From the sequence record ON529857.1: a stretch of DNA of 64,000 nt, one strand, 5' to 3'. The stretch's first letter is position 1, and each line of letters opens with the position of its first letter. This document shows positions 1-64,000 of the stretch, one piece after another. A program made the translations under genes and the position numbers. The notes under the pieces were generated by a model. The model was given only the letters and a program-made list of their open reading frames with translations. It was not told where the DNA came from and did not search any database.

Positions 1-240
1 CAGGATCGGCAGATCACGATGCGTGTCCCGCACCGGGTGCTGCATCTGGGCTTCCGCCACCAACCACTCCGCCTTCGCCGCCAGTTCGGTGTTATAGAAC
101 CACGGCTTAGGGTGGTGTTTCACCAGATCACCCAGTTTCACCGTCGGGTGAAAATAGGCGGAAAAGATCGTCGCCTTCTCCCCTTCGGTGAAGTCCAGGT
201 CGTAAAGATAAAGCTCACGCCAGTCAGCGACGACGACCAT
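1..240 (-). CDS. Hypothetical protein, partial (runs off the left edge)
   Basis: Not in the ORF track. Hand translation from ATG at 240 is open to base 1 (MVVVADWRELYLYDLDFTEGEKATIFSAYFHPTVKLGDLVKHHPKPW...). It overlaps the stop of the upstream gene. Confidence 0.6.
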   Translation of the reverse strand, partial: MVVVADWRELYLYDLDFTEGEKATIFSAYFHPTVKLGDLVKHHPKPWFYNTELAAKAEWLVAEAQMQHPVRDTHRDLPIL

Positions 241-490
241 TGCGAAACGCCCTTTCATTGATATCCGCCATGATCTCCAGGTCTCGCATGATCAGGGTCG
301 GATGATGGTGCGCCAGATAGGCGCGCATCGCGCCGTAGAGGTCGGCCAGCTCCACCAGGGCCATCACACGGCAGTCCTGGGCGCAGGCGTCTATGAACTC
401 GGCGCACTCTTCAGCGATCTTGGACGGTTGACCCAATTCGCCTTTGACGATGGGGGTCAGGTGATAGCCGGGGAGGAGTTCCGTATCCAT
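224..490 (-). CDS. Small MazG/NTP-pyrophosphohydrolase-like protein
   Basis: GGAGGAG precedes ATG at 490, so the start is moved from 517. The KIAEECAEF...VELADL acidic helical pattern resembles the all-alpha NTP-PPase fold. Confidence 0.5.
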   Translation of the reverse strand: MDTELLPGYHLTPIVKGELGQPSKIAEECAEFIDACAQDCRVMALVELADLYGAMRAYLAHHHPTLIMRDLEIMADINERAFRNGRRR

Positions 491-548
491 ACTCCTCCCT
501 AACCATTTCAATATCATCCGTCAATAATCCCAACGCACTTTGTTGGGA

Positions 549-1631
549 TTACTGGGTGACCTTCCACCCAAACTCAGCGGCGTTGACTTCCGCGATCGTC
601 CAGTTGCCGCCGCCAGGGCGCGGCACGATGGACTGCTCGGCCCGGTAAGCCGTCGTCATATCGATCATGACCGCTCGGGGCGTGCCGTCCGCTTCCGTGC
701 CCGACAGGCGTGCGACAGGCGCCACCTTGCGCGGCGACATGCCGGTGGTCTTCATCGTCGTCACCGCGACAACCGCATGCACCGTCGCTGACGTGGCCGT
801 CGAATCCGCGAAGACATAGGTGTCCTTATTGCCCACCGTGTTGATCGCCGTATAGGAGGTGTTACCGTTCGGGGCGACTTCCGACACCGCCTGCCAGGGC
901 GTCGCCGCCCCCGTCGCGGTCGACTGCGTCGTGGTGCCCGGCCCGGTCGGCCGCAGGGTCTCCATCACGATGTCGCCCAGGAAACCGTTCATCGTCGATC
1001 CCGATGAATCCAGAATCAGGAAGTCATCCAGCCGCCAGTGCGTGCTGGTGTGATACCCTACAGTATAGACTGTCTTGGCTCCCGCCGTATAAAGGTCACC
1101 CGTGAAACTGATCACGGTTTCGCCATTGACGCGGATTTCCGCCGTCGCTCCGACATCGTCAATGTTCGCGACACGCATCTCAATCCGCTTCCACTCCGTC
1201 AAGGGCAGCGGCGTGGTGGCGGTCGCCATAAGGGTGCCGGTTCGATAAAGAGAGATGCAGTTGTTCGTGTCGATCGATGCGGTGATCCACGTCTCCGTCG
1301 CCACCGCCCAGGGACCACTACCCGAAGTCGGCGCTTGAGGTCCGATATTGTAGACGCTCATCACAGGCCGTACAACAGCTGGAGTATTATCCAGGTAGAC
1401 GCTCACGCTACAGATCACAGCGTCCTGCCCCACCCCCGCCAAGGGCGTCGGAAGCATCTTGGACAACATCCCCTGGTTCGAGCTCGTGCGGTTGATGCAG
1501 GGTCCACCCAGCCTTCCACCGGTCGCAAGAATCGCCATGTAACTGGAGCTAGACGTATAGGCGTCCCAGCGGTAAGTCAGGTCCGCAATAGCGGTGACAG
1601 AATCCATAGGGTCGCTAAAAATATGAGCCAT
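549..1631 (-). CDS. Virion/tail-associated protein, beta-rich (lectin-like)
   Basis: True start is MAHIFSD at 1631 (TAATG overlap with the upstream stop). Thr/Gly/Val-rich beta composition; last gene of the tail-fibre cluster. Confidence 0.65.
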   Translation of the reverse strand: MAHIFSDPMDSVTAIADLTYRWDAYTSSSSYMAILATGGRLGGPCINRTSSNQGMLSKMLPTPLAGVGQDAVICSVSVYLDNTPAVVRPVMSVYNIGPQAPTSGSGPWAVATETWITASIDTNNCISLYRTGTLMATATTPLPLTEWKRIEMRVANIDDVGATAEIRVNGETVISFTGDLYTAGAKTVYTVGYHTSTHWRLDDFLILDSSGSTMNGFLGDIVMETLRPTGPGTTTQSTATGAATPWQAVSEVAPNGNTSYTAINTVGNKDTYVFADSTATSATVHAVVAVTTMKTTGMSPRKVAPVARLSGTEADGTPRAVMIDMTTAYRAEQSIVPRPGGGNWTIAEVNAAEFGWKVTQ

Positions 1632-2704
1632 TAAGTTGGACTCCGAATGATAGTGATGTCTTGATGTGACGTTAGGACGGAATCCGCCAATCGATACTGC
1701 ACACAACTGATGTTAAAATGTGTAACCCTGGCCGCAGCCGCAGCGCGTTGCGCGATGACGTTGACGTATTCCTGGGTCAATCGAATGGGCTGAGGATCAT
1801 CCGGGTAAGCGTGAATCACCAAAGCGCCCGGATATCCCGCAACCCCACGCGCCCCGCCATAGCCGATAGAATTTCCAGGGTAGTCTGAATCAGTAATATT
1901 GGCAGGCACCGTTGTGACATCATCGCTGGCGAACTTGGGCGGCTGATGGAACGCGTCCGAAGGGACGATGTAGGATGACCCTCCACCGCCATGCCCCGTA
2001 TAGAGGCTATCCTGAAAATAGGCGCCGCCCCCGCCGTAGTAACCGCCGCCGCCCCCGCCGCCCGCGCGATTTTCGACTGTATCGATCGCATTGGCGTAAC
2101 CTCTCCCTCCTTGCAGAAATCCACCGCGTCCCGCCGGATTCTCGATGAGCGCCGCTTCAGGCAGCGGCACGCCTCCGGATGTCGGACTGCCTCCCGTCGC
2201 CTGGGCGGAACTTCCTCCGAAAGATGCGTTCAATCCGCCCGCAATCCCGCCCCGTCCTGCACCCGCAAGATACAAGCCCCCGCCGCCGCCGCCCGCCGCA
2301 ACCAAGGACAGGACGCCGGACTTCCAGAACATGGTGGAGCCGCCGCCGCCGCTTGCGATCGAACCTCGACCGCGACCCCCATTCCCGCCATCGGGCCAGC
2401 CGCCATATCCCCCGCGCCCGGTCACGCCCAACTCACCGCCGTTACCGACTTGGATCGCGACAACCTCCCCAGGCGTGACTTCGAACATATGGTTCACATA
2501 TCCGCCTGCCCCGCCGGCGCCCCATAGATCGGTGCGCGCCGGTCCTGCCCCGCCGGCGCCCCAGGCTTTGATTTCAATCAGTCGGCATCCTTCTGGAATG
2601 CGGCGAAGTTCCCGCAACCGCGTAAAGGTGAACAAGGTCATCCCCATCGCCAGCACAGGCGCCAGCGCAGATCGAGCCGCTGCGTAAAATCCTGGGATAA
2701 TCAT
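1631..2704 (-). CDS. Glycine-rich domain tail-fibre-associated protein
   Basis: IKAWGAGGAG...GGWPDGG...GGGGGGYYGGGG glycine-rich domain; coupled to the tail fibre by a TGATG overlap. Confidence 0.8.
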   Translation of the reverse strand: MIIPGFYAAARSALAPVLAMGMTLFTFTRLRELRRIPEGCRLIEIKAWGAGGAGPARTDLWGAGGAGGYVNHMFEVTPGEVVAIQVGNGGELGVTGRGGYGGWPDGGNGGRGRGSIASGGGGSTMFWKSGVLSLVAAGGGGGGLYLAGAGRGGIAGGLNASFGGSSAQATGGSPTSGGVPLPEAALIENPAGRGGFLQGGRGYANAIDTVENRAGGGGGGGYYGGGGAYFQDSLYTGHGGGGSSYIVPSDAFHQPPKFASDDVTTVPANITDSDYPGNSIGYGGARGVAGYPGALVIHAYPDDPQPIRLTQEYVNVIAQRAAAAARVTHFNISCVQYRLADSVLTSHQDITIIRSPT

Positions 2705-5700
2705 CAGACAGGCTCCAGATCACCGAAGAGAGACCAGACGTTCGTCGCGATTTGCACCAGAGACGCGACGGAGTTCTGCCGGCGCAACCTCGGCTGCATG
2801 TCATCGGGATATTCCAGCGCGACCCCGCTTCCAGCCAAGATCGTGACCCGTCCAATCCCACCACGCTGCAACGAGAACGAAGCGCCGATCGGGAAGGGCA
2901 CGTCGCTATTAGGTGGGATGGTGACGGTCTTGTCCGCCGACGACGTGATCTTCCGATATGCCCGCCGATCTTGAGCCGTGAGCAAATAATCCGGATCACC
3001 ATCGCCTTGAAGCGTGACCTTCAGGAGGTCCATCAGGGCGAGCGCATCCACGTCATCGGACGTCGCCAGGCGCCTCCAACCTTGCACATAAGGCGGCGCC
3101 AACACCACGATCAGACCGTCGCCGCCGTTAGGCGCAGGTCCCGTCACGTTTTCAGTGGGATAGCCCACGCCGACATTGACTTGGTAGTGTTCGTCCGCCG
3201 TGTGCGGCGGTACGAGCCGATCCCCCGCCTCCGTGACGCCGGTGGCGCCTGCGGCCAGGTTCAAATATCCCGAGCCGCCGCCTCCGGGTTGCCCATCACC
3301 GCCGCCGCCGCCGCCGCCATAATACCCGCCGCCGCCGCCGCCGCCGTCATCCGTCGAGCTCGTAAAGCGATCCACAGCGGCGGTGCCTTGCCCGCCTTGC
3401 AGATAGCCGCCGCGCTTCGGAGCACTCGCGGAATCATTTCCGTCATAGCCCCCCGCAGTCTGCGTGCCTCCAGTCCCGCCGTTCGACGTCGAACTCGATT
3501 GCCCCGTATCGCCGCCGCCTGCGCCCGCGTTCGTGGCTGTATATCCGGAGCCGCCGCCGCCGCCGCCGGCAACCGCCATGAGCACGCCATTGCGCCACAC
3601 ACGCGCCGATCCACCGCCGCCGCCGCCGGCCGTATCGCCCAATCCCCCGAAGCCGCCATCGGGCCAGCCGCCAGCGCCGCCGTAGTTCGAGCGATATCCG
3701 CCCTGGCCGCCTGACGGCACATCCAGTTCGATCAGGTCTCCCTCATTGACTGCAAAGGTAACTTGCGTGAAACCGCCCGCTGCCGGATTGCCGCCCGTGG
3801 AATAACGACCCGTGCCGCCGCCGCCACCCCACAGCTTGAACGTCAAGGAGCTGACCTGGGGGCCGACAACGAACGATTGCCGGGTGCCGGTCGCCGTATA
3901 ATACGTCGGCGCCGTCGATCCCGCCGGCACCAGGGTCGAGACCCAAGCGTTGCCCGCGCTATCGCGTTGTTGATAGACCTTGCCCAAGGGCGCCGTCGCC
4001 GTGGGCTCGCCCGTCCCCGAGAACTCCCCTTCGGCAGCCTCAGGAGACCACGCCCCATCGCGATAGGTCAGCACCTGACCGTTACCGGGAGCTGTCGACG
4101 TGACGTCAGTCAGGTCGTCCAGCGCAATGTTGCCGGTATACGGCCGCCAACCCTCCTCAAAGGTCGCCGGGCCGTTGTCCAGCAGGATCGTCACATAGCC
4201 CGCTTCGGACGCCCCCGTAAAGGTCGCCTTAGGGGCAATCGACGTTCCAGCCGCCGCCGCCGCACTCGTTGCGACGTAGACGCGGTTTCCGCCTCCCGTC
4301 GGCGCCACGCCGGACGACAACGTCGTCCACGGCGCGTCCGGCGTCAATGTCGAGGAATTCGGCCGGGTCACATAGAGACCCAGTCCCAAGCCGTCATGCA
4401 GGGCGCGCGCCGTCAGAGGCGCGCGCGCCATTCCGGAAGCCGCCGAGGAATAGGAGGTGTCATCCTCCCACACGACGCCCTGGAAGCTCTCGGACCAGGT
4501 CGACATACCGGCGATCTCATAAATCACCATGGCCCCGGCGCCGATTTGACCGCCGCCCGACACAAACGGCGTTTGAGCCGCCGGTTCCGCGCTCACCGCT
4601 TGCTTATAGGCCACGGAGGGGCGCACACGGGTCGAGCCGGAGACCGGCGACCCAGGCAGCAACGTCCACCCAGACCCCGCCGTCGCGAGGGTCTGGTCGC
4701 ACAACAGCGCCACGAGCCAATTCCCCGCCGTAGGGGCAGCGGGCAAGGTCGCCGTAATCGGCTGCGCCGACGTCGCCGAGTTGTACGCATCCGACAGGAT
4801 ATGCTGAACAACCGTCGGCGCGGGGGCGACAGTGGGAACATCCTTCAGGCTCTGCGAAATTTGGCCGGTGACTTCGTCGATATAAAGCGACCCAGACGGA
4901 CGTGGCGTAGTCGGCCCGCCTTGTCCCGAGCCGATCATGGCGTTGTCGAGAAACAGTCCATCCGCCGAACCCGCCGGCAACGGGCGCCACTTGCCCGCCT
5001 GATAACGCAGGACATCGTTTTCACCCGGCCCGCCGACCGGCATCTCGACATCGCCGATATCCGCCATATAGACGGTGCCGCCGGACGACGCCGGAAGCTC
5101 CTTCGCACGCCACACGCCATTATCGTAGGTCAGGACATAGTCTTGAACCGGCGTGCCCAGGGTGACGTCAGACAGATCGTCGAGCGCTTCCGGGGGATTG
5201 ATGGCGTAGTCGCTCTCAATCACCTCCAGCTCGGCCCAACTACGGGCCAGGATGGAGTTGACTCCTGCGATATTGCTGTTGGCGCGAATCTCGAAATAAT
5301 CGCCAGGCACGACGCTGATCACAGGCGTCGAAACGGTCATTTCGTTGTTGATGTAGCCATTCAGTGACGAGTTTCGGGCCGTCGTCCGAGTCACTTTGAG
5401 GGCCACACCATTACGGTAAATGTCCGCGTAATTGGAGCCGGCACCGGCGACGCTGGTGAAGGCGACAAACGCCGTCACCCGCACCTTAGTGATGCCGGAC
5501 GGAATCGTCAGGCGGGTCGGCGCGGAGGTCGTAAAGAACCCATCCGTATCGGACGTTTCAGCTTGCCATGGTACGGTGGTCGGGAAGGTGACGCTGGTCA
5601 GATCGGTGGTGCGCTCAACCAGAGCGCCGCGCCACGGCGCCGTCCAGTTGCTGGTGTTCTCCGCCCCCGTCGTCGGCGGGGCAGATCGCCATTGCCCTCC

Positions 5701-8700
5701 CACACGCGTGAGCACTTCACCGTCCGAAGGTGCGGTGGGGAAGCTGACGTCCGTCAGGTCGCCGAGGGAGTCATGGCCGAACTCCATGCCGGACTCATCG
5801 GACTTGACCCGAACAGGTTTACCTGCCTGCCCGATATAGGAAGGCGGCGCATCCGCCAGATCGGTGAAGAAGAGGTCCATCGGAGCGTGGAACTGGCGCG
5901 TCTGGTTGGGCGCCCAGCCCGTTTGTCCCGTCACCGTCCAAGCGGTCGTCCAGGTCGACCCATCATCCGACCATTGAACCTTGAAGGCGCGCGGAGACCG
6001 GGTCGGATAGTCCTGCGACCCCTTGAGGTCCAGATAACGCACCTCCACCGGAGCCGGGAAGGCGTAGGCGATCCACTGACCCACCGGATTGCCGGCGGCC
6101 GAGAACCAGGCGCCGCCCGTCACGCCGTCAAACGCCCCTTCTGGACCCTGACTTGAAGACTGCGAAGACGAGGCGGTCGCGGTTCCACCCGTCGCCAGCT
6201 GCGGCCCCGTCTTGGTCTGACGGAACCAGATGTCCTGGATACCGACCTGGCTGGCGTCGCCATCTGTTTGATCAATCAGCAAGCGCCAGTGAGCGTGCGA
6301 CCCATTGGAAGGAACACCCGTGCCCTGGGGACTTTCATTGATCCACTGCCCAGCGCGGTAGACCAGAATCTGACCGGCGGCCGGCGTCGTCAGGGTGACG
6401 TCGGTCAGTGCATCGAGATTCCCCGCTGACGGGGTTTCGTTCATCCAGACGCCGCCCAGATAGGTCAACACCTGGCCCGCGACGGGCGCCGTCGTCCAAG
6501 GCCCGACATCGGGCAAATCGCTCAAAGCGGGATGAGCCGAAGCGATCTTGATCAACCCGGAGAAGGCGTCAAACGCGCCGTAGTTCATCGTGCCGGTTCG
6601 CGTCGAGCGCACCACCAGGCGCACAGAGCGCGTCAGAGGCGGCAGAGCATGATGCACGCTACCCAGCTGCCACGTCGTCGTCGTGGTGTAGGCAGGCGAC
6701 GCGCTGCTGGTGATCAGCGTTCCAGTCTCATTCAACGCTTCCAGCGTAACGAGCGCGGTCGATCCGTCCGTGTTGACCCGACCATAACGGAACGCAACAT
6801 CGACCGAGCCGCGCCCGATGTCGATATAGTCCCACAAAGCGGCGTCAATCGCGATGGTCTGCGCCATCTCACAAGGCGACGTGTTCTGCGTCGCGCGGAA
6901 AATTCGCGTCCCCTCAAACGGCGCGCCCAGCGAACCGGCGGAGGTCTCCGAGGTGAAAGCTCCTGCCGTATTGGTCCACCCGGTCATACCGTCTTCGGCG
7001 CCCGGATTGACGATCAGCAGGGCGATCTGTTGACGATCGGGGTCCAGCCCCGCTCCCTCGACAGCCTCCGCCTTCCAGGAACCGTCCCGATAAACCAGCG
7101 CCTGCCCGTTTTGCGGTGGAACCGTGAGGTCGACGTCGGTCAGTTCGTCAAGGGACTTCGCGCCCCCTTCACCTTCGACAAGGAAACGCGCCCAGCTCGG
7201 CTCCAGGTCATCCCCGTACGACCGGACGGCATCCACATAAAGGACACCATAGGCCCAATGCGACGATCCGGCCGCCACCGTCCCGTTCATCGTCAAGTCT
7301 TGAGTCGGCTCGGTGCCGTAGTTGGTGGCGGCGGCGATCGACAACGTACCGGTAGAATCGGTGACCGGCTCGTTGAAGAACTCGCCGTCCGTCGCGACGG
7401 GCGCAGCGCCGCCCAGCTGGAACATCGCGCCTACCGCGAACGTAAAGGGGGTGGTGGCGGGGGTGGTGTAAGGCGTAGGCGCAAACGACCCCGCCGTGGA
7501 GCCGACGGCCTGGGCGGCCTGATAGAAGTCCGCCCAGTTTTCCCCCAGGCCAGACACCTCGTAAATGGCGTAGGCGTCTTCAGGTCCGCTCTGGGTGGTG
7601 ATATCCAGAGGCCAATCTTCAGCGGCCTGCACCTTACGGTAGGCCACCGTGACCGACAGGTCGGCTCCAACACCCTGGTTGACGGTGGTCCAGCCCGGAG
7701 CCAACGTCACGGCGCCGTTCGAGCCCGAAGCGTAGATGAGGATCAACCAGTTGCCGGCGATGGGGTTTTCAGCATAGCCCCAGGAGACCGCGCCGGCGTT
7801 CTCAACGATGCGTCCGTATTCTTGCACCACACGCGGCGCCAAGCGCGGCGTCGCACGCGACACCATCAAATCACCGGGGTCATGACGCATATAGAGCGAC
7901 CCGGAAGGCATGGGCCAGGTCGGCGCGCCTTCACCGGACTCAATCCAGCGATCGTCAGTGATGCTGATCGGATATTCAGTACCGGGGCCGCCGCCATTTT
8001 CCGGCGTCCGCGCTTCCCAACGTCCGCTTCCTTCAACACCCGTGTCCACCCACGTCAGGACTTGCCCATTGACGGGGTCATAGGGGACATGAACATCCGA
8101 CAGCATGTCCAAGTGGAGCAAGCCAGGGCGCCAGACGCCCGGAAGGTCGATCTGGGGATAATAGATCAGGACGCTGTCGGCGCCCGGCGGCGTCGTGACG
8201 ACGTCCACGTCGCCCAAGTCGCCCAGGTCTTCCGGCACAACGGGCTTGTCGACGAATTCCAGCCCGCTTTCATCCGTCTTGACGTGGACCAGCTTTCCGG
8301 CCTGCCCGACATAGGTGTCGGGGGTATCGACATCGTCCAAGAAGCGGGTCGTCAGTCCCGGCCGCGTGTAGACGCGCGTCTGCGACGCGGCCCAGGCGGT
8401 CTGACCCGTCACGGACCAGGCGGTGTACCAGGCCACGCCGTCGTCAGAGTATTGAACCCGAAAGGCTTCCGGTGAATAGTTCGGCGCCCAGCCGGCGACG
8501 CTCGAAGCCGTCAGCGCCACTTCCTGGAGAGAAACCGGCGCAGCAAAGTGGTAGCCGATCCAGGCGTCCGGCAGGTAAGCGGTCCAAGCGTCTCCCACGG
8601 TGCCGTCGAAGGCTCCGTTGATGTTGCCCCCAGTGCCAATCGCAGTGCCGCCTGTCGCGCGTTGAGGGCCTCCCGGCACATCACGCATGACGACTTCAGC

Positions 8701-11400
8701 CACCACCACAGTGGTGGTTCCCGGATAAGCGGCGGTATCGTCGACCACCACGCGCCAATAGGCGTGGCGCCCATAGTCGATCGGGGAGGTCAATGAAACC
8801 CAGCGACCAGCTCGCCGTCCCAAGAGGTCGCCCTCTTGCTGCCCGGCCGTATCGACATCGGTCAGGTCGTTCAGCGCCATTTCCGGAATGACAGAAGTGG
8901 CGGGGTCCTTCGGCTGCCAGATTCCATCCTTGAACGTCAGAACCTGATCTTCTTCAGGCGGCGCCGTGAATTGAACGTCGGTCAGTTCTTCCAGCGACGT
9001 CGCCGGGATCGGCAGCTCGACATATTCCAGGCGAACGCCGTCTTCATCGACGCGAACGAACTTTCCGGGATGCGCCGACATGGCGCCCGGTGAATCCGAC
9101 AGCATGGCGAACGCCAACTTGGCGCGGGCCGGTTCCGTGTCGACCGTTTCACCCGCGTTCCAACCGAAGGCGCGCGTCTCGCTCCAGGCGGTGATCCAGG
9201 TCAGACCGCCGTCGTCGGAGAATTGCATCGCCCAGGTGATCGGCAGCTGGCGAACCGCGCCGAAGGTCAGGGAGACGGCGTTGACCTCTTGCGGCTCAGC
9301 GAAGGTGTATCGCAGCCAGGTTTGGTCCGCACCATCGGCGCCGCTGCGCCAGAAAGTTGCGGGGTCGCCGTCGAAAGCCAGCGCGGATTCGAACCCGACT
9401 CCGGCGTCCGCGTTGGCGGAAGGCGTGCCGCCGACAGCCAGCTGCGGCAAACCAGAACCAGCACGCAGAACGAACTCAGCGATTTCCAGCGGGGGCGTAT
9501 CCGCCGTGCGGAAGAACAACCGCCAGTCGCGGTGTTCGCCGAACCTCAAACCGTCTCCCGACGGAACCTGAACGGGCGCGTGAATCCACTTCCCATCCCA
9601 ATAGGTCAGGACTTCTCCGTTCGTCAGCGCGCCTTCGGACAGGTCAACGTCCGTCAGATCATCCAACGCCTGAGGGATGGGCGTCGCGTTCGCCGGCTTG
9701 GCGACCCAGAAGCCGCTCTCGAACGTGAGGACGTCGCCTTCTTCCGGCGCCTTGATCGTGAAATTGACATCCGTCAGCTCGCTCAACGCCGTGACGCCGA
9801 TGACGCCGCCCGTCGGCGTTTCAGGACGCCACCAACCGTCACGGAACGTCAGAACCTGACCAGCGGCGGGGTCCGGTGCATCCACGTCCGTGATCTGATC
9901 CAGGCTATAGGGGCCGCCGCCTCCGCCGCCACCCGTAGGCGGCGGCACGAAGACCAGCCCCGTGCCCTGGGCGTTGACCGCCACGAACTTGTTCTGGGAG
10001 CCGCTGTAGTTGACCGGCGTGTCGCTCAAGCCGATGAACGCCATGTCCATGGCGTTAATCGCGAAGTCCAGGCCGGTCTCGCTGTCGTTGACGCGAACGA
10101 ACTTTCCGCCCTGACCCGCAAAGCTGGGAACGCCCGACAGCTCGGACAGAGCCGGCTTGACGTATTCCAGGCCCGTGTTGGTCGCATTGACGCGCACATA
10201 AAGGCCGCGCTGAGCCGCCGCCATAGGACCGGGACCGTCCGACAGTTCTTCGACCTTCAGCGTACCGAAAACAACGCCGCTTTGCGTCGCGTTGACTTTC
10301 AGAATCTTGTGGGCAGCATCCGTGTAGTTGTTCGGAGTGTCCGACAGCTCCGTCAGCTTCAACTCGGAGAAGATCAGCTGATCTTCATCCTGGCCGACCC
10401 GGACCAGCTTGCCCTTGTGACCCGTGAAGTTGGACGGCGTGTCGTGCAGCTCGGTGAAGTTGACCGGACCGCCGGTGCCGGTGACGTATTCCCAGCCAGT
10501 GCCGGCCGCATTAACGCGAACGTAAAGCAGCGCTTCGTTGATCGTGGGCGCGCCGGGACCATCCATCAGGTCCGCCACAGCCGGATTGCCGAACTCTACA
10601 GCGTCCGCAGCGGCGTTCACCCGCAAAAACTTACGCGCGTGCGTGTTGTAGGAGCTCGGGAAGTCCGAATTCTCACGCAGGTAAGGCCGCGCGAACGTCA
10701 GGGCCGTTCCGGACGCATTGACCACGACGTGACGATTGGCAGCCGAGGCGTAAGAGTTCGGCGTATCGTCCAGGTCGACGAAGGAATTGATGTTGGCGGC
10801 CGAAGTGATGAACTCCAACCGGTTGCCGGCGGCGTTCACCGCGACGAGCTTTCCAGCGCTGCCGCCCAGCGACGAGGGCGTGTCGCTCAGTTGCGTAAAG
10901 GCGGCCGTCCAGGTCCAGGGCTTCCACTGCGCCGTTGAAGCGTCATATCGCAGCAACTGCCCATCGGTCGGAAGCCCGTCGACGTCAGACAGATCGCGAA
11001 GCAGTCCCATACCGGAAATCGGGTCTGGAACCACGAAACGAATGTTGGACCCATCAGCGACCACCAAGCCGATCCGATTGGCGGGAAGCTCCACCGTCAA
11101 GCCCGAGGCGCCGGCGACCTTGAACACAATCGGAGCCGTCCCCCGATTCTCGACAGCGAACCAACGCGGCGTCGCCGGAATCGTGACCTGGCGCGCAACC
11201 GTATGGCCGGTGAACTGATGCAGGAAGTATTTGGTGAACTGATCCGTGTTCAGCGTCACGTCGCCGGCCGCCAGAGACAGCACCAGCGTATCGTTCGCCG
11301 ACGCCTCCAGGATCGCGATCGCAGTATTGATCGTGGCTTCCTTCTGCTCCTGGTTGGACCCGACCTGGGGCAGGTGAAGGATGGAGGTGTAATCAGTCAT
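2704..11400 (-). CDS. Long modular tail fibre / receptor-binding protein (2898 aa)
   Basis: DUF2793-like N-terminus (ILHLPQVGSNQEQKEATINTAIAIL), many L-x-D-L-x-D-V spacer repeats, three discoidin/F5-8-like modules (HxxWR...WSDDG), one Gly-rich domain and a fibre-type C-terminus (VPFPIG...LFGDL). Confidence 0.9.
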   Translation of the reverse strand: MTDYTSILHLPQVGSNQEQKEATINTAIAILEASANDTLVLSLAAGDVTLNTDQFTKYFLHQFTGHTVARQVTIPATPRWFAVENRGTAPIVFKVAGASGLTVELPANRIGLVVADGSNIRFVVPDPISGMGLLRDLSDVDGLPTDGQLLRYDASTAQWKPWTWTAAFTQLSDTPSSLGGSAGKLVAVNAAGNRLEFITSAANINSFVDLDDTPNSYASAANRHVVVNASGTALTFARPYLRENSDFPSSYNTHARKFLRVNAAADAVEFGNPAVADLMDGPGAPTINEALLYVRVNAAGTGWEYVTGTGGPVNFTELHDTPSNFTGHKGKLVRVGQDEDQLIFSELKLTELSDTPNNYTDAAHKILKVNATQSGVVFGTLKVEELSDGPGPMAAAQRGLYVRVNATNTGLEYVKPALSELSGVPSFAGQGGKFVRVNDSETGLDFAINAMDMAFIGLSDTPVNYSGSQNKFVAVNAQGTGLVFVPPPTGGGGGGGPYSLDQITDVDAPDPAAGQVLTFRDGWWRPETPTGGVIGVTALSELTDVNFTIKAPEEGDVLTFESGFWVAKPANATPIPQALDDLTDVDLSEGALTNGEVLTYWDGKWIHAPVQVPSGDGLRFGEHRDWRLFFRTADTPPLEIAEFVLRAGSGLPQLAVGGTPSANADAGVGFESALAFDGDPATFWRSGADGADQTWLRYTFAEPQEVNAVSLTFGAVRQLPITWAMQFSDDGGLTWITAWSETRAFGWNAGETVDTEPARAKLAFAMLSDSPGAMSAHPGKFVRVDEDGVRLEYVELPIPATSLEELTDVQFTAPPEEDQVLTFKDGIWQPKDPATSVIPEMALNDLTDVDTAGQQEGDLLGRRAGRWVSLTSPIDYGRHAYWRVVVDDTAAYPGTTTVVVAEVVMRDVPGGPQRATGGTAIGTGGNINGAFDGTVGDAWTAYLPDAWIGYHFAAPVSLQEVALTASSVAGWAPNYSPEAFRVQYSDDGVAWYTAWSVTGQTAWAASQTRVYTRPGLTTRFLDDVDTPDTYVGQAGKLVHVKTDESGLEFVDKPVVPEDLGDLGDVDVVTTPPGADSVLIYYPQIDLPGVWRPGLLHLDMLSDVHVPYDPVNGQVLTWVDTGVEGSGRWEARTPENGGGPGTEYPISITDDRWIESGEGAPTWPMPSGSLYMRHDPGDLMVSRATPRLAPRVVQEYGRIVENAGAVSWGYAENPIAGNWLILIYASGSNGAVTLAPGWTTVNQGVGADLSVTVAYRKVQAAEDWPLDITTQSGPEDAYAIYEVSGLGENWADFYQAAQAVGSTAGSFAPTPYTTPATTPFTFAVGAMFQLGGAAPVATDGEFFNEPVTDSTGTLSIAAATNYGTEPTQDLTMNGTVAAGSSHWAYGVLYVDAVRSYGDDLEPSWARFLVEGEGGAKSLDELTDVDLTVPPQNGQALVYRDGSWKAEAVEGAGLDPDRQQIALLIVNPGAEDGMTGWTNTAGAFTSETSAGSLGAPFEGTRIFRATQNTSPCEMAQTIAIDAALWDYIDIGRGSVDVAFRYGRVNTDGSTALVTLEALNETGTLITSSASPAYTTTTTWQLGSVHHALPPLTRSVRLVVRSTRTGTMNYGAFDAFSGLIKIASAHPALSDLPDVGPWTTAPVAGQVLTYLGGVWMNETPSAGNLDALTDVTLTTPAAGQILVYRAGQWINESPQGTGVPSNGSHAHWRLLIDQTDGDASQVGIQDIWFRQTKTGPQLATGGTATASSSQSSSQGPEGAFDGVTGGAWFSAAGNPVGQWIAYAFPAPVEVRYLDLKGSQDYPTRSPRAFKVQWSDDGSTWTTAWTVTGQTGWAPNQTRQFHAPMDLFFTDLADAPPSYIGQAGKPVRVKSDESGMEFGHDSLGDLTDVSFPTAPSDGEVLTRVGGQWRSAPPTTGAENTSNWTAPWRGALVERTTDLTSVTFPTTVPWQAETSDTDGFFTTSAPTRLTIPSGITKVRVTAFVAFTSVAGAGSNYADIYRNGVALKVTRTTARNSSLNGYINNEMTVSTPVISVVPGDYFEIRANSNIAGVNSILARSWAELEVIESDYAINPPEALDDLSDVTLGTPVQDYVLTYDNGVWRAKELPASSGGTVYMADIGDVEMPVGGPGENDVLRYQAGKWRPLPAGSADGLFLDNAMIGSGQGGPTTPRPSGSLYIDEVTGQISQSLKDVPTVAPAPTVVQHILSDAYNSATSAQPITATLPAAPTAGNWLVALLCDQTLATAGSGWTLLPGSPVSGSTRVRPSVAYKQAVSAEPAAQTPFVSGGGQIGAGAMVIYEIAGMSTWSESFQGVVWEDDTSYSSAASGMARAPLTARALHDGLGLGLYVTRPNSSTLTPDAPWTTLSSGVAPTGGGNRVYVATSAAAAAGTSIAPKATFTGASEAGYVTILLDNGPATFEEGWRPYTGNIALDDLTDVTSTAPGNGQVLTYRDGAWSPEAAEGEFSGTGEPTATAPLGKVYQQRDSAGNAWVSTLVPAGSTAPTYYTATGTRQSFVVGPQVSSLTFKLWGGGGGTGRYSTGGNPAAGGFTQVTFAVNEGDLIELDVPSGGQGGYRSNYGGAGGWPDGGFGGLGDTAGGGGGGSARVWRNGVLMAVAGGGGGGSGYTATNAGAGGGDTGQSSSTSNGGTGGTQTAGGYDGNDSASAPKRGGYLQGGQGTAAVDRFTSSTDDGGGGGGGYYGGGGGGGDGQPGGGGSGYLNLAAGATGVTEAGDRLVPPHTADEHYQVNVGVGYPTENVTGPAPNGGDGLIVVLAPPYVQGWRRLATSDDVDALALMDLLKVTLQGDGDPDYLLTAQDRRAYRKITSSADKTVTIPPNSDVPFPIGASFSLQRGGIGRVTILAGSGVALEYPDDMQPRLRRQNSVASLVQIATNVWSLFGDLEPV

Positions 11401-11430
11401 GCAGGGGCGCCAAAATCAGGGGCGTGAAGA

Positions 11431-11799
11431 TCAAGCGGTCAGGAAAAAGACGTCGGCGCCGTCACTGAGCACCAACCGGCGGTCTCCCGCCGCCAGGACG
11501 ACGGTCGCGCCCGTCGGGGAGCTACGCAGCGTCAGATTCGCCGAGCCCTCATTCGAAGCGGCGAAAAATCGTGCGGTCGTCGGCAAGGTGATCACAGCGG
11601 CGGCGGGCTGACCGCTGAACCGCAGATGAAACGCTCGCGTGAACTGCGCCTTCGTCAGCGTTCTGTCGCCGGTCAGCGCAATCGCGAAGGACGTGTTCGT
11701 CGCCTGTTCCAGAATCGAGATCGCCGTGTTGATCGTCGTTTCTTTCTGGTTCTGATTGGGGCTGACCTGGGGGATGTCCAGGATCGGGGTATTCGCCAT
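11431..11799 (-). CDS. Tail-fibre anchor protein, paralog of the fibre N-terminus (DUF2793-like)
   Basis: ILDIPQVSPNQNQKETTINTAISILE aligns with the first ~120 aa of the 2898-aa fibre. Confidence 0.8.
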   Translation of the reverse strand: MANTPILDIPQVSPNQNQKETTINTAISILEQATNTSFAIALTGDRTLTKAQFTRAFHLRFSGQPAAAVITLPTTARFFAASNEGSANLTLRSSPTGATVVLAAGDRRLVLSDGADVFFLTA

Positions 11800-11866
11800 C
11801 GTTTAACCATGGCGCAGCCAGCCGTCCGCATGGGACGGCCTTTAGCGCGTCGTTCAAAGGGGAGTT

Positions 11867-14800
11867 TTAGAAGTCCTGCCAGGACTCGATCGAGCGCACG
11901 GCCGGGAAGCCGCGACCAACCGCCGTGGAATGTTGATAAATCAGAACATGGAGGGTGTCAAGATTTACATCGAAAGGCGCCGTGAATTCCGTCGTTTCCA
12001 ACGTGATCTCGGATTGTGCGGTTTCGAGCCGGAAAAGGACATTGCTGTCAATCGGCGCGTCATCGCTGCGAGACAGATCGCCCAGGAATGGCGTCTTGAG
12101 AATGTAGACCTCATACCATTCACGCCCTTCGTTCAGCGGCACAGAACCTGTGCCGTCCTGCATGTTCCCACCCATCCGCGTTCGCCGCTTCCAAGACAGG
12201 TTGATGGCGGAGCCGGCGACGCTGCGTCGAATGTCCTTCGGCGCGTAGGGCATGAGGTCGCGTGGCTCGTAGAAGATTTGGGTCGCGGGCGAAAGATCAG
12301 GGCTGATTCCGTCCGCCACGGAACGGAACCAACGCGAACGACCGCGTTGATCCAGCGCCTCTGCGTCCCCCTCAAAGGTCGAGGACGACAGATAGACGAA
12401 CATCTCTCCGGTCCGGTGAGCCGTGCAAGCGTATTCGGTCCCGCGCCGGCCGCGAAGCAGATTCCAGATCGTCCACGATCCATCCAGGTTTTGCACGCAA
12501 TCGCGGAATTGGATCAGCTCGTCGCCGACCGCACACAGGTTCTGGCCCGCCCAGAGTTCGTCATCGGTGATCGATTCCAGCTCGAACCAGTCAATCACCG
12601 GCCACACGGTGATTCGAGTTTCCCAGTCAAGGCCGAAGGCGCCATGACGCGGAGGCGGCGTCACGCCGGCCACGGTCGCCCATTCGACGGATTGATCCGT
12701 GACGTAGAGCATCTCGTAGAAGGCGTTGTCGGTGGAGCGATACATCGACGCGCCGTCAAACGGCACCAGGCCGCCATGGGCGACGCCGGTGTAGTAGAGC
12801 GAATAGGCTCCGCCCGTATCGTCCTGGTCCCGCAGCAGCGGCGTGTTCAGCACGACGGCCTTGGCGGCGCGCGGCGGGATATAGGGCAACTGCGGCGGTC
12901 CGCCCGTTCCCCCGTCCGCTTTTGCATCGCTTTCATAGGCGATCGAATCCTGGGTGATGCTCTCCAGGCGCAACGCCCAGTTCGCCCCGAACTCCATTTC
13001 CTGCAAGCGCTCGCGATAGCGTCGGCCGTCATCGAACTGGACATCGACAATGTCCGCCGGGTCCAGATCGATGTAGGCCCACGGAACGGCCGTCTCGTGT
13101 TCGGTCCGCTCCGCCCACTGAGACCACAGGATTTTATTGACCTGATCCTTGGCTTCCTTCGGCGTCATCACCACGCCGATCTCCATGGAGACCTGTTGGA
13201 AAGAGAACATGGTCGGAGACGGCGACGTGATCCGCTTGGTCAAGGCGGTCGAGGTTTCGAAGTCCCGCTCCCAGTTCATGTAGGAAAGCGCCACGCGGCG
13301 CGGCAGGTCGGCGTCCTGGATGCGGCTTTCCTTCCAGAAGTCCGTGCCCCCGCCGTCGCCGGTGGAGCCCAGCAGCCGACTGGTGATCCGCCGCACCGGT
13401 TGCCCGGTCCGGTCCTCGTTGGACCCCGTAGCCCGCATCACGCCCACCAGCCGCCCGTCACGCTCGATCAGGTCAAACATGAAGAGCATCCGCAGCTGCG
13501 CCAGGATACCGCGCAGGTCGGAGAAGTTGGCCCAACCATAGCCGCGAATGGGCTGGACCTTGAGCGCGGTCACATCATAGTCCTGCGGCCCAAGCCCCGC
13601 CCGCGACAGAAGCAAGGACACCAGGCCCGCCAAAGTGGTGGATTCGTCCTTGACCATGATGGCGCGGCGCACAACGCGAAACCCACCGCCGGTGCCCGTG
13701 CCGTAAAGGATGATCTGCTCATTGGCGGGGTCGATGTGCTGTTGCGTCGAAGCGGTGAACCCGGTCACCGGCTTGTTGTCCTGATCGTAAAGCACTTCGC
13801 CCGTATAGGGCGCGTTGGCGACAGCGGAATCGATCACCGACTGAGGCACGCTGTCCGTATCCAGCAGGCCCATGAAGGGATCGAACGTGTCGCGCAGGTA
13901 TTCTCCGGTCGCCGCGTTCATCCGCCAGAGGCGGTTGTTGGCGACCCACCAGAATTCTCCGCGCGTCAGCACCGTCGAGTTCACATAGGCGACCGCCGGC
14001 GTGAAACCCGACCGGCGCCAGGCCCACCGCGACTCCGCCGGGCGATACTTACCCATATGACGGGTGCTGTTGTCGCGCCAGACCAACAATAGACCCTGAT
14101 CAGTTGGATCATAGTGGCATTGCTCGACTTCAAATCCGGCACGGTTTTCCGTGTTGGGAATAGTCATGATCGTCGAGGGCGACCAGACCGAGCCCGCGCC
14201 TTCAACCCGGCGCAGCTGCAAGGCCGAGACAACGCCGCCGGACATATCCCCGCCCTCGAACACGTAGAAGGTCGGCTTCTCCAGTCCGGACACGCCGATA
14301 TAGGCGGAACTGCCGTAGTATCCGTTGGGGCGCGATCCCGCTGAGGCCAACCCGCCCATGCCGAACGCCGTGGTCTGGAACGCGTGGTGTGTACCGAACA
14401 GAGAAGTGTAGAAGCACCATTCCGTCCCGGAGCGATCGACACAGAACGCGCCTTCGCGGGCCATGGAAGGATATTCGCCGTCGGGGTCGGCTACCCGGCC
14501 GAAGCTCCCCACAACGCTCCAATTCACCGGCTCGTACAGGTAAAAGCTGCTGGAGCCCGTATAGAGCCCGTGGGATTGAACCACGATGTTGCCGGTCGTA
14601 GGCGAGATGCCCAGAACCGCCTGGAATTCCTTCTTGGTGTGGCCGCTGCGATTTTCCTCCTTACCGCTGGACGGGCGCAGCACCGCCATGCCGCTGTAGG
14701 TCAATCCTGCGACGACCATATCCAGGTCCCCGTTATAGACGACCTCATCCGTCTGATAGCTGGTCGCCTGTCGGAAATCCATCCGCGTCACGCGACCAAT

Positions 14801-15358
14801 AGAGGACCCTTCCCCGTCTCCGACCGCATAGAGTTCGACGCTGATCTGCGGGATCGAGTTGCCGAAGTCTTCCAACGGCATGTCTTCGAACAACAGATAA
14901 GACAAACCACGATAAGCAGGCGTGTTGCCTTCCCCCACGATTTTCTCAATCGTCGGATCGGGCTGTTGGTCTTCGTCGCCCTTGTAAATCTTGATGTTGA
15001 ACTTTTTCTTGATCGCCAAGGTTCCAGTTCCCGTGGCGTCATAGATCAGCTTGTGGTTGGCCCAGATTTTCCGCACATTGGCGATAGGGCCTCGGCACAT
15101 CGCCATAGCGAATGTGCCCGTGTAAAGATAATACTTATAGCGCTTCAGACCGACGCGCTTTTTCTTCTTATGCTCCCTGATCTTGTCGGTCCAGATCATG
15201 TTCGCAGCGACACGAACCACGCCATAGGCGTTAGGGATCGCCGCCCCATACGTCGAGGCGGCAACCTTCAAATCCTTCAGGCGAGGGCCTTCGGCCGGGA
15301 AAAGGAACCCGATGCCGATCTGCGCCACCGTCATGATGGCGAACGAAAACGGGTCCAT
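11867..15358 (-). CDS. Tail-tip/central-fibre protein (GTA-like host-specificity J/Tal family), copy 1
   Basis: GPRLKDLKVAASTYGAAIP, PAYRGLSYLLFEDMPLEDFGNSIPQ and LLRGRRGTE motifs typical of GTA-type tail proteins. Confidence 0.9.
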   Translation of the reverse strand: MDPFSFAIMTVAQIGIGFLFPAEGPRLKDLKVAASTYGAAIPNAYGVVRVAANMIWTDKIREHKKKKRVGLKRYKYYLYTGTFAMAMCRGPIANVRKIWANHKLIYDATGTGTLAIKKKFNIKIYKGDEDQQPDPTIEKIVGEGNTPAYRGLSYLLFEDMPLEDFGNSIPQISVELYAVGDGEGSSIGRVTRMDFRQATSYQTDEVVYNGDLDMVVAGLTYSGMAVLRPSSGKEENRSGHTKKEFQAVLGISPTTGNIVVQSHGLYTGSSSFYLYEPVNWSVVGSFGRVADPDGEYPSMAREGAFCVDRSGTEWCFYTSLFGTHHAFQTTAFGMGGLASAGSRPNGYYGSSAYIGVSGLEKPTFYVFEGGDMSGGVVSALQLRRVEGAGSVWSPSTIMTIPNTENRAGFEVEQCHYDPTDQGLLLVWRDNSTRHMGKYRPAESRWAWRRSGFTPAVAYVNSTVLTRGEFWWVANNRLWRMNAATGEYLRDTFDPFMGLLDTDSVPQSVIDSAVANAPYTGEVLYDQDNKPVTGFTASTQQHIDPANEQIILYGTGTGGGFRVVRRAIMVKDESTTLAGLVSLLLSRAGLGPQDYDVTALKVQPIRGYGWANFSDLRGILAQLRMLFMFDLIERDGRLVGVMRATGSNEDRTGQPVRRITSRLLGSTGDGGGTDFWKESRIQDADLPRRVALSYMNWERDFETSTALTKRITSPSPTMFSFQQVSMEIGVVMTPKEAKDQVNKILWSQWAERTEHETAVPWAYIDLDPADIVDVQFDDGRRYRERLQEMEFGANWALRLESITQDSIAYESDAKADGGTGGPPQLPYIPPRAAKAVVLNTPLLRDQDDTGGAYSLYYTGVAHGGLVPFDGASMYRSTDNAFYEMLYVTDQSVEWATVAGVTPPPRHGAFGLDWETRITVWPVIDWFELESITDDELWAGQNLCAVGDELIQFRDCVQNLDGSWTIWNLLRGRRGTEYACTAHRTGEMFVYLSSSTFEGDAEALDQRGRSRWFRSVADGISPDLSPATQIFYEPRDLMPYAPKDIRRSVAGSAINLSWKRRTRMGGNMQDGTGSVPLNEGREWYEVYILKTPFLGDLSRSDDAPIDSNVLFRLETAQSEITLETTEFTAPFDVNLDTLHVLIYQHSTAVGRGFPAVRSIESWQDF

Positions 15359-18300
15359 TAGAACACCTCGTCCGGTTCGATGGAGCGCGGCGCCGGGAAC
15401 CCCCGTCCAACGGCGTCCGACAGCTGATAGATCACCAGATGAAGCGGCTGGGTCGCCAGGTCGACCCCGTCAGCGGCCTGGTCCGCAGCCGTGTAGAGGA
15501 ACTCCGGCGCGGTCAGCTCGAACTTGCGGAGATAGATGTCTGGACCACGACCACGCGAAAGGTCGCCGGAGAAGGGTGCGTCCAGCACATAAGCTTCGTA
15601 GCGTTCGGCGCGCTCGCCCAAGGGCACGACGGCGGTGCCGTCCTGCATGTTCCCTCCGAAACGCACGCAACGCTGCCACGTCACCTTAGCGTCTTCGGCC
15701 ACCTTTTCACGCCGGATGTCCGACGGTGCGTAAGGCATCAGATCACGCGGCTCGTAGGCGATCGTCAGCACAGGCTGGGTCGCCAGAGACGTGCCAGTTG
15801 CGGCCGCCTTGAAGAAACGCGCCTGACCCCGAGCGCTGGTCTGATCCACAGCGAACCCGACCGTGGCGGAAGACAGAAAGACGAACCGCTCCCCCGCGCC
15901 ATGCGAGGCGCAGGCGTATTGCGTCCCGCGACGCGCGCGAAGAAGATTCCAGATCGTCCACGTTCCGTCCGGGTTCTGCGCGCAATCCCGGAACTGGATG
16001 ATCTCCTCACCAATCAGCGCCAAATTACCGCCGGCCCACAGCTCGTCATCCGTGATGGATTCGATCTCGAACCAATCCACGGCCGGACGGATCGTGACCT
16101 GAGACGTCCAGTCCAAAGAAAAGGCGCCGAAGGGGGGCGGAGGCAGCACGTCGCCCACAATCGTTCCCCATTCCAGGTCCTCATCCAGTGCGGGGATCAC
16201 CTCATAGTCGAGGTTGTTGGTCGAGCGGAACAGAGCGCCGCCGCCCCAAGCCTGGTCTTCCATCCCGTTCCCCAGGCCGACATAATAGATGCTGACGGCG
16301 CCGCCCTGGTCATCCATGTCGCGCATCAAGGGCGTGTTGAACACGAAAGGCACCGCCAGACCTGGCGGCAGAATGCCCGACGATCCGCCGGAACCCGCTC
16401 CGCCGTCGGCCGGCAAGTCGTCCCAGCCTTCATAGGCTCCGGAATCCTGCGAATAGGACTCGGTCGCCATGACGAAGTCGGCGCCGATTTCCGTGCGATG
16501 GAGACGATCTTCGTAAAGCCGTCCGTCCTTCATGGCGACGTTGACCGTATCGCCGGGATCAAGCGCCAGATACGCCCAAGGCAGGCGCGTGTTGTGGCGC
16601 GTGCGTTCGGTCCACTGCGAATAGAGCATCTTGTGAACCTGCGCCTTGGCTTCCTGCGCCGTCATCACAATGTTGATTTCCATGCTCACCTGCTGCCGCG
16701 AGAACATGGTCGGAACCGGATTGGTGATCCGCGCCGAACGCGCAGTCGACGTTTCGAAATCACGGTCGACGTTCATGTAGGAGAAAGTCACACGCGCCGG
16801 CAGGTCCATCTCCTGCAACCGCGTCTCGCTCCAGTAGTCGGTGGCGTCAGGAGACGACGACCCCAAGGCGTCCTGGGGGATCACCTCCACAGGCATGCCC
16901 AGGCCGTTGGTATCGTCGCCGCGCATCACAGCCACCAGCAACCCGTCCCGTTCAACGAGATCGAACAGGAACACCCGCCGGAGCTCGTCGAACACGCCTT
17001 TGATGTCGGTCGCGGACGCCCAGCCATAACCGCGAATTGGAATCTGGTAGAGCGCGGACAGATCGGTGCGCATCAGCGGCATGCCGCCTTCTTCCAGCAG
17101 CCGCGCCACAATGGTCCCGACGCTGACGCCCGTCGCGATATTGGTCGCCTTGACCACACCATCAATACCATCCAGGCCGATCAGAAGCCCGCGCGCCGCA
17201 TCGATCGCCTGCAAGCCGGCCGCTCCGCCTACATAGGGCTCCTTCAACGGAATGCCGGCGCCGACCGTGCTTTGGATATAGGTCAAGGTGCGCCCTTCCG
17301 ACGCGCCGTTGGTCATGTAGTCGTACTGAGCATAGGCCTCCGGACTATCCGCATAAGCCCAGCCGCCGTTATAATAGTCCGCCAACACCTGAGGATACCG
17401 CTGGAGGTAATCTGCCCAGTCAACCTGACCGACGGTCGTCCCAGGGTCTTCCCCATCCAGAGAAGCTCCGGTTGCTGCGTCCAACAAATAGACCCGGCCG
17501 CCGTGCAGCCACCCTACCTGGGATTCCAGCGTCCGGCTCTCCGGGGCGATTTCGTCCGGGTATCCCGTAATGGCCTTGGTCCAGCCGATATCAGCCGTAT
17601 CTTCGTTCCACTTCACCAGTCGGGACTGCCCCGCCTGACGCACGAACGCCAGGACGCCCGCCATGCCGGCGTCCCACAGAACCGGTCCGATCTGATCACC
17701 GGCGATCTGACCCACGTCCTCCATCCCCGCCTGGGTGAGGCGCGAAACCGTCAGCTGGCCTCCGCCGGGCCGAACCACGTAGAAGATCGGGGGCGCTTCC
17801 AGATCGGTGGGGTCCCGACCGACCGCCCGAGCGCCGGCTCCCAACGCACCGCTCCACAGCAGTTCGAGCGAGACGCCGTCGTAAAGACGCGCTTGGCCGT
17901 CCGCCGCGATCGCCAAGAACTGGGTGGTCGAGCCGCTGGACGCGGCGCTGGCGCCGCGAATGAAGGCGGGCGTATCTTCGACCTTGGCGACGGCTTGCAA
18001 TGAATAGGGGTCCAGCCGAGCCAGATTGCTGGCGCCGCCCGACGGTCCATAGAGGACGTAAACCGCTCCGTTCGGACTACCACACAGCAGCCGCTTCAAG
18101 GGGGCCTCGTCGGTGAACCCCAGGGTCTTGTTCTCGTAAACCACACGCGCGACGCCGTCGCGCAGGCTGACCGACTTGATCGCCGTGTCGTAGCGCAGAT
18201 AGAAAATCGCGCGCGCGAAGTCGAACACCGCCTCGCCGGCGGCGCGATCCCGCGACAGTTCCGTCGTCCCGTCCTGCTCCCGCAGCGGCGTGACCGCAAC

Positions 18301-18912
18301 CTCGGTGGTCTGTTCCCCCACCATCACTTCGGCGGTGATCTGCGGAATGCGGTTGCCGAAATCCTCAAGAGGCATGTCGTCGAACAGAATGTAGGCCAGC
18401 CCCCGGAACGCCGGAGCATTACCTTCGCCAAGCTGCTGCTCGATCGCGGAATCCGGCAACTGCTCTTCGTCGCCCATGTAGAAGCGCATCCGATATTTGG
18501 ACTGACCCTGACGGTCGAAATGCCCCGTCACGAACTGCTTCATGGACTGCGGCTGGGTCGCCTGGCTGGGGCTGATGCCGCCCGTAGCGTCATAGATCAG
18601 CTTGTTGTCAGCCCAGATGCGGCGGATGTCCCGGACCGTACCCGCGCACAGTCCCATCGCGAAGGTGCAGAAATAGGTATACTGGTTGTAAGACCCGCCC
18701 TTGCCCGACTTCTTCTTCTTCTTTTCCCGCATCTCTGCGGACCAGATCATGTTTCCGGGGACGCGCGTCAGCCCGAACACCCAAGGGATGGCGGCGCCGT
18801 ATGTCGAGGCGCTGATCTTGAGGTCTTTCAGGCGCGGACCTTCGGACGGGAACAGATAACTGATCCCAACCTGCGCCACCGCCATCATCGCCATGCTGAA
18901 CGGATCAGCCAT
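15358..18912 (-). CDS. Tail-tip/central-fibre protein (GTA-like J/Tal family), copy 2
   Basis: Start moved to MADPFSMAMM at 18912 by homology with copy 1; same conserved motifs. Confidence 0.9.
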   Translation of the reverse strand: MADPFSMAMMAVAQVGISYLFPSEGPRLKDLKISASTYGAAIPWVFGLTRVPGNMIWSAEMREKKKKKSGKGGSYNQYTYFCTFAMGLCAGTVRDIRRIWADNKLIYDATGGISPSQATQPQSMKQFVTGHFDRQGQSKYRMRFYMGDEEQLPDSAIEQQLGEGNAPAFRGLAYILFDDMPLEDFGNRIPQITAEVMVGEQTTEVAVTPLREQDGTTELSRDRAAGEAVFDFARAIFYLRYDTAIKSVSLRDGVARVVYENKTLGFTDEAPLKRLLCGSPNGAVYVLYGPSGGASNLARLDPYSLQAVAKVEDTPAFIRGASAASSGSTTQFLAIAADGQARLYDGVSLELLWSGALGAGARAVGRDPTDLEAPPIFYVVRPGGGQLTVSRLTQAGMEDVGQIAGDQIGPVLWDAGMAGVLAFVRQAGQSRLVKWNEDTADIGWTKAITGYPDEIAPESRTLESQVGWLHGGRVYLLDAATGASLDGEDPGTTVGQVDWADYLQRYPQVLADYYNGGWAYADSPEAYAQYDYMTNGASEGRTLTYIQSTVGAGIPLKEPYVGGAAGLQAIDAARGLLIGLDGIDGVVKATNIATGVSVGTIVARLLEEGGMPLMRTDLSALYQIPIRGYGWASATDIKGVFDELRRVFLFDLVERDGLLVAVMRGDDTNGLGMPVEVIPQDALGSSSPDATDYWSETRLQEMDLPARVTFSYMNVDRDFETSTARSARITNPVPTMFSRQQVSMEINIVMTAQEAKAQVHKMLYSQWTERTRHNTRLPWAYLALDPGDTVNVAMKDGRLYEDRLHRTEIGADFVMATESYSQDSGAYEGWDDLPADGGAGSGGSSGILPPGLAVPFVFNTPLMRDMDDQGGAVSIYYVGLGNGMEDQAWGGGALFRSTNNLDYEVIPALDEDLEWGTIVGDVLPPPPFGAFSLDWTSQVTIRPAVDWFEIESITDDELWAGGNLALIGEEIIQFRDCAQNPDGTWTIWNLLRARRGTQYACASHGAGERFVFLSSATVGFAVDQTSARGQARFFKAAATGTSLATQPVLTIAYEPRDLMPYAPSDIRREKVAEDAKVTWQRCVRFGGNMQDGTAVVPLGERAERYEAYVLDAPFSGDLSRGRGPDIYLRKFELTAPEFLYTAADQAADGVDLATQPLHLVIYQLSDAVGRGFPAPRSIEPDEVF

Positions 18913-18914
18913 TC

Positions 18915-19331
18915 TTAGTCCTCCACGCCGGGAAAATCGAGCACACAGCGCAGGCGGGTCGACCAGTAGCCGTCCCATTCCTCTTCCACGACGGCGCGCT
19001 TGGCGAGCGACGCATGGAGCAGGTAGAATCGATCGTATTTTTGAGAAATGAAGCCGATGTGACACGGCTGGTGTTGATCGCGCAGAATCACGACCGCTCC
19101 GGGAGCCACAACCTGAGGGTCCCGATAGACCAGGAATTTCTTGACGTGATCTACGAAGCGACCGTCAGGATTCCGAGAATAGCCTTCGATGTCCTCGTAG
19201 GGGATCGAAAAGGCGTCCCCCACCAGGCAGACCAGGCCAATGCAGTCCACCCCCATGGGCGACCGCCCGCGATGACGCCAGGGTTTTCCCAGGTGCCGAC
19301 GCGCTTCAGTGATGATCTCTTGACGCAGCAT
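18915..19331 (-). CDS. NlpC/P60 family tail-associated peptidase
   Basis: GRSPMGVDCIGLV catalytic Cys, CHIGF and LLHAS His motifs; expected position in a GTA-like tail-tip module. Confidence 0.9.
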   Translation of the reverse strand: MLRQEIITEARRHLGKPWRHRGRSPMGVDCIGLVCLVGDAFSIPYEDIEGYSRNPDGRFVDHVKKFLVYRDPQVVAPGAVVILRDQHQPCHIGFISQKYDRFYLLHASLAKRAVVEEEWDGYWSTRLRCVLDFPGVED

Positions 19332-19333
19332 GG

Positions 19334-21007
19334 TTACATCGCCGGGGCGTTCGGGGTCTGGTAGTATTTATCCTGTCCAGGCACGTCCGGCTCGCCTCGG
19401 AAATTCAGGATGTTGGCGAACTTTTCCTTGCAGGTCGCGCGGGTTTTGTCGCAGCCGGGGTGGATGACAAACCGATCGCCGCTTTGAGGGACGTGATAGG
19501 GCCGCTGGAACAACGTCACGGAATTCGCTCCGGAGACTTTGATCTCCTGAGCGCGGCCGGCATTCTTGCCCGTCTCCCAAACCAACAGCCCGCCGTCATA
19601 GTATCCGCCGGCTTCTCCCGTCGTCGTCACCATCACGGTGCGGCCTCGGTCGGAGGTTCCCAGCACAGTGACCGCCTTCTTGTAAGATTTGATCGCCTTC
19701 CAGGTGACGCCGCCGTCCGTCACGGTGTCCCCGATCATGTTCGACCAGGCCGGTTCGCTTGAACCCGAGACGCCGGCCGCGATGCACTGGAACGCCACAT
19801 CGCCGTATTGATCCGCCGATCCCAGCGTGCCGTTCGGGAAGTTGATCGCCGCCGTCACCGTATCGAATGCCGCCCCTTCAGAATAGCGATACCGCTTGTG
19901 TGCGAACAGGTCGATCCGCAGATGCCGTGTGCCGGCCGGAATCAGCACGTCGCGCACCGTCTCCTGGAACCAGCGGTCTTCCGCCGTCTTCTTCAGGCCG
20001 GTGTCATAGATGGCGGAGGCGCCGATCTGCGCCCGATTGACATCCAGGGCGTAGACCCGGAAACGGGCGCCGGCTTCCTTGCTGTTGACGCAGGCGAACC
20101 ACACCGTCGAAAACAGGCGGCAAAGTCCGGTATCAAGTTGCTCTGGGTCGCCGCCTTGGGCGAGAATGTCGACATCCTGATACATGCCGATATCGGCGAC
20201 CGTGTGCCCGCCGCCGTCGTTGTTCGTCTCGTCCGATTGGGTCCATCCATCATCGGTGCCGAACGCCGCGTAGGAATCCTTGCCGCCCAGGCCGAAGAAC
20301 GGGGTCTGCCTCACCGTCCAACGCCCGCGCGGGTCCCCGTAAGACGTCCAGCCCTCGATATCCCGCACCGTCGTCGGCAAGGTGGCGGCGTTCTGATCGA
20401 ACGACGGGTTGACCAAGGAGAGGTTCATGTAACCGGTGGCGACGTTGATGACGCCCCGCACGACGTCACCACGCCGGTAATAGGCCCCCTGACGCCAGTC
20501 CGACGGGCTGATGGCGACGCGGCAGCGGCGATCGCCCAGGTCCGCACGACATTCAGGCGCATAGCCTTCACCGATCCGGTAGGTATAGACCTGCGTCAAG
20601 CCACGCAGCTCGGCGACGAAGGTGGAATCCTCATTCATCGTCACCTCGCCCAGCCATCCGGTGCGAAGCGTGGTGGAGCCGGATTCCGGGTCCATCCAGT
20701 TGACGATGAAGACCCGCACCTCAGCGAAGTCGAACAGGCCGCTGGCGACATCACCGCGAGAGATGTGCTTCGAATTCAAAATGCCGCGCACTTCCATCTG
20801 ATCGACCTCCAGCTCAACGCCGGTGGTGATGGAGGAGCGTGCGAAAGAGGAATACGGAATGTATTCGGCCGAACCAATCCGCAGCGGCTGGTCATGATCG
20901 GTGAAGCGATACGACAAGCCGTCCCGCCGGGTGATCTCCAGGCAGGAGCACAGGGTGGTGACGCCCTGACGAATATGGCTTTTCAGTTGAGGGGAAAGGT
21001 CTTTCAT
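19334..21007 (-). CDS. Baseplate hub protein (DUF2163/BR0599-like) with inserted domains
   Basis: LEITRRDGLSYRFTDHD N-terminus, CRADLGDRRC and GCDKTRATCKEKFANILNFRGEP Cys motifs. Confidence 0.9.
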   Translation of the reverse strand: MKDLSPQLKSHIRQGVTTLCSCLEITRRDGLSYRFTDHDQPLRIGSAEYIPYSSFARSSITTGVELEVDQMEVRGILNSKHISRGDVASGLFDFAEVRVFIVNWMDPESGSTTLRTGWLGEVTMNEDSTFVAELRGLTQVYTYRIGEGYAPECRADLGDRRCRVAISPSDWRQGAYYRRGDVVRGVINVATGYMNLSLVNPSFDQNAATLPTTVRDIEGWTSYGDPRGRWTVRQTPFFGLGGKDSYAAFGTDDGWTQSDETNNDGGGHTVADIGMYQDVDILAQGGDPEQLDTGLCRLFSTVWFACVNSKEAGARFRVYALDVNRAQIGASAIYDTGLKKTAEDRWFQETVRDVLIPAGTRHLRIDLFAHKRYRYSEGAAFDTVTAAINFPNGTLGSADQYGDVAFQCIAAGVSGSSEPAWSNMIGDTVTDGGVTWKAIKSYKKAVTVLGTSDRGRTVMVTTTGEAGGYYDGGLLVWETGKNAGRAQEIKVSGANSVTLFQRPYHVPQSGDRFVIHPGCDKTRATCKEKFANILNFRGEPDVPGQDKYYQTPNAPAM

Positions 21008-21010
21008 CGG

Positions 21011-21661
21011 TCAGCCCTGGAACAGATCGTTCCAGTCGCGAACTTCAACCAGAGGGATCGAAGACCAGGACTGGGTGTTCCAAAATTCATGGGTAGCGTC
21101 CAGGTGATCGGTGTCGAACCGCACCGGGACGTGGAATTCCGCCGCCCCGATCATGATCGCGGCGGTATTGAGCGGCGGGACGGCGAAAGTCAGCTTGCCC
21201 GTCTCATGATCGACCTCATAATCGACGCCCTGGACCTGCACGGCGGCGCCCATCTTGACGCCGGCGACCGTACCCCAGGCGATCTTGTAGATGCGCCGCT
21301 GGTAGGTATAGGACTGCCCGGAAGAGACGTTTTGGTCGGTATAGCTCTTCACGATCGGAAATTCGGTCGTCGTGCCGTCGCCGATCGCGATGATCTGCTG
21401 CTTCAGGCGGAAATCGTTGAAATCCTTGAACCGGAATCCGAAGGCGCGGCCACGGCGCGCGTAGAAGAAGGCGGTCAGTTCATCCATCTGCGCCTGGGAC
21501 TTGATGCCGTGACTGACGTCATACTCCGCCCGCGTCATCGACCAGTCGATGTTGCGCTGCTCATAACCGGAATCAGCCGTGAAGATGGTGGTCTTGAATT
21601 TTGGGCCGCCCGAACTTCCGTAGGAAATCTCTTCTGGGAACAGCACTTCGTGGAAAGCCAT
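21011..21661 (-). CDS. Distal tail protein (DUF2460/TIGR02217-like), short copy
   Basis: FPEEISYGSSGGPKFKTTIF, RRGRAFGFRFKD and VPVRFDTD...SIPLVEVR motifs. Confidence 0.9.
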   Translation of the reverse strand: MAFHEVLFPEEISYGSSGGPKFKTTIFTADSGYEQRNIDWSMTRAEYDVSHGIKSQAQMDELTAFFYARRGRAFGFRFKDFNDFRLKQQIIAIGDGTTTEFPIVKSYTDQNVSSGQSYTYQRRIYKIAWGTVAGVKMGAAVQVQGVDYEVDHETGKLTFAVPPLNTAAIMIGAAEFHVPVRFDTDHLDATHEFWNTQSWSSIPLVEVRDWNDLFQG

Positions 21662-21662
21662 G

Positions 21663-23459
21663 TCAATCTAGGTCCAGATCGGTCCAGTCACGCACTTCGA
21701 CCAACGGGATGGATTCCCAGGATCGATAGGTCCAGAACTCGTGTTTCATATTGAGGTGATCCGTGTCGAAACGGACACCAACGTGGTATTCTACGCTCGC
21801 AAGCGTCAGTTTTTCAGGAGGGGTGTAAGCGACATTATTCAATTCAGTCGAGAATACCGCAGGGGGGTTGATGTAAGAGTTGCCCCCGAGACCGCCAATG
21901 ATCTTTCTCTGCGGATCATAAACCTGATATTCGTTGGTATAAGGTGCGGCACGAGATTCTAGTTCGCCTGTGGCAGTGTCCATTCTCCACAACCTCGACC
22001 CGAATCCCTGGGTGTCGCGAATCCAGAACAACTCGCCATCCAGGACCGTCTGACAATTCGACAACACCTTGATGCTCTGGAAATTCGGCGGCATACGCCT
22101 CTGCCAGGCCCATCGTCCCTCGTCAGGCAGGTACAAGCCCGCCCAGTTGTCGTAGCCGTCGTAGACGTATGCCGGGGATCGCTCCTCCCCACGCCAGAAG
22201 ACGAGAACGCCGCCGGTCTTCTTATCTCCATAGACCGCCGTCGGTCGGGCGGTGGGAGCGCCCCAGGTTTCCGCAACCCAGCTGGCGCCCGCCACCCAAA
22301 TCCGCAGACCACAGCCATGAATCAAGCCGCCCGAAGGCCGCTCATACACAAAGGCGAAACCGGCTTCACCGTATGGCGTAGCGGCGATATACTGTTGCGA
22401 CGTGATTCCGCCGAAACGACCCAGCCGCGCCACCCGCACCATGGTGTCGGTAGAGTGAATATCGATGTAGCCCCACAGGTCGGGCCACAGAAGGTACTGC
22501 TCGTTCGCCGAGACGCACCCTGGCGACCAAGGCGCGCCCACCCCCTTCTCATCACCAGGCCAGATCGATTCTTCTCCCCAACTGGACACGTACTGCAACG
22601 TGACCCCATCCACCTTGTGCATCTTGGTGGTGTTGGACGTGTAGTTTGTGCAGTAGATCATGCCGCTCGGACTGACAGCTCCGATGTAATCTAGGCCATC
22701 CCCATTCGGCAAAGACATCATCGCCGGCGAAACCTTCGCGTCAACTTTGGCGGTCGGCAAGTCGATGCGCATCAACCCCGGCGCACCCAAGGAGGCGAAA
22801 AAACCTCCTTTGACATAGGCCTTTCCGATGGCTGAAGCGTAGAAAATCACCGAGCGTGTCACCGACCCCTGGGTGTAGGAATCGTAATCTGGCGTGAATT
22901 CGCCTGAACGCCAGTTGATCCGCGTCGACGGCGTCGTCCCCGCGTAGCGCCCTCCCCACATGGGCGTGTTCAGCGTCAGCTTGCCCGTGGAATAGCCCAG
23001 GCTGTAATAGCGCGCCGACGACACGGATTTGGTGATGGTCGCGCCATCAATCTGAACGCCCTTTTCGGAACCCCACTCGATTTTGTCGAGAAGCCGGCGG
23101 GTGACGTAGGTCTCTCCGTTGGGACCGATCGACGTATAGTCTTTGCTTAGCTGGAAAACACTGGTGGCGTAGTCCCCGGCACCCAGCGTCTGGTTCTCCA
23201 GCTTGTAGTCGTTGAAGTCCTTAAAGCGGAACCCAAAGGCCCGTCCACGCCGATTCATAAAGAACGCGGTCAGCGCTTCAGCTTGCGCCTCAGACTTCAC
23301 ACCGTGACTGACATCATACTCAGCGCGGGTCTTCGGCCAATGCGACACCCGCGCCTCAAAACCCGAGTCCGCCGTCCAGATAGACGTCTTGAACTTCGGC
23401 CCGCCGGACGAACCATAAGAAATGTCAGGCGGAAAAAGGACGTCGTGAAAATCGGACAT
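21663..23459 (-). CDS. Distal tail protein (DUF2460-like), long copy with ~390-aa insertion
   Basis: Same N- and C-terminal motifs as 21011..21661, separated by a beta-propeller-like insert. Confidence 0.88.
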   Translation of the reverse strand: MSDFHDVLFPPDISYGSSGGPKFKTSIWTADSGFEARVSHWPKTRAEYDVSHGVKSEAQAEALTAFFMNRRGRAFGFRFKDFNDYKLENQTLGAGDYATSVFQLSKDYTSIGPNGETYVTRRLLDKIEWGSEKGVQIDGATITKSVSSARYYSLGYSTGKLTLNTPMWGGRYAGTTPSTRINWRSGEFTPDYDSYTQGSVTRSVIFYASAIGKAYVKGGFFASLGAPGLMRIDLPTAKVDAKVSPAMMSLPNGDGLDYIGAVSPSGMIYCTNYTSNTTKMHKVDGVTLQYVSSWGEESIWPGDEKGVGAPWSPGCVSANEQYLLWPDLWGYIDIHSTDTMVRVARLGRFGGITSQQYIAATPYGEAGFAFVYERPSGGLIHGCGLRIWVAGASWVAETWGAPTARPTAVYGDKKTGGVLVFWRGEERSPAYVYDGYDNWAGLYLPDEGRWAWQRRMPPNFQSIKVLSNCQTVLDGELFWIRDTQGFGSRLWRMDTATGELESRAAPYTNEYQVYDPQRKIIGGLGGNSYINPPAVFSTELNNVAYTPPEKLTLASVEYHVGVRFDTDHLNMKHEFWTYRSWESIPLVEVRDWTDLDLD

Positions 23460-23556
23460 GATTCAAGGCATGCGGGGAGAACGGCTTTCATGCCATGAAG
23501 GCGGCCTTCCGTCAAGTTTTACGGCAGTGGGCGTCGTCATTGACGACGCCCTTCCG

Positions 23557-26500
23557 TTAGTTGAGGTTGCGGGTCGAAGCCCGCTTCATGTCGCGGTTCT
23601 GCTGACGCTGGATGGAACCTTGCGACTTGCGGAACGCGTCCGGGTTCGGCGCGATGACGGTGATGTTCGACGTCACCTGGGTCATGCCGCCGCCCGTCTC
23701 CATGCCCGACATGTCGACCGGAACCTTGCGGCCGCCCGACAGCGGGATGATGGCTTCGTTCGGGTGAACAACCGCCGGCATGCCGCCCGAGGTGTTCGGC
23801 GTGCCTTCCGCGTAATGCGGCAGGCTGGCCCAGTTGACCGCGCCGGCGCCGCCGCTGGAGACATAACCGCCGTCCGCAAAAGCGTTGTCGATCATGTTGT
23901 AGGCGCCCGCCGCCATCTCACGCCAGGTGGCGACCTTGTTCCAGGTCCCTCCGGTCAGCATGTTCATGCCGATGTTGATGACGTCCGCCCAGGGATTGGA
24001 GCGGGCCGCGACTTGCGTGGCGTCCACCGTGACGGCGCGGTGTTCGCCGATCACGCCCTTGACCGGGTCCGGCAGCTTTTCAGGCGTCTCAGGCTTCTTG
24101 AACATGTCGATCAGATTCCCGATCAACGCCATGCCCTGCATGCCGGCGCCCATACGGTCTTCGAGCGAATTGCCCTTGCCGAACAGCTGCCCAAACCAGG
24201 ACATCGGTCCGTCGTACTTGCCGTTCTTACCCTTGCCGAAGATTCCGCTCAGCGAAGCCTTGCCCATGTCGCCGAACGACATGCCGGCGCCGCCTTCACC
24301 GAACAGCTTATTCTTGATCGAACCAGAGCCGAACGACTTGAACATGTCGCCGAGGCCCGAGAAGAAGCCGCCGCCCGCAAAGCCCGGAAGGCCGTTGACC
24401 AACCCGCCGGCCGCATAGCCGCGCCCGCCGTTGATGGTTTCCAACAGCCCGCGATTTTGCGCCGTCGCCGCCGCATTCACGACGAACTCGCCGTTGGACA
24501 GACGTGCGTTGATCGAATCCGTGCGCGGGCCTCCGGGACCAGAGACGAAACCACCCGACGCGAAGGCGCTGAACGGCAGGGCCGGAAGGGTCGAGCCCTC
24601 ACCGCCCGTCACCAAGCGTTCAACCGCCGCCTCAAAGCGCGACACCGCAGAGCCCATCGCTTCAGCCTCGCCGCGACGCTCATCCAGCATGGCAGCGACC
24701 AAGGCAGTCGCGTCGACGTTCGGCCGTTCGGCCAACATTTGATTGATCCGCGCCGTCGCATCGGTCGATGCACGCGCCATCATGGACTCGTCGCCCGCAT
24801 CGGCGCGAATGCCGCTGACATTAGGCTCCGCCAGGCCCAGGCTGCGGAAGATTCCGCCCACCAGGTTCTGCACGTAGTCCATCGGCGACGCCGGCTCGGC
24901 AGCCCGACGGGTCAAGAGCGACGGGTTGGCGATCGGTGCGCCCGAAGACGTGTAACCGCCGCCGGACTCCAGCGCCATAGCCTGCTCACGCAGGTTCATC
25001 TCGGACGTTTCGAACGCTTGGCGGACAACGCCCCCGGACAGTCCGTCAGCGATCTTCTTCAGTGAATCCGCCGCAATCCGCAGCGCCCCAACCTGGTCCT
25101 TGACCAGTTGCAGTTGCTCGTTGCGCGAGGCAGTTTCAGCCGCGATTGCGTCTTCGCGGCCCGCCAGCAGTTCGACGAGTCGATCGCCATCGGCCTTCAG
25201 CATGGCGCGCAGGTCATCACGTTGACCTTCCATCGCCGTCACCAACGCCTGGGATTCGGGCGACAGGCCAGAATTGCCCCGCTTGATGCCCATGAAGCCC
25301 ATGAGATCGCCGATGGCGTTATCAACCGACGCCTTCGTCATCTCCCGACGAATCTGCTTCCAGATCGAGCTCCAGTCGACATCGTCGCCCATCAGCTCGC
25401 CGGTGATGCCTTCCGACAGACCGTCCAGGAACTGACCCTTGATCGACTGCATCCGCTGTTCAAGCGGCTCCAGGGCGTTGACCCAACGCTGGAAGCCCGG
25501 AGGATTTTCCAGCTCCTCACGCAGCTTGGCGTATTGCGTCGCCAAGCGGTCCGTCGTCGTATCTCCAGCCTTGTTGAGCGCCTCCGTGATTTCTGCCAGA
25601 GAGGCGTTCGCCATTCCGGTCATCGACCGGAGGATATCCATATAGGTCTGATCGAACGCCTGCTTGGTGGCGCTCATACCCGCGCGACGAATGGAATCCG
25701 ACGCTTCAGCAATCATCCCTTGAAGGGATTCGATCTTATCCGCGCGGAACTGGACATCGGCCGTCAGTTCCAAAGTGCCGAGCCGTTCGGGCGACAACGC
25801 CGCCCGCTTCTGCTCCAGCGTGCCGCCTTCCTGCGTCTGATTGATGAGATCGTTGAGATAAGTATCCCGGCGCGACGCCGTGGGCGCAGCTCCGCGAAGG
25901 CGGGCCTCGTTGATCGTCTGCATCAGGCGCAGTTCGTCTTGCAGCAGCAGGCCGCGCTCGCGCTGAATTTCCCATTCCTTGCGCGAGGTTTCGAGACTTT
26001 CGACACGCAAGAACTGGTTGGTCTTCCGCAGATCGTTGACGTGTTCTTCCCACTTCGCCGTGTCTTGCATCATGGCGAGGTATTCCTCACCATACTGCTC
26101 ACGCAGCCCGTTCAGCTTCTCCTGCCACTCCGCTTCCTTGGACTTGCCTTGGATGACCATGCCCAGGATTTGGTTCTGATCACGAAGTTCCCGATTTCCT
26201 TTGGCGATGGGGTTCATGGCGTCGGCGGCTTCACGCGCCAACGTCTTGAACTTCTTCTCCAGCATGTCCATCATCGCCTCGGTGACGAAGACGGCGTCGG
26301 CTCCCCACTTCTTGACGCGCTCTTCCTCGTTGCCGAAGATTTCCTCAGCCTGGGCGGCGACCTGGCCGACTTGGAAGAGCGCTTGGGACGCCGGATCAGC
26401 AGCCGTGATGAGGCTCATCATCGACTTCCAGTCCGAGGCGCGCGACGTCAAGTCGCCCTTCTTCTCTTCTTCGGCCGCTTGTTCGATCGCGCCGGCCGCC

Positions 26501-29500
26501 GTGGTCGGCACATCCTTGCCGCCGATCATCACGCCGCCGCGAATGATCGCAGCTTCCTGCATGCGGCGGTTACGGTTGACGCCGTTGTTGTGACCCGCAA
26601 GGCCTTCAACCAGGCGCGCGATCGCCTCGGGCGAGTTGGCGCCACCGCGAATATCGTCAGCGATACCGGCGCCACGGCCGTTGCGACGATCCAGAGTGCC
26701 GTAGTTATAGATGACCGAGGTCAGGGCGGCTTGAGCCGCCGCCGTGAGGCCATCCCAGTTCTGCTGACCGATTTCACCAGCGGCTTGCGCCTGGAACGCC
26801 ATCGTGCGCCGACGCAGGTCCGCCTCAGCGTCTTCCACCGTCACGGTGGTTCCGGCCTGAACGCGCGTAACCTGACCCGTGCGGGCATCCGTCTTGGTGT
26901 CCGAGCCATAGCCGACACGTTGGTGGTTCACATCCCACTGTGCGCGAAGAATCAACCCTTCACGCTCGCGCAGCAGTTGCATCGCTTGCGTCAGACCTGA
27001 ACCACGTTCAGAATCCCGTCGATCCAGCTCCTGCTTGGCCGCCGAAGACGCCAGCTCACGCGCGCGCGTTTCCGGGGAGCGCTCAACACCACCAGGAGCC
27101 AAGCGATCAGCATAGCTGTTCGCGGCGCCGTTGATCTGACGACCGAAACCAGGGACGAACAATCCAGCCAGTCCGCCCAAAGTGCGCAGCATGCCTGCCT
27201 GATCCGCACGGCGCTGCTGCTCAGGATTCGCCGTGTCCGAGGCTCGGATGGCGGCGGTCAGCACACGCGTCAGCTCTTCCTGCGTGTTGGCGGTGTATTC
27301 CTTGCCGCCGTAGGTTTGGCGGTAGATCAGACCAGAACCGACGTCAGTCGTGGCGGGCCGGGCCGCCGCTGAGGCGCTTGGGAGGTTCACCGCCGTCTGG
27401 GCGTTGGCTGCGGCGCGCTGTTCAGCGGTCTGGCTTGGGTTGGCGGCAGCGTAGGCGCCGCTGGCGAGACGCCGGCCGCGTTCCAGCACTTCGTTCACCG
27501 AAGGCGCCTTGAGCTGCTTCGTCATCTCCGAAGCAGCCTCTTTCTGCATTTGCGCCGCCTTCAACTGATCGGCGGCCGCCTGCTGCTGCGCCAGGGCGGC
27601 GGCGGCGCCGCGCGTGCGCGCCTCGGCAGCGGCATTGGCGTACTCCCGCTCCCGCCGCTCATTGGAGGCCTCCAGGGCTGACAGGAAAGATTCCTGCTTG
27701 CGCTGCGCCACGACGTTGGCGTCGAAAATGTTGTTGTCGGACCAGTCCTGCCCGATACGACCGATCGAGCGGCCAGCGCCCGTCAAATCGCCGGACAGTG
27801 CCTTGATCAGCGCGTCACCGAAATGGATGACGACGCCAACCGTGTCTCCGATGACTTCACCGAACCAGATCAAGGCGTCGACAGTGGCCTTAATCACATC
27901 CCCCGTGCGATTCAACGCTTCTTGCGCGTCCGCGCCGTCAGAGATGAAGTCCGCGAACCACTTGGACAGGCGGCGCCCGATCATGTCGAGCGCGCCTGAG
28001 GTGATGTCTTCAAAGCGCATGTCGACGCCTTGAACCTTGGTCATCTTGTCCGACAGGATGGTCAGGGCGGTGCCCACGCCCACGGCAGCGATGCCCAGCA
28101 CGCCCAACGACGTCGCCAGGGTCTTGCCCACCACGGCCAGACCCTTCAAGGCGGCGCTGGCCGCCGAAGGTGCGACCGCCATTGCGGTCGAACCGGCGCT
28201 CGCGATCGAGCCGCCCAGGCGCGCCATGAACGGCTGGCGCGTGAGATCACCCCGCTGCGCCAATACGGCAGCGGTGGCTCCTGACGTGCGCTGCGGGTTG
28301 AAGGGTCGCGGGGGCTCTTGCCGGCGGCCGAACGAAGCGATCGACGGCGGCATGGCGACCGGCGCTTGAGGACGCTGGTCATAGCCCGGCGCGAACCCGT
28401 TGGAATTGCGCCAGACCTGGATGGAGCGCATGTCGGCGCCCGTAACCGCAACAGAACCGGCCGTCGCGGCGGCACGCGCCGCCTGGGACGACGAAGCCGA
28501 CTGCGCCGTCTTGGCGACCGCTCCGCGCAAGTCGGAAGACGCCACGGCGTCTTGGGCGATCTTCAGGCCGAAGAGCGCCTTGGTCAGGCTTTGGATCGAA
28601 GATGCGGTGTTGAACGCCGCCTGTCCCCAGGACAGGAAAGTCCTAGCGATAAACAGGGTCGCAACCGTCTTGGCGGCGAACACCACCTTATCGAAGTTTT
28701 CCACCAGCCAGACGAGCATATCGCCGGCCGTTCGCATCGCGTCCGCCAGGTTGCGGCCCAGCTTGTTCGCCATGTCCTGGAACTTCGGAGTCAGCTTGAA
28801 GACGCCATTTTCCGTATAGCCGATCAAGTCGGCCAGGCGCGAAAACTGGATACCGATTTCCTGGACGAACTGATTCTTGCCGACCGCCACACGGAACATG
28901 GTCAATGCCGTGCTCACGCGGTTGATCGCCACGTCGGGACGGTCACGGACCATGACCATCAGGTCGCCGAACATGGCGTCCAGCTCAGCCGCCCAGAGCT
29001 TGGTGAACTGAGAAGATTCAAGAGTTCCAGAAGCCATCTTCTTAAAGAACTGCTGCATCGTGACGGCTTGACCCGTCATCTTCTCAAGAGCGCGGCGGCC
29101 TGCTTCGGCGTTACCTGGAATTTGCTCCCCGATTTGTCTATTGAATTCTTCGGAGCTGACCTTTCCTTTTTGAATCATCTGGGTAAGGCCGTACATGGCA
29201 TACCCGGTTTGTTCAGCGGACGCGCCCACGACTTGCAGCGTCTGAGTAACCGACTTGAAGATCGCGGACGAGTCAGCCGCGCTCATGCCGGCAGCGCCTG
29301 CTGAAATGGTGAAGCGGCCAAACGGCTCCGCCACCTGGTTCAGCGCCAAGCCCATATCGAAGACGGTTGCGATGAATTCAGCAGACGCGCGCTTGGAGCC
29401 CTCAAACGACTTGGTCGAGAACAGCATAGCCTTGTCCAGCTTCAGCATCTCGACCGAGGCGTCGTAAACGCTCTTGATCATCCCGCCGATCGTGAACGAC

Positions 29501-30579
29501 GAGAACAGCAGGCTGAAAGCGGTGCCGGCCTGGTAAGCCAGGTCGAAGCGGTGATTCAGACCGCGCAGACGTTCGCCCAGCGTATAGGTCCGCTTCCCAA
29601 CGGATTCGGCTTGATTCCCGAAGCTATTGAACGCCTTTCCAGCGGAATCCGCCCCGGAGGCGGTTTCACGCATCATCCGCCCCATGCCGCCTCCGGTGCC
29701 TCCCATGGAGGCGCGCAAGCGCATCGGCAGCCGATCCAGCGCATGAGACGCGCGGCCTGCGGCGGCCGCCACCATGTCGAGGTCGCGAGCGATCTGAACC
29801 GCGCTAGGGATGCGCTTGGCGTTCGCCAGAACCTGGAACAGCTTGTCCAGGCGCTCGATCGACGCCTTTCCAGGCGCCTTCAGTCCCGTAAGCGAATCGC
29901 CGAACGCCCGCAGGGCCTGTGCGACCTGCGGGTTGAACTTGAGGTTTTGGACGCGCGCGGCGACCGTGATGAAATCAACCCAGGACTTCAGCTTGGCCTG
30001 AGGAATGGCGCGGGCGCGCGAGGCGTTGTCCATCGCCTGGGCGAACATGTTCATGCCCACCATGGCCTGGGCGCCGCCGCCGCGCAGATGCGACGCACGC
30101 GTCGCCAGCTCGATGAACTTCACCCAGGAGCCCATCTTGGACACCGAGATGTCGCGGGCCTTGGACGCGCGGTCCATGGCGCTGACGAATTGCAGCAGTG
30201 CCGCCGAGGAAGCGGGGTCCATACGAAGGCGCGACGTCAAGGCGCCCATTTCGATGAACTTTCGCCAGCTGTTCAGCTTGGCGTTTTCAATCTCCTTGGC
30301 GCGCGACGCCGCATTCATGGCGCGCACGAAATCGTTGACGCCCTTGACGCTGTCGCCGTTGACCTTGACCTTGTTGATCAGACCAGCCGTCTGGGCGAAG
30401 CGCTCCATGGTCGACATGGAGCCCTTAATCGCCCGGTCGGCTCCCGCCATGCCGGACGTCAGGCCGGCAGACATCCGCCCCGCCGCCGCCCCAGCCGAAT
30501 CCAGAGCGCGAGCCAGCGCCGCCAGGTCAGCTTGCGCCTGGCCGGAATCGATCTTGAGTTTAAGCGGTTGAGTATCCAT
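23557..30579 (-). CDS. Tape measure protein with internal lysozyme domain
   Basis: 2340 aa, Ala-rich helical. Tape-measure core (GQMIQKGKVSSEEFNRQIGEQIPG-like), a GH24-like motif EGLILRAQWDVNHQRVGYG, and C-terminal FASGG/FADGG motifs. Confidence 0.95.
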   Translation of the reverse strand: MDTQPLKLKIDSGQAQADLAALARALDSAGAAAGRMSAGLTSGMAGADRAIKGSMSTMERFAQTAGLINKVKVNGDSVKGVNDFVRAMNAASRAKEIENAKLNSWRKFIEMGALTSRLRMDPASSAALLQFVSAMDRASKARDISVSKMGSWVKFIELATRASHLRGGGAQAMVGMNMFAQAMDNASRARAIPQAKLKSWVDFITVAARVQNLKFNPQVAQALRAFGDSLTGLKAPGKASIERLDKLFQVLANAKRIPSAVQIARDLDMVAAAAGRASHALDRLPMRLRASMGGTGGGMGRMMRETASGADSAGKAFNSFGNQAESVGKRTYTLGERLRGLNHRFDLAYQAGTAFSLLFSSFTIGGMIKSVYDASVEMLKLDKAMLFSTKSFEGSKRASAEFIATVFDMGLALNQVAEPFGRFTISAGAAGMSAADSSAIFKSVTQTLQVVGASAEQTGYAMYGLTQMIQKGKVSSEEFNRQIGEQIPGNAEAGRRALEKMTGQAVTMQQFFKKMASGTLESSQFTKLWAAELDAMFGDLMVMVRDRPDVAINRVSTALTMFRVAVGKNQFVQEIGIQFSRLADLIGYTENGVFKLTPKFQDMANKLGRNLADAMRTAGDMLVWLVENFDKVVFAAKTVATLFIARTFLSWGQAAFNTASSIQSLTKALFGLKIAQDAVASSDLRGAVAKTAQSASSSQAARAAATAGSVAVTGADMRSIQVWRNSNGFAPGYDQRPQAPVAMPPSIASFGRRQEPPRPFNPQRTSGATAAVLAQRGDLTRQPFMARLGGSIASAGSTAMAVAPSAASAALKGLAVVGKTLATSLGVLGIAAVGVGTALTILSDKMTKVQGVDMRFEDITSGALDMIGRRLSKWFADFISDGADAQEALNRTGDVIKATVDALIWFGEVIGDTVGVVIHFGDALIKALSGDLTGAGRSIGRIGQDWSDNNIFDANVVAQRKQESFLSALEASNERREREYANAAAEARTRGAAAALAQQQAAADQLKAAQMQKEAASEMTKQLKAPSVNEVLERGRRLASGAYAAANPSQTAEQRAAANAQTAVNLPSASAAARPATTDVGSGLIYRQTYGGKEYTANTQEELTRVLTAAIRASDTANPEQQRRADQAGMLRTLGGLAGLFVPGFGRQINGAANSYADRLAPGGVERSPETRARELASSAAKQELDRRDSERGSGLTQAMQLLREREGLILRAQWDVNHQRVGYGSDTKTDARTGQVTRVQAGTTVTVEDAEADLRRRTMAFQAQAAGEIGQQNWDGLTAAAQAALTSVIYNYGTLDRRNGRGAGIADDIRGGANSPEAIARLVEGLAGHNNGVNRNRRMQEAAIIRGGVMIGGKDVPTTAAGAIEQAAEEEKKGDLTSRASDWKSMMSLITAADPASQALFQVGQVAAQAEEIFGNEEERVKKWGADAVFVTEAMMDMLEKKFKTLAREAADAMNPIAKGNRELRDQNQILGMVIQGKSKEAEWQEKLNGLREQYGEEYLAMMQDTAKWEEHVNDLRKTNQFLRVESLETSRKEWEIQRERGLLLQDELRLMQTINEARLRGAAPTASRRDTYLNDLINQTQEGGTLEQKRAALSPERLGTLELTADVQFRADKIESLQGMIAEASDSIRRAGMSATKQAFDQTYMDILRSMTGMANASLAEITEALNKAGDTTTDRLATQYAKLREELENPPGFQRWVNALEPLEQRMQSIKGQFLDGLSEGITGELMGDDVDWSSIWKQIRREMTKASVDNAIGDLMGFMGIKRGNSGLSPESQALVTAMEGQRDDLRAMLKADGDRLVELLAGREDAIAAETASRNEQLQLVKDQVGALRIAADSLKKIADGLSGGVVRQAFETSEMNLREQAMALESGGGYTSSGAPIANPSLLTRRAAEPASPMDYVQNLVGGIFRSLGLAEPNVSGIRADAGDESMMARASTDATARINQMLAERPNVDATALVAAMLDERRGEAEAMGSAVSRFEAAVERLVTGGEGSTLPALPFSAFASGGFVSGPGGPRTDSINARLSNGEFVVNAAATAQNRGLLETINGGRGYAAGGLVNGLPGFAGGGFFSGLGDMFKSFGSGSIKNKLFGEGGAGMSFGDMGKASLSGIFGKGKNGKYDGPMSWFGQLFGKGNSLEDRMGAGMQGMALIGNLIDMFKKPETPEKLPDPVKGVIGEHRAVTVDATQVAARSNPWADVINIGMNMLTGGTWNKVATWREMAAGAYNMIDNAFADGGYVSSGGAGAVNWASLPHYAEGTPNTSGGMPAVVHPNEAIIPLSGGRKVPVDMSGMETGGGMTQVTSNITVIAPNPDAFRKSQGSIQRQQNRDMKRASTRNLN

Positions 30580-30596
30580 CGACCTGACTGGGGGCT

Positions 30597-30983
30597 TTAT
30601 TTCTTAGGCGGAGAAGTTCCTGCCTTCTTTGCGGCTTCCTTTTCTTGTGCTTCCTTGACGAAGGCCATGTAGGCCTCATCGAGTCTTTCGACGTAGAAGA
30701 GGAAATCTTGCGTCATTCCGAAATCGAGGCCGCGCAATCGGCAGTAGGCATCGATTTCGGAAAGAGGGATTCGCTGCGGGCCGGCAAAGCCGATGGGGCG
30801 CGTATTCGACAAGCGCCAGAACCCGTCCATCGCCCAACGGAGATCGGTGAAGACCTCCTCTGGAGGGGGTCCGTCCGGAACCAGGGGCTCCAGCCCCATG
30901 TCCGCACGGACCTTGTTCTTCCACTCCAGCTGGGGATCAGGCGGATTCTTCAGCGCCTGATCGAGTACGCTTAGGAGTTTCCC
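30597..30983 (-). CDS. Tail assembly chaperone, -1 frame extension (lambda gpGT-like)
   Basis: The frame is open from the slippery site at 30983 into the annotated ORF 30597..30899 (GKLLSVLDQALKNPPDPQLEWKNKVRADMGLEP...). Confidence 0.85.
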   Translation of the reverse strand, partial: GKLLSVLDQALKNPPDPQLEWKNKVRADMGLEPLVPDGPPPEEVFTDLRWAMDGFWRLSNTRPIGFAGPQRIPLSEIDAYCRLRGLDFGMTQDFLFYVERLDEAYMAFVKEAQEKEAAKKAGTSPPKK

Positions 30984-31387
30984 ACCCCAGCCTGACGCGC
31001 TTCATCGCGGTAGTTCTGGCTGTCGGTGGAGTATTGCACGATGAAGGACGCCAGCTTCGGCAGCGCCTTCAGGATTTTGTAGGCTTCGTCCGCCGAGTAG
31101 GGGACCACCTCTCCAGCTTCGTTCGCCACGCCGCGCCAGTCAGCGATGACGCCGCCGGCGATCACGCGCAGACCGATTTCCTCATTCTTGTCGTCGGTCA
31201 GCTTGCCGCCCACGCGGATCAGGGTCTGGTGCGGACGCATCAGGTCGTCGCGCAGGTCGATCACCGCCTTGGCGCCGAAGGCGCGCAGCTTGAAGGCGGT
31301 GTTGTCGTCCAGTTCGAACCAACGGCCGTTTTCTTCCGACTCCTTGTTGGACGAAAACATGTCGAAGAGATTCAGAGCATTGCTCAT
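30971..31387 (-). CDS. Tail assembly chaperone (lambda gpG-like)
   Basis: Lies between tail tube and tape measure; ends G GGA AAC TCC TAA. Confidence 0.88.
   Translation of the reverse strand: MSNALNLFDMFSSNKESEENGRWFELDDNTAFKLRAFGAKAVIDLRDDLMRPHQTLIRVGGKLTDDKNEEIGLRVIAGGVIADWRGVANEAGEVVPYSADEAYKILKALPKLASFIVQYSTDSQNYRDEARQAGVGNS
30977..30983 (-). promoter_or_regulatory. Programmed -1 ribosomal frameshift heptamer GGGAAAC
   Basis: X XXY YYZ heptamer in the correct frame, two codons before the chaperone stop. Confidence 0.88.
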
Positions 31388-31590
31388 CGGGGTATCCTAG
31401 TATCAGGGAGAGAGGATGAGCGCCCCTTGGATACAGCGGGCAGCCGGGGCGCGGAACTGGCCGTGAAACTTGTCGAGCGACCCTTCGGGGGAAGGGTGGA
31501 CCAGCGAGGCCCCGATTCCTCGCTGGTCCGGCTCACGCGTGAGACTTTCGAAGCCCAAAGGGCATCTGGGTCTATCGGGGAGAAGGGGAA

Positions 31591-31625
31591 GTTCAGTCAC
31601 GTTATTTCGGAAAACGTGACTGAAC
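31591..31625. repeat. 13-bp perfect inverted repeat directly after the tail tube stop codon
   Basis: GTTCAGTCACGTT-N9-AACGTGACTGAAC; a related copy is at 35594..35620. Confidence 0.8.
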
Positions 31626-31627
31626 GA

Positions 31628-33475
31628 TTAAGCGGTGGTGGCGAAGACCGAGGAGTAGCGATCGATCTGGATGGAGCAGCCGGTGATCGGGTCGCGCTTG
31701 GCGCCGTATTCCATCGTCTCCATCACGTCCTGGTTGCCACCCGGAGGGTTCACCGTGTCGGTGGTGAAGTTCACCGCCGGGATGGTGTATTCGTAGTGGT
31801 TGCCCAGAACGTCCTCGATCGAGAACTCGACCGAGACGGTCTCGTGCTCAATGAACTTGTCCCACAGCGAACCGTCCGCGAAGTAGGCGACCAGGTTGCC
31901 GGTGATCTCCATACGACCGGCACCGATGCCGGCGGGGAACTTGTGCGAGACGGCGTTCTGGTCACGCAGGTTGTTGTTGCCGTTCAGGGTGATCGACTGG
32001 ATGGCGGTGGTCAGCTGCTCGCCGTTGATGACGATGGCGCCCACGTTCACGGTCGCGTTGGCGACCGGCGTAGCGGTCGTCTCCAGGACGGTGTAGGGGG
32101 CACGACCCAGCTTCGAGACGCCCTGGCGCTTGGTGGCGCGGCCGTTGAAGCTGAACGAACCGGTCAGGATCGAGTTCGACGCGATGTTGTACGAGAAGGC
32201 GCCGACCCGCAGGCCGTCGGTCATCCAGTATTGGTCAACGTCTTCGAAGCCCGTTTCCAGGGTGTAGGATTGCGGCGTGATGTCGTCGGCGTCCGACGGG
32301 TTGCGCAGCATCGAGCCCTTGAACGTCACACCGGCGGCGCCGGCGTTGGCGAACGTCGCCGGAGCCGGGCTGACCGTCAGCTTGTCGTCGGTCATGGCTT
32401 CGATCTTGAACACGCCGTGCAGCGTGGCGTCGCCGCCCGCGAAGTCGACGACCGTCAGGGCGCCGCCCGCATCGTCCGTCTCCAGGATGGAGCCGCCGGT
32501 GCGCAGCAGGTTCTTGATCGTGACCGTGTCGGTGACCGCATCCAACGTCGCCGAAACAGCGAGCTCGCCGCGCACGCGCTTCTTGTTCAGCTCATCTGCG
32601 AAGTTGGCCGAGGTGGCGGCCGCATCGACGCCCAGCTCGACGCCTTCCGCCGACGGCGGAACCGAGCCGCCGAACTGGAAGACCAGGGTCTTGTCGCCGT
32701 CCGAAACGGTGACCTTGGAGCCGGCCGTCGGGTTGGCGGTGAACTCGACCGTGCCGGTCTCGATGCCCAGTCCGTCAACGAACAGCTTTTGACCAACCGC
32801 CAGCTGACCAGCCGCGATCGCAGCGGCGAAGGCGTTGGTGCCGTTCGAATCGAAGGCCGATTCACCGGCGGTGCCGGCCCGGATCGACGTGTTGCGCAGG
32901 ATGATGACGTCGTTGGCGTCAGCCATGCCCGTGTAGTTCGAGCCAGCCTCGGCGACAGCCGTGGTGGCGGTCATCAGGATTTCGGTGCGGTTGGCGCCGG
33001 CGTTCCAGGTGATCGTGTCGATCTGCCAGTAGGCGTTGTTCTCAGCCTTCAGGAAGCCCGAAGTCTTGACGCGACGGCCCGCGAAGAAATAGTTGGTGAC
33101 GTCAATGCCCTTGACGTACAGGGTGCCGGCGGTCGCGGACCACTCCAGGGCCTTGCCCTTGACGGAGTCGAAGGTCATCGGCCGCGTCCAGGCGCCGTAG
33201 ACGAACGACTCCATGAAGTCGTCGTGCGAGCCAGCGGAATATTCGATGTTGACGTCACCGTTCGAGCGAGCGCCCGTTTCGATGTAGTCGGCCACCATCC
33301 GGTCGGCGCGGATTTCTTCCGACGTCGCCGTTTCCTTGTTGGCGTTGATCGTCGAGCCGGTGTAGCGCAGCTCACGCGTGCGGCCGCTCGAAGGGGTGGT
33401 GCCCCAGGCGTTCTCGTCTTCCTTGATGTAACGGAGACGCGCCCGGTTGGAGTCGGCGAAAATCTGAAGGGCCAT
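31628..33475 (-). CDS. Major tail tube protein with inserted domain
   Basis: DSNRARLRYIKE...ELRYTGSTI...SEEIRADRM N-terminus typical of siphovirus/GTA tubes; position upstream of the chaperones. Confidence 0.9.
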   Translation of the reverse strand: MALQIFADSNRARLRYIKEDENAWGTTPSSGRTRELRYTGSTINANKETATSEEIRADRMVADYIETGARSNGDVNIEYSAGSHDDFMESFVYGAWTRPMTFDSVKGKALEWSATAGTLYVKGIDVTNYFFAGRRVKTSGFLKAENNAYWQIDTITWNAGANRTEILMTATTAVAEAGSNYTGMADANDVIILRNTSIRAGTAGESAFDSNGTNAFAAAIAAGQLAVGQKLFVDGLGIETGTVEFTANPTAGSKVTVSDGDKTLVFQFGGSVPPSAEGVELGVDAAATSANFADELNKKRVRGELAVSATLDAVTDTVTIKNLLRTGGSILETDDAGGALTVVDFAGGDATLHGVFKIEAMTDDKLTVSPAPATFANAGAAGVTFKGSMLRNPSDADDITPQSYTLETGFEDVDQYWMTDGLRVGAFSYNIASNSILTGSFSFNGRATKRQGVSKLGRAPYTVLETTATPVANATVNVGAIVINGEQLTTAIQSITLNGNNNLRDQNAVSHKFPAGIGAGRMEITGNLVAYFADGSLWDKFIEHETVSVEFSIEDVLGNHYEYTIPAVNFTTDTVNPPGGNQDVMETMEYGAKRDPITGCSIQIDRYSSVFATTA

Positions 33476-33549
33476 TAGTCGGCTGGTTCCACGAGGTTTT
33501 TGAACAGGGACTGGCAGCGACCGCCCCGGTCCGCGCGCCGATGTCGTGG

Positions 33550-33578
33550 ACCCTACTCGATTAAGCCGTAAATGTCAA
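33550..33578 (-). promoter_or_regulatory. Sigma70-type promoter upstream of the tail tube
   Basis: TTGACA-N17-TAGGGT. Confidence 0.6.
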
Positions 33579-33619
33579 GAATCCCAAACCTTATAGGTGA
33601 GTTTTCTGACAGTCAACCC

Positions 33620-34078
33620 TTAATCGCGGAAATCATCCGCGTTCGGGTCCCTGTAGTAATAGTGGAACGTGCCGTCGACGATGATGCGCCAATAGCCGTT
33701 TTGAGCTCCGTCGAAGGGCGTCTTAACATTGGACACCAGCATCTTCAGATAGCCGTCCGGCTCGACCATCCACTCGCGACGATTGAACCGGGCGCGCAGA
33801 TAGTCGGCAGCGCGAAGTCCAGGACCGTCTCCGGTCTTTTCCGGCACAAGGATGTCGAACTGATAGATGCCGACCGTCAGCTCGAACCCGCGCCGTCCGC
33901 CCAACTCCGCCTGGCGAGACCCTCCCGTCTTATACCAGAAGGAGGCGTACATCTCCTTGTTGGGCGGCTTCTTGAACTCGGAGTTCGGCATCTCAATGCG
34001 CCCGGCCAGGCCGGCAGCGTTTGCGGCCGCCAGGGCTTTGGACGTCAGGACGCGGCGAAGACTGTCAAACGGGTTCAT
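33620..34078 (-). CDS. Tail terminator-like protein
   Basis: Position in the neck/tail-completion block; GIYQFDILVPEKTGDGPG motif. Confidence 0.7.
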   Translation of the reverse strand: MNPFDSLRRVLTSKALAAANAAGLAGRIEMPNSEFKKPPNKEMYASFWYKTGGSRQAELGGRRGFELTVGIYQFDILVPEKTGDGPGLRAADYLRARFNRREWMVEPDGYLKMLVSNVKTPFDGAQNGYWRIIVDGTFHYYYRDPNADDFRD

Positions 34079-34150
34079 CAACCGCTCCTTGTAGAAGCGA
34101 CGCCATAACCCAAAGCGGCGTCAGCGGGAATAGGTGAAAAGCGAAGAAAA

Positions 34151-34648
34151 TCAAAGAATGCCGGCCTGGACCTCGGCCACCGCAAGGCGCACGATCCCCT
34201 TGGAAGAGTTGACACGCGACGATTGCGGGGTCGGCAGTTTTCCGTATTCAAGCGCAACCGCCGAATCGGACGTGTTGGTCAGGAAGATGTCCTGAGGCTT
34301 CTTGGCCCGCAAAGCGCCCGCCAGCGACCGGCGCGGCCGCTCCTCGTTGATCTTGCGGCGCGGTTCGGCGCCCAGGGGCATCGTGCTCGTCGGACCGGGA
34401 TCAATACCCTGACCGCGCGGCTCTTCATGCCGGGTGTCGGGCGATCGCGTCGACCAGCGCCAGTTCAGGATGGTGTCGCCCTCCCACACCGGCGTATTGG
34501 CGAGAATCTTCTCGTTCAGCGCGATGAGGATTTCGTTGGACTTGTTGCCGAAGGCGTCCTCAGCCTGGGCGAAGAAGTTCTCGAACGCCTGCTTGAAGGG
34601 ATTGTTGATCTGGATCGACAGCTTGGAGCCGGAGCGCGAGAACGCCAT
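34151..34648 (-). CDS. Neck/tail completion protein (HK97 gp10-like position)
   Basis: TPVWEGDTILNWRWS and LEYG motifs; gene order. Confidence 0.65.
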   Translation of the reverse strand: MAFSRSGSKLSIQINNPFKQAFENFFAQAEDAFGNKSNEILIALNEKILANTPVWEGDTILNWRWSTRSPDTRHEEPRGQGIDPGPTSTMPLGAEPRRKINEERPRRSLAGALRAKKPQDIFLTNTSDSAVALEYGKLPTPQSSRVNSSKGIVRLAVAEVQAGIL

Positions 34649-34651
34649 GGT

Positions 34652-35020
34652 TCACGACAGGCGGCACTGAAGCATGCCCAGCTGCTCGCTGGGCTCGCCC
34701 AGGACGCGCACGATTTCCCATTCGCGCCCCTTGTTGTCGATGACGGTGTCGTCTTCCGAGGGCTCTCGACCCAGGTCTTCCATGGGGAAGAGCACCTTGA
34801 CGTCCTTGGCGGCGATCTTGGGATCGCGGTCCATTTCCTTGACGGTGAAACGGGTGAAGGCCACCAGCGGCAGATCAATCAGCTGCGCCGGAGTCGACGA
34901 AGTGCCCGTCTCGGGATCGTAGACCGAATCGCTCGTCTTGACCTTGTATGTCGCCTTGACTGGAATGTCGCCCAGCGCCAGGAAGGCCTGGCGGATCGCG
35001 CGACGAAGGATCGCCCGCAT
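34652..35020 (-). CDS. Head closure / head-tail joining protein
   Basis: SVYDPETGT motif, ~120-aa beta protein, gene order. Confidence 0.65.
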   Translation of the reverse strand: MRAILRRAIRQAFLALGDIPVKATYKVKTSDSVYDPETGTSSTPAQLIDLPLVAFTRFTVKEMDRDPKIAAKDVKVLFPMEDLGREPSEDDTVIDNKGREWEIVRVLGEPSEQLGMLQCRLS

Positions 35021-35026
35021 GTGTCG

Positions 35027-35569
35027 TTACGTCCGGATGATGCGCTTGAACCCAGGCCGACGTCCCGATTGCACGTCCCCCAGATCGCCCAGCATCGCCA
35101 TGATGTATTCCGGCATGACCCCGCCGGAGGAAGACAGCTGGGCGTCGTCTTTGAACTTGACCTCGATCACATCGACCTTGATCTCACTGATCTCTCCCGA
35201 ACCGCCGGCCCCGCCGCCGGGCTGGGTCCAATCGGCGCGCATCAGATAGACGGCGAACTCAGCCGTCGCTTCTTGCAGGATACGCGGGATGACGTTGTCC
35301 GGGATGGGCGCGCCGTCCAGATAGACGCCAGCGCGGGGCCAGGCGAGACCGGAATCGTGATGGGTGCGAGTCCCATACCACTTGAAACGAACGTCGAGGA
35401 CCTTGGAAGCCCGAGCCAGCAGTCGCTGCTTATCCTCCTCCTCCTGATCCAGCCATTCCGCAGAGGCGTGCGTGTTCGCTTCGATGTAGTCGTCAGCGAA
35501 CGCGATCGTCGTATAGGAATTGGCGTCGGGACGGCCCAGACCGTCCTCGACCACAAAGGTGAAGGCCAT
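35027..35569 (-). CDS. Head-tail adaptor (DnaT_2-like)
   Basis: MAFTFVVEDGLGRPDANSY and LAWPRAG motifs. Confidence 0.8.
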   Translation of the reverse strand: MAFTFVVEDGLGRPDANSYTTIAFADDYIEANTHASAEWLDQEEEDKQRLLARASKVLDVRFKWYGTRTHHDSGLAWPRAGVYLDGAPIPDNVIPRILQEATAEFAVYLMRADWTQPGGGAGGSGEISEIKVDVIEVKFKDDAQLSSSGGVMPEYIMAMLGDLGDVQSGRRPGFKRIIRT

Positions 35570-35593
35570 TTCGGCTCAGGCTCCAGGTCTTTT

Positions 35594-35620
35594 AGTCACA
35601 TTTTCCCAGGAAACGTGACT
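35594..35620. repeat. Imperfect 27-bp palindrome AGTCAC-N15-GTGACT after the phoH stop
   Basis: Same half-sites and spacing as the core of 31591..31625. Confidence 0.7.
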
Positions 35621-36438
35621 CACCGCTTATGCACGAAAGACGGCAGAGTGTCAACAATTCCGTCGGTGTCTGCCGCTGCCTGGCGAGCGCGCTTGTGCTT
35701 CGCCAGGGCGATGACCCACTTCTTCGCCAGCGGCGAACGCACGACGTCTTCTTCGGAGAATTCGATGACATCCATGATGTCTTCATCTTCCGCGATGGAA
35801 ACGAAGGTCTCCAGACCCGAGTTGGGGATGTCGACCTGGGTGTGGTCGCCGGCGATGATCATCTGCGTGCCGTTGCCGGTTCGCGTCACCAGCAGCTCCA
35901 GGTCGGAGAAGGTGGCGTTCTGCGCTTCATCCAGGATCACGGCGCACTTCTCGAAGGTGCGGCCGCGCATGTATTCGAAGGGGACGATCTCGAACTTGTT
36001 CTCGGAACGCCAGAGGTCCAGTTGGGCTGCCGACACTTCGGCCCGCAGCCCTTCCAGGACAGGAATCATCCACGGCTTCATCTTAGCGTCAATGTTGCCG
36101 GGCAGGAAGCCGATCGCGTGTTCCTTCTTCGAGGCGGTCACGCGGCTGACGACGATTTTCTCGATGTCGCCCTTGATCAGACGCTGCGCGGCGATACGGG
36201 CGGCGATGTAGGTCTTACCCGTACCCGCCGGTCCGATCGCGAAGGTCGAATCACCCTCACGCAGAATGTCGATATAATCCGCCTGGGTGGCGTTCTTCGG
36301 TTCCAGAGGCTTAGCCGATTGCCGCTGATTCTTGGCCGCCTTTTCCTGCCGGCGCTGGGCGCGGGCGGCGGCCTTGGTGATCAGGGGCGGACGCTCAAAA
36401 ACGGTGCTTTCGTGCGGTTGGGTCGCGAGATCGGTCAA
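35620..36438 (-). CDS. phoH: PhoH-family ATPase
   Basis: Walker A GPAGTGKT, GFLPG, MRGRTF, ILDEAQN and GDHTQVD motifs; TTG start. Confidence 0.95.
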   Translation of the reverse strand: MTDLATQPHESTVFERPPLITKAAARAQRRQEKAAKNQRQSAKPLEPKNATQADYIDILREGDSTFAIGPAGTGKTYIAARIAAQRLIKGDIEKIVVSRVTASKKEHAIGFLPGNIDAKMKPWMIPVLEGLRAEVSAAQLDLWRSENKFEIVPFEYMRGRTFEKCAVILDEAQNATFSDLELLVTRTGNGTQMIIAGDHTQVDIPNSGLETFVSIAEDEDIMDVIEFSEEDVVRSPLAKKWVIALAKHKRARQAAADTDGIVDTLPSFVHKR

Positions 36439-36461
36439 ACGCCTATCCGAAGTTGCGGCTG

Positions 36462-36713
36462 TTACTCAGCCTGGGCGCCTCCGTCGATGAAGACGTTGGC
36501 CTGATACTGGACCAGATCGACGCGGAACTGTTCGACCAGGTCCTGGAGAACCGCGATGTTCTGGGGGGTCAAATCCTCCAGAACGACGTCGGTGATCGCG
36601 GCGGCGCCGCGAATGAGGGTCTGGTGCCGGGCCGCCTGTTGCGGGCTCTGCGACGTAGCGGCCGCAGGAATCACGAAGGCGGGCGGAACCGAATGGGCGA
36701 GCGCAGTGTTCAT
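36462..36713 (-). CDS. Hypothetical protein
   Basis: GGAGGGG before ATG; fits the strand and gene packing. Confidence 0.6.
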   Translation of the reverse strand: MNTALAHSVPPAFVIPAAATSQSPQQAARHQTLIRGAAAITDVVLEDLTPQNIAVLQDLVEQFRVDLVQYQANVFIDGGAQAE

Positions 36714-36821
36714 GGGGTGACCCCTCCAAAGGTCAGGCGTGACGCGATGGAGAGAGGCTAACCCGACACTGCTGTTCGGGCAAGACGTTCTGCGAGCTTT
36801 TTCACCCGCAGCGTGTGCCGT

Positions 36822-37244
36822 TTAACGTGCTCCTGAGATCATGGTGACGATGGCGCCCACAACAGCGGCCAGAAGCGCTGATCCGCCGGCCGTCAAGGGG
36901 CCGATGATGATTTCCATGCGGGTGAGGCGTTTTTCCAACGCCAGCTTGTTCGCCGTGAAGTCACGCTCGACGCGATCCAGCTCATCGGCGGCGTCTTTTT
37001 CGACTCGCGCCAAACGTGTATTGGCGTCTTTCAGGTCGCCTTCCAGCTTCGCCAGCTTGTTGGGCTGATCCTGGGCTTCGATACGAGCCAGGCGGTCGCG
37101 CACGTCGGTGAGGTCGTCGCGGAACGAATCAAACCGCGTATCGACCTTGTCGACCAGGCGATCCATCTTGTCGTTGAGGGAGGTGAAGAGGCGCTCGACC
37201 GTATCGCGGAAACGGTCTTCAGGCGTCAGGCCGGGGCTAAGCAT
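36822..37244 (-). CDS. Coiled-coil protein with a single C-terminal TM helix (holin/XhlA-like architecture)
   Basis: Heptad-like charged region followed by hydrophobic IIIGPLTAGGSALLAAVVGAIVTMI. Confidence 0.7.
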   Translation of the reverse strand: MLSPGLTPEDRFRDTVERLFTSLNDKMDRLVDKVDTRFDSFRDDLTDVRDRLARIEAQDQPNKLAKLEGDLKDANTRLARVEKDAADELDRVERDFTANKLALEKRLTRMEIIIGPLTAGGSALLAAVVGAIVTMISGAR

Positions 37245-37737
37245 CGAGACGCACCTCGGTGATATGGGCCAGGCCGCACACCGCGACCGCTTCGCCGTTG
37301 ACCATCAAGGGCCACTTCCAACCGTAGAAAACCAGCTCCACGCCCAGCTTGTCCGGATGGGGGACAGCGCCCTGGATCGACAGGGTGCGGCGTTCAATCA
37401 CACAGGCGAGGTCTTCAGCCTCGAACGCGCCGGCGTCCCCGGTTTCCCACAGGTCGGCGTCGGGCCGCATGACATAGTCGATAGCGCGGATGCCCGTCGC
37501 ACGGGCGTAGGGGCGATTGACGTGAACCATGGCGAACGTGCCGTCGGGTCGGATCGCTTTGATCCAGGCCGGGATAGGCAGGTGTTCGAAAAAGCCCGTC
37601 AGCAGCAGGCAAGGGTCCTCGGACCGGCAATCAGCGGACGCTTCTCGCAGCGTTTCCAGGAGGTTCTGAATATCCTGGCGCGGTTTGAGCGGGATGCCCA
37701 ATCCGGCGTCGGAAGGGCGGTGGTCGATGTTCGACAC
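37237..37737 (-). CDS. Stand-alone PAS-domain protein
   Basis: FFEHLPIPAWIK...FAMVHVNRPYARATG...DADLW...AFEAED...KWPL...VAVCG matches the PAS_4-type pattern; GTG start. Confidence 0.75.
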   Translation of the reverse strand: MSNIDHRPSDAGLGIPLKPRQDIQNLLETLREASADCRSEDPCLLLTGFFEHLPIPAWIKAIRPDGTFAMVHVNRPYARATGIRAIDYVMRPDADLWETGDAGAFEAEDLACVIERRTLSIQGAVPHPDKLGVELVFYGWKWPLMVNGEAVAVCGLAHITEVRLDA

Positions 37738-37778
37738 GGCCTTCGTCCCCGACGTTTAGCACGTTGATAATGGCCGGG

Positions 37779-37807
37779 AGGCTAAGCAATTTTTGGCTGA
37801 ATGTCAA
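37779..37807 (-). promoter_or_regulatory. Sigma70-type promoter for the PAS/TM genes
   Basis: TTGACA-N17-TAGCCT. Confidence 0.55.
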
Positions 37808-38006
37808 GGATTTCGTCAACGATTGACAGCCAAAATATTTCTTGACGAGGTCAAAAACACATCCCGACCGGGCGGGGTCCGGTCGAGACATGCCGACGAT
37901 AGATAAGGAGGACTCCAAGGTCACGGAATAGAACCCCGCCGCGACAATGACGTCTTTCTCCACCTAGCAGGTTACTCTTCCGACTGTCAACACATTACGT
38001 CAAAAA

Positions 38007-38089
38007 TGGCGACGCGCCCCGGACTCGAACCGGGCCTCTCAACCTTCGGAGGGTTGCGCCTGACGATGATCCTGCTCGGCCTGCGCGTC
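38007..38089 (-). tRNA. tRNA-Arg(CCG), enlarged D-loop
   Basis: Acceptor GACGCGC/GCGCGTC, loop CTCCGAA, T-loop TTCGAGT, CCA; 17-nt D-loop. Confidence 0.8.
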
Positions 38090-38109
38090 ATGTTTGACAG
38101 AAAAGGTGG

Positions 38110-38192
38110 TGGCGCCCTGGGTCTGATTCGAACAGACCTTCTCAACTCCTGCTACGGCTACTGGTTTCGTAGACCAGCCCGGTTACCAGGGC
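38110..38192 (-). tRNA. Atypical tRNA-Arg(ACG), D-arm nearly absent, long variable region
   Basis: Acceptor GCCCTGG/CCAGGGC, anticodon arm CTGGT-CTACGAA-ACCAG, T-arm and CCA intact; only 8 nt between acceptor and anticodon stems. Confidence 0.65.
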
Positions 38193-38222
38193 GTGTTGAC
38201 GATCACACTTCGTCAGTATAAA

Positions 38223-38306
38223 TGGCTCTTGCGGTAGGACTCGAACCTACAAGCCTTTCGGCGCTCGCTTAACAGGCGAGTGCGGCTACCATTTCGCCAC
38301 GCAAGA
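38223..38306 (-). tRNA. tRNA-Asn(GTT) with class II-type variable arm
   Basis: Loop CTGTTAA; variable arm CGCCGAAAGGCTT; CCA encoded. Confidence 0.8.
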
Positions 38307-38318
38307 TCAAAGAACAGT

Positions 38319-38392
38319 TGGTTCAGGGGGAAGGAATCGAACCCTCATTTGCCGGACCAAAACCGGACGTAATACCGTTATACCACCCCTGA
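38319..38392 (-). tRNA. tRNA-Gln(TTG)
   Basis: U1-A72 pair, loop TTTTGGT, CCA. Confidence 0.88.
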
Positions 38393-38399
38393 ACAATAG

Positions 38400-38474
38400 T
38401 GGTAGCGGGTGAAGGAATCGAACCTTCGCGTATCGGCGTGTGATACCGATGCCTTACCACTTGGCGAACCCGCT
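38400..38474 (-). tRNA. tRNA-Val(CAC)
   Basis: Full cloverleaf, loop ATCACAC, A73, CCA. Confidence 0.8.
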
Positions 38475-38556
38475 ATGCTGAAAGGCGAATCTCCACCTCT
38501 CAGGTCGTCTATGCGCTGGATCACATAATCCTTCGTTATGCGCTCTACAGCATAAA

Positions 38557-38631
38557 TGGTCCTCGAACTTGGAATCGAACCAAGATCATCCGATTATCGG
38601 TCGGGTGCACTAGCCGTTGTGCTATTCGAGG
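38557..38631 (-). tRNA. tRNA-Ile(GAT), C33
   Basis: Cloverleaf, loop CCGATAA, CCA. Confidence 0.85.
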
Positions 38632-38633
38632 GC

Positions 38634-38708
38634 TGGTAGCGGATGCAGGAATCGCACCTGCGCATGTCGGCGTGTCATACCGATGCCTTTCTACTTGGCT
38701 AATCCGCC
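38634..38708 (-). tRNA. tRNA-Val(GAC)
   Basis: Loop ATGACAC, variant T-loop TGCGATT, CCA. Confidence 0.8.
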
Positions 38709-38720
38709 ACACAGTAAAGG

Positions 38721-38795
38721 TGGCCCACTCGGGAGCGCTCGCATCTCCGTCTCGGGGATTTCACTCCCGCGCTACTCTGTCTCAGCTACGAGTGG
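38721..38795 (-). tRNA. tRNA-Phe(GAA), degenerate T-arm
   Basis: Acceptor CCACTCG/CGAGTGG, loop GTGAAAT, T-loop TGCGAGC, CCA; stem mismatches. Confidence 0.6.
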
Positions 38796-38796
38796 A

Positions 38797-38879
38797 TGGT
38801 GGGTGGTTGAGGCATCGAACCTCTCCCGTTAGGCGCGGTGTTACAGACCGCTGTCGGAGCCAACCGACTTTAACCACCC
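38797..38879 (-). tRNA. tRNA-Tyr(GTA)
   Basis: Loop CTGTAAC, ~10-nt variable arm, CCA. Confidence 0.85.
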
Positions 38880-38929
38880 GAATATTTAAATCAGTCTCCG
38901 CCGGTCATGGCGTTCTCCTGGGACATGGT

Positions 38930-38966
38930 AAAAGAAAAGGCCCGCCTGGGTTTCCAGGCGGGCCTT
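38930..38966 (-). terminator. Intrinsic terminator (attenuator) ahead of tRNA operon 1
   Basis: 13-bp stem AAGGCCCGCCTGG-AAAC-CCAGGCGGGCCTT followed by TTCTTTT. Confidence 0.9.
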
Positions 38967-38993
38967 CGAAGCTTGTTGCTGACTGTCTGGGGA

Positions 38994-39089
38994 CTATCCG
39001 CCCACCAAACCATCGCACATGCACGAACGGCCCGCCCGGTAAAACCGGACGACGCGAATGTTCTGCACGTTTTGGCGATAGGTCATCAT
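38994..39089 (-). CDS. Leader peptide 1 (31 aa, leaderless): MMTYRQNVQNIRVVRFYRAGRSCMCDGLVGG
   Basis: Not in the ORF track. ATG lies 7 nt after the -10 element; residues 4-18 use only amino acids of the downstream tRNAs. Confidence 0.85.
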   Translation of the reverse strand: MMTYRQNVQNIRVVRFYRAGRSCMCDGLVGG

Positions 39090-39096
39090 GGATTTG

Positions 39097-39125
39097 CTTT
39101 TACGCGATCTCTTTTATCGTGTCAA
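39097..39125 (-). promoter_or_regulatory. Sigma70-type promoter of tRNA operon 1
   Basis: TTGACA-N17-TAAAAG. Confidence 0.75.
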
Positions 39126-39320
39126 CTATTTCTTGGCGTGAACCCAAGATTTTTCCAGCGCGGGCTCCCAAACGCCCCAATTCCCAACAGTCGGATAGTC
39201 CCGGTAACGCCATCCGCCGCAGTGCCGGCACATCGCTTCCAACTGGCGGCGCTCTTCGGGAAAGGGCTCACAGTTGCCCCAAACGTCGCACGCGGGATCA
39301 CCTTCTTCACCATCCGTCAT
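39126..39320 (-). CDS. Small Cys/Trp-rich hypothetical protein (possible metal binding)
   Basis: C-x5-C and CRHC motifs; ATGA overlap with def. Confidence 0.6.
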   Translation of the reverse strand: MTDGEEGDPACDVWGNCEPFPEERRQLEAMCRHCGGWRYRDYPTVGNWGVWEPALEKSWVHAKK

Positions 39321-39859
39321 CCGTGACGGACACTCCGACGATGCGCCGCGAACTTCTTCAAAAGCATGGTGCGCTTCAACGCGGAGACCCGATCGATGTT
39401 GCGAATTCCGTCAAGGTGGTCCAGCTCATGCTGAATGCAGATCGCCTTGTAGCCGGACCCGTAAAGGGTCTGGCGCTCACCCTGGACGTCGCTGTATTCG
39501 ACCGTCACCTCGCGGTGGCGGCTAACGTCGAAGAAGACGCCCGGCATGGACAGACAGCCCTCCGGAAGCGTCACCATATCGTCCGACCTGTCGATGATGA
39601 CGGGATTGATCAACACCAACTTGGCGAGGCCCGGCAACATGCTTTGGGTCGGCAGCGGGCCATTGGGGAGATCAAGCATGGTGAACATCCGCACCGGAAC
39701 ACCCACCTGGACCGCTGCCAGGCCTGCGCCGTCCGCCGTCAGCATGGTGTGCAGCATGTCATGCGCCAGCGTGAGGAGGTCTTCATCGATCTCGGTGATT
39801 TCGGTCGAGACCTGTCGCATCAACGGATCGGTGCACGGTAGAATTTGTCGAAGCGCCAT
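39317..39859 (-). CDS. def: Peptide deformylase
   Basis: GAGLAAVQVG, EGCLS and QHELDHLDG motifs; start moved to MALRQIL at 39859 (TGATG overlap). Confidence 0.95.
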   Translation of the reverse strand: MALRQILPCTDPLMRQVSTEITEIDEDLLTLAHDMLHTMLTADGAGLAAVQVGVPVRMFTMLDLPNGPLPTQSMLPGLAKLVLINPVIIDRSDDMVTLPEGCLSMPGVFFDVSRHREVTVEYSDVQGERQTLYGSGYKAICIQHELDHLDGIRNIDRVSALKRTMLLKKFAAHRRSVRHG

Positions 39860-40098
39860 CAGGGCAAGCTCCCCAGACCGCCGGCGGCGGTGCTGCGGCC
39901 ATCGCGCCAACGGCCCACCAAACTGACCAGATGATCCGCGCGCGACTCCAGCTCCTCCAGGACGTCAATCATCTGCATCAAGGCCACGCACGCGTCCTCC
40001 AGACAGATGTCCTGGAGCTGGACGAGACGGCCCCCGACCATGACCTGATAGCCATGATACGGGGGCGTGCCGGCCGATGCGTTATCGGCGTGGGGCAT
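39859..40098 (-). CDS. Hypothetical protein
   Basis: Coupled by overlaps on both sides. Confidence 0.65.
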   Translation of the reverse strand: MPHADNASAGTPPYHGYQVMVGGRLVQLQDICLEDACVALMQMIDVLEELESRADHLVSLVGRWRDGRSTAAGGLGSLP

Positions 40099-40388
40099 CA
40101 GATTTCGCCGAGCGCCGACATATACAGGTCCAGGATGGCGTCTTCCTCCTGGCGCTTGGCCTTGTCCTGCTTGCGCAGGCGAATGACCTTGCGCAGAATT
40201 TTGACGTCGTAGCCTTCGCCCTTGGCCTCAGCGAAGACCTCCTTCATGTCCGCCATGACGGCCTGTTTGTCCTCTTCGAGGCGCTCCAGGCGTTCGATGA
40301 TGGAGCGCAGTCGACCCTGGGCCGAAGCGGTCAGGGCGTCGGAGTCGGCGAAGGTGGTGTCGCCGTCGGTCGTGGTGGGGTGAATCAT
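40098..40388 (-). CDS. gapR: GapR / DUF2312 nucleoid-associated protein homolog
   Basis: LRSIIERLERLEEDK...KEVFAEAKGEGYDVKILRKVIRLRK...ILDLYMSALG is the DUF2312 signature. Confidence 0.9.
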   Translation of the reverse strand: MIHPTTTDGDTTFADSDALTASAQGRLRSIIERLERLEEDKQAVMADMKEVFAEAKGEGYDVKILRKVIRLRKQDKAKRQEEDAILDLYMSALGEI

Positions 40389-40409
40389 TCTGTTCTCACA
40401 GGCGTTGCG

Positions 40410-40634
40410 TCACTGAGTGACAAGGAAATGAAGAATCGCCAGAAGATCGCGATCGACACGCGGGTCCTGCGCCTTCTGTTCGATGATGCGCAGGGCGGCC
40501 TTTCGTCGCGCGACCTGCCGGCCCACGACAATATTGCCATGCTGTTCTATGGCGTTTTCCAACTCTTCCGGATCGACATAGGTGGAAATCGGGTCGCCAT
40601 ATTTGCGGGCGCCGGGAAAACGAAACTCAGTCAT
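40410..40634 (-). CDS. Hypothetical protein
   Basis: GGAGGAGG 9 nt before ATG at 40634 (MTEFRFPG). Confidence 0.6.
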   Translation of the reverse strand: MTEFRFPGARKYGDPISTYVDPEELENAIEQHGNIVVGRQVARRKAALRIIEQKAQDPRVDRDLLAILHFLVTQ

Positions 40635-40772
40635 CCGTCCCATCCTCCTCCGCCACAAATCGTCCGTCGACGAAGGCGCCCACACGGGTGACGCCGTTCA
40701 GACGTTGAACCAGCTGTCCCTCCTCAATCCAGTAGTAGGGGATGCCCCACTCCTCATGGAAGAGAACGTCGG

Positions 40773-41075
40773 TCACGCTTCACCGGGGTGTGCGGCGTAA
40801 GGTGCGAAGGTGAAGTGATCGGGCGCCGCGACCGGCGGCAGATCATCAGCCGTGATCGGGCGGATGAAAAAGCGCATCAGCGCATTGTCGACGTTTTGCC
40901 AGGACGCCGCCTTCCATTCATCGCGCGCCGCCTCCCAGGTGGGAAAGACGCCCCGCACCACGACGGCCTCCGGATTACGAAACGCCGCATGGAACGTCGC
41001 CTTGTCTCTGGCGGGGTCCGTGACGGCCAAGTCCGCCATCTCTCCGCCGTAGACGGAATAACCGCAGACGCACAT
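40773..41075 (-). CDS. DUF4170-like protein
   Basis: VYGGE...GVFPTWEAARDEWKAASWQNVDNALMRFFI resembles the alphaproteobacterial DUF4170 family. Confidence 0.7.
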   Translation of the reverse strand: MCVCGYSVYGGEMADLAVTDPARDKATFHAAFRNPEAVVVRGVFPTWEAARDEWKAASWQNVDNALMRFFIRPITADDLPPVAAPDHFTFAPYAAHPGEA

Positions 41076-41839
41076 CAGCCGATCTCCACGATCAAATTGG
41101 GGTCGAAGTTAGGGTTCAACTCGTGCCCGATATAGCCGCGCGGATTGGTCAACACGCGCGTCTTGCCGATCTGGTAGTCGCTGGAATCGTGCATGTGACC
41201 GTGAACCCACAGGTCCGGCTCATACTCCAGGATCAGCGGCTCCAGGCGGGACGCATAACAGGGATTGAGCTCACTGCCGCGATAACGGGGATGGCTGGAC
41301 TGCTCCGAGGGCGCATGGTGGGTCACCACCACGGTCGGCCCATCATGCGCCAGGCGCAGCTGCTCCCGCAGAAAGAAAACGCTGCGCGTATGGAGGGATA
41401 GCACCGCCTCAGGCGTCAGGAGACGCATGGGCTCCGTTTCGATCTGTCGGTAGTCCGTCATGCCGCGCCGGGCCGCCATCATCGACAGATGTTGCGTGCC
41501 GTAGAGGTTGAAATCCGTCCACAGGGTCGCGCCCAGGAACCGCACGCCGTCGATCACGAGCGCCTCGTCATCCAGAACGTGCACCGAAGACCCCAGCTCG
41601 ACCGCCTTGGCCTTCATCTTCTCGATGTGGCGCTTAATTCGACGCTTGCCGTAGAACTCGTGATTGCCGGGGACGTAGACGACCGGGACGCCGGGAAAAT
41701 GACGATCCGCCCAGATCACGCCCACAACACCCGTGGCGGCGTCGCCGGCCAGGACCAGCACATCGCAAGGCGCCGGCGTGTAGTCGCGACCCATGCCGCC
41801 GAACTCCAGGTGCAGGTCGCTCAGAATGTTGATGCGCAC
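41075..41839 (-). CDS. Calcineurin-like metallophosphoesterase
   Basis: SDLHLE, AGD, PGNHE, VVTHHAP and WVHGHMH motifs. Confidence 0.92.
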   Translation of the reverse strand: MRINILSDLHLEFGGMGRDYTPAPCDVLVLAGDAATGVVGVIWADRHFPGVPVVYVPGNHEFYGKRRIKRHIEKMKAKAVELGSSVHVLDDEALVIDGVRFLGATLWTDFNLYGTQHLSMMAARRGMTDYRQIETEPMRLLTPEAVLSLHTRSVFFLREQLRLAHDGPTVVVTHHAPSEQSSHPRYRGSELNPCYASRLEPLILEYEPDLWVHGHMHDSSDYQIGKTRVLTNPRGYIGHELNPNFDPNLIVEIG

Positions 41840-41856
41840 GCGTATCCCCGTAAAAC

Positions 41857-41975
41857 TGGAGCGGGTGGGAAGACTTGAACTTCCGCCTCCGGGTTAGCGA
41901 CCCGGCACTCCTGATCTCGGCCGAGACCCGCAACCCGGTTCGGCCGAACCTGCTGCGCCCTAGAGCTTCACCCGC
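41857..41975 (-). ncRNA. tRNA-like element (GCT loop, Gly-type acceptor) with ~50-nt D-loop insertion
   Basis: Acceptor GCGGGTG/CACCCGC, U73, CCA, T-arm and anticodon arm CCGGG-TCGCTAA-CCCGG; the D-stem encloses two palindromic hairpins. Confidence 0.7.
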
Positions 41976-41979
41976 ATAA

Positions 41980-42395
41980 GGCGGCAGGAGTTTTAGAGGT
42001 GATGCGTCACCGGGCAAGCCCCCTGCCAGAAACCCCGTCTCCGCTTTTGTTAGGTCCAGAGACGAACGACCCTTCAAAGGCTCACATGGCACGACGTCGT
42101 CTCACGCGCTTCAGGCGTAGTCGCCCGAAACCGCAAGCCCGAGAGGTGGTGCACGATGGTATCGCCTTCCCGTGGCGACGTCTCGCGACGCCGCGATGTC
42201 TTACGACGCCTCTTCCCGGCCGCGTTCCGGAAAGAGGCGTCTAGCTGTTTGCGTGGAAACCGGACAAGCTCGCCCTACTCCCTAAGCAGTCCACGCTCCT
42301 CTGCTCGCGTCGTCCGGTCTGACGCTTCGCTCATCCAAGGCCTGGGTCTTTCGACCGGAACGTGCGCTACGTCAGGCCGCCGGGGATGTCTGTGT
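41980..42395 (-). ncRNA. Putative large structured ncRNA (~420 nt)
   Basis: No credible ORF. 15-bp hairpin at 42205..42241, GNRA-capped hairpins (GGTC-GAAA-GACC, CGTC-GCGA-GACG) and further helices; promoter-like TTGACG at 42424..42429. Confidence 0.55.
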
Positions 42396-42429
42396 GGGGA
42401 TTACTGGCACTGTTCGACACCGACGTCAA

Positions 42430-42465
42430 CAAAGAAAAACGCCCCGGCGTTTCGGCCGGGGCGTT
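42430..42465 (-). terminator. Intrinsic terminator ending tRNA operon 2
   Basis: AACGCCCCGG-N8-CCGGGGCGTT followed by TTTCTTT. Confidence 0.85.
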
Positions 42466-42467
42466 CT

Positions 42468-42782
42468 TCAGAGGTTCATCATCCACTGCTTGCGGTGGCG
42501 CGTGAAATCCTTCCAGGATTTGCCGGCGCGACGGGACGCCATGATGTCGTCCCAGGAGGACGGCAGGTGCTTCCGGCGCCCACGCACGGGGACGACGCGA
42601 TCATGAACGTCGCCCGCGTTTCGGCGGCGCTCCTGCATGGTGCGCGGATGCCGGAAATACTGCCGCCAGCGATGGCGAAAGCGCCGGCAGGGGTAGGGGT
42701 CGCCGGGCTCCGCATGGTAGATCGTCCAAGGCCCGACGAAATAGTATCCGGTATGGGTGATGCGTTGGAATTGGGGCTTCAA
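42468..42782 (-). CDS. Basic hypothetical protein (104 aa)
   Basis: GGAGG before the TTG start; C-terminal HLPSSWDDI...SWK...KQW motif; followed by a terminator. Confidence 0.7.
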   Translation of the reverse strand: MKPQFQRITHTGYYFVGPWTIYHAEPGDPYPCRRFRHRWRQYFRHPRTMQERRRNAGDVHDRVVPVRGRRKHLPSSWDDIMASRRAGKSWKDFTRHRKQWMMNL

Positions 42783-42885
42783 AACAGCCTCCTGTCAGGT
42801 TGATTACCTAACGGGTGCTGTGCTCCAGGTAGAACTTGATCATCATGGCCCCATGATACGGCAAGCTGGGCCGTTGGTCCAGAAT

Positions 42886-42974
42886 TGGTGGATGGAGCAG
42901 GGATCGAACCTGCGTAACGCTCTCGCGTGTCGACCGCTTAGCAAGCGGCTGCCTTACCTCTCGGCCACCCATCC
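42886..42974 (-). tRNA. tRNA-Ser(GCT)
   Basis: Loop TTGCTAA, long variable arm, CCA. Confidence 0.88.
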
Positions 42975-42981
42975 GGGGTGG

Positions 42982-43066
42982 TGGCGGTGCGCCAGGGAAT
43001 CGAACCCTCGACCTTGCGGTCGGCTACGGTTTTCAAGGCCGCTTGTCCCCATGGACGCTGCACACC
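42982..43066 (-). tRNA. tRNA-Ser(TGA)
   Basis: Loop CTTGAAA, long variable arm, G73, CCA. Confidence 0.82.
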
Positions 43067-43071
43067 AATGA

Positions 43072-43161
43072 TGGCGGACGGCGAGGGATTTGAACCCCCG
43101 GACCCTTGCGGGCCGCCTGCTTTCCGGGCAGGTGCCTTAAGCCGGACTCAGCCAGCCGTCC
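43072..43161 (-). tRNA. tRNA-Ser(GGA), C33
   Basis: Loop CCGGAAA, long variable arm, G73, CCA. Confidence 0.88.
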
Positions 43162-43166
43162 GTTGT

Positions 43167-43384
43167 TGGTGGAGGCGAGGGGATTCGAACCCCCGTAGAC
43201 GCCGAACCCCCGCATTACCAGGGGCCGATCTTCGGTTTAGAACGCGTGTGCCGCCCTGACCATCTTCCGCAGGCCAGGAGGTCTATCGTAACGACCCCGT
43301 CGATCGGTTGCCTCTGCGCCCCGGTTTTACCCGGACCGTTATTCTGTTCCACGGTGCTCATGCCGAAACCCGAGCGACGCCCCC
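43167..43384 (-). ncRNA. ssrA: Short one-piece tmRNA-like gene (218 nt)
   Basis: Ala-type acceptor GGGGGCG/CGCCTCC with G3-U70, A73 and CCA; T-arm GGGGG-TTCGAAT-CCCCT; stemless D-loop ending GGTTTCGGC; no anticodon arm. Confidence 0.65.
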
Positions 43385-43393
43385 GTGAAGAAA

Positions 43394-43481
43394 TGGAGGA
43401 TGGTGTGGGATTCGAACCCACGGAACCTTGCGGTCCTCCGGCTTTCGAAACCGGTGCGATCGGCCACTCCGCCAACCATCC
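43394..43481 (-). tRNA. tRNA-Ser(CGA)
   Basis: Loop TTCGAAA, long variable arm, CCA (U73). Confidence 0.88.
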
Positions 43482-43488
43482 ATATCAG

Positions 43489-43674
43489 TCAGACGGTCGC
43501 CGGACTGTAGTTGTCGATGTCGTCGACCCGGATCGCCGTTCCCGCCGCGATCTGGCGGTCGGCGCTCAACAGGTCGGCGACCAGGGCCTCCGCCGAGACG
43601 TCGCCTCCGGTGGTGGCGAACTTGACGTTCACCATTCCGTTGTCGTACATCTCGGCGATCGCTGAGCGATCCAT
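43489..43674 (-). CDS. Small hypothetical protein inside tRNA operon 2
   Basis: AAAGG before MDRSAIAE; natural amino-acid composition. Confidence 0.55.
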   Translation of the reverse strand: MDRSAIAEMYDNGMVNVKFATTGGDVSAEALVADLLSADRQIAAGTAIRVDDIDNYSPATV

Positions 43675-43707
43675 GGCAGGCCTTTCTGCCGGCATCACCG
43701 GCGGTTA

Positions 43708-43783
43708 TGGTGGAGATGAGGGGAGTCGAACCCCTGACATCCTGCTTGCAAGGCAGGTGCTCTACCAACTGAGCTACATCCCC
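43708..43783 (-). tRNA. tRNA-Ala(TGC)
   Basis: Canonical; G3-U70, loop CTTGCAA, CCA. Confidence 0.95.
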
Positions 43784-43813
43784 AAGATGGGTGTCAGTTT
43801 TCCTGACGAATGT

Positions 43814-43889
43814 TGGGCCTGGCACTCGGATTCGAACCGAGCCGTGCGGTTCCACAAACCGCCGCCTCCACCGCAGAGGCTTTACCAGG
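43814..43889 (-). tRNA. tRNA-His(GTG)
   Basis: Loop TTGTGGA, C73, CCA. Confidence 0.85.
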
Positions 43890-43892
43890 ATT

Positions 43893-43980
43893 TGGTCGCA
43901 GCGACAGGGATCGAACCTGCCCGGCCTTTCGGCCACCAGCCTCTCATGCTGGCGCGTCTACCAGACTCCGCCACGCTGCG
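43893..43980 (-). tRNA. tRNA-Leu(GAG)
   Basis: Loop ATGAGAG, class II arm, CCA. Confidence 0.9.
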
Positions 43981-43989
43981 ATCAAGTTT

Positions 43990-44075
43990 TGGTGCCGGTG
44001 GTGGGATTCGCACCCACCCGCCACTAAGGACACCAGTTTCTGAAACTGGCGCGTCTACTGCTTCGCCACACCGGC
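43990..44075 (-). tRNA. tRNA-Leu(CAG), copy with variant T-loop TGCGAAT
   Basis: Loop TTCAGAA, class II arm, CCA. Confidence 0.85.
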
Positions 44076-44085
44076 AATGATGTGT

Positions 44086-44171
44086 TGGTGCCCGCCCCCG
44101 GACTCGAACCGGGACGCCACAAGGGCCACGCCTTTTGAGGACGCTGCGTCTACCTTTCCGTCCAGACGGGC
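44086..44171 (-). tRNA. tRNA-Leu(CAA)
   Basis: Loop CTCAAAA, class II arm, CCA. Confidence 0.88.
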
Positions 44172-44181
44172 TTGAGAAAGA

Positions 44182-44267
44182 TGGTGCGGGCGAGAGGATT
44201 CGAACCTCCCCGGCACAAGGCCACGGGCATCTGAAGCCCGCGCGGCTACCAGCTTCGCCACGCCCGC
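44182..44267 (-). tRNA. tRNA-Leu(CAG)
   Basis: Loop TTCAGAT, class II arm, CCA. Confidence 0.9.
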
Positions 44268-44271
44268 ACTT

Positions 44272-44353
44272 TGGAGAACCACGGTGGAGTCGAACCACTT
44301 GCGCCTGGATTAAAAGTCCAATCCCGGCCACCCGGATTTAACGCTCGTGGTCC
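44272..44353 (-). tRNA. tRNA-Lys(TTT), enlarged D region
   Basis: Loop CTTTTAA, T-arm, CCA; ~25 nt between acceptor and anticodon stems. Confidence 0.75.
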
Positions 44354-44368
44354 TTGATTCTCAAATAT

Positions 44369-44455
44369 TGGAGGATATGGTGGGACTCGAACCCACGATG
44401 GACTTTCGTCAGAGGATTAAGAGCCCTCCCCTCTCGCCGCTGAGGTGACATATCC
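44369..44455 (-). tRNA. tRNA-Lys(CTT) with long variable arm
   Basis: Loop CTCTTAA; variable arm TGACGAAAGTCCATC; CCA. Confidence 0.8.
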
Positions 44456-44494
44456 GCTTAAACTGTATAGCGTCTCCATGAAGACTGTTGTTGA

Positions 44495-44565
44495 TGGTGC
44501 CAGCGGAGCGGGATCGCACCCTCCTCCAACCACTACGAAAGGCTGGTCCTCCTAGAGGCGCCGGC
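44495..44565 (-). tRNA. Atypical tRNA-Thr(CGT), minimal D-arm
   Basis: Acceptor GCCGGCG/CGCTGGC, D-arm CCTC-TAG-GAGG, loop centred on CGT, variant T-loop, CCA. Confidence 0.6.
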
Positions 44566-44573
44566 GTTGTTTT

Positions 44574-44644
44574 TGGTGCCAAGAGTGGGAGTCAAACCCA
44601 CCCTGAACCCCTACCACGGGCTCGTCCGGTCACCCGGCCTTGGC
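44574..44644 (-). tRNA. Atypical tRNA-Thr(GGT), minimal D-arm
   Basis: Acceptor GCCAAGG/TCTTGGC, arm AGCCC-GTGGTAG-GGGTT, T-loop TTTGACT, CCA. Confidence 0.62.
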
Positions 44645-44651
44645 GTTATCC

Positions 44652-44726
44652 TGGTCAGAGCGGGAGGGATTGAACCTCCGACCCCTGCCTTCCCGAGACA
44701 GTGCGCTACCCCTGCGCTACGCTCTG
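44652..44726 (-). tRNA. tRNA-Pro(GGG), C33
   Basis: C1-G72 pair, loop TCGGGAA, CCA. Confidence 0.85.
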
Positions 44727-44729
44727 ATC

Positions 44730-44804
44730 TGGTCTGGGCCGAGGGGATCGAACCCCCGTCCTCCGGCTCCCAAAGCCGGCGCCTAACCGCTCGGCCAGAC
44801 CCAG
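44730..44804 (-). tRNA. tRNA-Pro(TGG)
   Basis: Loop TTTGGGA, CCA. Confidence 0.88.
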
Positions 44805-44823
44805 ACTGTTGTTAAGGAATGAA

Positions 44824-44901
44824 TGGTCTGCGTATCAGGATTTGAACCTGAGACCCCCGCGCTCCGAAGGCGGTACTCTGACCAGGCTGAGCTATACGCA
44901 G
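44824..44901 (-). tRNA. tRNA-Pro(CGG)
   Basis: Loop TTCGGAG, CCA. Confidence 0.88.
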
Positions 44902-44906
44902 ATGTG

Positions 44907-44945
44907 AAAAACGAAAAGGCCCCAAAGGCGATGCGCCTGGGGCCT
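44907..44945 (-). terminator. Intrinsic terminator (attenuator) ahead of tRNA operon 2
   Basis: AGGCCCCA-GGCG-CAT-CGCC-TT-TGGGGCCT followed by TTTCGTTTTT; ends 5 nt before tRNA-Pro. Confidence 0.88.
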
Positions 44946-45015
44946 AAAACAGCTGCTGATTTGGGAGTTCAGCAGGTGATCGGCCCCTCGGGCGCCTCAC
45001 CTGCTGCGAGAGACC

Positions 45016-45153
45016 TTAGATGGTCTCCGTTGCAGAGGTGACGCCACCGGTGGTGGGGGATTTCGGCGACAGCGTGGCCGGCGCATGGGCGAGCGTCGAC
45101 AGCGCCGTAGCGGCGGTCGAATGAAGGCTCAGCTTGTGCGACAACTTGGTCAC
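45016..45153 (-). CDS. Leader peptide 2 (45 aa): MTKLSHKLSLHSTAATALSTLAHAPATLSPKSPTTGGVTSATETI
   Basis: Not in the ORF track. AAGGA 8 nt before GTG; residues 2-35 use only T, K, L, S, H, A and P. Confidence 0.88.
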   Translation of the reverse strand: MTKLSHKLSLHSTAATALSTLAHAPATLSPKSPTTGGVTSATETI

Positions 45154-45201
45154 GAGAGAAATCCTTAGAAGGAAGGGCGCCGAAACGCGATTGAAGTCTC
45201 A

Positions 45202-45230
45202 CCTTTACAGCAAGCTTTTCCGCTTGTCAA
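45202..45230 (-). promoter_or_regulatory. Sigma70-type promoter of tRNA operon 2
   Basis: TTGACA-N17-TAAAGG. Confidence 0.75.
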
Positions 45231-45305
45231 GCAAAGATCGAATTTTATTTCGAGGGCCGCCCCTCACGACGGTTTATGTCAGAGTTCCCGACACACGTCA
45301 ATCTG

Positions 45306-45353
45306 AAAAAGAGATGCGCGCGGCCTCGGGGGAGCGGGAAGGCCGCGCGCATC
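45306..45353 (-). terminator. Intrinsic terminator insulating the operon 2 promoter
   Basis: 14-bp stem GATGCGCGCGGCCT/AGGCCGCGCGCATC followed by TCTTTTT. Confidence 0.85.
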
Positions 45354-45356
45354 GGG

Positions 45357-45644
45357 TCACACCGGCCTCGGGGACGGGGCGGCCGGATCGGGAACATCGC
45401 GGTGTTCGGGGAGGCCACGATGATTCTTCTGGAGCAGCTCACGCAGAGGCGGGACCGGAACCGGCCCATAGATCACCTCGACGACACGGCGCCGGATTTT
45501 TCGGGTAGTCGGGAGGGGGACGCCGCGCCGAATCAATTCAGCGCCGGCCGCCGAACTCGACAGCGATCCTGACAGATAGATGTCCAGAAGCGCCGATGTC
45601 GGCATGGCGCACATGCGTTGCGCGCGACGGGGATTATGGCCCAT
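45357..45644 (-). CDS. Basic hypothetical protein
   Basis: GGAGA before MGHNPRR; followed by a terminator. Confidence 0.5.
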   Translation of the reverse strand: MGHNPRRAQRMCAMPTSALLDIYLSGSLSSSAAGAELIRRGVPLPTTRKIRRRVVEVIYGPVPVPPLRELLQKNHRGLPEHRDVPDPAAPSPRPV

Positions 45645-45743
45645 AGGGTCTCTCCAAGCTGGGTTAGCCCAGGCGGAGGACACGCCTAATGGTTCAGACG
45701 CTGTGTGGCGTCCATCCGCCTGGGTTCATCAGCGGGAGAGGAA

Positions 45744-45938
45744 TCAGGGGGTGTCGGGTTTGGTCGGCGAGAACACCGAAACAACCGCGTCGAGCGCCCG
45801 CTTGAGGCGATTGGGACGCTGGGTCAGCGCCGAGGCGCAAACCTTCTTGATCTCGTCATGGGTCAAAGAGCCGGGGTCGCGCAATCCGCGCGCGGCGATC
45901 GACGCTACAGGGGCGGAGGTGACTTCCTGGCGAGACAT
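45744..45938 (-). CDS. Hypothetical protein (64 aa)
   Basis: Follows tRNA-Asp; AAGGA upstream. Confidence 0.55.
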   Translation of the reverse strand: MSRQEVTSAPVASIAARGLRDPGSLTHDEIKKVCASALTQRPNRLKRALDAVVSVFSPTKPDTP

Positions 45939-45954
45939 GACGTAAAGAAATCCT

Positions 45955-46029
45955 TGGCGAGCCTAACGGGAGTTGAACCCGTCTTTCCAGCGTGACAGGC
46001 TGGTGTCCTAACCGATAGACGATAGGCCC
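45955..46029 (-). tRNA. tRNA-Asp(GTC)
   Basis: Loop CTGTCAC, G73, CCA. Confidence 0.93.
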
Positions 46030-46057
46030 TTTCCAGGGATGACGGTCTAGGAGGTGT

Positions 46058-46135
46058 TGGCACAGCCGACGGGGGTCGAACCCGCATTATCCTGCTTGAA
46101 AGGCAGGTTTCCTAGTCCATTTAGAAGACGGCTGC
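46058..46135 (-). tRNA. tRNA-Glu(TTC)
   Basis: Loop CTTTCAA, G73, CCA. Confidence 0.9.
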
Positions 46136-46169
46136 ACAGAACACGAGCCGACCTCTACGAGTACCGCTT

Positions 46170-46235
46170 TTAGGCGGTGCGCGTATCTCGGCCCGTGAAG
46201 GCCTCTCGCTCTCGAATGGACGTCAGGTAGGTCAT
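46170..46235 (-). CDS. Candidate leader peptide 3 (21 aa, leaderless): MTYLTSIREREAFTGRDTRTA
   Basis: ATG 7 nt after the -10 element, the same geometry as leader 1; ends ~35 nt before tRNA-Glu. Confidence 0.55.
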   Translation of the reverse strand: MTYLTSIREREAFTGRDTRTA

Positions 46236-46242
46236 AACGGGA

Positions 46243-46271
46243 CTATTAACAGAATCGCTTTTCGGTGTCAA
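46243..46271 (-). promoter_or_regulatory. Sigma70-type promoter of the Glu/Asp tRNA unit
   Basis: TTGACA-N17-TAATAG. Confidence 0.7.
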
Positions 46272-46441
46272 GAACGACGTCGATCTTTTCGTCGTTTTTC
46301 TTCGGGGACGTCTTCACCAGGCTCTTCCCTAGCATCCCACGCCATCATCAAGGCGACGGCGAAGGCTGGACCCATATCCGCTTCCAGACGGCGCAAAGCC
46401 CGGTCGTTGGCTTGCATGAAGGTCTCGCTGTATTCGAGCAT
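46268..46441 (-). CDS. Small hypothetical protein
   Basis: GAGG before MLEYSETF; start moved from 46579. Confidence 0.45.
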   Translation of the reverse strand: MLEYSETFMQANDRALRRLEADMGPAFAVALMMAWDAREEPGEDVPEEKRRKDRRRS

Positions 46442-46579
46442 GTCGTCCTCGGATGAACAGGGGCCGACTTCAGCGCTCACCGTTTGCCGGGTTGCGCCTG
46501 GGCGGAAGCAGCGCACCAATCCTGCTCGACTGGCCCGGCCCCTCCATCCCTTTCTGTCAGGTTTGACGACAATCGTCAA

Positions 46580-46889
46580 TGTGGAAATGCGGCGGTTACA
46601 GCTTCAACCAGCCCATGAGGGCCTGTGGGTCTTTCGGGCGTCCTGCCCCGCCGCGCCTACTACGACGCCTTTTTCGGCCCCGGAGAACCGGAGAGGGTAA
46701 AATCGACGGGTGACCGCTACCGGCCTCGCCTGCTGGCCCGTCCCAGCGCCCAACCTCTCCGCGCAGCGCCCCTGTGGGCATATGGCCTTCCCGTCCGAAG
46801 ACAGACGCCATGCGGTGGTGGCAGGGCCGCTTGCCCATACACCCGCACGGCCTGGGCGGGGAGAGAAGCAGAGGCGAACCCCGGAAGGA
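46580..46889 (-). ncRNA. Possible structured ncRNA (~310 nt) directly after tRNA-Gly
   Basis: No convincing ORF; nested helices CGGAGAGG/CCTCTCCG and GACGGG/CCCGTC, and CCCCGCC/GGCGGGG closing the domain. Confidence 0.4.
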
Positions 46890-46964
46890 TGGAGCGACCG
46901 GCGGGGATCGAACCCGCGCATGTCAGGGTGGAAACCTGATGCCTTTCCGCTTGGCTACGGTCGC
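46890..46964 (-). tRNA. tRNA-Gly(TCC)
   Basis: Loop TTTCCAC, U73, CCA. Confidence 0.9.
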
Positions 46965-46974
46965 GAAAATAAAA

Positions 46975-47050
46975 TGGAGCGTCCAGTGAGAATCGAACTC
47001 ACCCCTACGCGTTGGCAACGCGCTGTACCCACCAATAATACGTTGGACGC
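46975..47050 (-). tRNA. tRNA-Gly(GCC)
   Basis: Loop TTGCCAA, U73, CCA. Confidence 0.88.
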
Positions 47051-47060
47051 AAAGTAAAGA

Positions 47061-47136
47061 TGGCGCCGGACAAGGGACTCGAACCCTTCACACACAGTTT
47101 TGGAGACCGCTGCTCTACCCCATGAGCTAGACCGAC
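47061..47136 (-). tRNA. tRNA-Trp(CCA)
   Basis: Loop CTCCAAA, G73, CCA. Confidence 0.9.
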
Positions 47137-47144
47137 AGGTATCT

Positions 47145-47696
47145 TTACTTAAATCTTTTAGCCAGAAACTCCATCACACGTTGCGGTGTAGTTTCGTCAG
47201 CTTTTACGCGAAAGTCAATACGCCCTTCCAACAATTCCAACAACTGTAGATCGATTTCCCTGGCTTCGGCCTCATTGTGATGCCGGCCATAGGTCTGATA
47301 GGCGCCGTCTGGGCGCTCCAACCAGATGTTGACGTTGTCGTAGAGATCAAACCGCTCAAACACCTCCCGATGGAAGGCATCCGTTCGATAAGGCCCGGAG
47401 CTGTAGATGCAACTCAGCAGCAGCGGACTATCGGTGACGATCCAATCGACCTGGCCCAGCATGCGACGCTGTCGCCGTTCTTGTTCCTCCAGCACCTTGC
47501 GCTGGTTCGACAAGGAATCGAAATCCCGGTCGAACGAACACTCAGTCGCGTATTCTTCGATCTGGGCCGCCCTGGCCCCATTGATCTTCAGATGAAAGAA
47601 GGTTCCTGCCTTGACGGTAGATTTACCCGAGCACGGCCCTCCCCAAAAGTTCAACACGCGCGTAGGTGTAGACGAGCCCATGCGAAGGACTTTCAT
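47145..47696 (-). CDS. P-loop nucleotide kinase (AAA_28/NadR-like)
   Basis: NFWGGPCSGKST Walker A, IEEYA and VTDSPLLL motifs. Confidence 0.8.
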   Translation of the reverse strand: MKVLRMGSSTPTRVLNFWGGPCSGKSTVKAGTFFHLKINGARAAQIEEYATECSFDRDFDSLSNQRKVLEEQERRQRRMLGQVDWIVTDSPLLLSCIYSSGPYRTDAFHREVFERFDLYDNVNIWLERPDGAYQTYGRHHNEAEAREIDLQLLELLEGRIDFRVKADETTPQRVMEFLAKRFK

Positions 47697-47739
47697 CAAA
47701 GACAGATTTTACAGATAGGCGCGCGACCGCGCCGTGCGG

Positions 47740-48012
47740 TCAGCTACGCCAGGGCGCGTCGTCGTCATCCGAGACAGTGTCTTCGGATGCGCGACGCCGA
47801 CGACCTCGCCCTCGGGCGGGTTCCGGCTCCAGCGCTTCGATCTCCGTCGGCTCTTCATCGGTCGGATCGACCGTTTCCACCGTCGGGGTGACTTCCACGC
47901 GAGTCCACGGCGTGCGCGACCAGCCTTGCTCCAGGACAAGCTTCTGCGCCTTCGACGGAGTAACGTCGAAGGGCTCGCAAAGGTCAGGAGAATAGACGCG
48001 TTCGGTAGCCAT
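47740..48012 (-). CDS. Small acidic hypothetical protein
   Basis: Own promoter directly upstream; VYSP...LV...GWS N-terminus resembles 62548..63012. Confidence 0.7.
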   Translation of the reverse strand: MATERVYSPDLCEPFDVTPSKAQKLVLEQGWSRTPWTRVEVTPTVETVDPTDEEPTEIEALEPEPARGRGRRRRASEDTVSDDDDAPWRS

Positions 48013-48020
48013 GATCGAGC

Positions 48021-48049
48021 ACTTTATACGAAGACTTGGCCTTCGTCAA
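48021..48049 (-). promoter_or_regulatory. Sigma70-type promoter
   Basis: TTGACG-N17-TAAAGT. Confidence 0.65.
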
Positions 48050-48057
48050 GAATTACG

Positions 48058-48855
48058 TCATTCAATAGGCGTCGACCATCGCATCAACGTGACGCGGGTG
48101 GATACGGGTGAAGATTCAAAATCGGACTGAACGGACAAATTCTGAAAATTGATCCCACCCGGTTCGTCCAAAGCGCCCGCGCGTTTTCTCGCTTCGAATT
48201 GGAGCGCGCCGTTCCCCGCGAGATAGGCTCCCGCCTGCACGCGCACGGCGTTCACCGTCGCGTAGGTCATGGCGGAGGCTCCCCACGTCACCCCATAGTA
48301 GAATCCCCGCGTCAAGGTGAACCCCACAGAGACGCTGTTGAAGGCGTTCATCAAAGGCTGCTCAATCCGCACCTGAATCACCGAACGCAGGTCGGCGTCA
48401 AAAATCCCCAGGATCATCGGACCCGCAACGCCTTGATCGCGCACGAAGGCGCCGATCCGGTCCATCAACACCCGTTCACTGGCGATGAAAAACCGCTCGG
48501 CCAAGACCGTCCCTGGCGTATAGGTCACGTCGGACCCGGCGCCCAGAATGCGCACGCCGGGCGCGCCGGCTGCATTCTGCCCCGTGGGATGATCCACATC
48601 CACCCGACCCTTGACGACCGACGACGGCGTCAGCTTCGGCTGCCATTTCGGCCCTTCCGCCGTTCTCACCAGAGGCGCGCCCGAAAAGGCGCCATCGGCA
48701 GGGGCGGCGGCCCGCCATTGCGCCAGATGAATCGATTGGACCCGTCCTTCAGCGCGGAAATAGAAAAGCTCGTCGGCGGCGTTCACCGCCACCGCACCGG
48801 GCACCAGATTCGGTGTCGCGCCGGGCGTATCGGAGTGTTTGTTTTGCAAGCCCAT
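48058..48855 (-). CDS. Fibre-associated protein with Mtd_N-like N-terminus
   Basis: TPNLVPGAVAVNAADELFYF motif; the C-terminal half resembles the end of the 2380-aa protein. Confidence 0.7.
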   Translation of the reverse strand: MGLQNKHSDTPGATPNLVPGAVAVNAADELFYFRAEGRVQSIHLAQWRAAAPADGAFSGAPLVRTAEGPKWQPKLTPSSVVKGRVDVDHPTGQNAAGAPGVRILGAGSDVTYTPGTVLAERFFIASERVLMDRIGAFVRDQGVAGPMILGIFDADLRSVIQVRIEQPLMNAFNSVSVGFTLTRGFYYGVTWGASAMTYATVNAVRVQAGAYLAGNGALQFEARKRAGALDEPGGINFQNLSVQSDFESSPVSTRVTLMRWSTPIE

Positions 48856-49460
48856 CAGATGATCCCGAACAAGATAGGATAGGCGACCTCACCGGCGGTC
48901 CAATCGACGTAACCGGACAAGGTTTCCAACGTCATGGCGGGCGCAGTCACCTCCAAGCGGTAATGACCCGGATCGAGCGTCAAAATCACGGGAACCGCAA
49001 CGGCGCCAACCAGGGGGATGTAGATCGTGCGGCTGTAGAAGATGTCCTCACCACGATAGATGTCGACCTTGACGTCACCGACGCCGGCGAGACTGCGCGC
49101 CCTCAACTGGGTGACGTCGAGGACCTCATTCACCAGCAAGGGAGCCACGAACGGCGTATCGAGGATACGAGAAGAGACCGAGACCGGGGTCAGCCCAGGC
49201 ACGCGCCACGGAGCCGGATCGCGTTCTACGCCGCCCGACCCGCCTTCCAGGTAGCCGATCTCAGCGATGCCCGTCTCCTGATACAAATAGACTTCGCTGG
49301 ACGCATTCTCCTTTCGAGGCGCCAGGGCCACCCGATCCAATGGCACCGAGACGCGACCGCGCAAAGTCACCATCTCCAGCACCCCGTCCGAGCCGATCGC
49401 CAGCTCTCCCGGCGCGAGGTCCGGAGCGCTGATAGGCTTGTGTTTAACGATCGGTCGCAT
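48855..49460 (-). CDS. Fibre-associated protein with Mtd_N-like N-terminus
   Basis: APDLAPGELAIGSDGVL motif; TGATG coupling on both sides. Confidence 0.7.
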   Translation of the reverse strand: MRPIVKHKPISAPDLAPGELAIGSDGVLEMVTLRGRVSVPLDRVALAPRKENASSEVYLYQETGIAEIGYLEGGSGGVERDPAPWRVPGLTPVSVSSRILDTPFVAPLLVNEVLDVTQLRARSLAGVGDVKVDIYRGEDIFYSRTIYIPLVGAVAVPVILTLDPGHYRLEVTAPAMTLETLSGYVDWTAGEVAYPILFGII

Positions 49461-52400
49461 CAGGAAACCCTTGCGGTGATGAAGGCGTGGTTGGAGGCGG
49501 CGCGCGCCATAGGCTGAATCAGCGTCGCCAGGTCTCCCTCAAGCGGGCAGGCCAGGGCGCCGATGGGCTGGAACGTGTTCACATCCACCTGAGACGCCAC
49601 ACGCACACCGCTCAGTTGGGCCGAAGCCGTCATGCCCAACACCGCCACATACCACCCCGTGCGCAGCATGAGATCGACCGGCAAGCTCTTCAAGCCGCCG
49701 CTCGCCAGAGAGACAGCCCCGGTCGCCAGATAACCTTCGGTCCGTCCGGTCAAAGACCAGCGCGCCAGGCCAAGGTGAGCCTGTCCGGCCGCCGGAGTGA
49801 CGACAGTGATCGACAGTTCACTGATCCTGGTCGGACGTGGGATGAAGAAGGGCTGGAACGTGACCTCCCCTCCCATAGGCGAAGCCGATTCCCGTTGCAG
49901 CACATCCTCCGCCAAGAAAATCCTGGCCTCAGCCGGAGGTTCGAGACGAATCGCATCGTCATAAAGAGGCAGCATCAACCCCCACACGCCATCCCCGCGC
50001 AGCATGTCGCCCTCTTCACCCGCGTCCGGGACACTGGCGCCCCGGCTGATCGCCGCCAGCGCCGTCGGGCGAACATCGCCTTGCGCGTCACGCGTGAACA
50101 ACACGCCGTCCGCTTCGTTCAAGGCGATCTCACGCTCTTCAAGTTCGGCGGGAGCCCGCGTGGGAACGCTTGATCTCCAGTATCGCAGTGGGGCGAAACC
50201 AGGCGTGTCGCTGTCGACATAGGCGTGAGGCTCTCCGACACGGATGACCGGGAACTCTTCACCCGCTCCCAAACCGTCGATCTCCAATCCGCCCAGGCCC
50301 GCAGGGGATCGCAGTTCAATCACGGCGGGCAGAATGGACGCCAGGATGGTGGCCGCGTATTCCGTCATGCCTTCGATCGGGTTGACCCGCACCGCAATGG
50401 TCTCTTCCGGCGTATGGAAATCGACCTCGCCCGTCACCTCAGCTTGAATCGTCGGAAGCATCTGAACCAAGGCCAAATATGGCTGAGACGAAGGCTTATC
50501 CGGATAGGCGTTGGCGTTGCCGACCGCCGTTGCTTCCACAAACATCGTCAGATTGATGTCGGGCAGAGACTCGGCGAAAGCGTCGACGCCTTCCATCGCA
50601 AAACCGTCAATCTGCGACACCGTGATCGGACCAGGCAGATCAACAATCGTATCCATATCCGCCGATCGAACAAAGCCTTCGACCGGAGAGGTCCGCACCA
50701 AGCCATAATAGGCATTCGGCGGTTCCCCGAAATGAGGCGGCGTGAAGTTCGCTCCGGCGCTCACCGCCGGCTCCGGCGTTTCCATCAGGATCGGCCCAGG
50801 GAACACCAACTCGAACAAGGTGCCTTGATCAGCGATCGCTTCTGGGGCCGTCAACACAAGATCATGTTCGAACGGCTCGATCGTCGTATAGCCGTTGATC
50901 GACGCGCGCGGCGCGGTGGTCCGAATCAGGCCGGGGAAAGGCGTGATGATGTTGATGCTGCCCGCGCCGATCCCTTCCGGCGGGGTGAGGACCAGGTTGT
51001 AATCCACCAGTGGCACCTGGATAAGGGCTTCCGTCGTCGGACCCGCCACCAGGTTCATCTCCATGAGAATCGTACCGATCTCACCTTGAGCGTTTCCGTT
51101 CATCATCGCGTCCGGGAGAACCGGCTCGACGATGATGGGGGGCAGCGCTTCACCCGTCGGGGGTCCGGCCACGACGACGCCGCCTTGAGTGGACGTCAGC
51201 AGGATCGGCCCAGGTAGGGGCTTCTGGACATCATGCGCGCCGACGGCCGTGCCCTGGGGCGGCGCAAGCGCCACTTCACCCACGACACCATAGGCTTCCC
51301 CAGGGATGGAGATAGCGCCGGCGGTATAGGTCAAAACAGCCAAGCCTGGCCCACCGACCTGAGTCTCGGTGTTCACGGTCGTCAGACCTACAACCCCTTC
51401 AGCAACGCCCGGCAGGTAGTCGTTGTTCGACGCCTCTGGCGCAATCCGGGTGGCCGAAGTGACGTAGGTGCCCTGGATGACATTGGGGTCCAAATAGCCC
51501 GAACCGCCCCCGGCTCCGGATGCGTTCGCCGTGGCGCCGGCTCCGCCCGCCCCGCCATAATAGCCACCGCCGCCACCAGAGCCTGATGCAGCTGCCCCCG
51601 CCATGGTCCACGGCAGGACAGGATCGTGACCATCTCCGCCCAGGAACGCATCCCCATTGCGATAGGGAGAGTTGTTAAAACCGACGCCGCCCGCCGTCTG
51701 TGAGCCTCCCAACCCTCTATAGGTATTCGAACCCGCGCCATCGCCACCACTCAACCCGCCGCCGAATCCGCCCTGACGCGTCGTCCCCGCGCCCGATCCA
51801 CCGCCGCCACCTGCAATAGCGACGAGATGATTATTGACGTACAGACGCGTCGAACCGCCGCCGCCGCCGCAAGCGTTCGGGCTGATGAAGCCGCCATGAC
51901 CTCCATCAGGCCAACCACCTTCCCCGCCCATTGTCGCTTGAGGGGCTCCGCCACCTTCGCCCACCGCTACGCGGATGACCGAGCCGGCCGTAAACGAATA
52001 AATACCGGTGGTGTAGCCGCCTGGCCCCGAATAGGCTGGGTCAAGTCCGAGAGTGGTGTTGATTGTCTGCGGAGCGCCGGCTCCACCCCACAATTTGAAG
52101 GCGATAGACCCGTCTTCAGCAGCAACGAAATCGTAGGAACGCGCCTGATCCGCTTCGAAAACCGTCTTACCCAATTCCAGCGGAGCCAAATCGGCCCCCT
52201 GCAAAAATTCAACCACGACACAACCGTCTCCGCCCGACTGAACAGTCGTCGGCGACCCTTGTGCGCCGCCCACTGCCGCCCCTGCCGGATAGTCCGGATC
52301 ATTTGAGGCGGGCGGCGTTTTACCGTCGGCGGGCAACATCCGCAGATTCGCAATCAGCGTCGATGCGTAACTGGTGCCGCCGCCCGCGCCGCCGGCCGAG

Positions 52401-55400
52401 GTCGTAGCCAAGCCAGAGCCAGCTCCGCCGCCATAATAGCCGCCGCCACCGCCTGGACCCGCAGCGGTCCCATCGGCGGTGTCCGGAGTCGTGCTGTAAC
52501 CGGCACCGCCCTTCAGATAGGCTCCGGAGGTGTTTGGGTTGGTGCTCCGTTGGCGGCAAATACCGCCGCCGCGATCTGCGCCTCCGGTGCCCACATAGCT
52601 ATTATGGCCTGAACCCGCCTGACCGCGTCGCACGCCGCCGGCTCCGCCATCACCGGTCACGGTCGTGCTATACCACGAACAACTACCGCCACCAGCGCCC
52701 ACAACCCCGACCAAGACCCCATTCAGATAGAGGCGCGTCGACCCTCCGCCAGAGCCCGCCAGGTTGGTTCCGGCGGCCTCGTATTTACCCCCTTGACCGC
52801 CATCAGGCCACCCCCCGGCTCCAGCCACGGTCGCGGTCGTTGAAGCGGCTTGTCCGCCGCCGCCAACTTCAATCGACACAGTATCGCCGGCCTTGACCCG
52901 AAGTTGTCCCGACATGAACGCGCCTGCGCCGCCGTAAGCCGGAGTCGAGGGCGCGCGTCGGGCTCCGCCGCCGCCGCCCGCCCAAGCCTTGAAGGTCAGC
53001 AACCCTGCGGCCGGGACCTTGTAAATTTCAGCCAGTTGCGTCGGGCGCAGAACATCCTTCTGCCCATCCACCAGCGTTCGTGGGACGATGAATTGGATGA
53101 CGGCCAGTCCGTCACCACCCGAGGTAGCAGCCGCTACCGTTGCGCCTCCAGCGGACCCCACGCCGACAGGCGTGACGTAGCCAGGCACGCCCGTGCCGCT
53201 CAAACCAATCGTGGAGGACCCGCCGGCAGGAACCAGGTGCGATCCGCCGCCGCCGCCGCCGGCGAGCTGTGCCGTCGTGCCGCCCATGCCGGCGCCGCCG
53301 CCGTAGTAGCCGCCGCCGCCGCCTGGCCCTGTATTGACCCCAACGCCGTCTAGGCCGGTGCACAGTGAATCCGACCCGGTCTGGTATCCGTTACCGCCGC
53401 GAGCCGCACTACCATTCAGCTCCGGATCGGACGGGAACCGTGAGTTAGAGCCGCCGGCCGACGACGTCCCGCCCGTGCCCGGATAGAAGAGGTTCGGGTA
53501 GGCGGTAGATGCAGCGTCTTGACCTCCCCCGTGACCGCCCAGAGGCGCCGCCGCACCTTGCGTTCCACCGCCACCGCCGCCACCGCCGCCGGCAACCGCG
53601 TAAAGGACCCCATTCTTCCACAGCCGAGTCGATCCGCCGCCGCCACCCCAGCCCAGGGTCGCGCTGCGACGCCCGCCCGAACCGCCATCCGGCCAGCCGC
53701 CCATACCGCCGGATCGCGCCGTCGCCGCTTGACCGCCCTGACCAACAGCCAGGAGCAAGCGATCGCCAACCTCGACTTCCAACTGGAACGTAACATAGCC
53801 GCCATCACCGCCCTTACGAGGGCCACCCATGGCGGGTCCGCTACCGCCGCCGCCCCACAGGTGGATCATCGCAATCCCTGCCTGGGTCACGACGATCTCG
53901 CGGGTCTTGCGAATGCTCGGATAAATATTGTTGCCCGGAGCCAGCGAGACCTCTTCGGGCGCGCCTTCTACCGGAGGGGCCTCGAATCGCAGCCAAGCAA
54001 AACCATGCTTGCCGACGGAGGTCGGTGCATCGAGCACCGTGCCGATGCCGCCGGGGCGGGCCACGTCGGCCGGCATCCACGGCAAATCAGTCCCGTTCGG
54101 GACCGTTTCAATACCGGCCGCGTTTGTCGCATTCGCCGGAGCATACGAAGAACCGCCGCCGGCGCCGGCAGCCGTAGCGGCGTTACTGTTCGAAGCGGAT
54201 TCAGCACCGCCGGCGCCTCCGTAATAGCCGCCTCCGCCGCCTGGACCAGTGCTTTTCCCGATAAAAGCGGAGTCGTTGACCGCTAGGAATCCGTTACCAC
54301 CCCGCAGATAACCGCCCGACATGCTGGTGTCAGTGGGCGCGAGCGCATTTGTGCCCCCAGCGGTCTGCGAGCCACCCAAACCTGGCACATAAGTCGCAGC
54401 CGTCGACGTGCCGCCGTTGACGCCGTTTTCTCCGCCACCGGCCCCGCCCTTGTTCGCAGACGCGCCGTTACCGCCGCCGCCGCCGCCCGCCGCGACGCCC
54501 AGCAGAACTCCATTCAGGTAAACGCGCGACGAACCGCCGCCGCCGGCCCAGCCTGCCGTTGCGGATGCGCGGGCGCCCGTACCCCCGTCCGGCCATCCCC
54601 CAGGGCCGCCAAAACCAGTCTTCGGCGGCAAGCCGCCTTGGGCGATCTCAAACGTGAAGACATCACCGGCGACGACAGTCCGCGAAAAAGCGATATGCCC
54701 GCCCGAGCCGCCGTGCATCGGCGTCGTCAGGCTAACGGAACCGCCTGAGCCGGCTCCCCATAGATCAATATGGACCTTGCCCGTCCCCGGAGCAGTCCAA
54801 GTCTGAGTCGTGGGGCCGACATAGTTGAACCCCTGCTCCGACACTGAAACATCCGGAGAATCTGCGAACGTCAGAACAACCAAGCCGTCACCGGCCGCGC
54901 GAAGCGGCGCGGAGGTGCTCATCACACCCGGTGTCGCGACACCTGGCACATAGTCGCTATCGGTTTTTTCAGGCGCGTCATCCGGCGCGCTACCGGTGTT
55001 GCCGACGTTGAAGACGTTGGCGACCAGCGGGTAGAGCGTCGACGTATGGTAATAACTGGACCCGCCGCCGGCACCCACGGTTCCGCCGCCGCCGCCATAA
55101 TACCCGCCGCCGCCGCCAGACCCTGGCTGGTTTACAGCAGGCGGTGCACCGGACACCGTGTAGCCGTTACCGCCGCGCAGATACCCACCGGACACTGACG
55201 CATCCGTAGGATAGGAAGGATGCGTTCCGCCGGCGGTCTGGGTTCCTCCGGTCGCCGAAGACGCCGCCATCGACCCCTGGCCGGATGGGTATCCAGCGGA
55301 GCCGCCGGCCCATCCTCCCTGACCGCTGCCGCCGCCGCCGCCCGCGACCGCCATCAAGACACCGTTGATGAAGATACGGCTGGAACCGCCACCGGCGCCG

Positions 55401-56602
55401 CCATGCACGGTAGCCGACACGATCCCGGCTTTACCGCCGTCCGGCCAACCGCCGAGGCCAGGCGCCGTCGGGCTGGTCGTCGGCTGCCCGCCTTGCGCCG
55501 TATCGACGCGCACAATGTCGCCGGTCTGGATAACCCAGGTCCCAGTGACGTAGGCTCCCTTACCTGCGATGGTGTTATAGGGTGAAGTGTTGTATCCCGC
55601 CGCTCCGCCGCCGCCCCACAGTTTAGCGGTCAGATAGCCAGGACGCGTTGCCTTGTAGGACTTGGACTCACCGGTGTAAGAGACCGTGGTCTTGCCTTGC
55701 GGCAAATCAGGCGGGGGCAGAACAGCGGCGATCTCCAGGACCGCAAGGCCATTGCCACCCGGCAACGCCATGACGCCCGTCGATCCTTGGTCACTACCAC
55801 GCGCCACGCCCGCGACATAATCAGGATCATCCGTCTTTGGCGCCGCCTTCCCCACGCCCGCTGTGGTCGAGGCTTTTGCGGCCGTAGGGTGGGTATAGGA
55901 AGACCCACCGCCCGCACCGCTCGACACAGTCGCGCCCCACAGCCCCGCAGAGCCGCCGCCGCCATAATATCCGCCACCGCCACCCGCGCCGTCGTTGGAC
56001 GTGCCCGTGCCTGTGCCCGACGTAATGGCGCCGGAACCACCCTTCAGGTATGCGCCGACCTGAAGCGGGTCGGGCGCTCTGTTGACGATCCGGCCTCCCT
56101 CAGTCTGCGAACCGCCCGACGCATACCAGGAACCCGTACCGGATTGTCCTGTAGCGCCGCCGCCCGCACCGCCATAGCCCAGGCCGTTCGGACCTTCATT
56201 CAGGCATCCGCCGCCGCCAGCGCCGGCCACGGCGATCAAGACGTTATTCACATAGAGGCGCGTTGAACCGCCGCCGCTACCGGCGGAGCGGATCGTAAAC
56301 GCATAACTGCCTGGACCTCCGTCCGGCCAGCCGCCGGTGCCCATTGCGCCGGTCAAGGCGTTGGTGACGCCGCCGCCGCCGACTTCCACCTTGATCGTGT
56401 CGCCGGGTGCAACCGAAAATTCACCGGTAACGAAGCCGCCAGCCCCGCCGTAGCCTTCACGCGGCGTCAGGTTAGAAGCGTTACCCCCAGAACCGCCGCC
56501 GCCCCACAGCTTGAACTTCAGGTCCCCGCCCGTCGCTACTGTAAAGGTCTGGGCCGCGCCGGTGTAGGTGATGGAATTCTTGCCGGACGGAAGATCAGCC
56601 AT
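49460..56602 (-). CDS. Giant adhesin/fibre protein with six tandem glycine-rich domains (2380 aa)
   Basis: Six repeats of (F/A)KLWGG...GGWPDGG...GGGGGYYGG, then a Pro/Glu/Val-rich stalk and an Mtd_N-like motif (LEEREIALNEADGVLF). Confidence 0.88.
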   Translation of the reverse strand: MADLPSGKNSITYTGAAQTFTVATGGDLKFKLWGGGGSGGNASNLTPREGYGGAGGFVTGEFSVAPGDTIKVEVGGGGVTNALTGAMGTGGWPDGGPGSYAFTIRSAGSGGGSTRLYVNNVLIAVAGAGGGGCLNEGPNGLGYGGAGGGATGQSGTGSWYASGGSQTEGGRIVNRAPDPLQVGAYLKGGSGAITSGTGTGTSNDGAGGGGGYYGGGGSAGLWGATVSSGAGGGSSYTHPTAAKASTTAGVGKAAPKTDDPDYVAGVARGSDQGSTGVMALPGGNGLAVLEIAAVLPPPDLPQGKTTVSYTGESKSYKATRPGYLTAKLWGGGGAAGYNTSPYNTIAGKGAYVTGTWVIQTGDIVRVDTAQGGQPTTSPTAPGLGGWPDGGKAGIVSATVHGGAGGGSSRIFINGVLMAVAGGGGGSGQGGWAGGSAGYPSGQGSMAASSATGGTQTAGGTHPSYPTDASVSGGYLRGGNGYTVSGAPPAVNQPGSGGGGGYYGGGGGTVGAGGGSSYYHTSTLYPLVANVFNVGNTGSAPDDAPEKTDSDYVPGVATPGVMSTSAPLRAAGDGLVVLTFADSPDVSVSEQGFNYVGPTTQTWTAPGTGKVHIDLWGAGSGGSVSLTTPMHGGSGGHIAFSRTVVAGDVFTFEIAQGGLPPKTGFGGPGGWPDGGTGARASATAGWAGGGGSSRVYLNGVLLGVAAGGGGGGNGASANKGGAGGGENGVNGGTSTAATYVPGLGGSQTAGGTNALAPTDTSMSGGYLRGGNGFLAVNDSAFIGKSTGPGGGGGYYGGAGGAESASNSNAATAAGAGGGSSYAPANATNAAGIETVPNGTDLPWMPADVARPGGIGTVLDAPTSVGKHGFAWLRFEAPPVEGAPEEVSLAPGNNIYPSIRKTREIVVTQAGIAMIHLWGGGGSGPAMGGPRKGGDGGYVTFQLEVEVGDRLLLAVGQGGQAATARSGGMGGWPDGGSGGRRSATLGWGGGGGSTRLWKNGVLYAVAGGGGGGGGGTQGAAAPLGGHGGGQDAASTAYPNLFYPGTGGTSSAGGSNSRFPSDPELNGSAARGGNGYQTGSDSLCTGLDGVGVNTGPGGGGGYYGGGAGMGGTTAQLAGGGGGGSHLVPAGGSSTIGLSGTGVPGYVTPVGVGSAGGATVAAATSGGDGLAVIQFIVPRTLVDGQKDVLRPTQLAEIYKVPAAGLLTFKAWAGGGGGARRAPSTPAYGGAGAFMSGQLRVKAGDTVSIEVGGGGQAASTTATVAGAGGWPDGGQGGKYEAAGTNLAGSGGGSTRLYLNGVLVGVVGAGGGSCSWYSTTVTGDGGAGGVRRGQAGSGHNSYVGTGGADRGGGICRQRSTNPNTSGAYLKGGAGYSTTPDTADGTAAGPGGGGGYYGGGAGSGLATTSAGGAGGGTSYASTLIANLRMLPADGKTPPASNDPDYPAGAAVGGAQGSPTTVQSGGDGCVVVEFLQGADLAPLELGKTVFEADQARSYDFVAAEDGSIAFKLWGGAGAPQTINTTLGLDPAYSGPGGYTTGIYSFTAGSVIRVAVGEGGGAPQATMGGEGGWPDGGHGGFISPNACGGGGGSTRLYVNNHLVAIAGGGGGSGAGTTRQGGFGGGLSGGDGAGSNTYRGLGGSQTAGGVGFNNSPYRNGDAFLGGDGHDPVLPWTMAGAAASGSGGGGGYYGGAGGAGATANASGAGGGSGYLDPNVIQGTYVTSATRIAPEASNNDYLPGVAEGVVGLTTVNTETQVGGPGLAVLTYTAGAISIPGEAYGVVGEVALAPPQGTAVGAHDVQKPLPGPILLTSTQGGVVVAGPPTGEALPPIIVEPVLPDAMMNGNAQGEIGTILMEMNLVAGPTTEALIQVPLVDYNLVLTPPEGIGAGSINIITPFPGLIRTTAPRASINGYTTIEPFEHDLVLTAPEAIADQGTLFELVFPGPILMETPEPAVSAGANFTPPHFGEPPNAYYGLVRTSPVEGFVRSADMDTIVDLPGPITVSQIDGFAMEGVDAFAESLPDINLTMFVEATAVGNANAYPDKPSSQPYLALVQMLPTIQAEVTGEVDFHTPEETIAVRVNPIEGMTEYAATILASILPAVIELRSPAGLGGLEIDGLGAGEEFPVIRVGEPHAYVDSDTPGFAPLRYWRSSVPTRAPAELEEREIALNEADGVLFTRDAQGDVRPTALAAISRGASVPDAGEEGDMLRGDGVWGLMLPLYDDAIRLEPPAEARIFLAEDVLQRESASPMGGEVTFQPFFIPRPTRISELSITVVTPAAGQAHLGLARWSLTGRTEGYLATGAVSLASGGLKSLPVDLMLRTGWYVAVLGMTASAQLSGVRVASQVDVNTFQPIGALACPLEGDLATLIQPMARAASNHAFITARVS

Positions 56603-56620
56603 CAGCGAGCCTCAAACGTG

Positions 56621-56654
56621 AAAAGACGCCCGGCGAGGCGAGGCGCCGGGCGTT
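56621..56654 (-). terminator. Intrinsic terminator after the 141-aa gene
   Basis: AACGCCCGGCG...CGCCGGGCGTC followed by TTTT. Confidence 0.75.
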
Positions 56655-56755
56655 GATTCAGATACGGAGTGCGGGGAAGGCGCGCCATCATCAACTGAAA
56701 CGGAAATCGAAGCGCATATCTTACCGCATCTTGACGGTATGCGCCAGTATTTACG

Positions 56756-57181
56756 TCAGTTCTGGAAGCGCAGCGCCGAGGAGAAGGTCACGGCGAAAGC
56801 GGCGGCGGTCGAGGAGACGTCTTGACCGAAATCGACGTAAGCCACCAGGGCGTCGTTGGCCGTGGTGCCGGTCGACTTGTAGATGACAGCCGCTCGGGCC
56901 GTAATGGTGGCGTTGGGCCACGTCACGTTGGAGAAGGCGACATCAAGGCGGTGGTTCGTCGTATCGAGCGTGAGCTGAACGGTCGACGCAAGCCCGCCAG
57001 ACGCATAGTTGGACCCCCCGGTGGAAGGCACTTCATTGGTCACGGCGGAACGCTTCTTATGCGCGCCCTTATCCGGCGTATAGCCCGACTGGACCAGCAT
57101 GACCTTGAAGTTGTCGGTGTCGAAATCGATGGCGCCGCGCGCCAGGTCTTCCAACATGGAATCGTAGATCAAAGAGGGCAT
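56756..57181 (-). CDS. Small beta-sandwich fibre/filament subunit (141 aa)
   Basis: IDFDTDNFKVML...NEV...Y..GG...W..ATITARAAVIY...LVAYVDFG pattern seen in phage fibre subunits; strong AGGAG RBS; flanked by a hairpin and a terminator. Confidence 0.75.
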   Translation of the reverse strand: MPSLIYDSMLEDLARGAIDFDTDNFKVMLVQSGYTPDKGAHKKRSAVTNEVPSTGGSNYASGGLASTVQLTLDTTNHRLDVAFSNVTWPNATITARAAVIYKSTGTTANDALVAYVDFGQDVSSTAAAFAVTFSSALRFQN

Positions 57182-57230
57182 GAGTGAATTCTCCTAGAGG
57201 CCCGTTGGGTGTTGACTGACCGGCCCCCGG

Positions 57231-57920
57231 TCAGAATTCTCCGGCATCAATGGTGATGTCGTAGAGGGTGACGTTGCGGATCGTGCCGCCGGTAATGTCG
57301 ACATTGTCCGCGTCTTGAAGCGCCATGGTGCCCAGGTCGCCGCCCGGCCCACCGCCGCCTCCGGTTCCGGTCGCGCCGATGTAACGGTAAAGCTCCAGGT
57401 AGACTCCGTCCGTCGCGACGCTGACCGTTCCGGTTCCGACCGTGGCGGGTTTTCCTGACGGAATCGTTCCCGTGAAGATCAGGACGCCAGCCTGGTAATC
57501 GAACACCCATTCTTCATCGGTGGTGTCCGGGAAGATGCGCGCCGCCGGTCCTGTATTGGGATCGCCGATATAAACCTTAACCGCGTATCCAGAACCGAAC
57601 GTCGGGGCGATGAACCGGGTCAATCGAGTCCCGACGTCATCAAACGTCGCCGTCGCCAACCAGGCCTGATTCACCGGCGAAGTCGGATCGCTCGTGGCGC
57701 GGATGCGTTCGGCGCCGACGTGCGCCGCCACGATCGTCGAAGGCGCCGGGGTCGCCGGGATGGTATCACCGTCGGACCAGACTTGAGACGGCAAAACGGG
57801 CAGGGCGGAGGCGATCGTTTCGTTGGAGCCGAATTTCACCAGCGCCCCGGCCGTCTTCGAGACGCCGAAGATGATTCGCTTCCACAGGAAGTCGAGTTTT
57901 TCACTGTCGAGAATCGCCAT
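57231..57920 (-). CDS. Virion structural protein, paralog of the N-half of 57933..60104
   Basis: Shared start MAILDSEKLDFLWKRI(I/L)FGVSKT and WVFDYQAGVL motif. Confidence 0.75.
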   Translation of the reverse strand: MAILDSEKLDFLWKRIIFGVSKTAGALVKFGSNETIASALPVLPSQVWSDGDTIPATPAPSTIVAAHVGAERIRATSDPTSPVNQAWLATATFDDVGTRLTRFIAPTFGSGYAVKVYIGDPNTGPAARIFPDTTDEEWVFDYQAGVLIFTGTIPSGKPATVGTGTVSVATDGVYLELYRYIGATGTGGGGGPGGDLGTMALQDADNVDITGGTIRNVTLYDITIDAGEF

Positions 57921-57932
57921 CAGCCCGCCGCC

Positions 57933-60104
57933 TTAATTCGAGAAGGACAGGCCCGTGATCGACTGTCCGGCATTGAGCCGGAAGCGCACGAGGATTTCGT
58001 TGCCCGTTGCGTTGGTCGACGACTGGGTGCCGAAGGTGATCTGGAAGGTGCCGGCGGAGCCGGTCATCACCGCGCCCAGGGCGCAACCGGCTTCAGGATC
58101 GCCCGCTTCGCCAGGAACGCCGGCGCCGTCATAGGGCTTGAAGGCGTTCCACCAGCCGCTGGGCGCCATGGGCGCGGTCGCCTCGACCCCAGGCAACTTG
58201 ACCCAGCAACCGGCGTAGGCTCCCGCCACCGTGATCTTGAAGGCCGAGGCCGCCGCACGGTTGAAGCTGAACGTGATGTATTGGGCGCCGTCACGGCCCG
58301 TAGACAGATTCGGCCCTGCCGGCAGATAAGCGGTGTAATCGGTTCGATCATGCTTCAGCACGCCGGCGACAACGGTCGCTTCGTGGACCGCCGGAGCGGC
58401 GGCGGAGTCCCACACAGTCGGTGCGCCAGCAGGAGTGTCGCCGGCGGCCATGCCCTTACGCGTGGCGGGATTAGTGTTTGGGATCGATCCCAGCCCCGAC
58501 ACGGGAACCGAAAGTTCATTCAGGCGTGCGCCGGCGGAGCCACGTTTCACCAAAATCGTCTTGGCTTCCAGCGTCGTCGCCGAGGTCGCGCCGGCGACGT
58601 TCCGGGCCGTAGCCTGGATGACGCCCGAGTTATGCACGTTCGCCCCGTCGATGGCGACGGTCAGCGCCGGCACGGCGTGCTCAGCCACGTCTCCGCGCGT
58701 CAGAGGCGTCGTCAAGCCCAGAGCCGCATAACCGTGATTGTCCGTGGTGATGATGCCGTTGGTGCCGGAGATCGACAGGGGATCAGCGCCGCCATAGTAG
58801 CACTCGCCTGGAACCAGGTTCGCCAAGGTCAGATTGACCGTCAACGAAGCGCCGTCTCCGTAATGAGGCACGCCCGAAGAGTAGGCCAGCGTCCCCGCAG
58901 CCGCTTCGACGACCGACCCCGCCGAAATGACCGGCGATCCGGAACCCGTATCGCGCACGAAGAACAGTTCATTGGTCTGGCCGGCGCCGGAATGCGTCAG
59001 TCGAACCTTGTTCACGCCCACCGGAGCCGCCAAACCCGAAAGGCTGACGTCGATCGATTTCCAGAAACCGGGCGTTGCGGCCGGGAAATCCTTCTGGTCT
59101 GCGATCACCAGGCCGCCGTAGGAACCGTTGTCGGCCGTACCCGTCAGAGTATGGGCGGTCGCTTCAACGCCGTTCAGCAGTGCGGCGATCTTACCCGCGT
59201 CTCCGGGGCCGACGTCTTGCAGGACGTTGGTGCTCACGCCAGCGGCGGAAATGCGCACGACCGTGTCGCCCGCCTGTAGGGTGGACGACGCGTTGTCCGT
59301 CACACCAGTCGCCAGGCGCGGCGAAGAACCGGCGGCGTTGGAGACGCTCAAGGCCCCATTCGGGAAGGCAGGGGGAGGAGTCGGGACCAGCTTGCCGAGA
59401 ACTTCATTGATCTGGTCCATCGCCTCTGAGACCGGAGTCTCATTCGTCAAGGGGACCGCACCATCGGCCCACGAACCATCGCCGTGTTGCGCGATATCAC
59501 CCAACGGAAGTCCGAAACCGTCCTCCGCACCGCCGCCGCCCCCTCCGCGCGCGCCTTGATACTGATAGAGCTCGAAATAGATACCGTCCGTCGCGACGCT
59601 GACCGTGCCGGTGCCGATCGAGGCCGGCTTGTCCGCCGGGATCGCCGAGGCGAACAGCAGGACGCCGGCCTGATAATCGAACACCCATTCCTCACCCGTG
59701 GTGTCGGGGAAGAGACGCGCAGCAGGCCCGGCCTCCGGATCGCCAATGTAGACCTTAACCGCGTAGCTGGAGCCGAACGTCGGCGGGATGAAGTCCACCA
59801 GACGCGTCGTGATATCGCCCTGCACTTCCGTCGCCAGCCACGCCAGATTCGGCGCCGAAGTCGGATCGGTCGTGGCGGCGATTCGCGCTGCGCCCGTCAA
59901 AACCTTCACCTCGGTGGTGTCGGCGACCGGCGCGAAATCCGGGATCGCATCGGCGCCCGCCCAGATGACTTCAGGCAAGACCATCATCGGCGAGGGGATG
60001 ATTTCGTTCGAACCAGCCTTGTCCGCCGTCTTGGCGGTCTTCGAGACGCCAAAGAGGATGCGCTTCCACAGGAAGTCGAGTTTTTCGCTATCGAGAATCG
60101 CCAC
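57933..60104 (-). CDS. Virion structural protein (723 aa)
   Basis: GTG start; N-half like 57231..57920, C-part like 60118..62154. Confidence 0.8.
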   Translation of the reverse strand: MAILDSEKLDFLWKRILFGVSKTAKTADKAGSNEIIPSPMMVLPEVIWAGADAIPDFAPVADTTEVKVLTGAARIAATTDPTSAPNLAWLATEVQGDITTRLVDFIPPTFGSSYAVKVYIGDPEAGPAARLFPDTTGEEWVFDYQAGVLLFASAIPADKPASIGTGTVSVATDGIYFELYQYQGARGGGGGGAEDGFGLPLGDIAQHGDGSWADGAVPLTNETPVSEAMDQINEVLGKLVPTPPPAFPNGALSVSNAAGSSPRLATGVTDNASSTLQAGDTVVRISAAGVSTNVLQDVGPGDAGKIAALLNGVEATAHTLTGTADNGSYGGLVIADQKDFPAATPGFWKSIDVSLSGLAAPVGVNKVRLTHSGAGQTNELFFVRDTGSGSPVISAGSVVEAAAGTLAYSSGVPHYGDGASLTVNLTLANLVPGECYYGGADPLSISGTNGIITTDNHGYAALGLTTPLTRGDVAEHAVPALTVAIDGANVHNSGVIQATARNVAGATSATTLEAKTILVKRGSAGARLNELSVPVSGLGSIPNTNPATRKGMAAGDTPAGAPTVWDSAAAPAVHEATVVAGVLKHDRTDYTAYLPAGPNLSTGRDGAQYITFSFNRAAASAFKITVAGAYAGCWVKLPGVEATAPMAPSGWWNAFKPYDGAGVPGEAGDPEAGCALGAVMTGSAGTFQITFGTQSSTNATGNEILVRFRLNAGQSITGLSFSN

Positions 60105-60117
60105 GGTGTGAGCCGCC

Positions 60118-62154
60118 TTAGTTCGTAAAGGATAGTGCGGAGATCGTCTGACCGGGATTCAGGCGGAAACGCACGAAAATGAGGTTGTCGGTGGAGTTGG
60201 TCGACGACTGGGTGCCGAAGGTGATCTGGAAGGCGCCGGACCCGCCCGTCATGACGGAGCCGGACGCGCAACCCGCCAGGACGTCGCCAGCTTCACCAGG
60301 AACACCCGCGCCGTCATAGGGCGCGAATCCATTCCACCACCCACCTGGAGCGTTGGGCTGTTGATCCGAAACGCCCGGCAGCTTGACCCAGCAACCGGCA
60401 TAGGAGCCGGTGACGTTAATGCGGAAGGCGGAACGCGATGCGCGGCGGAATCCGAACACCACATATTGAGCACCGTCGCGACCGATCGACAGGTCTGGAC
60501 CCGAAGGAAGGTAGGCGGTGTAGTTGGTGCGGTTGTGGCCCAGGACTCCGCCAACGACCGCCGCCTCATGCGCCGGGAGAACCGCAGCCGAATCCCACGC
60601 CGCGCCATTGCCGGCTGGTGTATCGCCGGGCGAAAAAGCAAATCGCCGCGCGTTGTCATTGACCGGAAGCGCGCCCAGGCCGCTGACCGTGACGTTCATC
60701 TCGTCGATACGGGTGCCGGCTCCGCCGCGCTTGATCAGGATGGTCGGGCCACCCAAGTCGGCCGTGTCAACACCGTTGACATTACGCGCGACGCCGCTGA
60801 TCTTACCCGACAAGTGTCCCGTCCCGTCGATCGTGATCGTCTGCGGAATGACCGCCTGGGGCGTCAAGGTGTTGCTCTGGAGCGGCGCGTCGATGCCGCT
60901 GGCGGGAACATAGCCAAACGTCTTGGTGGCGATCACCGGCCCGGTAAACTGGATCGGATCAGAGCCGCCGTAGTAGGTCTCTCCCGCCAGGTTGGCGATA
61001 GACATCCCTACCGTCACGCGCCCGCCCTGATCGTAGTGAGGAACACTCGACGAATAGGCGGGCGTGCCCCGATCCGCCTCCACCAAGGAGACCGCCGAAA
61101 TGATCGGCGCAGCGATCAGGGAATCGCGAATGAAGTTGACGGTATTGGTCTGACCGGCGTCGGAGTGTGCGATGTAAAGGCTGTTGTGCCCGACCGGAAC
61201 CGAGCGCTGATTCAGGCGAACATCGATCGACTTCCAAAAGCCCGGCGTCTCCACCGGATAATCCTTCTGATCGGAAATCTCCAGGCCAGCATAGACGCCG
61301 TTGTCCCCGGTCCCCGTAAGGGTATGGGTCGCTACGACGGCGCCGTTCAAGGAGACGGACACAGTGCCGCTGTCGCCTGGACCGGAATCCTGTAGGACGC
61401 TTGACGTCACCTGCGAAGCCGTAACGCGTGTGACCGCCGTGCCGGGCGACAGGGTAGCGCCGCTATTGTTGGTGTAGCCGACCGCCAGGCGCGGCGACGC
61501 CCCGGCGACGTTCGTCAAGGCCAGGGCGCCGTTAGGGAAAGACGGTGGTTGCGTCGGGATCAGCTTGCCGAGCACTTCGTTCAAACGATCAACCGCCTCC
61601 GAAACCGGCGTGGCGTCTTCCAACGGCACAGCGCCGGGTTGCCACGAGCCGTCTCCATGCGCTTCGACGTCGCCCAGGATGATGTGGAAGCCGTCCAGGT
61701 TATCGACCTTGTCGGCCGCATCCTTCAGACGGATATTGATCTTGGACACCGCTTCAGAAACGGTGTCGTCCTCGGTCAACGGAACCGCGCCGTCGTCCCA
61801 CAGGCTTTCGCCGTTCGGGCCTGGCTTGTCCCCCAGAGGAATGTTCGTGCCGACGGGCGCGAAGTTCGCCATGGCGCAGTTGAGGCGCGCCAGCGCTTCA
61901 GCGACATTGTCGACCGGTTCCAGAACCACCAGGCCGCACGACCAATCGACCTTGTCGCCCAGTCGGATTTGATCTGCGTCACGCGCCTCGGCGATGACGA
62001 CGTCTACCGAACCCTCAGCACCATACTCGCCCGCGAACAGAACGCCGCAGGTGTACCCCTCGTCTTCGGGAGGGGACTTGATGAAGATGGGAAACGCCTC
62101 GTGGGTTTCGACGTCAACTGCGACATCGCCCGTGACGTCGATAAACGCGGCCAT
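60118..62154 (-). CDS. Virion structural protein (678 aa)
   Basis: Repeated W..GAVPL....VSEA motifs; the C-terminal ~450 aa parallel the 723-aa protein. Confidence 0.8.
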   Translation of the reverse strand: MAAFIDVTGDVAVDVETHEAFPIFIKSPPEDEGYTCGVLFAGEYGAEGSVDVVIAEARDADQIRLGDKVDWSCGLVVLEPVDNVAEALARLNCAMANFAPVGTNIPLGDKPGPNGESLWDDGAVPLTEDDTVSEAVSKINIRLKDAADKVDNLDGFHIILGDVEAHGDGSWQPGAVPLEDATPVSEAVDRLNEVLGKLIPTQPPSFPNGALALTNVAGASPRLAVGYTNNSGATLSPGTAVTRVTASQVTSSVLQDSGPGDSGTVSVSLNGAVVATHTLTGTGDNGVYAGLEISDQKDYPVETPGFWKSIDVRLNQRSVPVGHNSLYIAHSDAGQTNTVNFIRDSLIAAPIISAVSLVEADRGTPAYSSSVPHYDQGGRVTVGMSIANLAGETYYGGSDPIQFTGPVIATKTFGYVPASGIDAPLQSNTLTPQAVIPQTITIDGTGHLSGKISGVARNVNGVDTADLGGPTILIKRGGAGTRIDEMNVTVSGLGALPVNDNARRFAFSPGDTPAGNGAAWDSAAVLPAHEAAVVGGVLGHNRTNYTAYLPSGPDLSIGRDGAQYVVFGFRRASRSAFRINVTGSYAGCWVKLPGVSDQQPNAPGGWWNGFAPYDGAGVPGEAGDVLAGCASGSVMTGGSGAFQITFGTQSSTNSTDNLIFVRFRLNPGQTISALSFTN

Positions 62155-62157
62155 GGG

Positions 62158-62529
62158 TTACCGGAGACGAATCTGGATGTGATCTTGCGGGATGATGATT
62201 CCCTTGCCGGCCTCGCAGGCCCGCGACGTGCGCAGGCGCCCATAGACCATCATGCGGCCCTGGGCGTCGAAGACGGCGAAATAGTTGACCTGCACCCAGT
62301 CATTGAGGGCGGGTCCGAACGCCAAGGGGCCGTTCGAGGTCAGCGACGTGATCCCGGCGGCCTTTGTGGCGCTGAAAGTGATGGGTTGGCGCTCGTAGCC
62401 CAACTCCGCCGCCGGCTCGACGATCTGCGAGCCGTCAGGTTCCGGCGCAGACGCCAGCAATCCGAGGGTCAGGTTCGGCCCCCAGAAAGCGACGATGGCG
62501 TCATGCGACAGATAGGAAAGATTGGGCAC
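62158..62529 (-). CDS. Small beta-sandwich fibre-type protein (123 aa)
   Basis: YERQPITF...LAFGPALNDW..V.YFAVFDA pattern of small phage fibre subunits; GTG start. Confidence 0.65.
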   Translation of the reverse strand: MPNLSYLSHDAIVAFWGPNLTLGLLASAPEPDGSQIVEPAAELGYERQPITFSATKAAGITSLTSNGPLAFGPALNDWVQVNYFAVFDAQGRMMVYGRLRTSRACEAGKGIIIPQDHIQIRLR

Positions 62530-62547
62530 GAGCGCGTTTCCCGAAGA

Positions 62548-63012
62548 TTACTTCTTGGCGCGACCGCGACGGGCCGGGCGAGCCGGTGCGGCGTCGTCTT
62601 CGGCGGCCGGTTCGGCATCAGCCGGATCGTCCAGGTCCGAAGCGTCGACGGCTTCAACCTTCGAATAGTCCACGACCGGAGCAGCCGGAGCGGCGGCTTG
62701 CTGCTGGGCGGCCGCGATCGCGGCCTGCTGCATCGCCAGTTGCTGGGCGACTTGCTGCTGCTGCGCCAGAAGCGCGGCGTTGGCGCCGTCGTTGGTCGAA
62801 GTCTTCTGACCCTGAGCGGCGTCCAGAACCTTCTGCGAAGGCGACGGACCTTCCGGCACATGGGCGGTCGCGAACGGCGCATAATGGTTCGGCGACGCCT
62901 TCACGCCGGGAATCCAGGAATAGCCGCAGCCGTTGACAAGGTCACGGGCGTTGGCGCGGGTGTGCATCTCGGCTTCGCCCGACGGGCTGTAGACGACGAC
63001 GGAGTTCGACAT
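62548..63012 (-). CDS. Hypothetical protein with Ala/Gln/Asp low-complexity tail
   Basis: AGGA RBS; conserved-looking N-terminus VYSPSGEAEMHTRANARDLV. Confidence 0.75.
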   Translation of the reverse strand: MSNSVVVYSPSGEAEMHTRANARDLVNGCGYSWIPGVKASPNHYAPFATAHVPEGPSPSQKVLDAAQGQKTSTNDGANAALLAQQQQVAQQLAMQQAAIAAAQQQAAAPAAPVVDYSKVEAVDASDLDDPADAEPAAEDDAAPARPARRGRAKK

Positions 63013-63159
63013 AGGTCGGGTGGTCCTGTTTCGGGGGAGTTAGGCGGGGATGAAAAAGAGCGCAGGGGCACCCGCGCGAGCCCAAAACTTGTGACACGAA
63101 TCGTCCTCGAAGTCAAGATTTTCAACTTGACAAGCCAGGATTCACGTCACTGAGAAAAC

Positions 63160-63759
63160 AATCCACAGACGGGCTTATCTGTGGATAACTGACGATGTGT
63201 CGTTGACCCGTCACATCGACCCGGCTACACGTTCGTCATCGCTTCGGTAACGGAGCGGTCGGCGACCGGGCCTCGGCCCCTAGCCGGGGTTTCTCGACTT
63301 TCCTCAACCTTCGGGAAGAGGACGGCGGGAAACTGGAGAACCAACCGGCGGGGTGACCCGCAGGACCTGGCCGTGGACACGAACCTTCAGACTGCCGCAG
63401 TCTTGAGTCGGTCCTCAGGGATTGGACGGTGCCCAGCAAAGCGTCGTCACGATTTTCTCCGCGAGCCGTCCGCAGCAATGCGCCGGTTCGTCCAGAGACC
63501 TACATCGGTCGACTTGCCTCCACGGGTTTTAGCCGGCCGATATGGTAGAGACGGAACACCGGGTCACACCGGACCGCTTACCGCCGGAACGGCTTCACCG
63601 TGGTGACACGGAATGCCCAACCGGACGACCCTTCCGGGAAACCGAGGAGGACCTCGTTCTCTCCCGGCCTAATCGTAAGAGATGGTCGGACAGTTAGGTC
63701 AGCCAGAACCAGATCGTCGGGGAAGCCCGCCTCAATCTTCGGATCGAGGCGGGCTTTTG
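63160..63759 (+). ncRNA. Putative ~600-nt structured ncRNA, opposite to the gene strand
   Basis: Three C(UUCG)G and GNRA-type loops read on the plus strand, TTGACA at 63127..63132 upstream and a U-tailed hairpin at the end; no credible ORF. Confidence 0.5.
63723..63759 (+). terminator. Intrinsic terminator (U-tract on the plus strand)
   Basis: AAGCCCGCCTC-AATCTTCGGATC-GAGGCGGGCTT followed by TTG; may also act on the minus-strand gene. Confidence 0.7.
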
Positions 63760-63762
63760 CAT

Positions 63763-64000
63763 TTAGGCCTCGACGGTGAAAGACAGCTCCACCGGCGGAG
63801 ACGTGCGCGTGCGCGTTTCCGCCTTCAGGGTCACGATGAAATCGCCGCCCGAGAAACCCTTGCGGTAGAACGACAGTCTCTGGATGTTCTGATAGACATA
63901 GCCGTCGGTGGTTCCGTCGGTGATGTCGATCCCTTCCGCCGGATTCTCCAGGTGAACCTTTCCGGCCGCATCCGTGCGCAGCGTCAGGACCAGATCGGAT
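63763..64000 (-). CDS. C-terminal part of a beta-rich (Ig-like) protein, partial
   Basis: Hand translation ...SDLVLTLRTDAAGKVHLENPAEGIDITDGTTDGYVYQNIQRLSFYRKGFSGGDFIVTLKAETRTRTSPPVELSFTVEA*; open to the right edge. Confidence 0.7.
   Translation of the reverse strand, partial: SDLVLTLRTDAAGKVHLENPAEGIDITDGTTDGYVYQNIQRLSFYRKGFSGGDFIVTLKAETRTRTSPPVELSFTVEA

Follow-up and report, generated by a model that had tools for sequence, protein, structure and literature searches.

What decides when a phage with a large tRNA set of its own transcribes it? The question is raised by a 64-kb stretch (the window) of the giant Brevundimonas phage vB_BpoS-Kikimora (ON529857.1), in which a TTGACA promoter, a short ORF and an intrinsic terminator precede a cluster of nine tRNA genes and a cluster of 17 tRNA genes alike. 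The clusters, leaders and terminators all lie on the minus strand, at the coordinates given in the earlier note. For comparison, we used 16 loci from the Dolichocephalovirinae, representing Shapirovirus, Poindextervirus, Colossusvirus, Bertelyvirus and unassigned Brevundimonas phages. The tRNA operon content is nearly invariant within this subfamily.

The tRNA gene clusters

The two clusters, each a putative operon, contain the following features.

38007..38879, minus strand: operon-Y tRNAs, Tyr-GUA, Phe-GAA, Val-GAC, Ile-GAU, an 82-nt degenerate gap, Val-CAC, Gln-UUG, Asn-GUU, Arg-ACG, Arg-CCG
42886..44901, minus strand: operon-P tRNAs, three Pro, Thr-GGU, Thr-CGU, Lys-CUU, Lys-UUU, four Leu, His, Ala, four Ser
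43674-43489, minus strand: 61-aa CDS inside the P cluster
43384-43167, minus strand: 218-nt tmRNA-like element inside the P cluster

ARAGORN and Rfam with default settings identify only six tRNAs in the Y cluster and 13 in the P cluster. Relaxed ARAGORN settings add Phe, Lys-UUU, Ser-UGA and two Arg tRNAs, for which the anticodons ACG and CCG were assigned by eye. Two non-canonical Thr tRNAs, which fold into cloverleafs and match the Thr tRNAs of relatives, bring the totals to the nine (in the order Y, F, V, I, V, Q, N, R, R) and 17 (P3, T2, K2, L4, H, A, S4) that had been proposed in the earlier note. Many of the tRNAs in Kikimora are unusual in the anticodon loop or carry a long variable arm.

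The tmRNA-like element has seven of seven acceptor pairs with G3.U70, as well as a T-arm and a CCA end. It scores 32 bits against the Rfam tmRNA model, which is below the gathering score of 47. ARAGORN called no tmRNA in this element, and a search for a tag ORF within it gave no convincing candidate. Other translation-maintenance genes in the phage are a peptide deformylase and an annotated ribosome-rescue factor.

Promoters and leader ORFs

The regions upstream of the two clusters start with these elements.

39097..39125, minus strand: operon-Y promoter, -35 TTGACA (39125-39120), 17-nt spacer, -10 TAAAAG (39102-39097)
38994..39089, minus strand: operon-Y leader ORF of 31 codons, MMTYRQNVQNIRVVRFYRAGRSCMCDGLVGG then stop
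39036..39080, minus strand: Y control segment of 15 codons, YRQNVQNIRVVRFYR (Y R Q N V Q N I R V V R F Y R)
45162..45230, minus strand: operon-P promoter and 5' UTR, -35 TTGACA (45230-45225), -10 TAAAGG (45207-45202), Shine-Dalgarno AAGGA (45166-45162)
45016..45153, minus strand: operon-P leader ORF of 45 codons with a GTG start, MTKLSHKLSLHSTAATALSTLAHAPATLSPKSPTTGGVTSATETI then stop
45049..45150, minus strand: P control segment of 34 codons, only T, K, L, S, H, A and P, each of them used

The promoters had been described as sigma70-type. The -35 TTGACA boxes are present; the -10 boxes are weak and neither was called by a consensus scan. For operon P, Colossus, BL47 and the Brevundimonas phages share the TTGACA-N17-TAnnnn layout.

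The leader ORFs have usable starts of two kinds. In operon P, the Shine-Dalgarno sequence is placed 8 nt ahead of the GTG. In operon Y, the ATG is located only 7 nt beyond the -10 box, and in each of the 16 related loci exactly 30 nt separate TTGACN from the ATG, despite the diverged spacer sequence. Both the short gap after the -10 box and the invariant 30-nt distance imply that the operon-Y mRNA is probably leaderless and starts at the ATG. In Caulobacter, leaderless mRNAs are common and are translated (PMC4117421, PMC8459731).

Homologs of both ORFs are present in every locus, and their start, frame and stop are kept in 16 of 16, across the four named genera and the Brevundimonas phages. 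The indels are in frame, such as a 3-nt deletion in the Y leaders of Rogue and CcrBL10, and a 3-nt difference between the P leaders of Domovoi and Bambus. Homologs of the P leader are annotated as hypothetical proteins, for example gp083 in phiCbK.

Codon composition of the leaders

The control segments contain all seven amino acids served by their own operon, nothing else, and none of those served by the other operon. This pattern, which had been reported in the earlier note, holds against the whole window: the two segments are the longest own-set runs in the six frames of the 64 kb, with runners-up of 11 (Y) and 17 (P) codons. Composition-corrected frequencies of 0.329 (Y) and 0.408 (P) give run probabilities of 5.7e-8 and 5.8e-14, respectively.

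Each of the seven residue kinds is present in the leaders of every relative. Tabulation of the 16 loci gave 14 distinct P leaders, every one of which is enriched for the set (binomial P 5e-8 to 2e-14). In the Y control segment, 13 of the 15 replacements across phages stay within the set and two fall outside it (P=1.6e-5 to 2.8e-7), and the replacements within the set include chemically radical ones (N/F, V/R, Y/N/I/F). A few residues from outside the set are tolerated, namely H to Y in Gurke, F2 and N7 in phiCbK, and six residues in BL47. The single rearrangement is also found in BL47, which has a tRNA-Trp in the P operon and a W codon in the P leader; this is a hint that the content of the leader may track the content of the operon.

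It could be argued that the match reflects chance or the compositional bias of GC-rich DNA, in which A/P/S/T-rich frames are common. This is effectively refuted, since the segments are the top runs among 128,000 codon positions by wide margins, the P run has neither R nor G, the pattern recurs in every relative, and the replacements are biased towards the set.

All nine anticodon species in operon Y and all 16 in operon P have a cognate codon in their own leader. This coverage is no better than predicted from genome usage, and the control codons show no bias for rare codons.

Mutually exclusive RNA structures

Downstream of, and partly within, the control segments are the elements of a putative switch.

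39045..39053, minus strand: Y region 1, GTCGTCCGG, pairs with region 2 to form an anti-antiterminator or pause hairpin
39024..39039, minus strand: Y region 2, CCGGGCGGGCCGTTCG, mimic of the terminator 3' arm and partner of region 3 in the antiterminator
38930..38968, minus strand: Y intrinsic terminator, region 3 (38968-38954), loop, region 4 and U-tract (38949-38930)
44950..45048, minus strand: P switch region, segments a to e and stop-codon hairpin
45048-45032, minus strand: P segment a, within the ORF, directly past the control codons
45028-45009, minus strand: P stop-codon hairpin
45007-44991, minus strand: P segment b
44990-44982, minus strand: P segment c, mimic of the terminator 3' arm
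44981-44970, minus strand: P segment d
44958-44950, minus strand: P segment e
44907..44944, minus strand: P intrinsic terminator, GGCCCCAGGCG-cat-CGCCTTTGGGGCC, then TTTTCGTTTTT, with a bipartite stem

Both operons thus have an intrinsic terminator between the leader ORF and the first tRNA. The Y terminator consists of 14 bp followed by TTTTCTTTT, has a stability of -29.6 kcal/mol, was called by a terminator scan at 38967-38936, and is located about 50 nt from the first tRNA. The P terminator (-21 kcal/mol) is conserved in relatives and was missed by the scan because of its internal loop. The counterparts of these terminators in phiCbK are annotated as rho-independent terminators.

The three Y helices, 1:2, 2:3 and 3:4, are mutually exclusive, and all are kept with compensatory changes. 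Helix 1:2 is 82% paired overall, with a conserved 9-bp core and three pairs changed on both sides. Helix 2:3 has an 11-bp core that is paired in nearly all sequences and two compensatory pairs, one of which is a three-way change that includes the terminator, in Colossus and CcrPW. The terminator helix is 99% paired over 15 sequences, also with two compensatory pairs. In the P leader, the read-through fold consists of a:b, d:e and c:f, and the terminating fold of b:d and f:g. The read-through fold is present in the MFE structures of Kikimora, Bambus, Domovoi and phiCbK despite their differing sequences. Segments b to g are almost invariant among the Brevundimonas group, and the stop-codon hairpin co-varies.

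These structures bear on the idea that the ORFs encode functional small peptides, that the hairpins are ordinary terminators of mini-genes, and that the tRNAs are transcribed from elsewhere or controlled via processing or stability. Several of the ORFs are annotated as hypothetical proteins (phiCbK gp083, BAMBUS_04500), and their C-terminal parts (AGRS..., GGV...) are likewise conserved. However, these tails coincide with RNA helices, and in the control segments it is set membership rather than residue identity that is conserved. Furthermore, the antiterminator mimics are kept with co-variation, and the P terminator ends 6 nt from tRNA-Pro, which leaves no room for a second, separate promoter. 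We consider this explanation very improbable.

Folding of the leaders with a stalled ribosome

We folded the leader RNAs in silico with the footprint of a stalled ribosome masked, position by position. In six of seven phages, the probability of the Y terminator drops solely for stalls inside the Y control segment, and the terminator still wins at equilibrium for most stall positions. In the Y leader of Colossus, it was lowered at no stall position.

For the P leader, stalls at most of the control codons give a lower terminator probability (mostly about 0-0.6) in eight of nine phages, and in the same eight it is at least 0.9 with the ribosome at about codons 33-36. Domovoi, phiCbK, Rogue and RBC57 show this step cleanly, and some stretches of control codons score 0.7-0.96 in Kikimora, Gurke, Bambus and BL57. 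In Bajun, the P terminator never folds in silico. Among dinucleotide shuffles, the step was matched by 0 of 60 for phiCbK and 1 of 60 for Kikimora. According to the folding, free P-leader RNA would be mostly antiterminated, and basal read-through of the operon is therefore likely. At the last control codons (F, Y and R in the Y leader and the last few in the P leader), the footprint of a stalled ribosome would extend over the antiterminator, and the codons therefore cannot all act alike.

A candidate third leader

A similar arrangement precedes the tRNA-Glu/Asp genes.

46136..46271, minus strand: candidate third leader, -35 TTGACA (46271-46266)
46235-46170, minus strand: third-leader ORF of 21 codons, MTYLTSIREREAFTGRDTRTA then stop
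46197-46136, minus strand: long hairpin with the stop codon in the apical loop and a U-rich tail at the end

It is kept in 15 of 16 loci, which are all that cover the Glu/Asp region, as the CcrPW locus stops short. The inner helices co-vary (98:122, CG/GC 6:5; 102:118, AU/GC 5:5). The composition of this leader does not follow the rule of only and all of the amino acids of its operon.

Proposed attenuation of the tRNA operons

The best reading of these results is classical ribosome-mediated attenuation, here applied to tRNA genes: each large operon would be controlled by a leader-peptide transcription attenuator that provides a demand-driven, self-limiting supply of tRNAs. We estimate the probability of this explanation at about 0.75. 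The structure behind it, which is that of the earlier note (a promoter, a leader ORF matched to its operon, a terminator and a competing antiterminator), recurs with in-set substitutions, in-frame indels and compensatory changes over the 16 loci, and the dependence of the antiterminator on ribosome position is seen in the mask folding. The control codons are best explained as a checklist that matches the output of the operon exactly, in its seven amino acids and in each of its isoacceptors.

In operon Y, the transcript would start at the ATG, and a ribosome slowed on codons 4-12 would cover region 1. Region 2 could then pair with the 5' arm of the terminator, and RNA polymerase would enter the tRNA genes. 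A ribosome that reaches the stop codon would instead sit between regions 2 and 3, or helix 1:2 would re-form behind it, and the -30 kcal/mol terminator would form. Operon P would use a six-segment version of this switch. As long as the ribosome is stalled at any of the 34 control codons, segment a would be free to pair with b, so that d:e could form and c could take the 5' arm of the terminator, leading to read-through. Once the ribosome has moved on over segment a, b:d would form, followed by the terminator. Production of the phage tRNAs is thus probably set off by a shortage of them at the ribosome. Because the product of each operon is the limiting tRNAs themselves, the circuit would be demand-driven and self-limiting, and it can equally be seen as a simple homeostat, in which negative feedback controls the supply of the phage's own tRNAs. 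Ribosome-dependent attenuation works in alphaproteobacteria, as exemplified by trpL of Sinorhizobium (PMC6614838).

A real switch might instead sense general translation capacity, such as ribosome availability or the takeover of the host by the phage, or transcription-translation coupling, and not how well individual tRNAs are supplied, with the peptide sequence being incidental. The lack of rare-codon bias and of a codon-level signal above genome usage is consistent with this, as are the largely antiterminated prediction for the free P-leader RNA and the Glu/Asp leader, which shares the layout without the matched composition. However, general sensing accounts neither for two leaders that use exactly and only the seven amino acids of their own operon, nor for radical replacements that stay within the set across the examined genera and Brevundimonas phages, and it is in our view unlikely.

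As proposed in the earlier note, the circuit may alternatively serve chiefly as an alarm rather than for routine homeostasis. Replacement tRNAs would then be turned on when the host tRNAs are lost to a host anticodon nuclease or a defence that degrades tRNAs, or to host shut-off by the phage itself. The expected anatomy is identical, and a checklist that polls every isoacceptor would suit this purpose, as would the unusual anticodon loops and long variable arms, which are expected of nuclease-resistant copies, and the presence of the deformylase, the rescue factor and the tmRNA-like element. Yet the sequence points to neither a nuclease nor a trigger, a single cleaved host tRNA would suffice for read-through although seven amino acids are polled, and feedback by the phage's own tRNAs accounts equally well for the design. 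We therefore assign a low probability to a dedicated alarm and prefer the demand-driven attenuator.

Relation to known regulatory systems

Multivalent leader-peptide attenuators control the biosynthesis operons ilvGMEDA (Leu/Ile/Val) and thr (Thr/Ile), and related attenuators control trp, his, leu and pheA. The phage leaders share with these a promoter-proximal short ORF with regulatory codons, an intrinsic terminator and an exclusive antiterminator, where the position of the ribosome decides the outcome. The Y leader follows trp in its four-segment layout (1:2/2:3/3:4), and the P leader has a his-like relay of multiple hairpins. To our knowledge, the known multivalent attenuators poll at most three amino acids, whereas seven would be polled together here, with no tandem repeats of one codon and in control runs of up to 34 codons. 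The phage-borne elements further differ from the biosynthesis attenuators, which have been modelled previously (PMC1183508), in that they would regulate tRNAs rather than enzymes, in the probably leaderless Y mRNA, and in that the stop codon is always placed in the apical loop of a hairpin. We found no prior description in the literature of leader-peptide attenuation controlling tRNA genes.

The pheST attenuator with the pheM leader, in which a shortage of charged tRNA leads to more phenylalanyl-tRNA synthetase in E. coli, is similar in that a component of the translation apparatus is governed, but it differs in that it responds to a single amino acid, has a protein product, and lacks feedback via the tRNA gene itself. 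T-box riboswitches also tie tRNA status to terminator read-through via a stabilised antiterminator (e.g., PMC2879506). However, they bind uncharged tRNA directly without translation, contain a specifier codon as well as the conserved T-box sequence, and are mainly found in Gram-positive bacteria, whereas sensing in the phage is proposed to occur by a translated ORF. An Rfam scan of positions 36000-49000 gave no T-box match (E<=1), and the leaders hold conserved ORFs instead.

Large tRNA arrays are also encoded by T4, T5, mycobacteriophages, roseophage DSS3P8 and Rhodobacter phage RcXuper, and are thought to match phage codon use or to replace lost host tRNAs. We know of no leader-peptide control described for these arrays, and the nearest CbK-like outgroups that we examined, RcXuper and DSS3P8, showed no upstream ORFs of matched composition. 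Finally, the candidate Glu/Asp leader resembles pyrBI attenuation, in which the leader ORF runs through the terminator. The Glu/Asp ORF ends inside its terminator hairpin, so that a ribosome located there must block the hairpin. The signal in pyrBI is UTP, which is sensed by polymerase pausing.

tRNA gene content of the two operons

The window matches Brevundimonas phage vB_BpoS-Kikimora at 100% identity (ON529857.1, 312 kb, Dolichocephalovirinae), with record base 224000 corresponding to window base 38000, and all its tRNA genes are located on the minus strand. Default ARAGORN and Rfam identified six tRNAs in the putative Y operon, which starts with tRNA-Tyr, and 13 in the putative P operon, which starts with tRNA-Pro. 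The earlier note had counted nine (Y, F, V, I, V, Q, N, R, R) and 17 (P3, T2, K2, L4, H, A, S4), and these numbers proved right because the shortfall is filled by relaxed ARAGORN, which adds Phe-GAA and two Arg genes to the Y cluster and Lys-UUU and Ser-UGA to the P cluster, and by a 196-nt gap 3' of the Pro genes, which contains two tRNAs that fold as cloverleaves with the anticodons GGU and CGU and are homologous to Thr tRNAs called in the phages Bajun and Bambus. The two Arg anticodons, read by eye from the loops, are ACG and CCG.

44495-44644, 38007-38192, 44268-44368, 42985-43067 and 38709-38796, minus strand: seven tRNA genes (Thr-GGU, Thr-CGU, Arg-ACG, Arg-CCG, Lys-UUU, Ser-UGA, Phe-GAA) missed by default tools and not in the GenBank record

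Several of these seven have long variable arms or odd D-arms, and the anticodon loop of Thr-CGU is effectively 9 nt. The annotations need correction for overlooked Tyr, Thr, Phe, Arg, Lys and Ser tRNAs, and also for leader ORFs that are unannotated or called hypothetical proteins. Gill et al. 2012 annotated terminators in the phiCbK-like phages, and neither RNA elements nor tRNAs for Tyr or Thr are reported there (PMC3556154), whereas a Tyr-GUA gene is visible downstream of the phiCbK Y terminator.

Two lesser clusters, Glu-Asp and Trp-Gly-Gly, are located upstream. The only other strong minus-strand terminator in the scanned region 36000-47000 lies downstream of the P cluster (42469-42434). 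An 82-nt gap between tRNA-Ile and tRNA-Val-CAC (38475-38556, minus strand) contains an acceptor-like stem and a non-canonical anticodon arm; phiCbK has a second Ile-GAU gene at this place, and the gap is possibly a decayed tRNA. A lone tRNA-like gene upstream of a metallophosphatase gene (41860-41931, minus strand), the position of which is kept in Gurke, Bambus, Domovoi and Kabachok, scores 31.1 bits with the Rfam tRNA model, barely above the threshold, and is called Ser-GCU by relaxed ARAGORN, yet has a short variable arm and C33. Five further tRNAs are annotated elsewhere in the Kikimora genome, none of them in the one 50-kb block searched.

Leader ORFs with control segments confined to the amino acids of their own operon

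Each operon is preceded by a leader ORF that is not annotated in the ON529857.1 record.

39089-38994, minus strand: Y leader ORF, upstream of tRNA-Tyr
45153-45016, minus strand: P leader ORF, GTG start, 45 codons, upstream of the first tRNA-Pro

The Y leader starts with ATG ATG ACC, continues with the control codons TAT CGC CAA AAC GTG CAG AAC ATT CGC GTC GTC CGG TTT TAC CGG, and ends with 13 further codons and TAG. Codons 2-35 of the P leader encode T, K, L, S, H, A and P exclusively. As the earlier note had stated, the amino acids of the other operon are absent from both control segments. In a six-frame scan of the 64-kb window, the two control segments are the longest runs confined to the respective seven amino acids (15 codons versus 11 for the next run, and 34 versus 17), and they are the only top runs that contain all seven kinds. 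With residue frequencies of 0.329 and 0.408, taken from the long ORFs of the window, the run probabilities are 5.7e-8 for Y and 5.8e-14 for P, close to the naive values calculated previously.

Rare codons are not enriched among the control codons relative to genome usage (P=0.43 and 0.92). All 15 control codons in Y and 30 of 34 in P are decodable, and all anticodon species (9/9 and 16/16) have a cognate codon in their own leader. Codon-anticodon matching was however dropped as independent evidence, since genome usage predicts equal coverage (P=0.24-0.74).

The distance from TTGACN to the ATG of the Y leader is exactly 30 nt in 16/16 loci, while the intervening sequence is divergent. Allowing 17 nt for the spacer and 6 nt for the -10 element, this gap places the transcription start at or beside the A of the ATG, and the layout suggests that the Y mRNA is probably leaderless. 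In Caulobacter, mRNAs of this kind are common and are translated with good efficiency (PMC4117421, PMC8459731). The ORF that precedes the Glu/Asp tRNAs has the same layout, with 29-32 nt. The P leader is instead preceded by TTGACA-N17-TAAAGG, a UTR of about 48 nt and the Shine-Dalgarno sequence AAGGA. The -10 boxes match TATAAT poorly, and a consensus promoter scan detected the Glu/Asp promoter only, neither the Y nor the P promoter.

Competing helices in the Y leader

The Y leader can be divided into four regions, where 1:2 forms an anti-antiterminator or pause hairpin, 2:3 an antiterminator and 3:4 an intrinsic terminator.

39039-39024, minus strand: Y region 2, CCGGGCGGGCCGTTCG, a near copy of the terminator 3' arm

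Region 2 can pair with region 3, the terminator 5' arm, over 11+4 bp. Its other partner is region 1 (GTCGTCCGG), which is located within the control codons and is separated from it by a 5-nt loop. All three competing helices are conserved in an alignment of 15 sequences. Pairing is kept at 99% in the terminator and in nearly all sequences in the antiterminator core, each of which has two compensatory pairs, and three such pairs occur in the 1:2 hairpin. Colossus and CcrPW share a position that is altered in all three partners together (region 3, U to A; region 4, A to U; region 2, G to U), a triple change that a three-way switch would predict.

Equilibrium folding alone was indecisive as a test of the Y switch, given the high stability of the terminator. 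We masked a 30-nt ribosome footprint at every codon and computed the pairing probability of the terminator, which is 0.97-1.0 in the free leader RNA. Stalls at about codons 4-12 reduce this probability to 0-0.6 in six of seven phages, most strongly at Q/N-I-R, and it returns to at least 0.97 once the ribosome has passed the control segment. In folding calculations, helix 2:3 forms when region 2 is exposed, prior to the synthesis of region 4. The ORF extends 13 codons beyond region 2, and its stop codon is placed at the tip of a hairpin enclosed by 2:3, so that a ribosome at the stop codon stands between regions 2 and 3, where it should prevent formation of the antiterminator.

Between the Y terminator and tRNA-Tyr there is also a five-codon mini-ORF, MTGGD* (38891-38919, minus strand; AGGAGA..ATG ACC GGC GGA GAC TGA), with a strong Shine-Dalgarno sequence. 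Colossus, Rogue and BL57 have the variant MNNGG* and BL47 has MTGN*, and the mini-ORF is gone from phiCbK and Magneto.

A different arrangement in the P leader

The P leader contains segments a to g, of which a:b, d:e and c:f make up the read-through fold and b:d and f:g the terminating fold. Segment c (GGCGCC-CGA-GGGGCC) mimics the terminator 3' arm (CGCC-UUU-GGGGCC) and is placed in the loop of the 10-bp b:d hairpin. Segment a consists of the ORF codons for GGVTSA, directly 3' of the 34 control codons. Pairing of a with b is possible across a small hairpin with the stop codon in its loop; d then pairs with e, and c is left free. Once free, segment c would take the terminator 5' arm, giving the read-through fold. 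In Kikimora, Bambus, Domovoi and phiCbK, the free leader has this fold as its minimum-energy structure, despite the low sequence similarity between leaders of Brevundimonas and Caulobacter phages in the switch region. Segments b to g hardly vary within the Brevundimonas group, and the stop-codon hairpin changes in sequence with its pairing kept.

In eight of nine phages, masking gives a terminator probability of mostly about 0-0.6 with the ribosome on the control codons and of at least 0.9 once it has reached about codons 33-36. Domovoi, phiCbK, Rogue and RBC57 show a clean step; in Kikimora, Gurke, Bambus and BL57 it is noisier, with values of 0.7-0.96 at some control-codon positions, and in the ninth phage, Bajun, the simulation gives no switch at all. 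The late-minus-early step of 0.76 in phiCbK was reached by 0/60 dinucleotide shuffles, and that of 0.24 in Kikimora by 1/60.

A stop codon in the apical loop of a small hairpin with co-varying arms is present in all three leaders (Y, P and Glu/Asp) in all phages.

38999-38991, 45028-45009 and 46170-46180, minus strand: stop-codon hairpins, with equivalents in three related phage loci (L003, L007 and L012, the last from Caulobacter phage BL47)

This design looks deliberate, and it may perhaps park the terminating ribosome inside the competing helix.

Conservation among related phages

The homologous region was compared in 15 further phages: Gurke, Bambus, Domovoi, Kabachok, Bajun, phiCbK, Magneto, RBC57, BL57, Rogue, RBC63, CcrBL10, Colossus, CcrPW and BL47. 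The tRNA order, the split into operons and both leader ORFs are kept across them. All Y leaders contain a run of 14-15 codons that holds all seven residue kinds, and in all P leaders 84-95% of the residues are in-set and none of the seven kinds is missing (binomial P 5e-8 to 2e-14). This is not due to invariant peptides, as 11 of the 15 columns in the Y segment are variable, with radical exchanges such as N/F, V/R and Y/N/I/F. Of 15 inferred replacements in this segment, 13 stay within the set and both exceptions are in the final column, a bias with P=1.6e-5 under a 6/19 null and P=2.8e-7 under a single-nucleotide-neighbour null (0.227). Indels are multiples of three, both in the Y leaders (Rogue, CcrBL10) and in the P leader (Domovoi versus Bambus). 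Set membership is under selection in frame, and the pattern fits selection on the tRNAs called for within a translated frame and not on peptide structure.

Co-variation between leaders and tRNA genes was set aside as a line of evidence, operon content being nearly invariant and the BL47 case at most suggestive. In BL47, tRNA-Trp is relocated to the end of the P operon and the P leader, MTRIHTTLTTAKPASTGALTLASWPASSKPLLRHSAVLA, has a Trp codon (L012 1149-1268, 2747-2823), which is the sole hint of such co-variation and alone is not significant (rough estimate about 0.14). The BL47 P leader is also the least pure, with six out-of-set residues, and CcrPW has a W with no Trp tRNA.

The distant CbK-like comparison consisted of RcXuper and DSS3P8, with Erythrobacter and Sphingobium phages outside it; in both outgroups the tRNA clusters are reordered and lack matched leaders. 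Scans with the Y-attenuator pattern gave only known isolates and chance matches in IMG/VR, and only chance terminators at CDS ends in JGI metagenomes and GTDB genomes. A protein search with the P leader found one near-identical metagenomic ORF. As far as could be seen, the attenuator system is limited to the Dolichocephalovirinae.

A putative sensor of decoding capacity

The reasons why phages carry tRNAs are debated and include codon matching, replacement of degraded host tRNAs and escape from anticodon nucleases. To our knowledge, essentially nothing is known about the regulation of phage tRNA genes. Given the anatomy of the two leaders, their improbable composition and conservation, the selection for set membership, the three conserved competing helices and the in silico switch on the control codons, we infer that the leader ORFs are translated, that stalling leads to read-through, and that the natural signal is a shortage of the seven kinds of charged tRNAs. 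Since the products are the very tRNAs that would be sensed, the simplest circuit is a negative feedback on decoding capacity. Destruction of host tRNAs by a defence nuclease, the trigger proposed in the earlier note, is a possible source of such a shortage.

Both leaders are, as modelled, members of the leader-peptide attenuator class, with four of its five defining features found in silico; T-box identity was rejected, as an Rfam scan of 36000-49000 at E<=1 gave no T-box match. They differ from all leader-peptide attenuators known or found in that tRNA genes are regulated, seven amino acids are polled and the elements are phage-borne, and in that the Y leader probably acts from a leaderless transcript. 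We estimate a probability of roughly two in three that these phages have a homeostat in which each leader serves as a checklist that polls all amino acids and isoacceptors supplied by its operon, so that tRNA synthesis is switched on by stalling and off by its own products. This would be the first case of tRNA genes under leader-peptide attenuation and, with seven amino acids, the most multivalent attenuator known, as well as a sensor, encoded by the phage, of decoding capacity in the infected cell. Coupling to a tmRNA-like rescue RNA embedded in the operon may exist.

If so, the phage gauges a decoding shortfall and answers with exactly the missing tRNAs, and textbook leader-peptide attenuation is extended to RNA genes and to seven-way multivalency. 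A built-in stalling sensor would make the debate on tRNA carriage directly testable in the tractable phiCbK and Caulobacter crescentus NA1000 system, and the leaders could serve as compact natural reporters of how well defined sets of charged tRNAs are supplied. Attenuated tRNA operons were not described in the full-text literature searched, which covered part of the journals and included two genome papers, of which the one on Kikimora counts the tRNAs and no more (PMC10070969).

Other clusters and embedded elements

The Trp-Gly-Gly cluster (46890-47136, minus strand) has no leader; it begins 8 nt past a P-loop NTPase CDS, with which it is presumably co-transcribed. Upstream of the Glu/Asp tRNAs there is a conserved 21-codon ORF, MT[YH]..[YR]E[RS]E....D...., which is near-leaderless. 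One or two codons for Glu and one for Asp keep fixed places in it, but its composition is not restricted to E/D. Its final codons and stop belong to the apical part of a long hairpin, which has co-varying inner helices and a U-rich tail and is annotated as a terminator in phiCbK. We consider it a related element of uncertain sign, because a ribosome at the stop codon would block the terminator and not an antiterminator.

Two further elements are embedded in the P operon. A 61-aa hypothetical CDS, KIKIMORA_03770 (43489-43674, minus strand), is located between tRNA-Ala and tRNA-Ser and is kept in the Brevundimonas relatives. Between Ser-CGA and Ser-GGA, there is a 218-nt tmRNA-like element (43167-43384, minus strand) with a canonical T-arm, in which the 5' GGGGGCG and the 3' CGCCTCC-ACCA are paired at 7/7 positions, including G3.U70. 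It scores 32 bits against the Rfam tmRNA model (gathering score 47), ARAGORN calls no tmRNA, and there is no clear tag ORF in 43167-43384. The element is nearly identical in Bambus and Domovoi, while the genomes are only about 80% identical, and a ribosome-rescue RNA controlled by stalling would be notable. A peptide deformylase gene lies between the two tRNA operons (39317-39859, minus strand) and a gene annotated as alternative ribosome-rescue factor is located outside the window (ON529857.1 276563-276673). These two genes and the tmRNA-like RNA suggest that the phage has a wider module for translation maintenance.

Follow-up and report, generated by a model that had tools for sequence, protein, structure and literature searches.

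A probable leader-peptide attenuator keyed to its own downstream tRNA genes in Brevundimonas phage vB_BpoS-Kikimora

The window analysed here, a continuous stretch of 64,000 nucleotides from record ON529857.1, belongs to Brevundimonas phage vB_BpoS-Kikimora (Dolichocephalovirinae), a 312-kb jumbo phage which infects B. pondensis; position 37000 of the window corresponds to position 223000 of the record. ARAGORN called 24 tRNA genes, arranged in four blocks. The region studied in most detail is the one preceding the Tyr to Asn block, which we call leader 1, and every gene around this leader and its tRNA block lies on the minus strand. The tRNA blocks and the genes downstream of leader 1 are as follows:

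47136..46890, minus strand: tRNA block Trp-Gly-Gly (ARAGORN)
46135..45955, minus strand: tRNA block Glu-Asp (ARAGORN)
44901..42886, minus strand: tRNA block from Pro to Ser (ARAGORN)
38879..38223, minus strand: tRNA block from Tyr to Asn (ARAGORN), followed by two more tRNA-like genes
38007..38879, minus strand: the nine tRNA and tRNA-like genes downstream of leader 1
38795..38721, minus strand: Phe-GAA-like gene (manual and comparative reading)
38191..38110, minus strand: Arg-ACG-like gene (manual and comparative reading)
38089..38007, minus strand: Arg-CCG-like gene (manual and comparative reading)

Behind leader 1 the gene order is Tyr-GTA, Phe-GAA-like, Val-GAC, Ile-GAT, Val-CAC, Gln-TTG, Asn-GTT, Arg-ACG-like and Arg-CCG-like, and the operon contains only these tRNA and tRNA-like genes, plus a mini-ORF of five codons. 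A preliminary description of this DNA had listed the same nine anticodons, six of which (Tyr-GTA, Val-GAC, Ile-GAT, Val-CAC, Gln-TTG and Asn-GTT) were called by ARAGORN, the other three having been read by hand and by comparison with relatives. Neither ARAGORN nor the Rfam tRNA model detected the Phe-GAA, Arg-ACG and Arg-CCG genes; a weak match to tRNA-Sec was the only Rfam result for the Arg-ACG-like gene. All three are non-canonical, having an additional arm or unusual D or T arms. Their anticodon loops are canonical (GU-GAA-AU, CU-ACG-AA and CU-CCG-AA), they have acceptor stems and an encoded CCA, and their stems covary, through compensatory changes, with those of homologues in CcrPW, Bambus and Bajun. 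These homologues are partly annotated as tRNA-Arg or tRNA-Phe, the CcrPW annotation being Arg-ACG and Arg-CCG. We accept the three anticodons and regard the genes as putative tRNAs.

The GenBank record carries no annotation between the small gene ending at 39126 and tRNA-Tyr, an interval which holds the unannotated leader-1 ORF. Leader 1 is numbered here from its ATG (window coordinate = 39090 - n), and its features are:

39125..39097, minus strand: putative promoter, with the -35 box TTGACA at 39125..39120, a 17-nt spacer and a -10-like TAAAAG at 39102..39097
39089..38994, minus strand: leader-1 ORF of 31 codons plus TAG, peptide MMTYRQNVQNIRVVRFYRAGRSCMCDGLVGG
39080..39036, minus strand: control codons 4-18, encoding Y R Q N V Q N I R V V R F Y R
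39080..39011 (nt 10-79), minus strand: helix 1:2, the predicted anti-antiterminator (MFE, RNAalifold, compensated pairs)
39039..39024, minus strand: region 2, the 5' arm of the candidate antiterminator, CCGGGCGGGCC-G-TTCG
39010..38985 (nt 80-105), minus strand: predicted stop-codon hairpin, with TAG (38996..38994) in its loop, -14.3 kcal/mol
38968..38954, minus strand: region 3, CGAA-GGCCCGCCTGG, which pairs with region 2 in the antiterminator or with region 4 in the terminator
38967..38930, minus strand: intrinsic terminator, helix 3:4, a 14-bp GC-rich stem with an AAAC loop and TTTTCTTTT, -30.2 kcal/mol
38919..38891, minus strand: mini-ORF ATG ACC GGC GGA GAC TGA (MTGGD), between the terminator and the first tRNA

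The -35 box directly adjoins the stop codon of the upstream gene (39128..39126). The pattern TTGACA-N17-TA occurs six times in the window against 0.47 expected, always on the gene strand, and three of these occurrences precede leaders of tRNA clusters; none is found between the leader-1 terminator and the last tRNA, the next one lying at 37807. The -10 box of leader 1 is weak and was missed by a consensus scanner, and promoter function at 39125..39097 is a prediction from sequence. The ATG lies 7 nt past TAAAAG, as the preliminary description had it, and 30 nt past TTGACA, at the expected transcription start, and the ORF has no Shine-Dalgarno sequence. In the 15 sequences compared below the spacing from -35 to ATG is an invariant 30 nt, again with no Shine-Dalgarno in any of them. 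A start codon which is always ATG, always 30 nt after the -35 box and never accompanied by a Shine-Dalgarno fits a leaderless reading, and the leader-1 mRNA is probably leaderless, with transcription predicted to start at or next to the ATG and the ORF presumably translated. Approximately 17% of C. crescentus mRNAs are leaderless, and mRNAs of this kind strongly prefer AUG (PMC8459731).

The first three codons of the ORF (ATG ATG ACC) are followed by the control stretch, codons 4-18, which reads TAT CGC CAA AAC GTG CAG AAC ATT CGC GTC GTC CGG TTT TAC CGG, just as previously described, and then by GCG GGC CGT TCG TGC ATG TGC GAT GGT TTG GTG GGC GGA TAG. The control stretch encodes each of the seven residues that the downstream tRNAs carry (Y, R, Q, N, V, I and F) and none besides; there are one to four codons per amino acid, I and F having one apiece, and each of the nine anticodons has a cognate codon. 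These 15 codons are the longest run of {Y, F, V, I, Q, N, R} in the six frames of the 64 kb, where the next best run has 11, and in 60 order-1 Markov simulations the longest run was 9.7 on average and 14 at most. The match between leader-1 codons and tRNAs is real and far beyond chance. It had also been proposed that the match extends to isoacceptor pairs (GTC/GTG and CGC/CGG), which is true but statistically uninformative by itself, since few codons of these amino acids would go unread; its chance probability is too high and we dropped it as evidence. A comparison of synonymous-codon bias between leader 1 and the long ORFs of the window was uninformative. Pfam and PHROG returned no family for the leader-1 peptide or for the peptides of the two other leaders described below, and plus-strand ORFs overlapping the leader-1 locus, which had no Pfam or PHROGs match, are regarded as spurious.

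The whole of leader 1 folds with an MFE of -81 kcal/mol (z = -6.3). Helix 1:2 (-34.2 kcal/mol as a whole) joins the control codons with codons 17-26 in Kikimora, its outer pairs reaching 39028..39011, and its core is a hairpin of -13.5 kcal/mol in which 39052..39044 pairs with 39040..39032 (nt 38-46 with 50-58); the small competing hairpin noticed earlier thus exists and extends to 9 bp. Region 2, which is almost identical to the 3' arm of the terminator, provides the antiterminator-arm sequence GGGCGGGCC that is the partner of region 3. The antiterminator had been placed at 39039..39024 with 38968..38954, and these coordinates proved correct, the pairing consisting of 11 bp, a bulged G and 4 bp; the duplex has an energy of -30.2 kcal/mol, matched by 0/1000 dinucleotide shuffles of the upstream 110 nt, and in the set of helix energies helix 2:3 is given as -27.5 kcal/mol. 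The last two to three control codons overlap region 2, and the stop codon sits 28 nt past it. The terminator, GAAGGCCCGCCTGG-AAAC-CCAGGCGGGCCTTT-TCTTTT, begins 25 nt past the ORF; a scanner also picked it up as 38967..38936 plus the T tract, in agreement with the preliminary description, and phiCbK and Colossus have an annotated rho-independent terminator at the corresponding site. The stop-codon hairpin may be a pause or spacer element. Beyond the terminator, the mini-ORF has a strong Shine-Dalgarno (AGGAGA). An Rfam search of 37500..47800 (E <= 0.1) gave no match to a cis-regulatory family, T-box and amino-acid leader families included.

We folded the leader with the ribosome footprint forced single-stranded. 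With the A site at codons up to approximately 13, region 2 stays accessible and forms its complete set of 15 pairs with region 3; with the A site at codons 16-25 region 2 is covered by the ribosome, and from codon 28 to the stop it is free again. It had been supposed that full translation leads to termination because the ribosome itself occludes the antiterminator, which constrained folding contradicts, given that a ribosome at the stop codon (38996..38994) no longer covers the arm. In these models the likelier occluder in the unstalled case is the larger helix 1:2, re-forming behind the ribosome. Similarly, of the stall window proposed at codons 4-17 only the central part is retained, approximately codons 6-14, because stalls at the last control codons (approximately 16-18) would mask the antiterminator arm according to the same folding.

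In the mechanism we propose, transcription would start at or next to the ATG and a ribosome would translate leader 1 straight away. Given an ample supply of charged tRNAs for Tyr, Arg, Gln, Asn, Val, Ile and Phe, the ribosome would reach the stop codon without delay and behind it region 1, the segment of the control codons, would re-pair with region 2 before region 3 is made, leaving region 3 free for region 4, so that the polymerase would terminate at the T tract before the tRNA genes. When any such charged tRNA is scarce, the ribosome would be delayed at codons ~6-14 and would keep region 1 unpaired, along with the stretch of it that otherwise binds nt 59-66, which is all of region 2 that does not belong to the core hairpin. 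Region 2, thus exposed, would capture the emerging region 3 through 15 bp, no terminator would form and transcription would read through into the tRNA genes, so that tRNA output would feed back on its own demand. Untranslated transcripts reading in from the upstream operon would be expected to fold helices 1:2 and 3:4 and terminate, and the element would therefore also insulate the tRNA block.

The kinetics and the direction of this response are what we infer from the folding models. The predicted equilibrium fold of a transcript ending before region 4 contains helix 2:3 even without a ribosome, and consequently the proposed default termination must depend on region 2 becoming kinetically trapped in helix 1:2; as modelled here, equilibrium folding alone cannot choose between termination and read-through. 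Furthermore, because each amino acid is represented by one to four codons, leader 1 may be better at sensing a general shortage than the lack of a single tRNA. By the principle set out in PMC1183508, so few control codons should give a lower sensitivity to a single tRNA than that of classical codon-run leaders.

A BLAST search with leader 1 found 39 phage records, all of Caulobacter or Brevundimonas Dolichocephalovirinae. Our comparison set consisted of 15 sequences (Kikimora, Gurke, Bambus, Domovoi, Bajun, phiCbK, Magneto, Karma, RBC57, BL57, Rogue, BL10, CcrPW, Colossus and BL47) and one relative from a Logan metagenome, making 16 phages, all of which have the leader-1 ORF and start it with ATG. 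Pattern scans for more distant relatives found nothing in JGI metagenomes and, in IMG/VR, only the same isolates plus one match (L018) which we rejected as due to chance, as it lies inside a coding region without tRNAs. Among the 15 sequences, 13 of 15 replacements in the control stretch (a minimal count) stay within the seven residues, whereas single-base changes would be expected to do so in 24.5% of cases (binomial P = 7e-7), and several of these in-set replacements require two or three base changes, CAA/AAC, AAC/TTT, GTC/CGC and TTT/AAT among them. The control stretch also has eight extra synonymous codon states. The two out-of-set replacements, Trp in CcrPW and Leu in Colossus, both fall at the last control codon, inside region 2, and if one leaves aside the three codons that fall in the hairpin loop and in region 2, all replacements (8/8) are in-set. 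The leader from the Logan assembly, the 16th sequence, is entirely in-set. Judging from these alignments, the variation bears the mark of selection acting on the set of tRNAs called and not on the peptide as such.

The RNA structure is conserved as well. RNAalifold found two consensus helices, namely the 9-bp hairpin with outer extensions and the terminator. Compensatory changes in helix 1:2 turn G-C into A-U twice, the pair closing its loop is U-A or A-U in a split of 7 to 7, and in Colossus GUCCGG/CCGGGC is replaced by CGCCAG/UUGGCG. In helix 2:3 there is a change from G-C to A-U in Bajun and from G-U to U-A in Colossus, and the bulged G is paired by an inserted U in Bajun; three pairs are compensated in helix 3:4. 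These counts are modest, with two to three compensated pairs per helix, given an almost invariant core and a small number of lineages, and for helix 2:3 the observed covariation values were reached by 20-34 of 500 shuffles. When the 2:3 alignment was slid, at most 61% of cells were paired, against 90% in the true register. In six lineages the best duplex that region 3 makes with the leader upstream of it occupies the same site and ends at leader nt 66-70, and its energy was matched by 0/1000 shuffles in five of the six and by 1/1000 in phiCbK. In 11 of 12 distinct sequences a hairpin is predicted whose loop contains or adjoins the stop codon, while its stem differs in sequence from one to another; the exception is BL57, where the stop codon falls in the 5' arm. 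Gurke, Bambus and the Logan contig retain the MTGGD peptide of the mini-ORF, with some synonymous codon changes; elsewhere the mini-ORF encodes MNNGG (Colossus, CcrPW, Rogue and BL57) or MTGN (BL47), and it is absent in phiCbK and Bajun.

Two further regions of the window resemble leader 1:

45230..44907, minus strand: leader 2, whole element, with promoter, Shine-Dalgarno, ORF and terminator
45230..45206, minus strand: putative leader-2 promoter, TTGACA-N17-TA
45153..45016, minus strand: leader-2 ORF, GTG start, unannotated, peptide MTKLSHKLSLHSTAATALSTLAHAPATLSPKSPTTGGVTSATETI
44945..44907, minus strand: leader-2 terminator
46271..46170, minus strand: possible leader 3, before tRNA-Glu and tRNA-Asp
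46271..46242, minus strand: putative leader-3 promoter
46235..46170, minus strand: leader-3 ORF, ATG start, peptide MTYLTSIREREAFTGRDTRTA

Leader 2 lies directly upstream of genes for Pro (three), Thr-like (two), Lys (two), Leu (four), His, Ala and Ser tRNAs, and its ORF contains a run of 34 codons restricted to {P, T, K, L, H, A, S}, where the next best run in the six frames of the 64 kb has 17 codons and the null maximum is 21. Every anticodon of its block has cognate codons in this leader. The amino-acid sets of leaders 1 and 2 are disjoint and each fits its own block, with Fisher P values of 1e-8 to 1e-10 in each of six phages, and leader 2 is an independent replicate of the logic of leader 1. 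In the Brevundimonas phages leader 2 has an AAGGA Shine-Dalgarno and a GTG start, and it contains a plausible candidate antiterminator (GGCGCC..GGGGCC). Leader 3 has a short conserved ORF in which a Glu-x-Glu (E-x-E) motif and Asp positions are conserved; its fold is no better than that of shuffles (z = -0.99) and we do not claim it as an attenuator. In Kikimora the stop codon is in or next to a hairpin loop in leaders 2 and 3 too.

Taken together, these features indicate that leader 1 is probably a translated leader with ribosome-mediated (leader-peptide) transcription attenuation, keyed to the nine-gene tRNA operon downstream. That it is an attenuator keyed to its own tRNAs was the central proposal of the preliminary description, and it is supported by the in-set conservation of control codons, the compensatory changes in helices 1:2, 2:3 and 3:4, the fixed spacing and the reciprocal composition of leader 2. 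The codon-specific part of this reading is what separates it from a general sensor of translation and coupling, which would register the availability and pace of ribosomes relative to RNA polymerase with no regard to codon identity. The topology would indeed answer any slowing of the leading ribosome and, with seven amino acids of few codons each, the practical response may be to global translational stress. However, such a sensor would leave unexplained why leaders 1 and 2 have disjoint sets which fit their own tRNA blocks and why replacements have stayed in-set over evolution, and we consider it unlikely.

The two explanations which dispense with sensing by translation fare worse. The locus could be a plain terminator, insulating the upstream peptide-deformylase operon, combined with a gene for a small conserved trans-acting protein, the match to tRNAs being incidental. 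In its favour are the strength of the hairpin as an intrinsic terminator, the terminator annotation in phiCbK and Colossus, the 44-aa hypothetical protein annotated at the leader-1 site in Bambus and Domovoi, and the conserved C-terminal motif AGRS.M.D.G. Yet an insulator does not account for a conserved promoter and ORF placed between the upstream stop codon and the terminator, giving a transcript that is stopped when only ~160 nt long, nor for a composition match found twice or for a conserved antiterminator which competes with the terminator. As for the protein, the conserved C-terminal codons coincide with region 2 and helix 1:2, so that RNA constraints account for their conservation; no Pfam or PHROG family matches, and a protein search with the 44-aa Bambus annotation matched only Domovoi and one Logan relative. 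This explanation is therefore very improbable. We give even less credit to an untranslated RNA switch that binds uncharged tRNA or a protein, in the manner of a T-box or of protein-mediated attenuation, although alternative terminator and antiterminator helices are also a hallmark of riboswitches and T-boxes and the leader has extensive structure. It is hard to see how a single RNA would recognise seven distinct tRNAs, and Rfam gave no match to the T-box or any cis-regulatory family. Moreover, the variation is codon-like, with third-position changes and in-set replacements that need several base changes, the in-frame ATG stands at a fixed distance from the promoter, and the stop codon has a conserved position in or near a hairpin loop (11/12).

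It is rather probable that leader 1 forms part of a self-referential homeostat of tRNA supply, in which at least two tRNA blocks, and possibly three, are each gated by a leader polling exactly its own tRNAs; this would be the first ribosome-mediated attenuation of RNA genes, as opposed to protein genes. The control of tRNA genes is usually placed at the promoter (growth-rate and stringent control), and in a search which covered few subscription journals we found no prior description of tRNA genes controlled by a leader peptide or attenuator. The purpose of phage tRNA genes is debated, the proposals being compensation for codon usage, replacement of degraded host tRNAs and escape from anticodon nucleases. 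A homeostat of this kind would be direct evidence of a phage which monitors decoding capacity and makes tRNAs on demand, topping up only those which become limiting through infection, host codon bias or tRNA-targeting host defences. Classical attenuation would then also cover RNA genes, along with a 'bar code' of seven amino acids carried by a leaderless mRNA.

Phages across the Dolichocephalovirinae share this conserved design, which may also exist in other tRNA-rich phages without having been recognised. For annotation, this concerns overlooked ORFs of 30-45 codons, 'terminators' before tRNA blocks and non-canonical tRNAs in well-studied phages, phiCbK included. The genome paper of phiCbK annotates terminators with no mention of leaders or attenuation, and reports that Tyr and Thr tRNAs are absent (PMC3556154), an absence which our present reading disputes. 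With such a homeostat, the question of what phage tRNAs are for would become testable with simple reporters in Caulobacter crescentus and Brevundimonas, and the leader would offer synthetic biology a compact multi-input sensor.

Closest to leader 1 in architecture are the enterobacterial leader-peptide attenuators, such as those of ilvGMEDA (with Leu, Val and Ile codons), thr (Thr and Ile codons), trp, his, leu and pheA. They have in common with it a short leader ORF with regulatory codons, which in the phage is presumably translated, mutually exclusive helices 1:2, 2:3 and 3:4 and an intrinsic terminator before the genes, and in ilvGMEDA and thr a single leader also senses more than one amino acid. 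In contrast to these leaders, which precede genes for biosynthetic enzymes and have runs of one to three amino acids, the phage element would target tRNA genes and interleaves seven amino acids with one to four codons each; its mRNA is apparently leaderless, it is viral, and it has no sequence similarity to the Rfam leader families. Compared with the trp leader, its stop codon lies beyond region 2, by 28 nt, inside a hairpin of its own.

To our knowledge, all ribosome-mediated attenuators described so far act on proteins of amino-acid biosynthesis or transport, or on synthetases. Closest in purpose is the attenuator of the E. coli pheST operon (phenylalanyl-tRNA synthetase), with its pheM leader, since there too a leader peptide sets a component of the translation apparatus by matching the supply of charged tRNA. 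The pheM leader, however, senses only one amino acid and its operon yields a synthetase protein, whereas in the phage the product would be the tRNA itself, which makes the feedback loop more direct. T-boxes likewise sense tRNA status, choose between terminator and antiterminator and stand upstream of translation-related genes. They bind uncharged tRNA directly through one specifier codon, with no need for a ribosome; the phage signal, by contrast, appears to be codon-based and read by translation, and no T-box match was found. Finally, in mycobacteria leaderless polycysteine short ORFs are cysteine-responsive attenuators of metabolic operons (bioRxiv 10.1101/834739), and, as proposed for leader 1, a leaderless short ORF serves there as a ribosome-pausing sensor, with several loci following one logic (a 'ribulon'). 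There, a ribosome stalled at codons for one amino acid unmasks a downstream ribosome-binding site, which is translational control, whereas the output of the phage element would be an intrinsic terminator placed before RNA genes.

The promoter-like motif TTGACA-N17-TA was found six times in the window against 0.47 occurrences expected, with every site on the gene strand (11961, 33578, 37807, 39125, 45230 and 46271, all (-)). Two further leader regions lie upstream of tRNA genes:

45230..44907 (-), leader 2 element: an unannotated ORF, then a terminator
46271..46136 (-), leader 3 region: a third promoter and the 21-codon ORF MTYLTSIREREAFTGRDTRTA, upstream of tRNA-Glu and tRNA-Asp

The leader 2 ORF, which is kept in all relatives (gp083 is the phiCbK counterpart), contains an unbroken run of 34 codons limited to K, L, S, H, T, A and P, and the block downstream of it and its terminator carries Pro, Thr, Lys, Leu, His, Ala and Ser tRNAs. 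In leader 3, Glu-x-Glu and Asp codons are maintained across phages; the T tract after its hairpin is weak in Kikimora.

In all three leader ORFs, including that of leader 1 (before the nine-gene Tyr to Arg tRNA block), the stop codon is predicted to lie within a small hairpin loop:

39010..38985 (-), predicted stop-codon hairpin of leader 1
about 45030..45008 and 46180..46160 (-), stop-codon hairpins of the other two leaders

Across 12 distinct phage sequences, leader 1 is predicted to place its stop codon inside or beside a hairpin loop in every case but BL57 (11 of 12), and the stem sequences differ between phages.

Between the attenuator terminator and tRNA-Tyr we found a further short frame:

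38919..38891 (-), mini-ORF of five codons, encoding MTGGD, and its strong SD

Its peptide sequence is kept in relatives through synonymously differing codons, and other lineages have MNNGG or MTGN at this site; among the related phages compared, the mini-ORF is absent from phiCbK and Bajun.

The tRNA blocks also include six non-canonical tRNA-like genes:

38795..38721 (-), Phe-GAA loop
38191..38110 (-), Arg-ACG loop
38089..38007 (-), Arg-CCG loop
44639..44574 (-), Thr-GGT loop
44565..44495 (-), Thr-CGT loop
44346..44272 (-), Lys-TTT loop

All six went undetected by ARAGORN and are absent from the GenBank annotation, and none matched the Rfam tRNA model; a weak tRNA-Sec match was obtained for the Arg-ACG-like gene only. 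The Phe-like and Arg-like genes show covariation with their homologues in related phages.

Translation-related phage genes surround the tRNA blocks (39317..39859 (-) and neighbours), with a peptide deformylase gene upstream and a PhoH-like gene downstream, a layout shared by all relatives. In L021, a Logan assembly sequence (run SRR28625000) from a Bambus-like phage, an HNH_3 endonuclease gene (1951..2352) is inserted within tRNA cluster 1, between tRNA-Gln and tRNA-Asn.

One more element partly matches a known RNA model:

43298..43167 (-), 132-nt element (Rfam tmRNA model, tRNA-like domain only)

It scores 32 bits, below the model's gathering score of 47, and its match is limited to the acceptor and T arm, with 54 nt where the tmRNA model has a 272-nt core.

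Follow-up and report, generated by a model that had tools for sequence, protein, structure and literature searches.

Phage tRNA genes are now viewed as weapons against host nucleases that cut tRNAs. A tRNA-shaped piece can also lie 3' of a longer non-coding RNA, as with the mascRNA that follows MALAT1 and with the stable RNAs encoded in the tRNA operon of phage T4, where the RNase P cut makes the 3' end of the upstream RNA; both tRNA-mRNA co-transcripts and RNase P-defined ends of the MALAT1/mascRNA kind are established precedents. Other RNAs, among them phi29 pRNA and the HIV-1 dimerisation hairpin, assemble through loop-loop contacts. To our knowledge, a partner is still lacking for bacterial tRNA mimics such as YrlA. 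YrlA-type Y RNAs (RF02553) are bound as tRNA mimics by Ro60/Rsr, and some of them are cut by RNase P and receive CCA (PMC4201824; bioRxiv 10.1101/312249); a Ro-site motif, GNCGAA(N0-1)G, lies near the 5' end of YrlA (PMC4201824). ROOL, GOLLD and OLE are homo-oligomers, of which ROOL and GOLLD are phage-associated and often found near tRNA genes (PMC12286853, PMC12990946). Finally, certain archaeal pre-tRNAs carry non-canonical introns in the D-loop (PMC3241643).

The stretch of DNA analysed here (64,000 nt, hereafter the window) matches Brevundimonas phage vB_BpoS-Kikimora at 100% identity (ON529857.1, 312.6 kb, Dolichocephalovirinae), and window coordinates equal the coordinates of that record minus 186000. 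On the minus strand, closing the end of a large tRNA array, lies a tRNA-like RNA (227857-227975 in ON529857.1) that is built as follows:

41857-41975, minus strand: the whole tRNA-like RNA, 119 nt, with its 5' end at 41975 and its 3' end at 41857
41969-41975, minus strand: acceptor 5' strand GCGGGUG, pairing with 41861-41867
41958-41966, minus strand: D-stem 5' strand GCUC followed by U14-A-G-G-G, invariant in all five sequences; pairs with GAGU at 41907-41910
41929-41957, minus strand: insert hairpin H1, 29 nt, 11 bp, apex TCGGCCGA at 41940-41947 (predicted fold)
41913-41928, minus strand: insert hairpin H2, 16 nt, 6 bp, apex TCGGCCGA at 41917-41924 (predicted fold)
41907-41912, minus strand: A-G linker, then GAGU as the 3' strand of the D-stem; an invariant G precedes GAGY
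41889-41905, minus strand: anticodon arm CCGGG-UCGCUAA-CCCGG with C33 and the 'anticodon' GCU; the most conserved segment
41868-41884, minus strand: T arm GGAAG-UUCAAGU-CUUCC with a canonical T-loop; three of five pairs changed on both sides
41861-41867, minus strand: acceptor 3' strand CACCCGC; 97% of the cells of this helix are paired
41857-41860, minus strand: discriminator U73 and encoded CCA, the CCA at 41859-41857

In Kikimora the acceptor 5' strand is followed by A8 A9, G26 separates the D-stem from the anticodon arm, and the variable region is AGGC (4 nt). The GG after the D-stem is a candidate partner of the T-loop, and the insert, 3' of it, occupies the variable segment of the D-loop, located at the L-shape's outer corner. 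All that the initial annotation had read from the letters was recovered, save for the insert length, when the RNA was followed along the minus strand from 41975 to 41857: intact acceptor, T-arm, anticodon arm and CCA, the loop TCGCTAA with C33 and 'anticodon' GCU, a short variable loop, and two D-loop hairpins centred on CGGCCG, which correspond to H1 and H2. The insertion it had put at 50 nt came out at 45-46 nt on re-parsing.

We compared this RNA with the systems introduced above. With a canonical class I elongator tRNA (RF00005; alphaproteobacterial/phage tRNA-Gly(GCC)) it shares the 7/4/5/5-bp cloverleaf, the D-loop GG, the UUCRAGU T-loop, the 4-nt variable region and U73-CCA, but it differs in its 45-53-nt two-hairpin D-loop insertion, in having A8/U14 in place of U8/A14, in lacking U33, in an anticodon that is untied from the body and in acceptor identity pairs that are not conserved. 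In YrlA the order is circularly permuted, the acceptor stem is closed and the anticodon stem runs into the Ro-binding helix, and it is encoded within about 4 kb of Ro60 and on the same strand; the topology of the phage RNA is that of a normal tRNA, its anticodon arm is closed, its CCA end is free, and it lies 70 kb from Ro60. It gave no match to RF02553 at E up to 10, and the Ro-site motif occurred only sporadically, in two of six transcripts and at non-homologous places; an identity as YrlA was rejected on account of the topology, the distance to Ro60 and this unconserved motif. With tmRNA it has in common a tRNA-like acceptor/T-arm module, a large insertion that separates the T arm from the 5' acceptor strand, and a phage-encoded gene, but Kikimora has G3:C70 and not G3:U70, there is no tag reading frame and no pseudoknots, and the anticodon arm is intact; neither ARAGORN nor Rfam called a tmRNA at the site. 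Like mascRNA and the T4 RNAs it is a tRNA-shaped piece 3' of a longer non-coding RNA, but those lack an elbow insertion with co-varying loops, and processing of the phage RNA is proposed by analogy. Complementary GC-rich loop words that co-vary between relatives recall the loop-loop assembling RNAs, none of which has a tRNA body; for the phage RNA, assembly is suggested by the sequences. The archaeal pre-tRNAs likewise carry extra RNA in the D-arm of a normal tRNA, but the host here is bacterial. Excision of the insert by archaeal-type splicing found no support: the tRNA splicing endonuclease family (PF01974) is absent from the three phage genomes searched, and the borders of the insert, which fully contains both hairpins, show no visible bulge-helix-bulge.

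BLAST located the element in 11 phage records, representing nine Brevundimonas and Caulobacter jumbo phages. It is identical in Kikimora and Gurke, and identical again among Kabachok, Domovoi, Papperlapapp, Marchewka and Bambus; the remaining phage members are CcrColossus and CcrPW. Pattern scans of IMG/VR, JGI metagenomes and GTDB genomes added one member only, on the viral contig IMGVR_UViG_3300037350_000011 (L254:893-1011, hereafter the L254 contig), the other candidates (L012-L070, L087-L253, L255-L262) being chance matches; no member was found in the JGI metagenomes or the GTDB genomes. The L254 contig shares the promoter-like motif, the leader module, the downstream phosphoesterase gene and the tRNA array described below. 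The nine phages and this contig thus provide five distinct, independent sequences, all within one phage clade, with one copy per genome at one and the same locus throughout. A covariance model (R1) built without the L254 contig scored above 120 bits, with a single copy each, in Kikimora (122.6), Kabachok, CcrColossus and CcrPW, and gave 81.5 bits for the L254 member. Ordinary tRNAs reached 47 bits at most, the best non-self match being a phage tRNA-Gly(GCC) at 47.4 bits. Weak long matches to the model (L263, L264, L269) were not accepted as family members, and no additional member turned up among 60-63 loci with a homologous phosphoesterase.

Across the 21 cloverleaf pairs in the five sequences, standard pairs fill 99% of 105 cells, whereas sliding the partners leaves 39-56%. 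One third of the pairs (7 of 21) changed on both sides, namely 1:72, 3:70, 5:68, 28:42, 50:64, 51:63 and 52:62, a compensatory level that none of 500 shuffles reached. These changes are located in three of the four core helices; at 28:42, for instance, C-G became G-C in the metagenomic member. The G-U pairs at 10:25 and 50:64 indicate that the minus-strand RNA is the conserved product. The folding energy is weak by itself (z = -1.2 to -3.1) and unremarkable for GC-rich DNA. Identity amounts to 78-96% in the core; between lineages it is 78-90% in the core and 50-63% in the insert. Most of the anticodon arm is invariant, as are GCUCUAGGG of the D-loop, the G preceding the 3' D-strand, G26, the variable region AGGC and the T-loop UUC-R-AGU. 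Degeneration in relatives had been named beforehand as the sign of a simple pseudogene; the element is instead kept with compensatory changes in five lineages. As judged by this pattern of substitutions, the full tRNA cloverleaf is maintained by selection, and the element is a real, conserved and previously unannotated phage RNA gene.

The element is absent from the annotation of all 11 GenBank phage records, and the two genome papers list only tRNAs found by tRNAscan, Rfam or ARAGORN (PMC3556154, PMC10070969). ARAGORN reported 24 tRNAs in the window, the tRNA-like element not among them. The Rfam tRNA model (RF00005) gave 31.1 bits against a gathering threshold of 29, via a truncated alignment starting at 41931 inside the insert; we rejected this 72-nt alignment as the true structure since its 5' strand is specific to Kikimora and unconserved in relatives. 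That truncated match, confined to the element, was all that an Rfam scan of 41700-43100 returned at E up to 10, and identities as GOLLD, ROOL, YrlA or tmRNA were dismissed accordingly. When the insert was deleted in silico, ARAGORN called a normal 74-nt tRNA in all four relatives tested, which it typed as Ser(GCU) for Brevundimonas and as Asn(GUU) for Caulobacter phages. Protein coding by the overlapping open reading frames, a minus-strand one of 152 aa and a plus-strand one of 215 aa, likewise found no support, in view of the 193-nt indel between Gurke and Kikimora and the compensatory nature of the stem substitutions.

The surroundings of the element are arranged in the following order:

42434-42469, minus strand: strong intrinsic terminator of the upstream 104-aa gene, separating the RNA unit from the tRNA array
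42399-42429, minus strand: promoter-like motif TTGAC-N18-AGTAATC, conserved in all lineages, directly after the terminator
41976-42398, minus strand: leader, 423 nt, leading into the tRNA-like RNA
41976-42045, minus strand: conserved 3' leader module of about 70 nt with GACGGGGUU, an enclosing stem, hairpins and a CUGAAAAC-type loop
41075-41839, minus strand: metallophosphoesterase gene (PF00149, PHROG 1649), beginning 18 nt past the CCA

We infer that TTGAC-N18-AGTAATC is a promoter. It is unique in the 312-kb genome and was left unscored by a sigma-70 consensus scan; the single genomic occurrence speaks against a regulon signal. The leader ranges from 202 to 423 nt across members, its 5' part being variable, and gave no match to any Rfam family at E up to 10. 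The segment 42198-42390 (193 nt) is missing from Gurke, which is otherwise 98% identical, and from the other relatives, and part of it is carried by a wastewater contig with 21 differences. The initial annotation had noticed a large structured RNA just upstream; the structured RNA is there, but it is the leader of the element's own transcription unit and not a separate gene. No terminator was found between the CCA and the metallophosphoesterase gene, a neighbour common to all relatives, and between CCA and start codon Kikimora has a spacer of 18 nt, CcrColossus one of about 125 nt. The only public runs covering the locus are metagenomes; four were examined, three of them wastewater 'RNA-Seq', yielding only low-depth contigs of uncertain origin, RNA or DNA. 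One wastewater contig of 238 nt corresponds exactly to 41736-41971 and spans the CCA into the coding region, at a depth of about 2 and in a library rated as probably DNA.

This arrangement has a direct bearing on the proposal, already made in the initial annotation, that the element is a processing signal. According to such an explanation it would act only in cis, its tRNA shape recruiting RNase P and 3' enzymes that split the leader RNA from the phosphoesterase mRNA, and the released piece would be without a role. The serial order of motif, leader, tRNA-like RNA and gene without an intervening terminator fits, as do the intact 12-bp stack of acceptor and T arm, the U at -1 in four lineages and the A/U-rich trailer. 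However, RNase P needs just an acceptor/T-arm minihelix, whereas conservation is highest in the anticodon arm and in GCUCUAGGG of the D-loop; nor does processing account for an insert that retains two hairpins with co-varying tips, or for a start-codon distance that varies. A processing role may be part of the biology, but as the sole function we regard it as unlikely, since the best-kept anticodon arm and the matched insert loops are left unexplained.

The D-loop of every member holds 45-53 nt beyond the ordinary D-loop of about 7-11 nt. In each lineage this insert is predicted to form an H1 of 10-12 bp, of unrelated sequence from lineage to lineage, and next to it a shorter H2 of 6-8 bp. The words at the two apexes are:

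Kikimora: H1 TCGGCCGA, H2 TCGGCCGA
Kabachok: H1 CACGCGAA, H2 TTCGCGTG, an exact 8-nt complement and not a palindrome
L254 contig: H1 TGCGCA, H2 TGCGCA
CcrColossus: H1 AGCGCT, H2 AGCGCT
CcrPW: H1 GAAGCGCT, H2 AGCGCTTC

The five sequences thus display four different apex words, and the match between the hairpin centres noticed in Kikimora extends to the whole family, the words matching or complementing each other in every lineage. Palindromic words occur in three lineages, where the match follows in part from each hairpin being a perfect inverted repeat. Within the 10-nt apexes, complementarity between H1 and H2 covers 6-8 nt inside one phage and at most 4 nt across lineages. Under three null models the chance probability per lineage is 0.0006-0.024; split by length and depending on the model, it is 0.0002-0.006 for 8 nt and 0.008-0.024 for 6 nt. 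The computed energies of the cognate H1xH2 duplexes range from -9.9 to -16.5 kcal/mol, and in Kabachok H1xH2 gives -14.1 kcal/mol against -6.3 for H1xH1. In the 312-kb genome TCGGCCGA occurs 18 times, compared with 10 for the control, and in none of the other RNA loci; these figures rule against a dispersed palindromic repeat, and two copies at most 30 nt apart are found solely at the tRNA-like element. Taken across lineages, the comparison indicates that the complementary tip words of H1 and H2 co-evolve.

The bases of H1 and H2 abut and the hairpins are of unequal length, so that an intramolecular loop-loop helix of 6-8 bp with both stems intact appears sterically unlikely. If instead two molecules paired, H1 of each with H2 of the other, the outcome would be two composite helices that run in parallel, are equally long and have a tRNA body at either end. 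An intramolecular switch is an alternative reading of the paired apexes: the predicted minimum-energy fold of Kikimora has both apexes paired intramolecularly and not two hairpins, while in Kabachok intramolecular apex pairing would need melting of the 11-bp stem. On these grounds a loop-loop dimer of the tRNA-like RNA is a possibility that we put forward tentatively.

Alternatively, the twin loops could be sites for a dimeric RNA-binding protein and shift together with its specificity. Such sites agree with tetraloops that are the same on H1 and H2, namely GGCC in Kikimora and GCGC in CcrColossus, CcrPW and the L254 contig, and the phages encode several RNA-binding proteins, including Ro60. 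In Kabachok, however, the apexes are complementary and not identical (CACGCGAA versus TTCGCGTG), as predicted by the pairing model only. Moreover, no partner protein gene was found to be consistently linked to the element; a link to the adjacent gene for a 104-aa basic protein was rejected, as this gene is absent from the L254 contig and distant in CcrColossus. We therefore consider it improbable that the insert is a pair of protein sites, to about the same extent as processing alone.

With regard to decoding, position 33 is C, G, C, C and A in the five sequences and never U. G34, U36, A37 and A38 are invariant, indicating that the anticodon loop is read by something, although the same invariance is also expected of a real anticodon loop reading ANN codons. 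Position 35 is C or U, giving the 'anticodon' GCU in Brevundimonas and GUU in Caulobacter phages, and one body would hence decode Ser in one group of hosts but Asn in the other. The described identity elements are a long variable arm for Ser, and G1:C72, C2:G71, G3:C70, C35 and C36 for Gly (PMC9976931). In the phage RNA the 4-nt variable region means that the arm for SerRS is missing, 1:72 is G-C, A-U or A.A and 3:70 is G-C or C-G, so with GCU or GUU in the loop no set of identity elements fits the anticodon. The initial annotation had described the acceptor GCGGGTG/CACCCGC with U73 as Gly-like; this is correct for Kikimora, but the pairs 1:72 and 3:70 do not hold in relatives. The 3' end is UCCA in four lineages and U-CGC in the L254 member. 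A mis-aminoacylating tRNA, another function suggested at that stage, appears the least likely of the three then proposed, given the unconserved acceptor, the switch between GCU and GUU, the missing Ser arm and the one member without CCA.

A true decoding tRNA, reading AGY in Brevundimonas phages and AAY in Caulobacter phages with the insert either in place or removed and the ends ligated by RtcB, would explain the complete cloverleaf, the T-loop, the GG, U36-A37-A38 and the CCA. RtcB and a CCA-adding enzyme are phage-encoded, and ribosomes of E. coli tolerate large variable-loop insertions (PMC5397188). The same study argues in the opposite direction for the D-loop, since a Spinach aptamer inserted there in E. 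coli tRNA-Tyr was not stably expressed (PMC5397188). Against decoding also stand the lack of U33, two anticodons on one body, the discriminator U73 and varying acceptor pairs without a long Ser arm, the failure to find a splicing endonuclease family in three genomes or a visible bulge-helix-bulge at the insert borders, and the fact that normal phage tRNAs already supply both anticodons, as Kikimora also encodes a normal tRNA-Ser(GCU) and a normal tRNA-Asn(GUU). The element is probably not a decoder, and a working decoding tRNA seems to us still more doubtful than the preceding two explanations. A decaying tRNA gene with a palindromic insertion, be it a pseudogene or the scar of a mobile element, would agree with the missing annotation, the ARAGORN miss and the marginal Rfam score, but is highly improbable in the face of compensatory changes in three of four core helices, 99% pairing, a conserved insert architecture, a palindrome that is not dispersed and the same locus in every clade member.

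TROVE/Ro60, RtcB and a CCA-adding enzyme were found in all three genomes searched directly (Kikimora, Kabachok and CcrColossus), and BLAST detected Ro60 in each of the nine phages with the tRNA-like element. The bacterial rsr-yrlBA-rtcBA RNA-repair operon has a matching gene set (PMC4201824, PMC7790460), which is dispersed in these phages; the Ro60 gene is at 156926-158296 of the record. Right upstream of it lie sub-threshold YrlA-like RNAs (27.1-42.3 bits against a threshold of 69), and a permuted tmRNA, scoring 57.7 bits where the threshold is 47, is found elsewhere in the Kikimora genome. It should be underlined that the co-occurrence with Ro60 may reflect shared ancestry and not functional linkage. 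Xanthomonas phage Sopo, with a Ro60 that is 61% identical, has YrlA-like RNAs and no tRNA-like element.

Considering the conserved fold together with the features that set it apart from a working tRNA, we lean towards a trans-acting, non-decoding tRNA mimic as the role of the element. Transcription would start from the conserved promoter-like motif and run through the structured leader of 200-420 nt. By what is known of tRNA biology, RNase P would then cut at +1, also creating the 3' end of the leader RNA, and the A/U-rich trailer would be cut and trimmed to U73-CCA, with the insert being retained in the mature RNA. The released 119-nt RNA would act in trans as a tRNA look-alike whose anticodon arm without U33 and whose D-arm would be read by a tRNA-binding protein, either a host nuclease that targets tRNAs or an RNA-repair factor of the phage. 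Should H1 pair with H2 of a second molecule, a tail-to-tail dimer presenting two tRNA bodies would result. It is conceivable, but more speculative than dimerisation itself, that a dimer with two bodies lacking U33 traps or titrates a dimeric tRNA-attacking host enzyme, or docks the Ro60/RtcB repair machinery of the phage. A role as decoy for tRNA-cleaving nucleases, taken on its own, seems rather unlikely. The decoy role is compatible with a position 33 that is never U, with the invariant G34 and U36-A37-A38, and with the RNA-repair gene set of the phages.

These phages would accordingly possess a small, defined RNA in which the whole tRNA fold is kept while the decoding features are dropped. 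It bears a structured elbow module at the D-loop, the very site where stable expression failed for an insertion engineered into E. coli tRNA-Tyr, and its co-evolving loops point to RNA-RNA assembly. Conserved tRNA-shaped genes of this type escape the standard tRNA finders. The family leads one to ask what use a virus has for a tRNA look-alike that does not decode, and whether small RNAs in nature form dimers via designed-looking pairs of loops. Because members occur in culturable phages of Caulobacter crescentus, a genetically tractable host, both questions are open to direct tests.

In addition to the tRNA-like RNA with the two-hairpin D-loop insertion, the window contains several other unusual tRNAs or tRNA-like sequences, all located on the minus strand:

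38223-38306 (-), tRNA-Asn(GUU), 84 nt, with a long variable arm
38721-38795 (-), tRNA-like sequence, 75 nt, between tRNA-Tyr and tRNA-Val
42985-43067 (-), class II tRNA lacking annotation, anticodon loop CUUGAAA
43167-43384 (-), Ala-type tRNA-like RNA, 218 nt, with the G3:U70 acceptor and the ACCA end both present in the sequence
44369-44455 (-), tRNA-Lys(CUU), 87 nt, with a long variable arm and U73

Ordinarily, only tRNAs for Ser, Leu and Tyr have long variable arms. The class II tRNA also has a long variable arm, and the anticodon UGA (Ser) is read from its loop. This tRNA was neither called by ARAGORN nor annotated in the GenBank record, and its sole Rfam match was tRNA-Sec (30.8 bits); the matching place in the relative phage CcrPW is annotated as tRNA-Ser(TGA). 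The 75-nt sequence combines a 7-bp acceptor and a GCCA end with a non-canonical T-loop (UGCGAGC). It fell below the Rfam gathering threshold, was not called by ARAGORN and scored 29.9 bits with model R1, the covariance model of the family with the D-loop insertion; a counterpart is present in the metagenomic viral contig IMGVR_UViG_3300037350_000011 (L254:4397-4471).

A different tRNA-like RNA, of about 115 nt, was observed in an unrelated viral contig (IMGVR_UViG_3300049070_000354, L269:2780-2900), where it adjoins a homologous metallophosphoesterase gene on the downstream side of that gene; its acceptor stem is extended and its T arm canonical.

Two further RNA loci lie outside the window, in the stretch of the Kikimora genome designated L077:

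ON529857.1 about 154566-154911 (L077:2567-2912) (-), permuted (two-piece) tmRNA gene, from Rfam
ON529857.1 156926-158900 (L077:4927-6920), Ro60/TROVE gene of the phage, together with two YrlA-like RNAs

The first scored 57.7 bits with the Rfam model tmRNA_permuted, against a threshold of 47, and 40 bits with alpha_tmRNA; the Kikimora genome paper states that a tmRNA was not detected. The YrlA-like RNAs, which scored 38.8 and 31.3 bits (both below threshold), lie immediately upstream of the Ro60 gene; an annotated 'tRNA-Ser' overlaps one of the two. In CcrColossus three YrlA-like matches were obtained, and the acceptor-like hairpin of one of these is enlarged by an insertion of 35 nt.

With regard to the leader and its surroundings, three features are relevant:

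42156-42803 (+), KIKIMORA_03730, 215 aa, as annotated in Kikimora
42198-42390 (-), leader segment of 193 nt, missing in Gurke
42468-42782 (-), gene for a 104-aa protein (PHROG 12793), as annotated in Gurke and Kabachok

The 104-aa protein is very basic and conserved, and its minus-strand gene is followed by a terminator. The plus-strand call of KIKIMORA_03730 is probably on the wrong strand. Apart from the missing segment, Gurke is 98% identical to Kikimora. Since a wastewater metagenome contig also carries part of this segment, with 21 differences, the length difference may represent a deletion in Gurke rather than a Kikimora-specific insertion.
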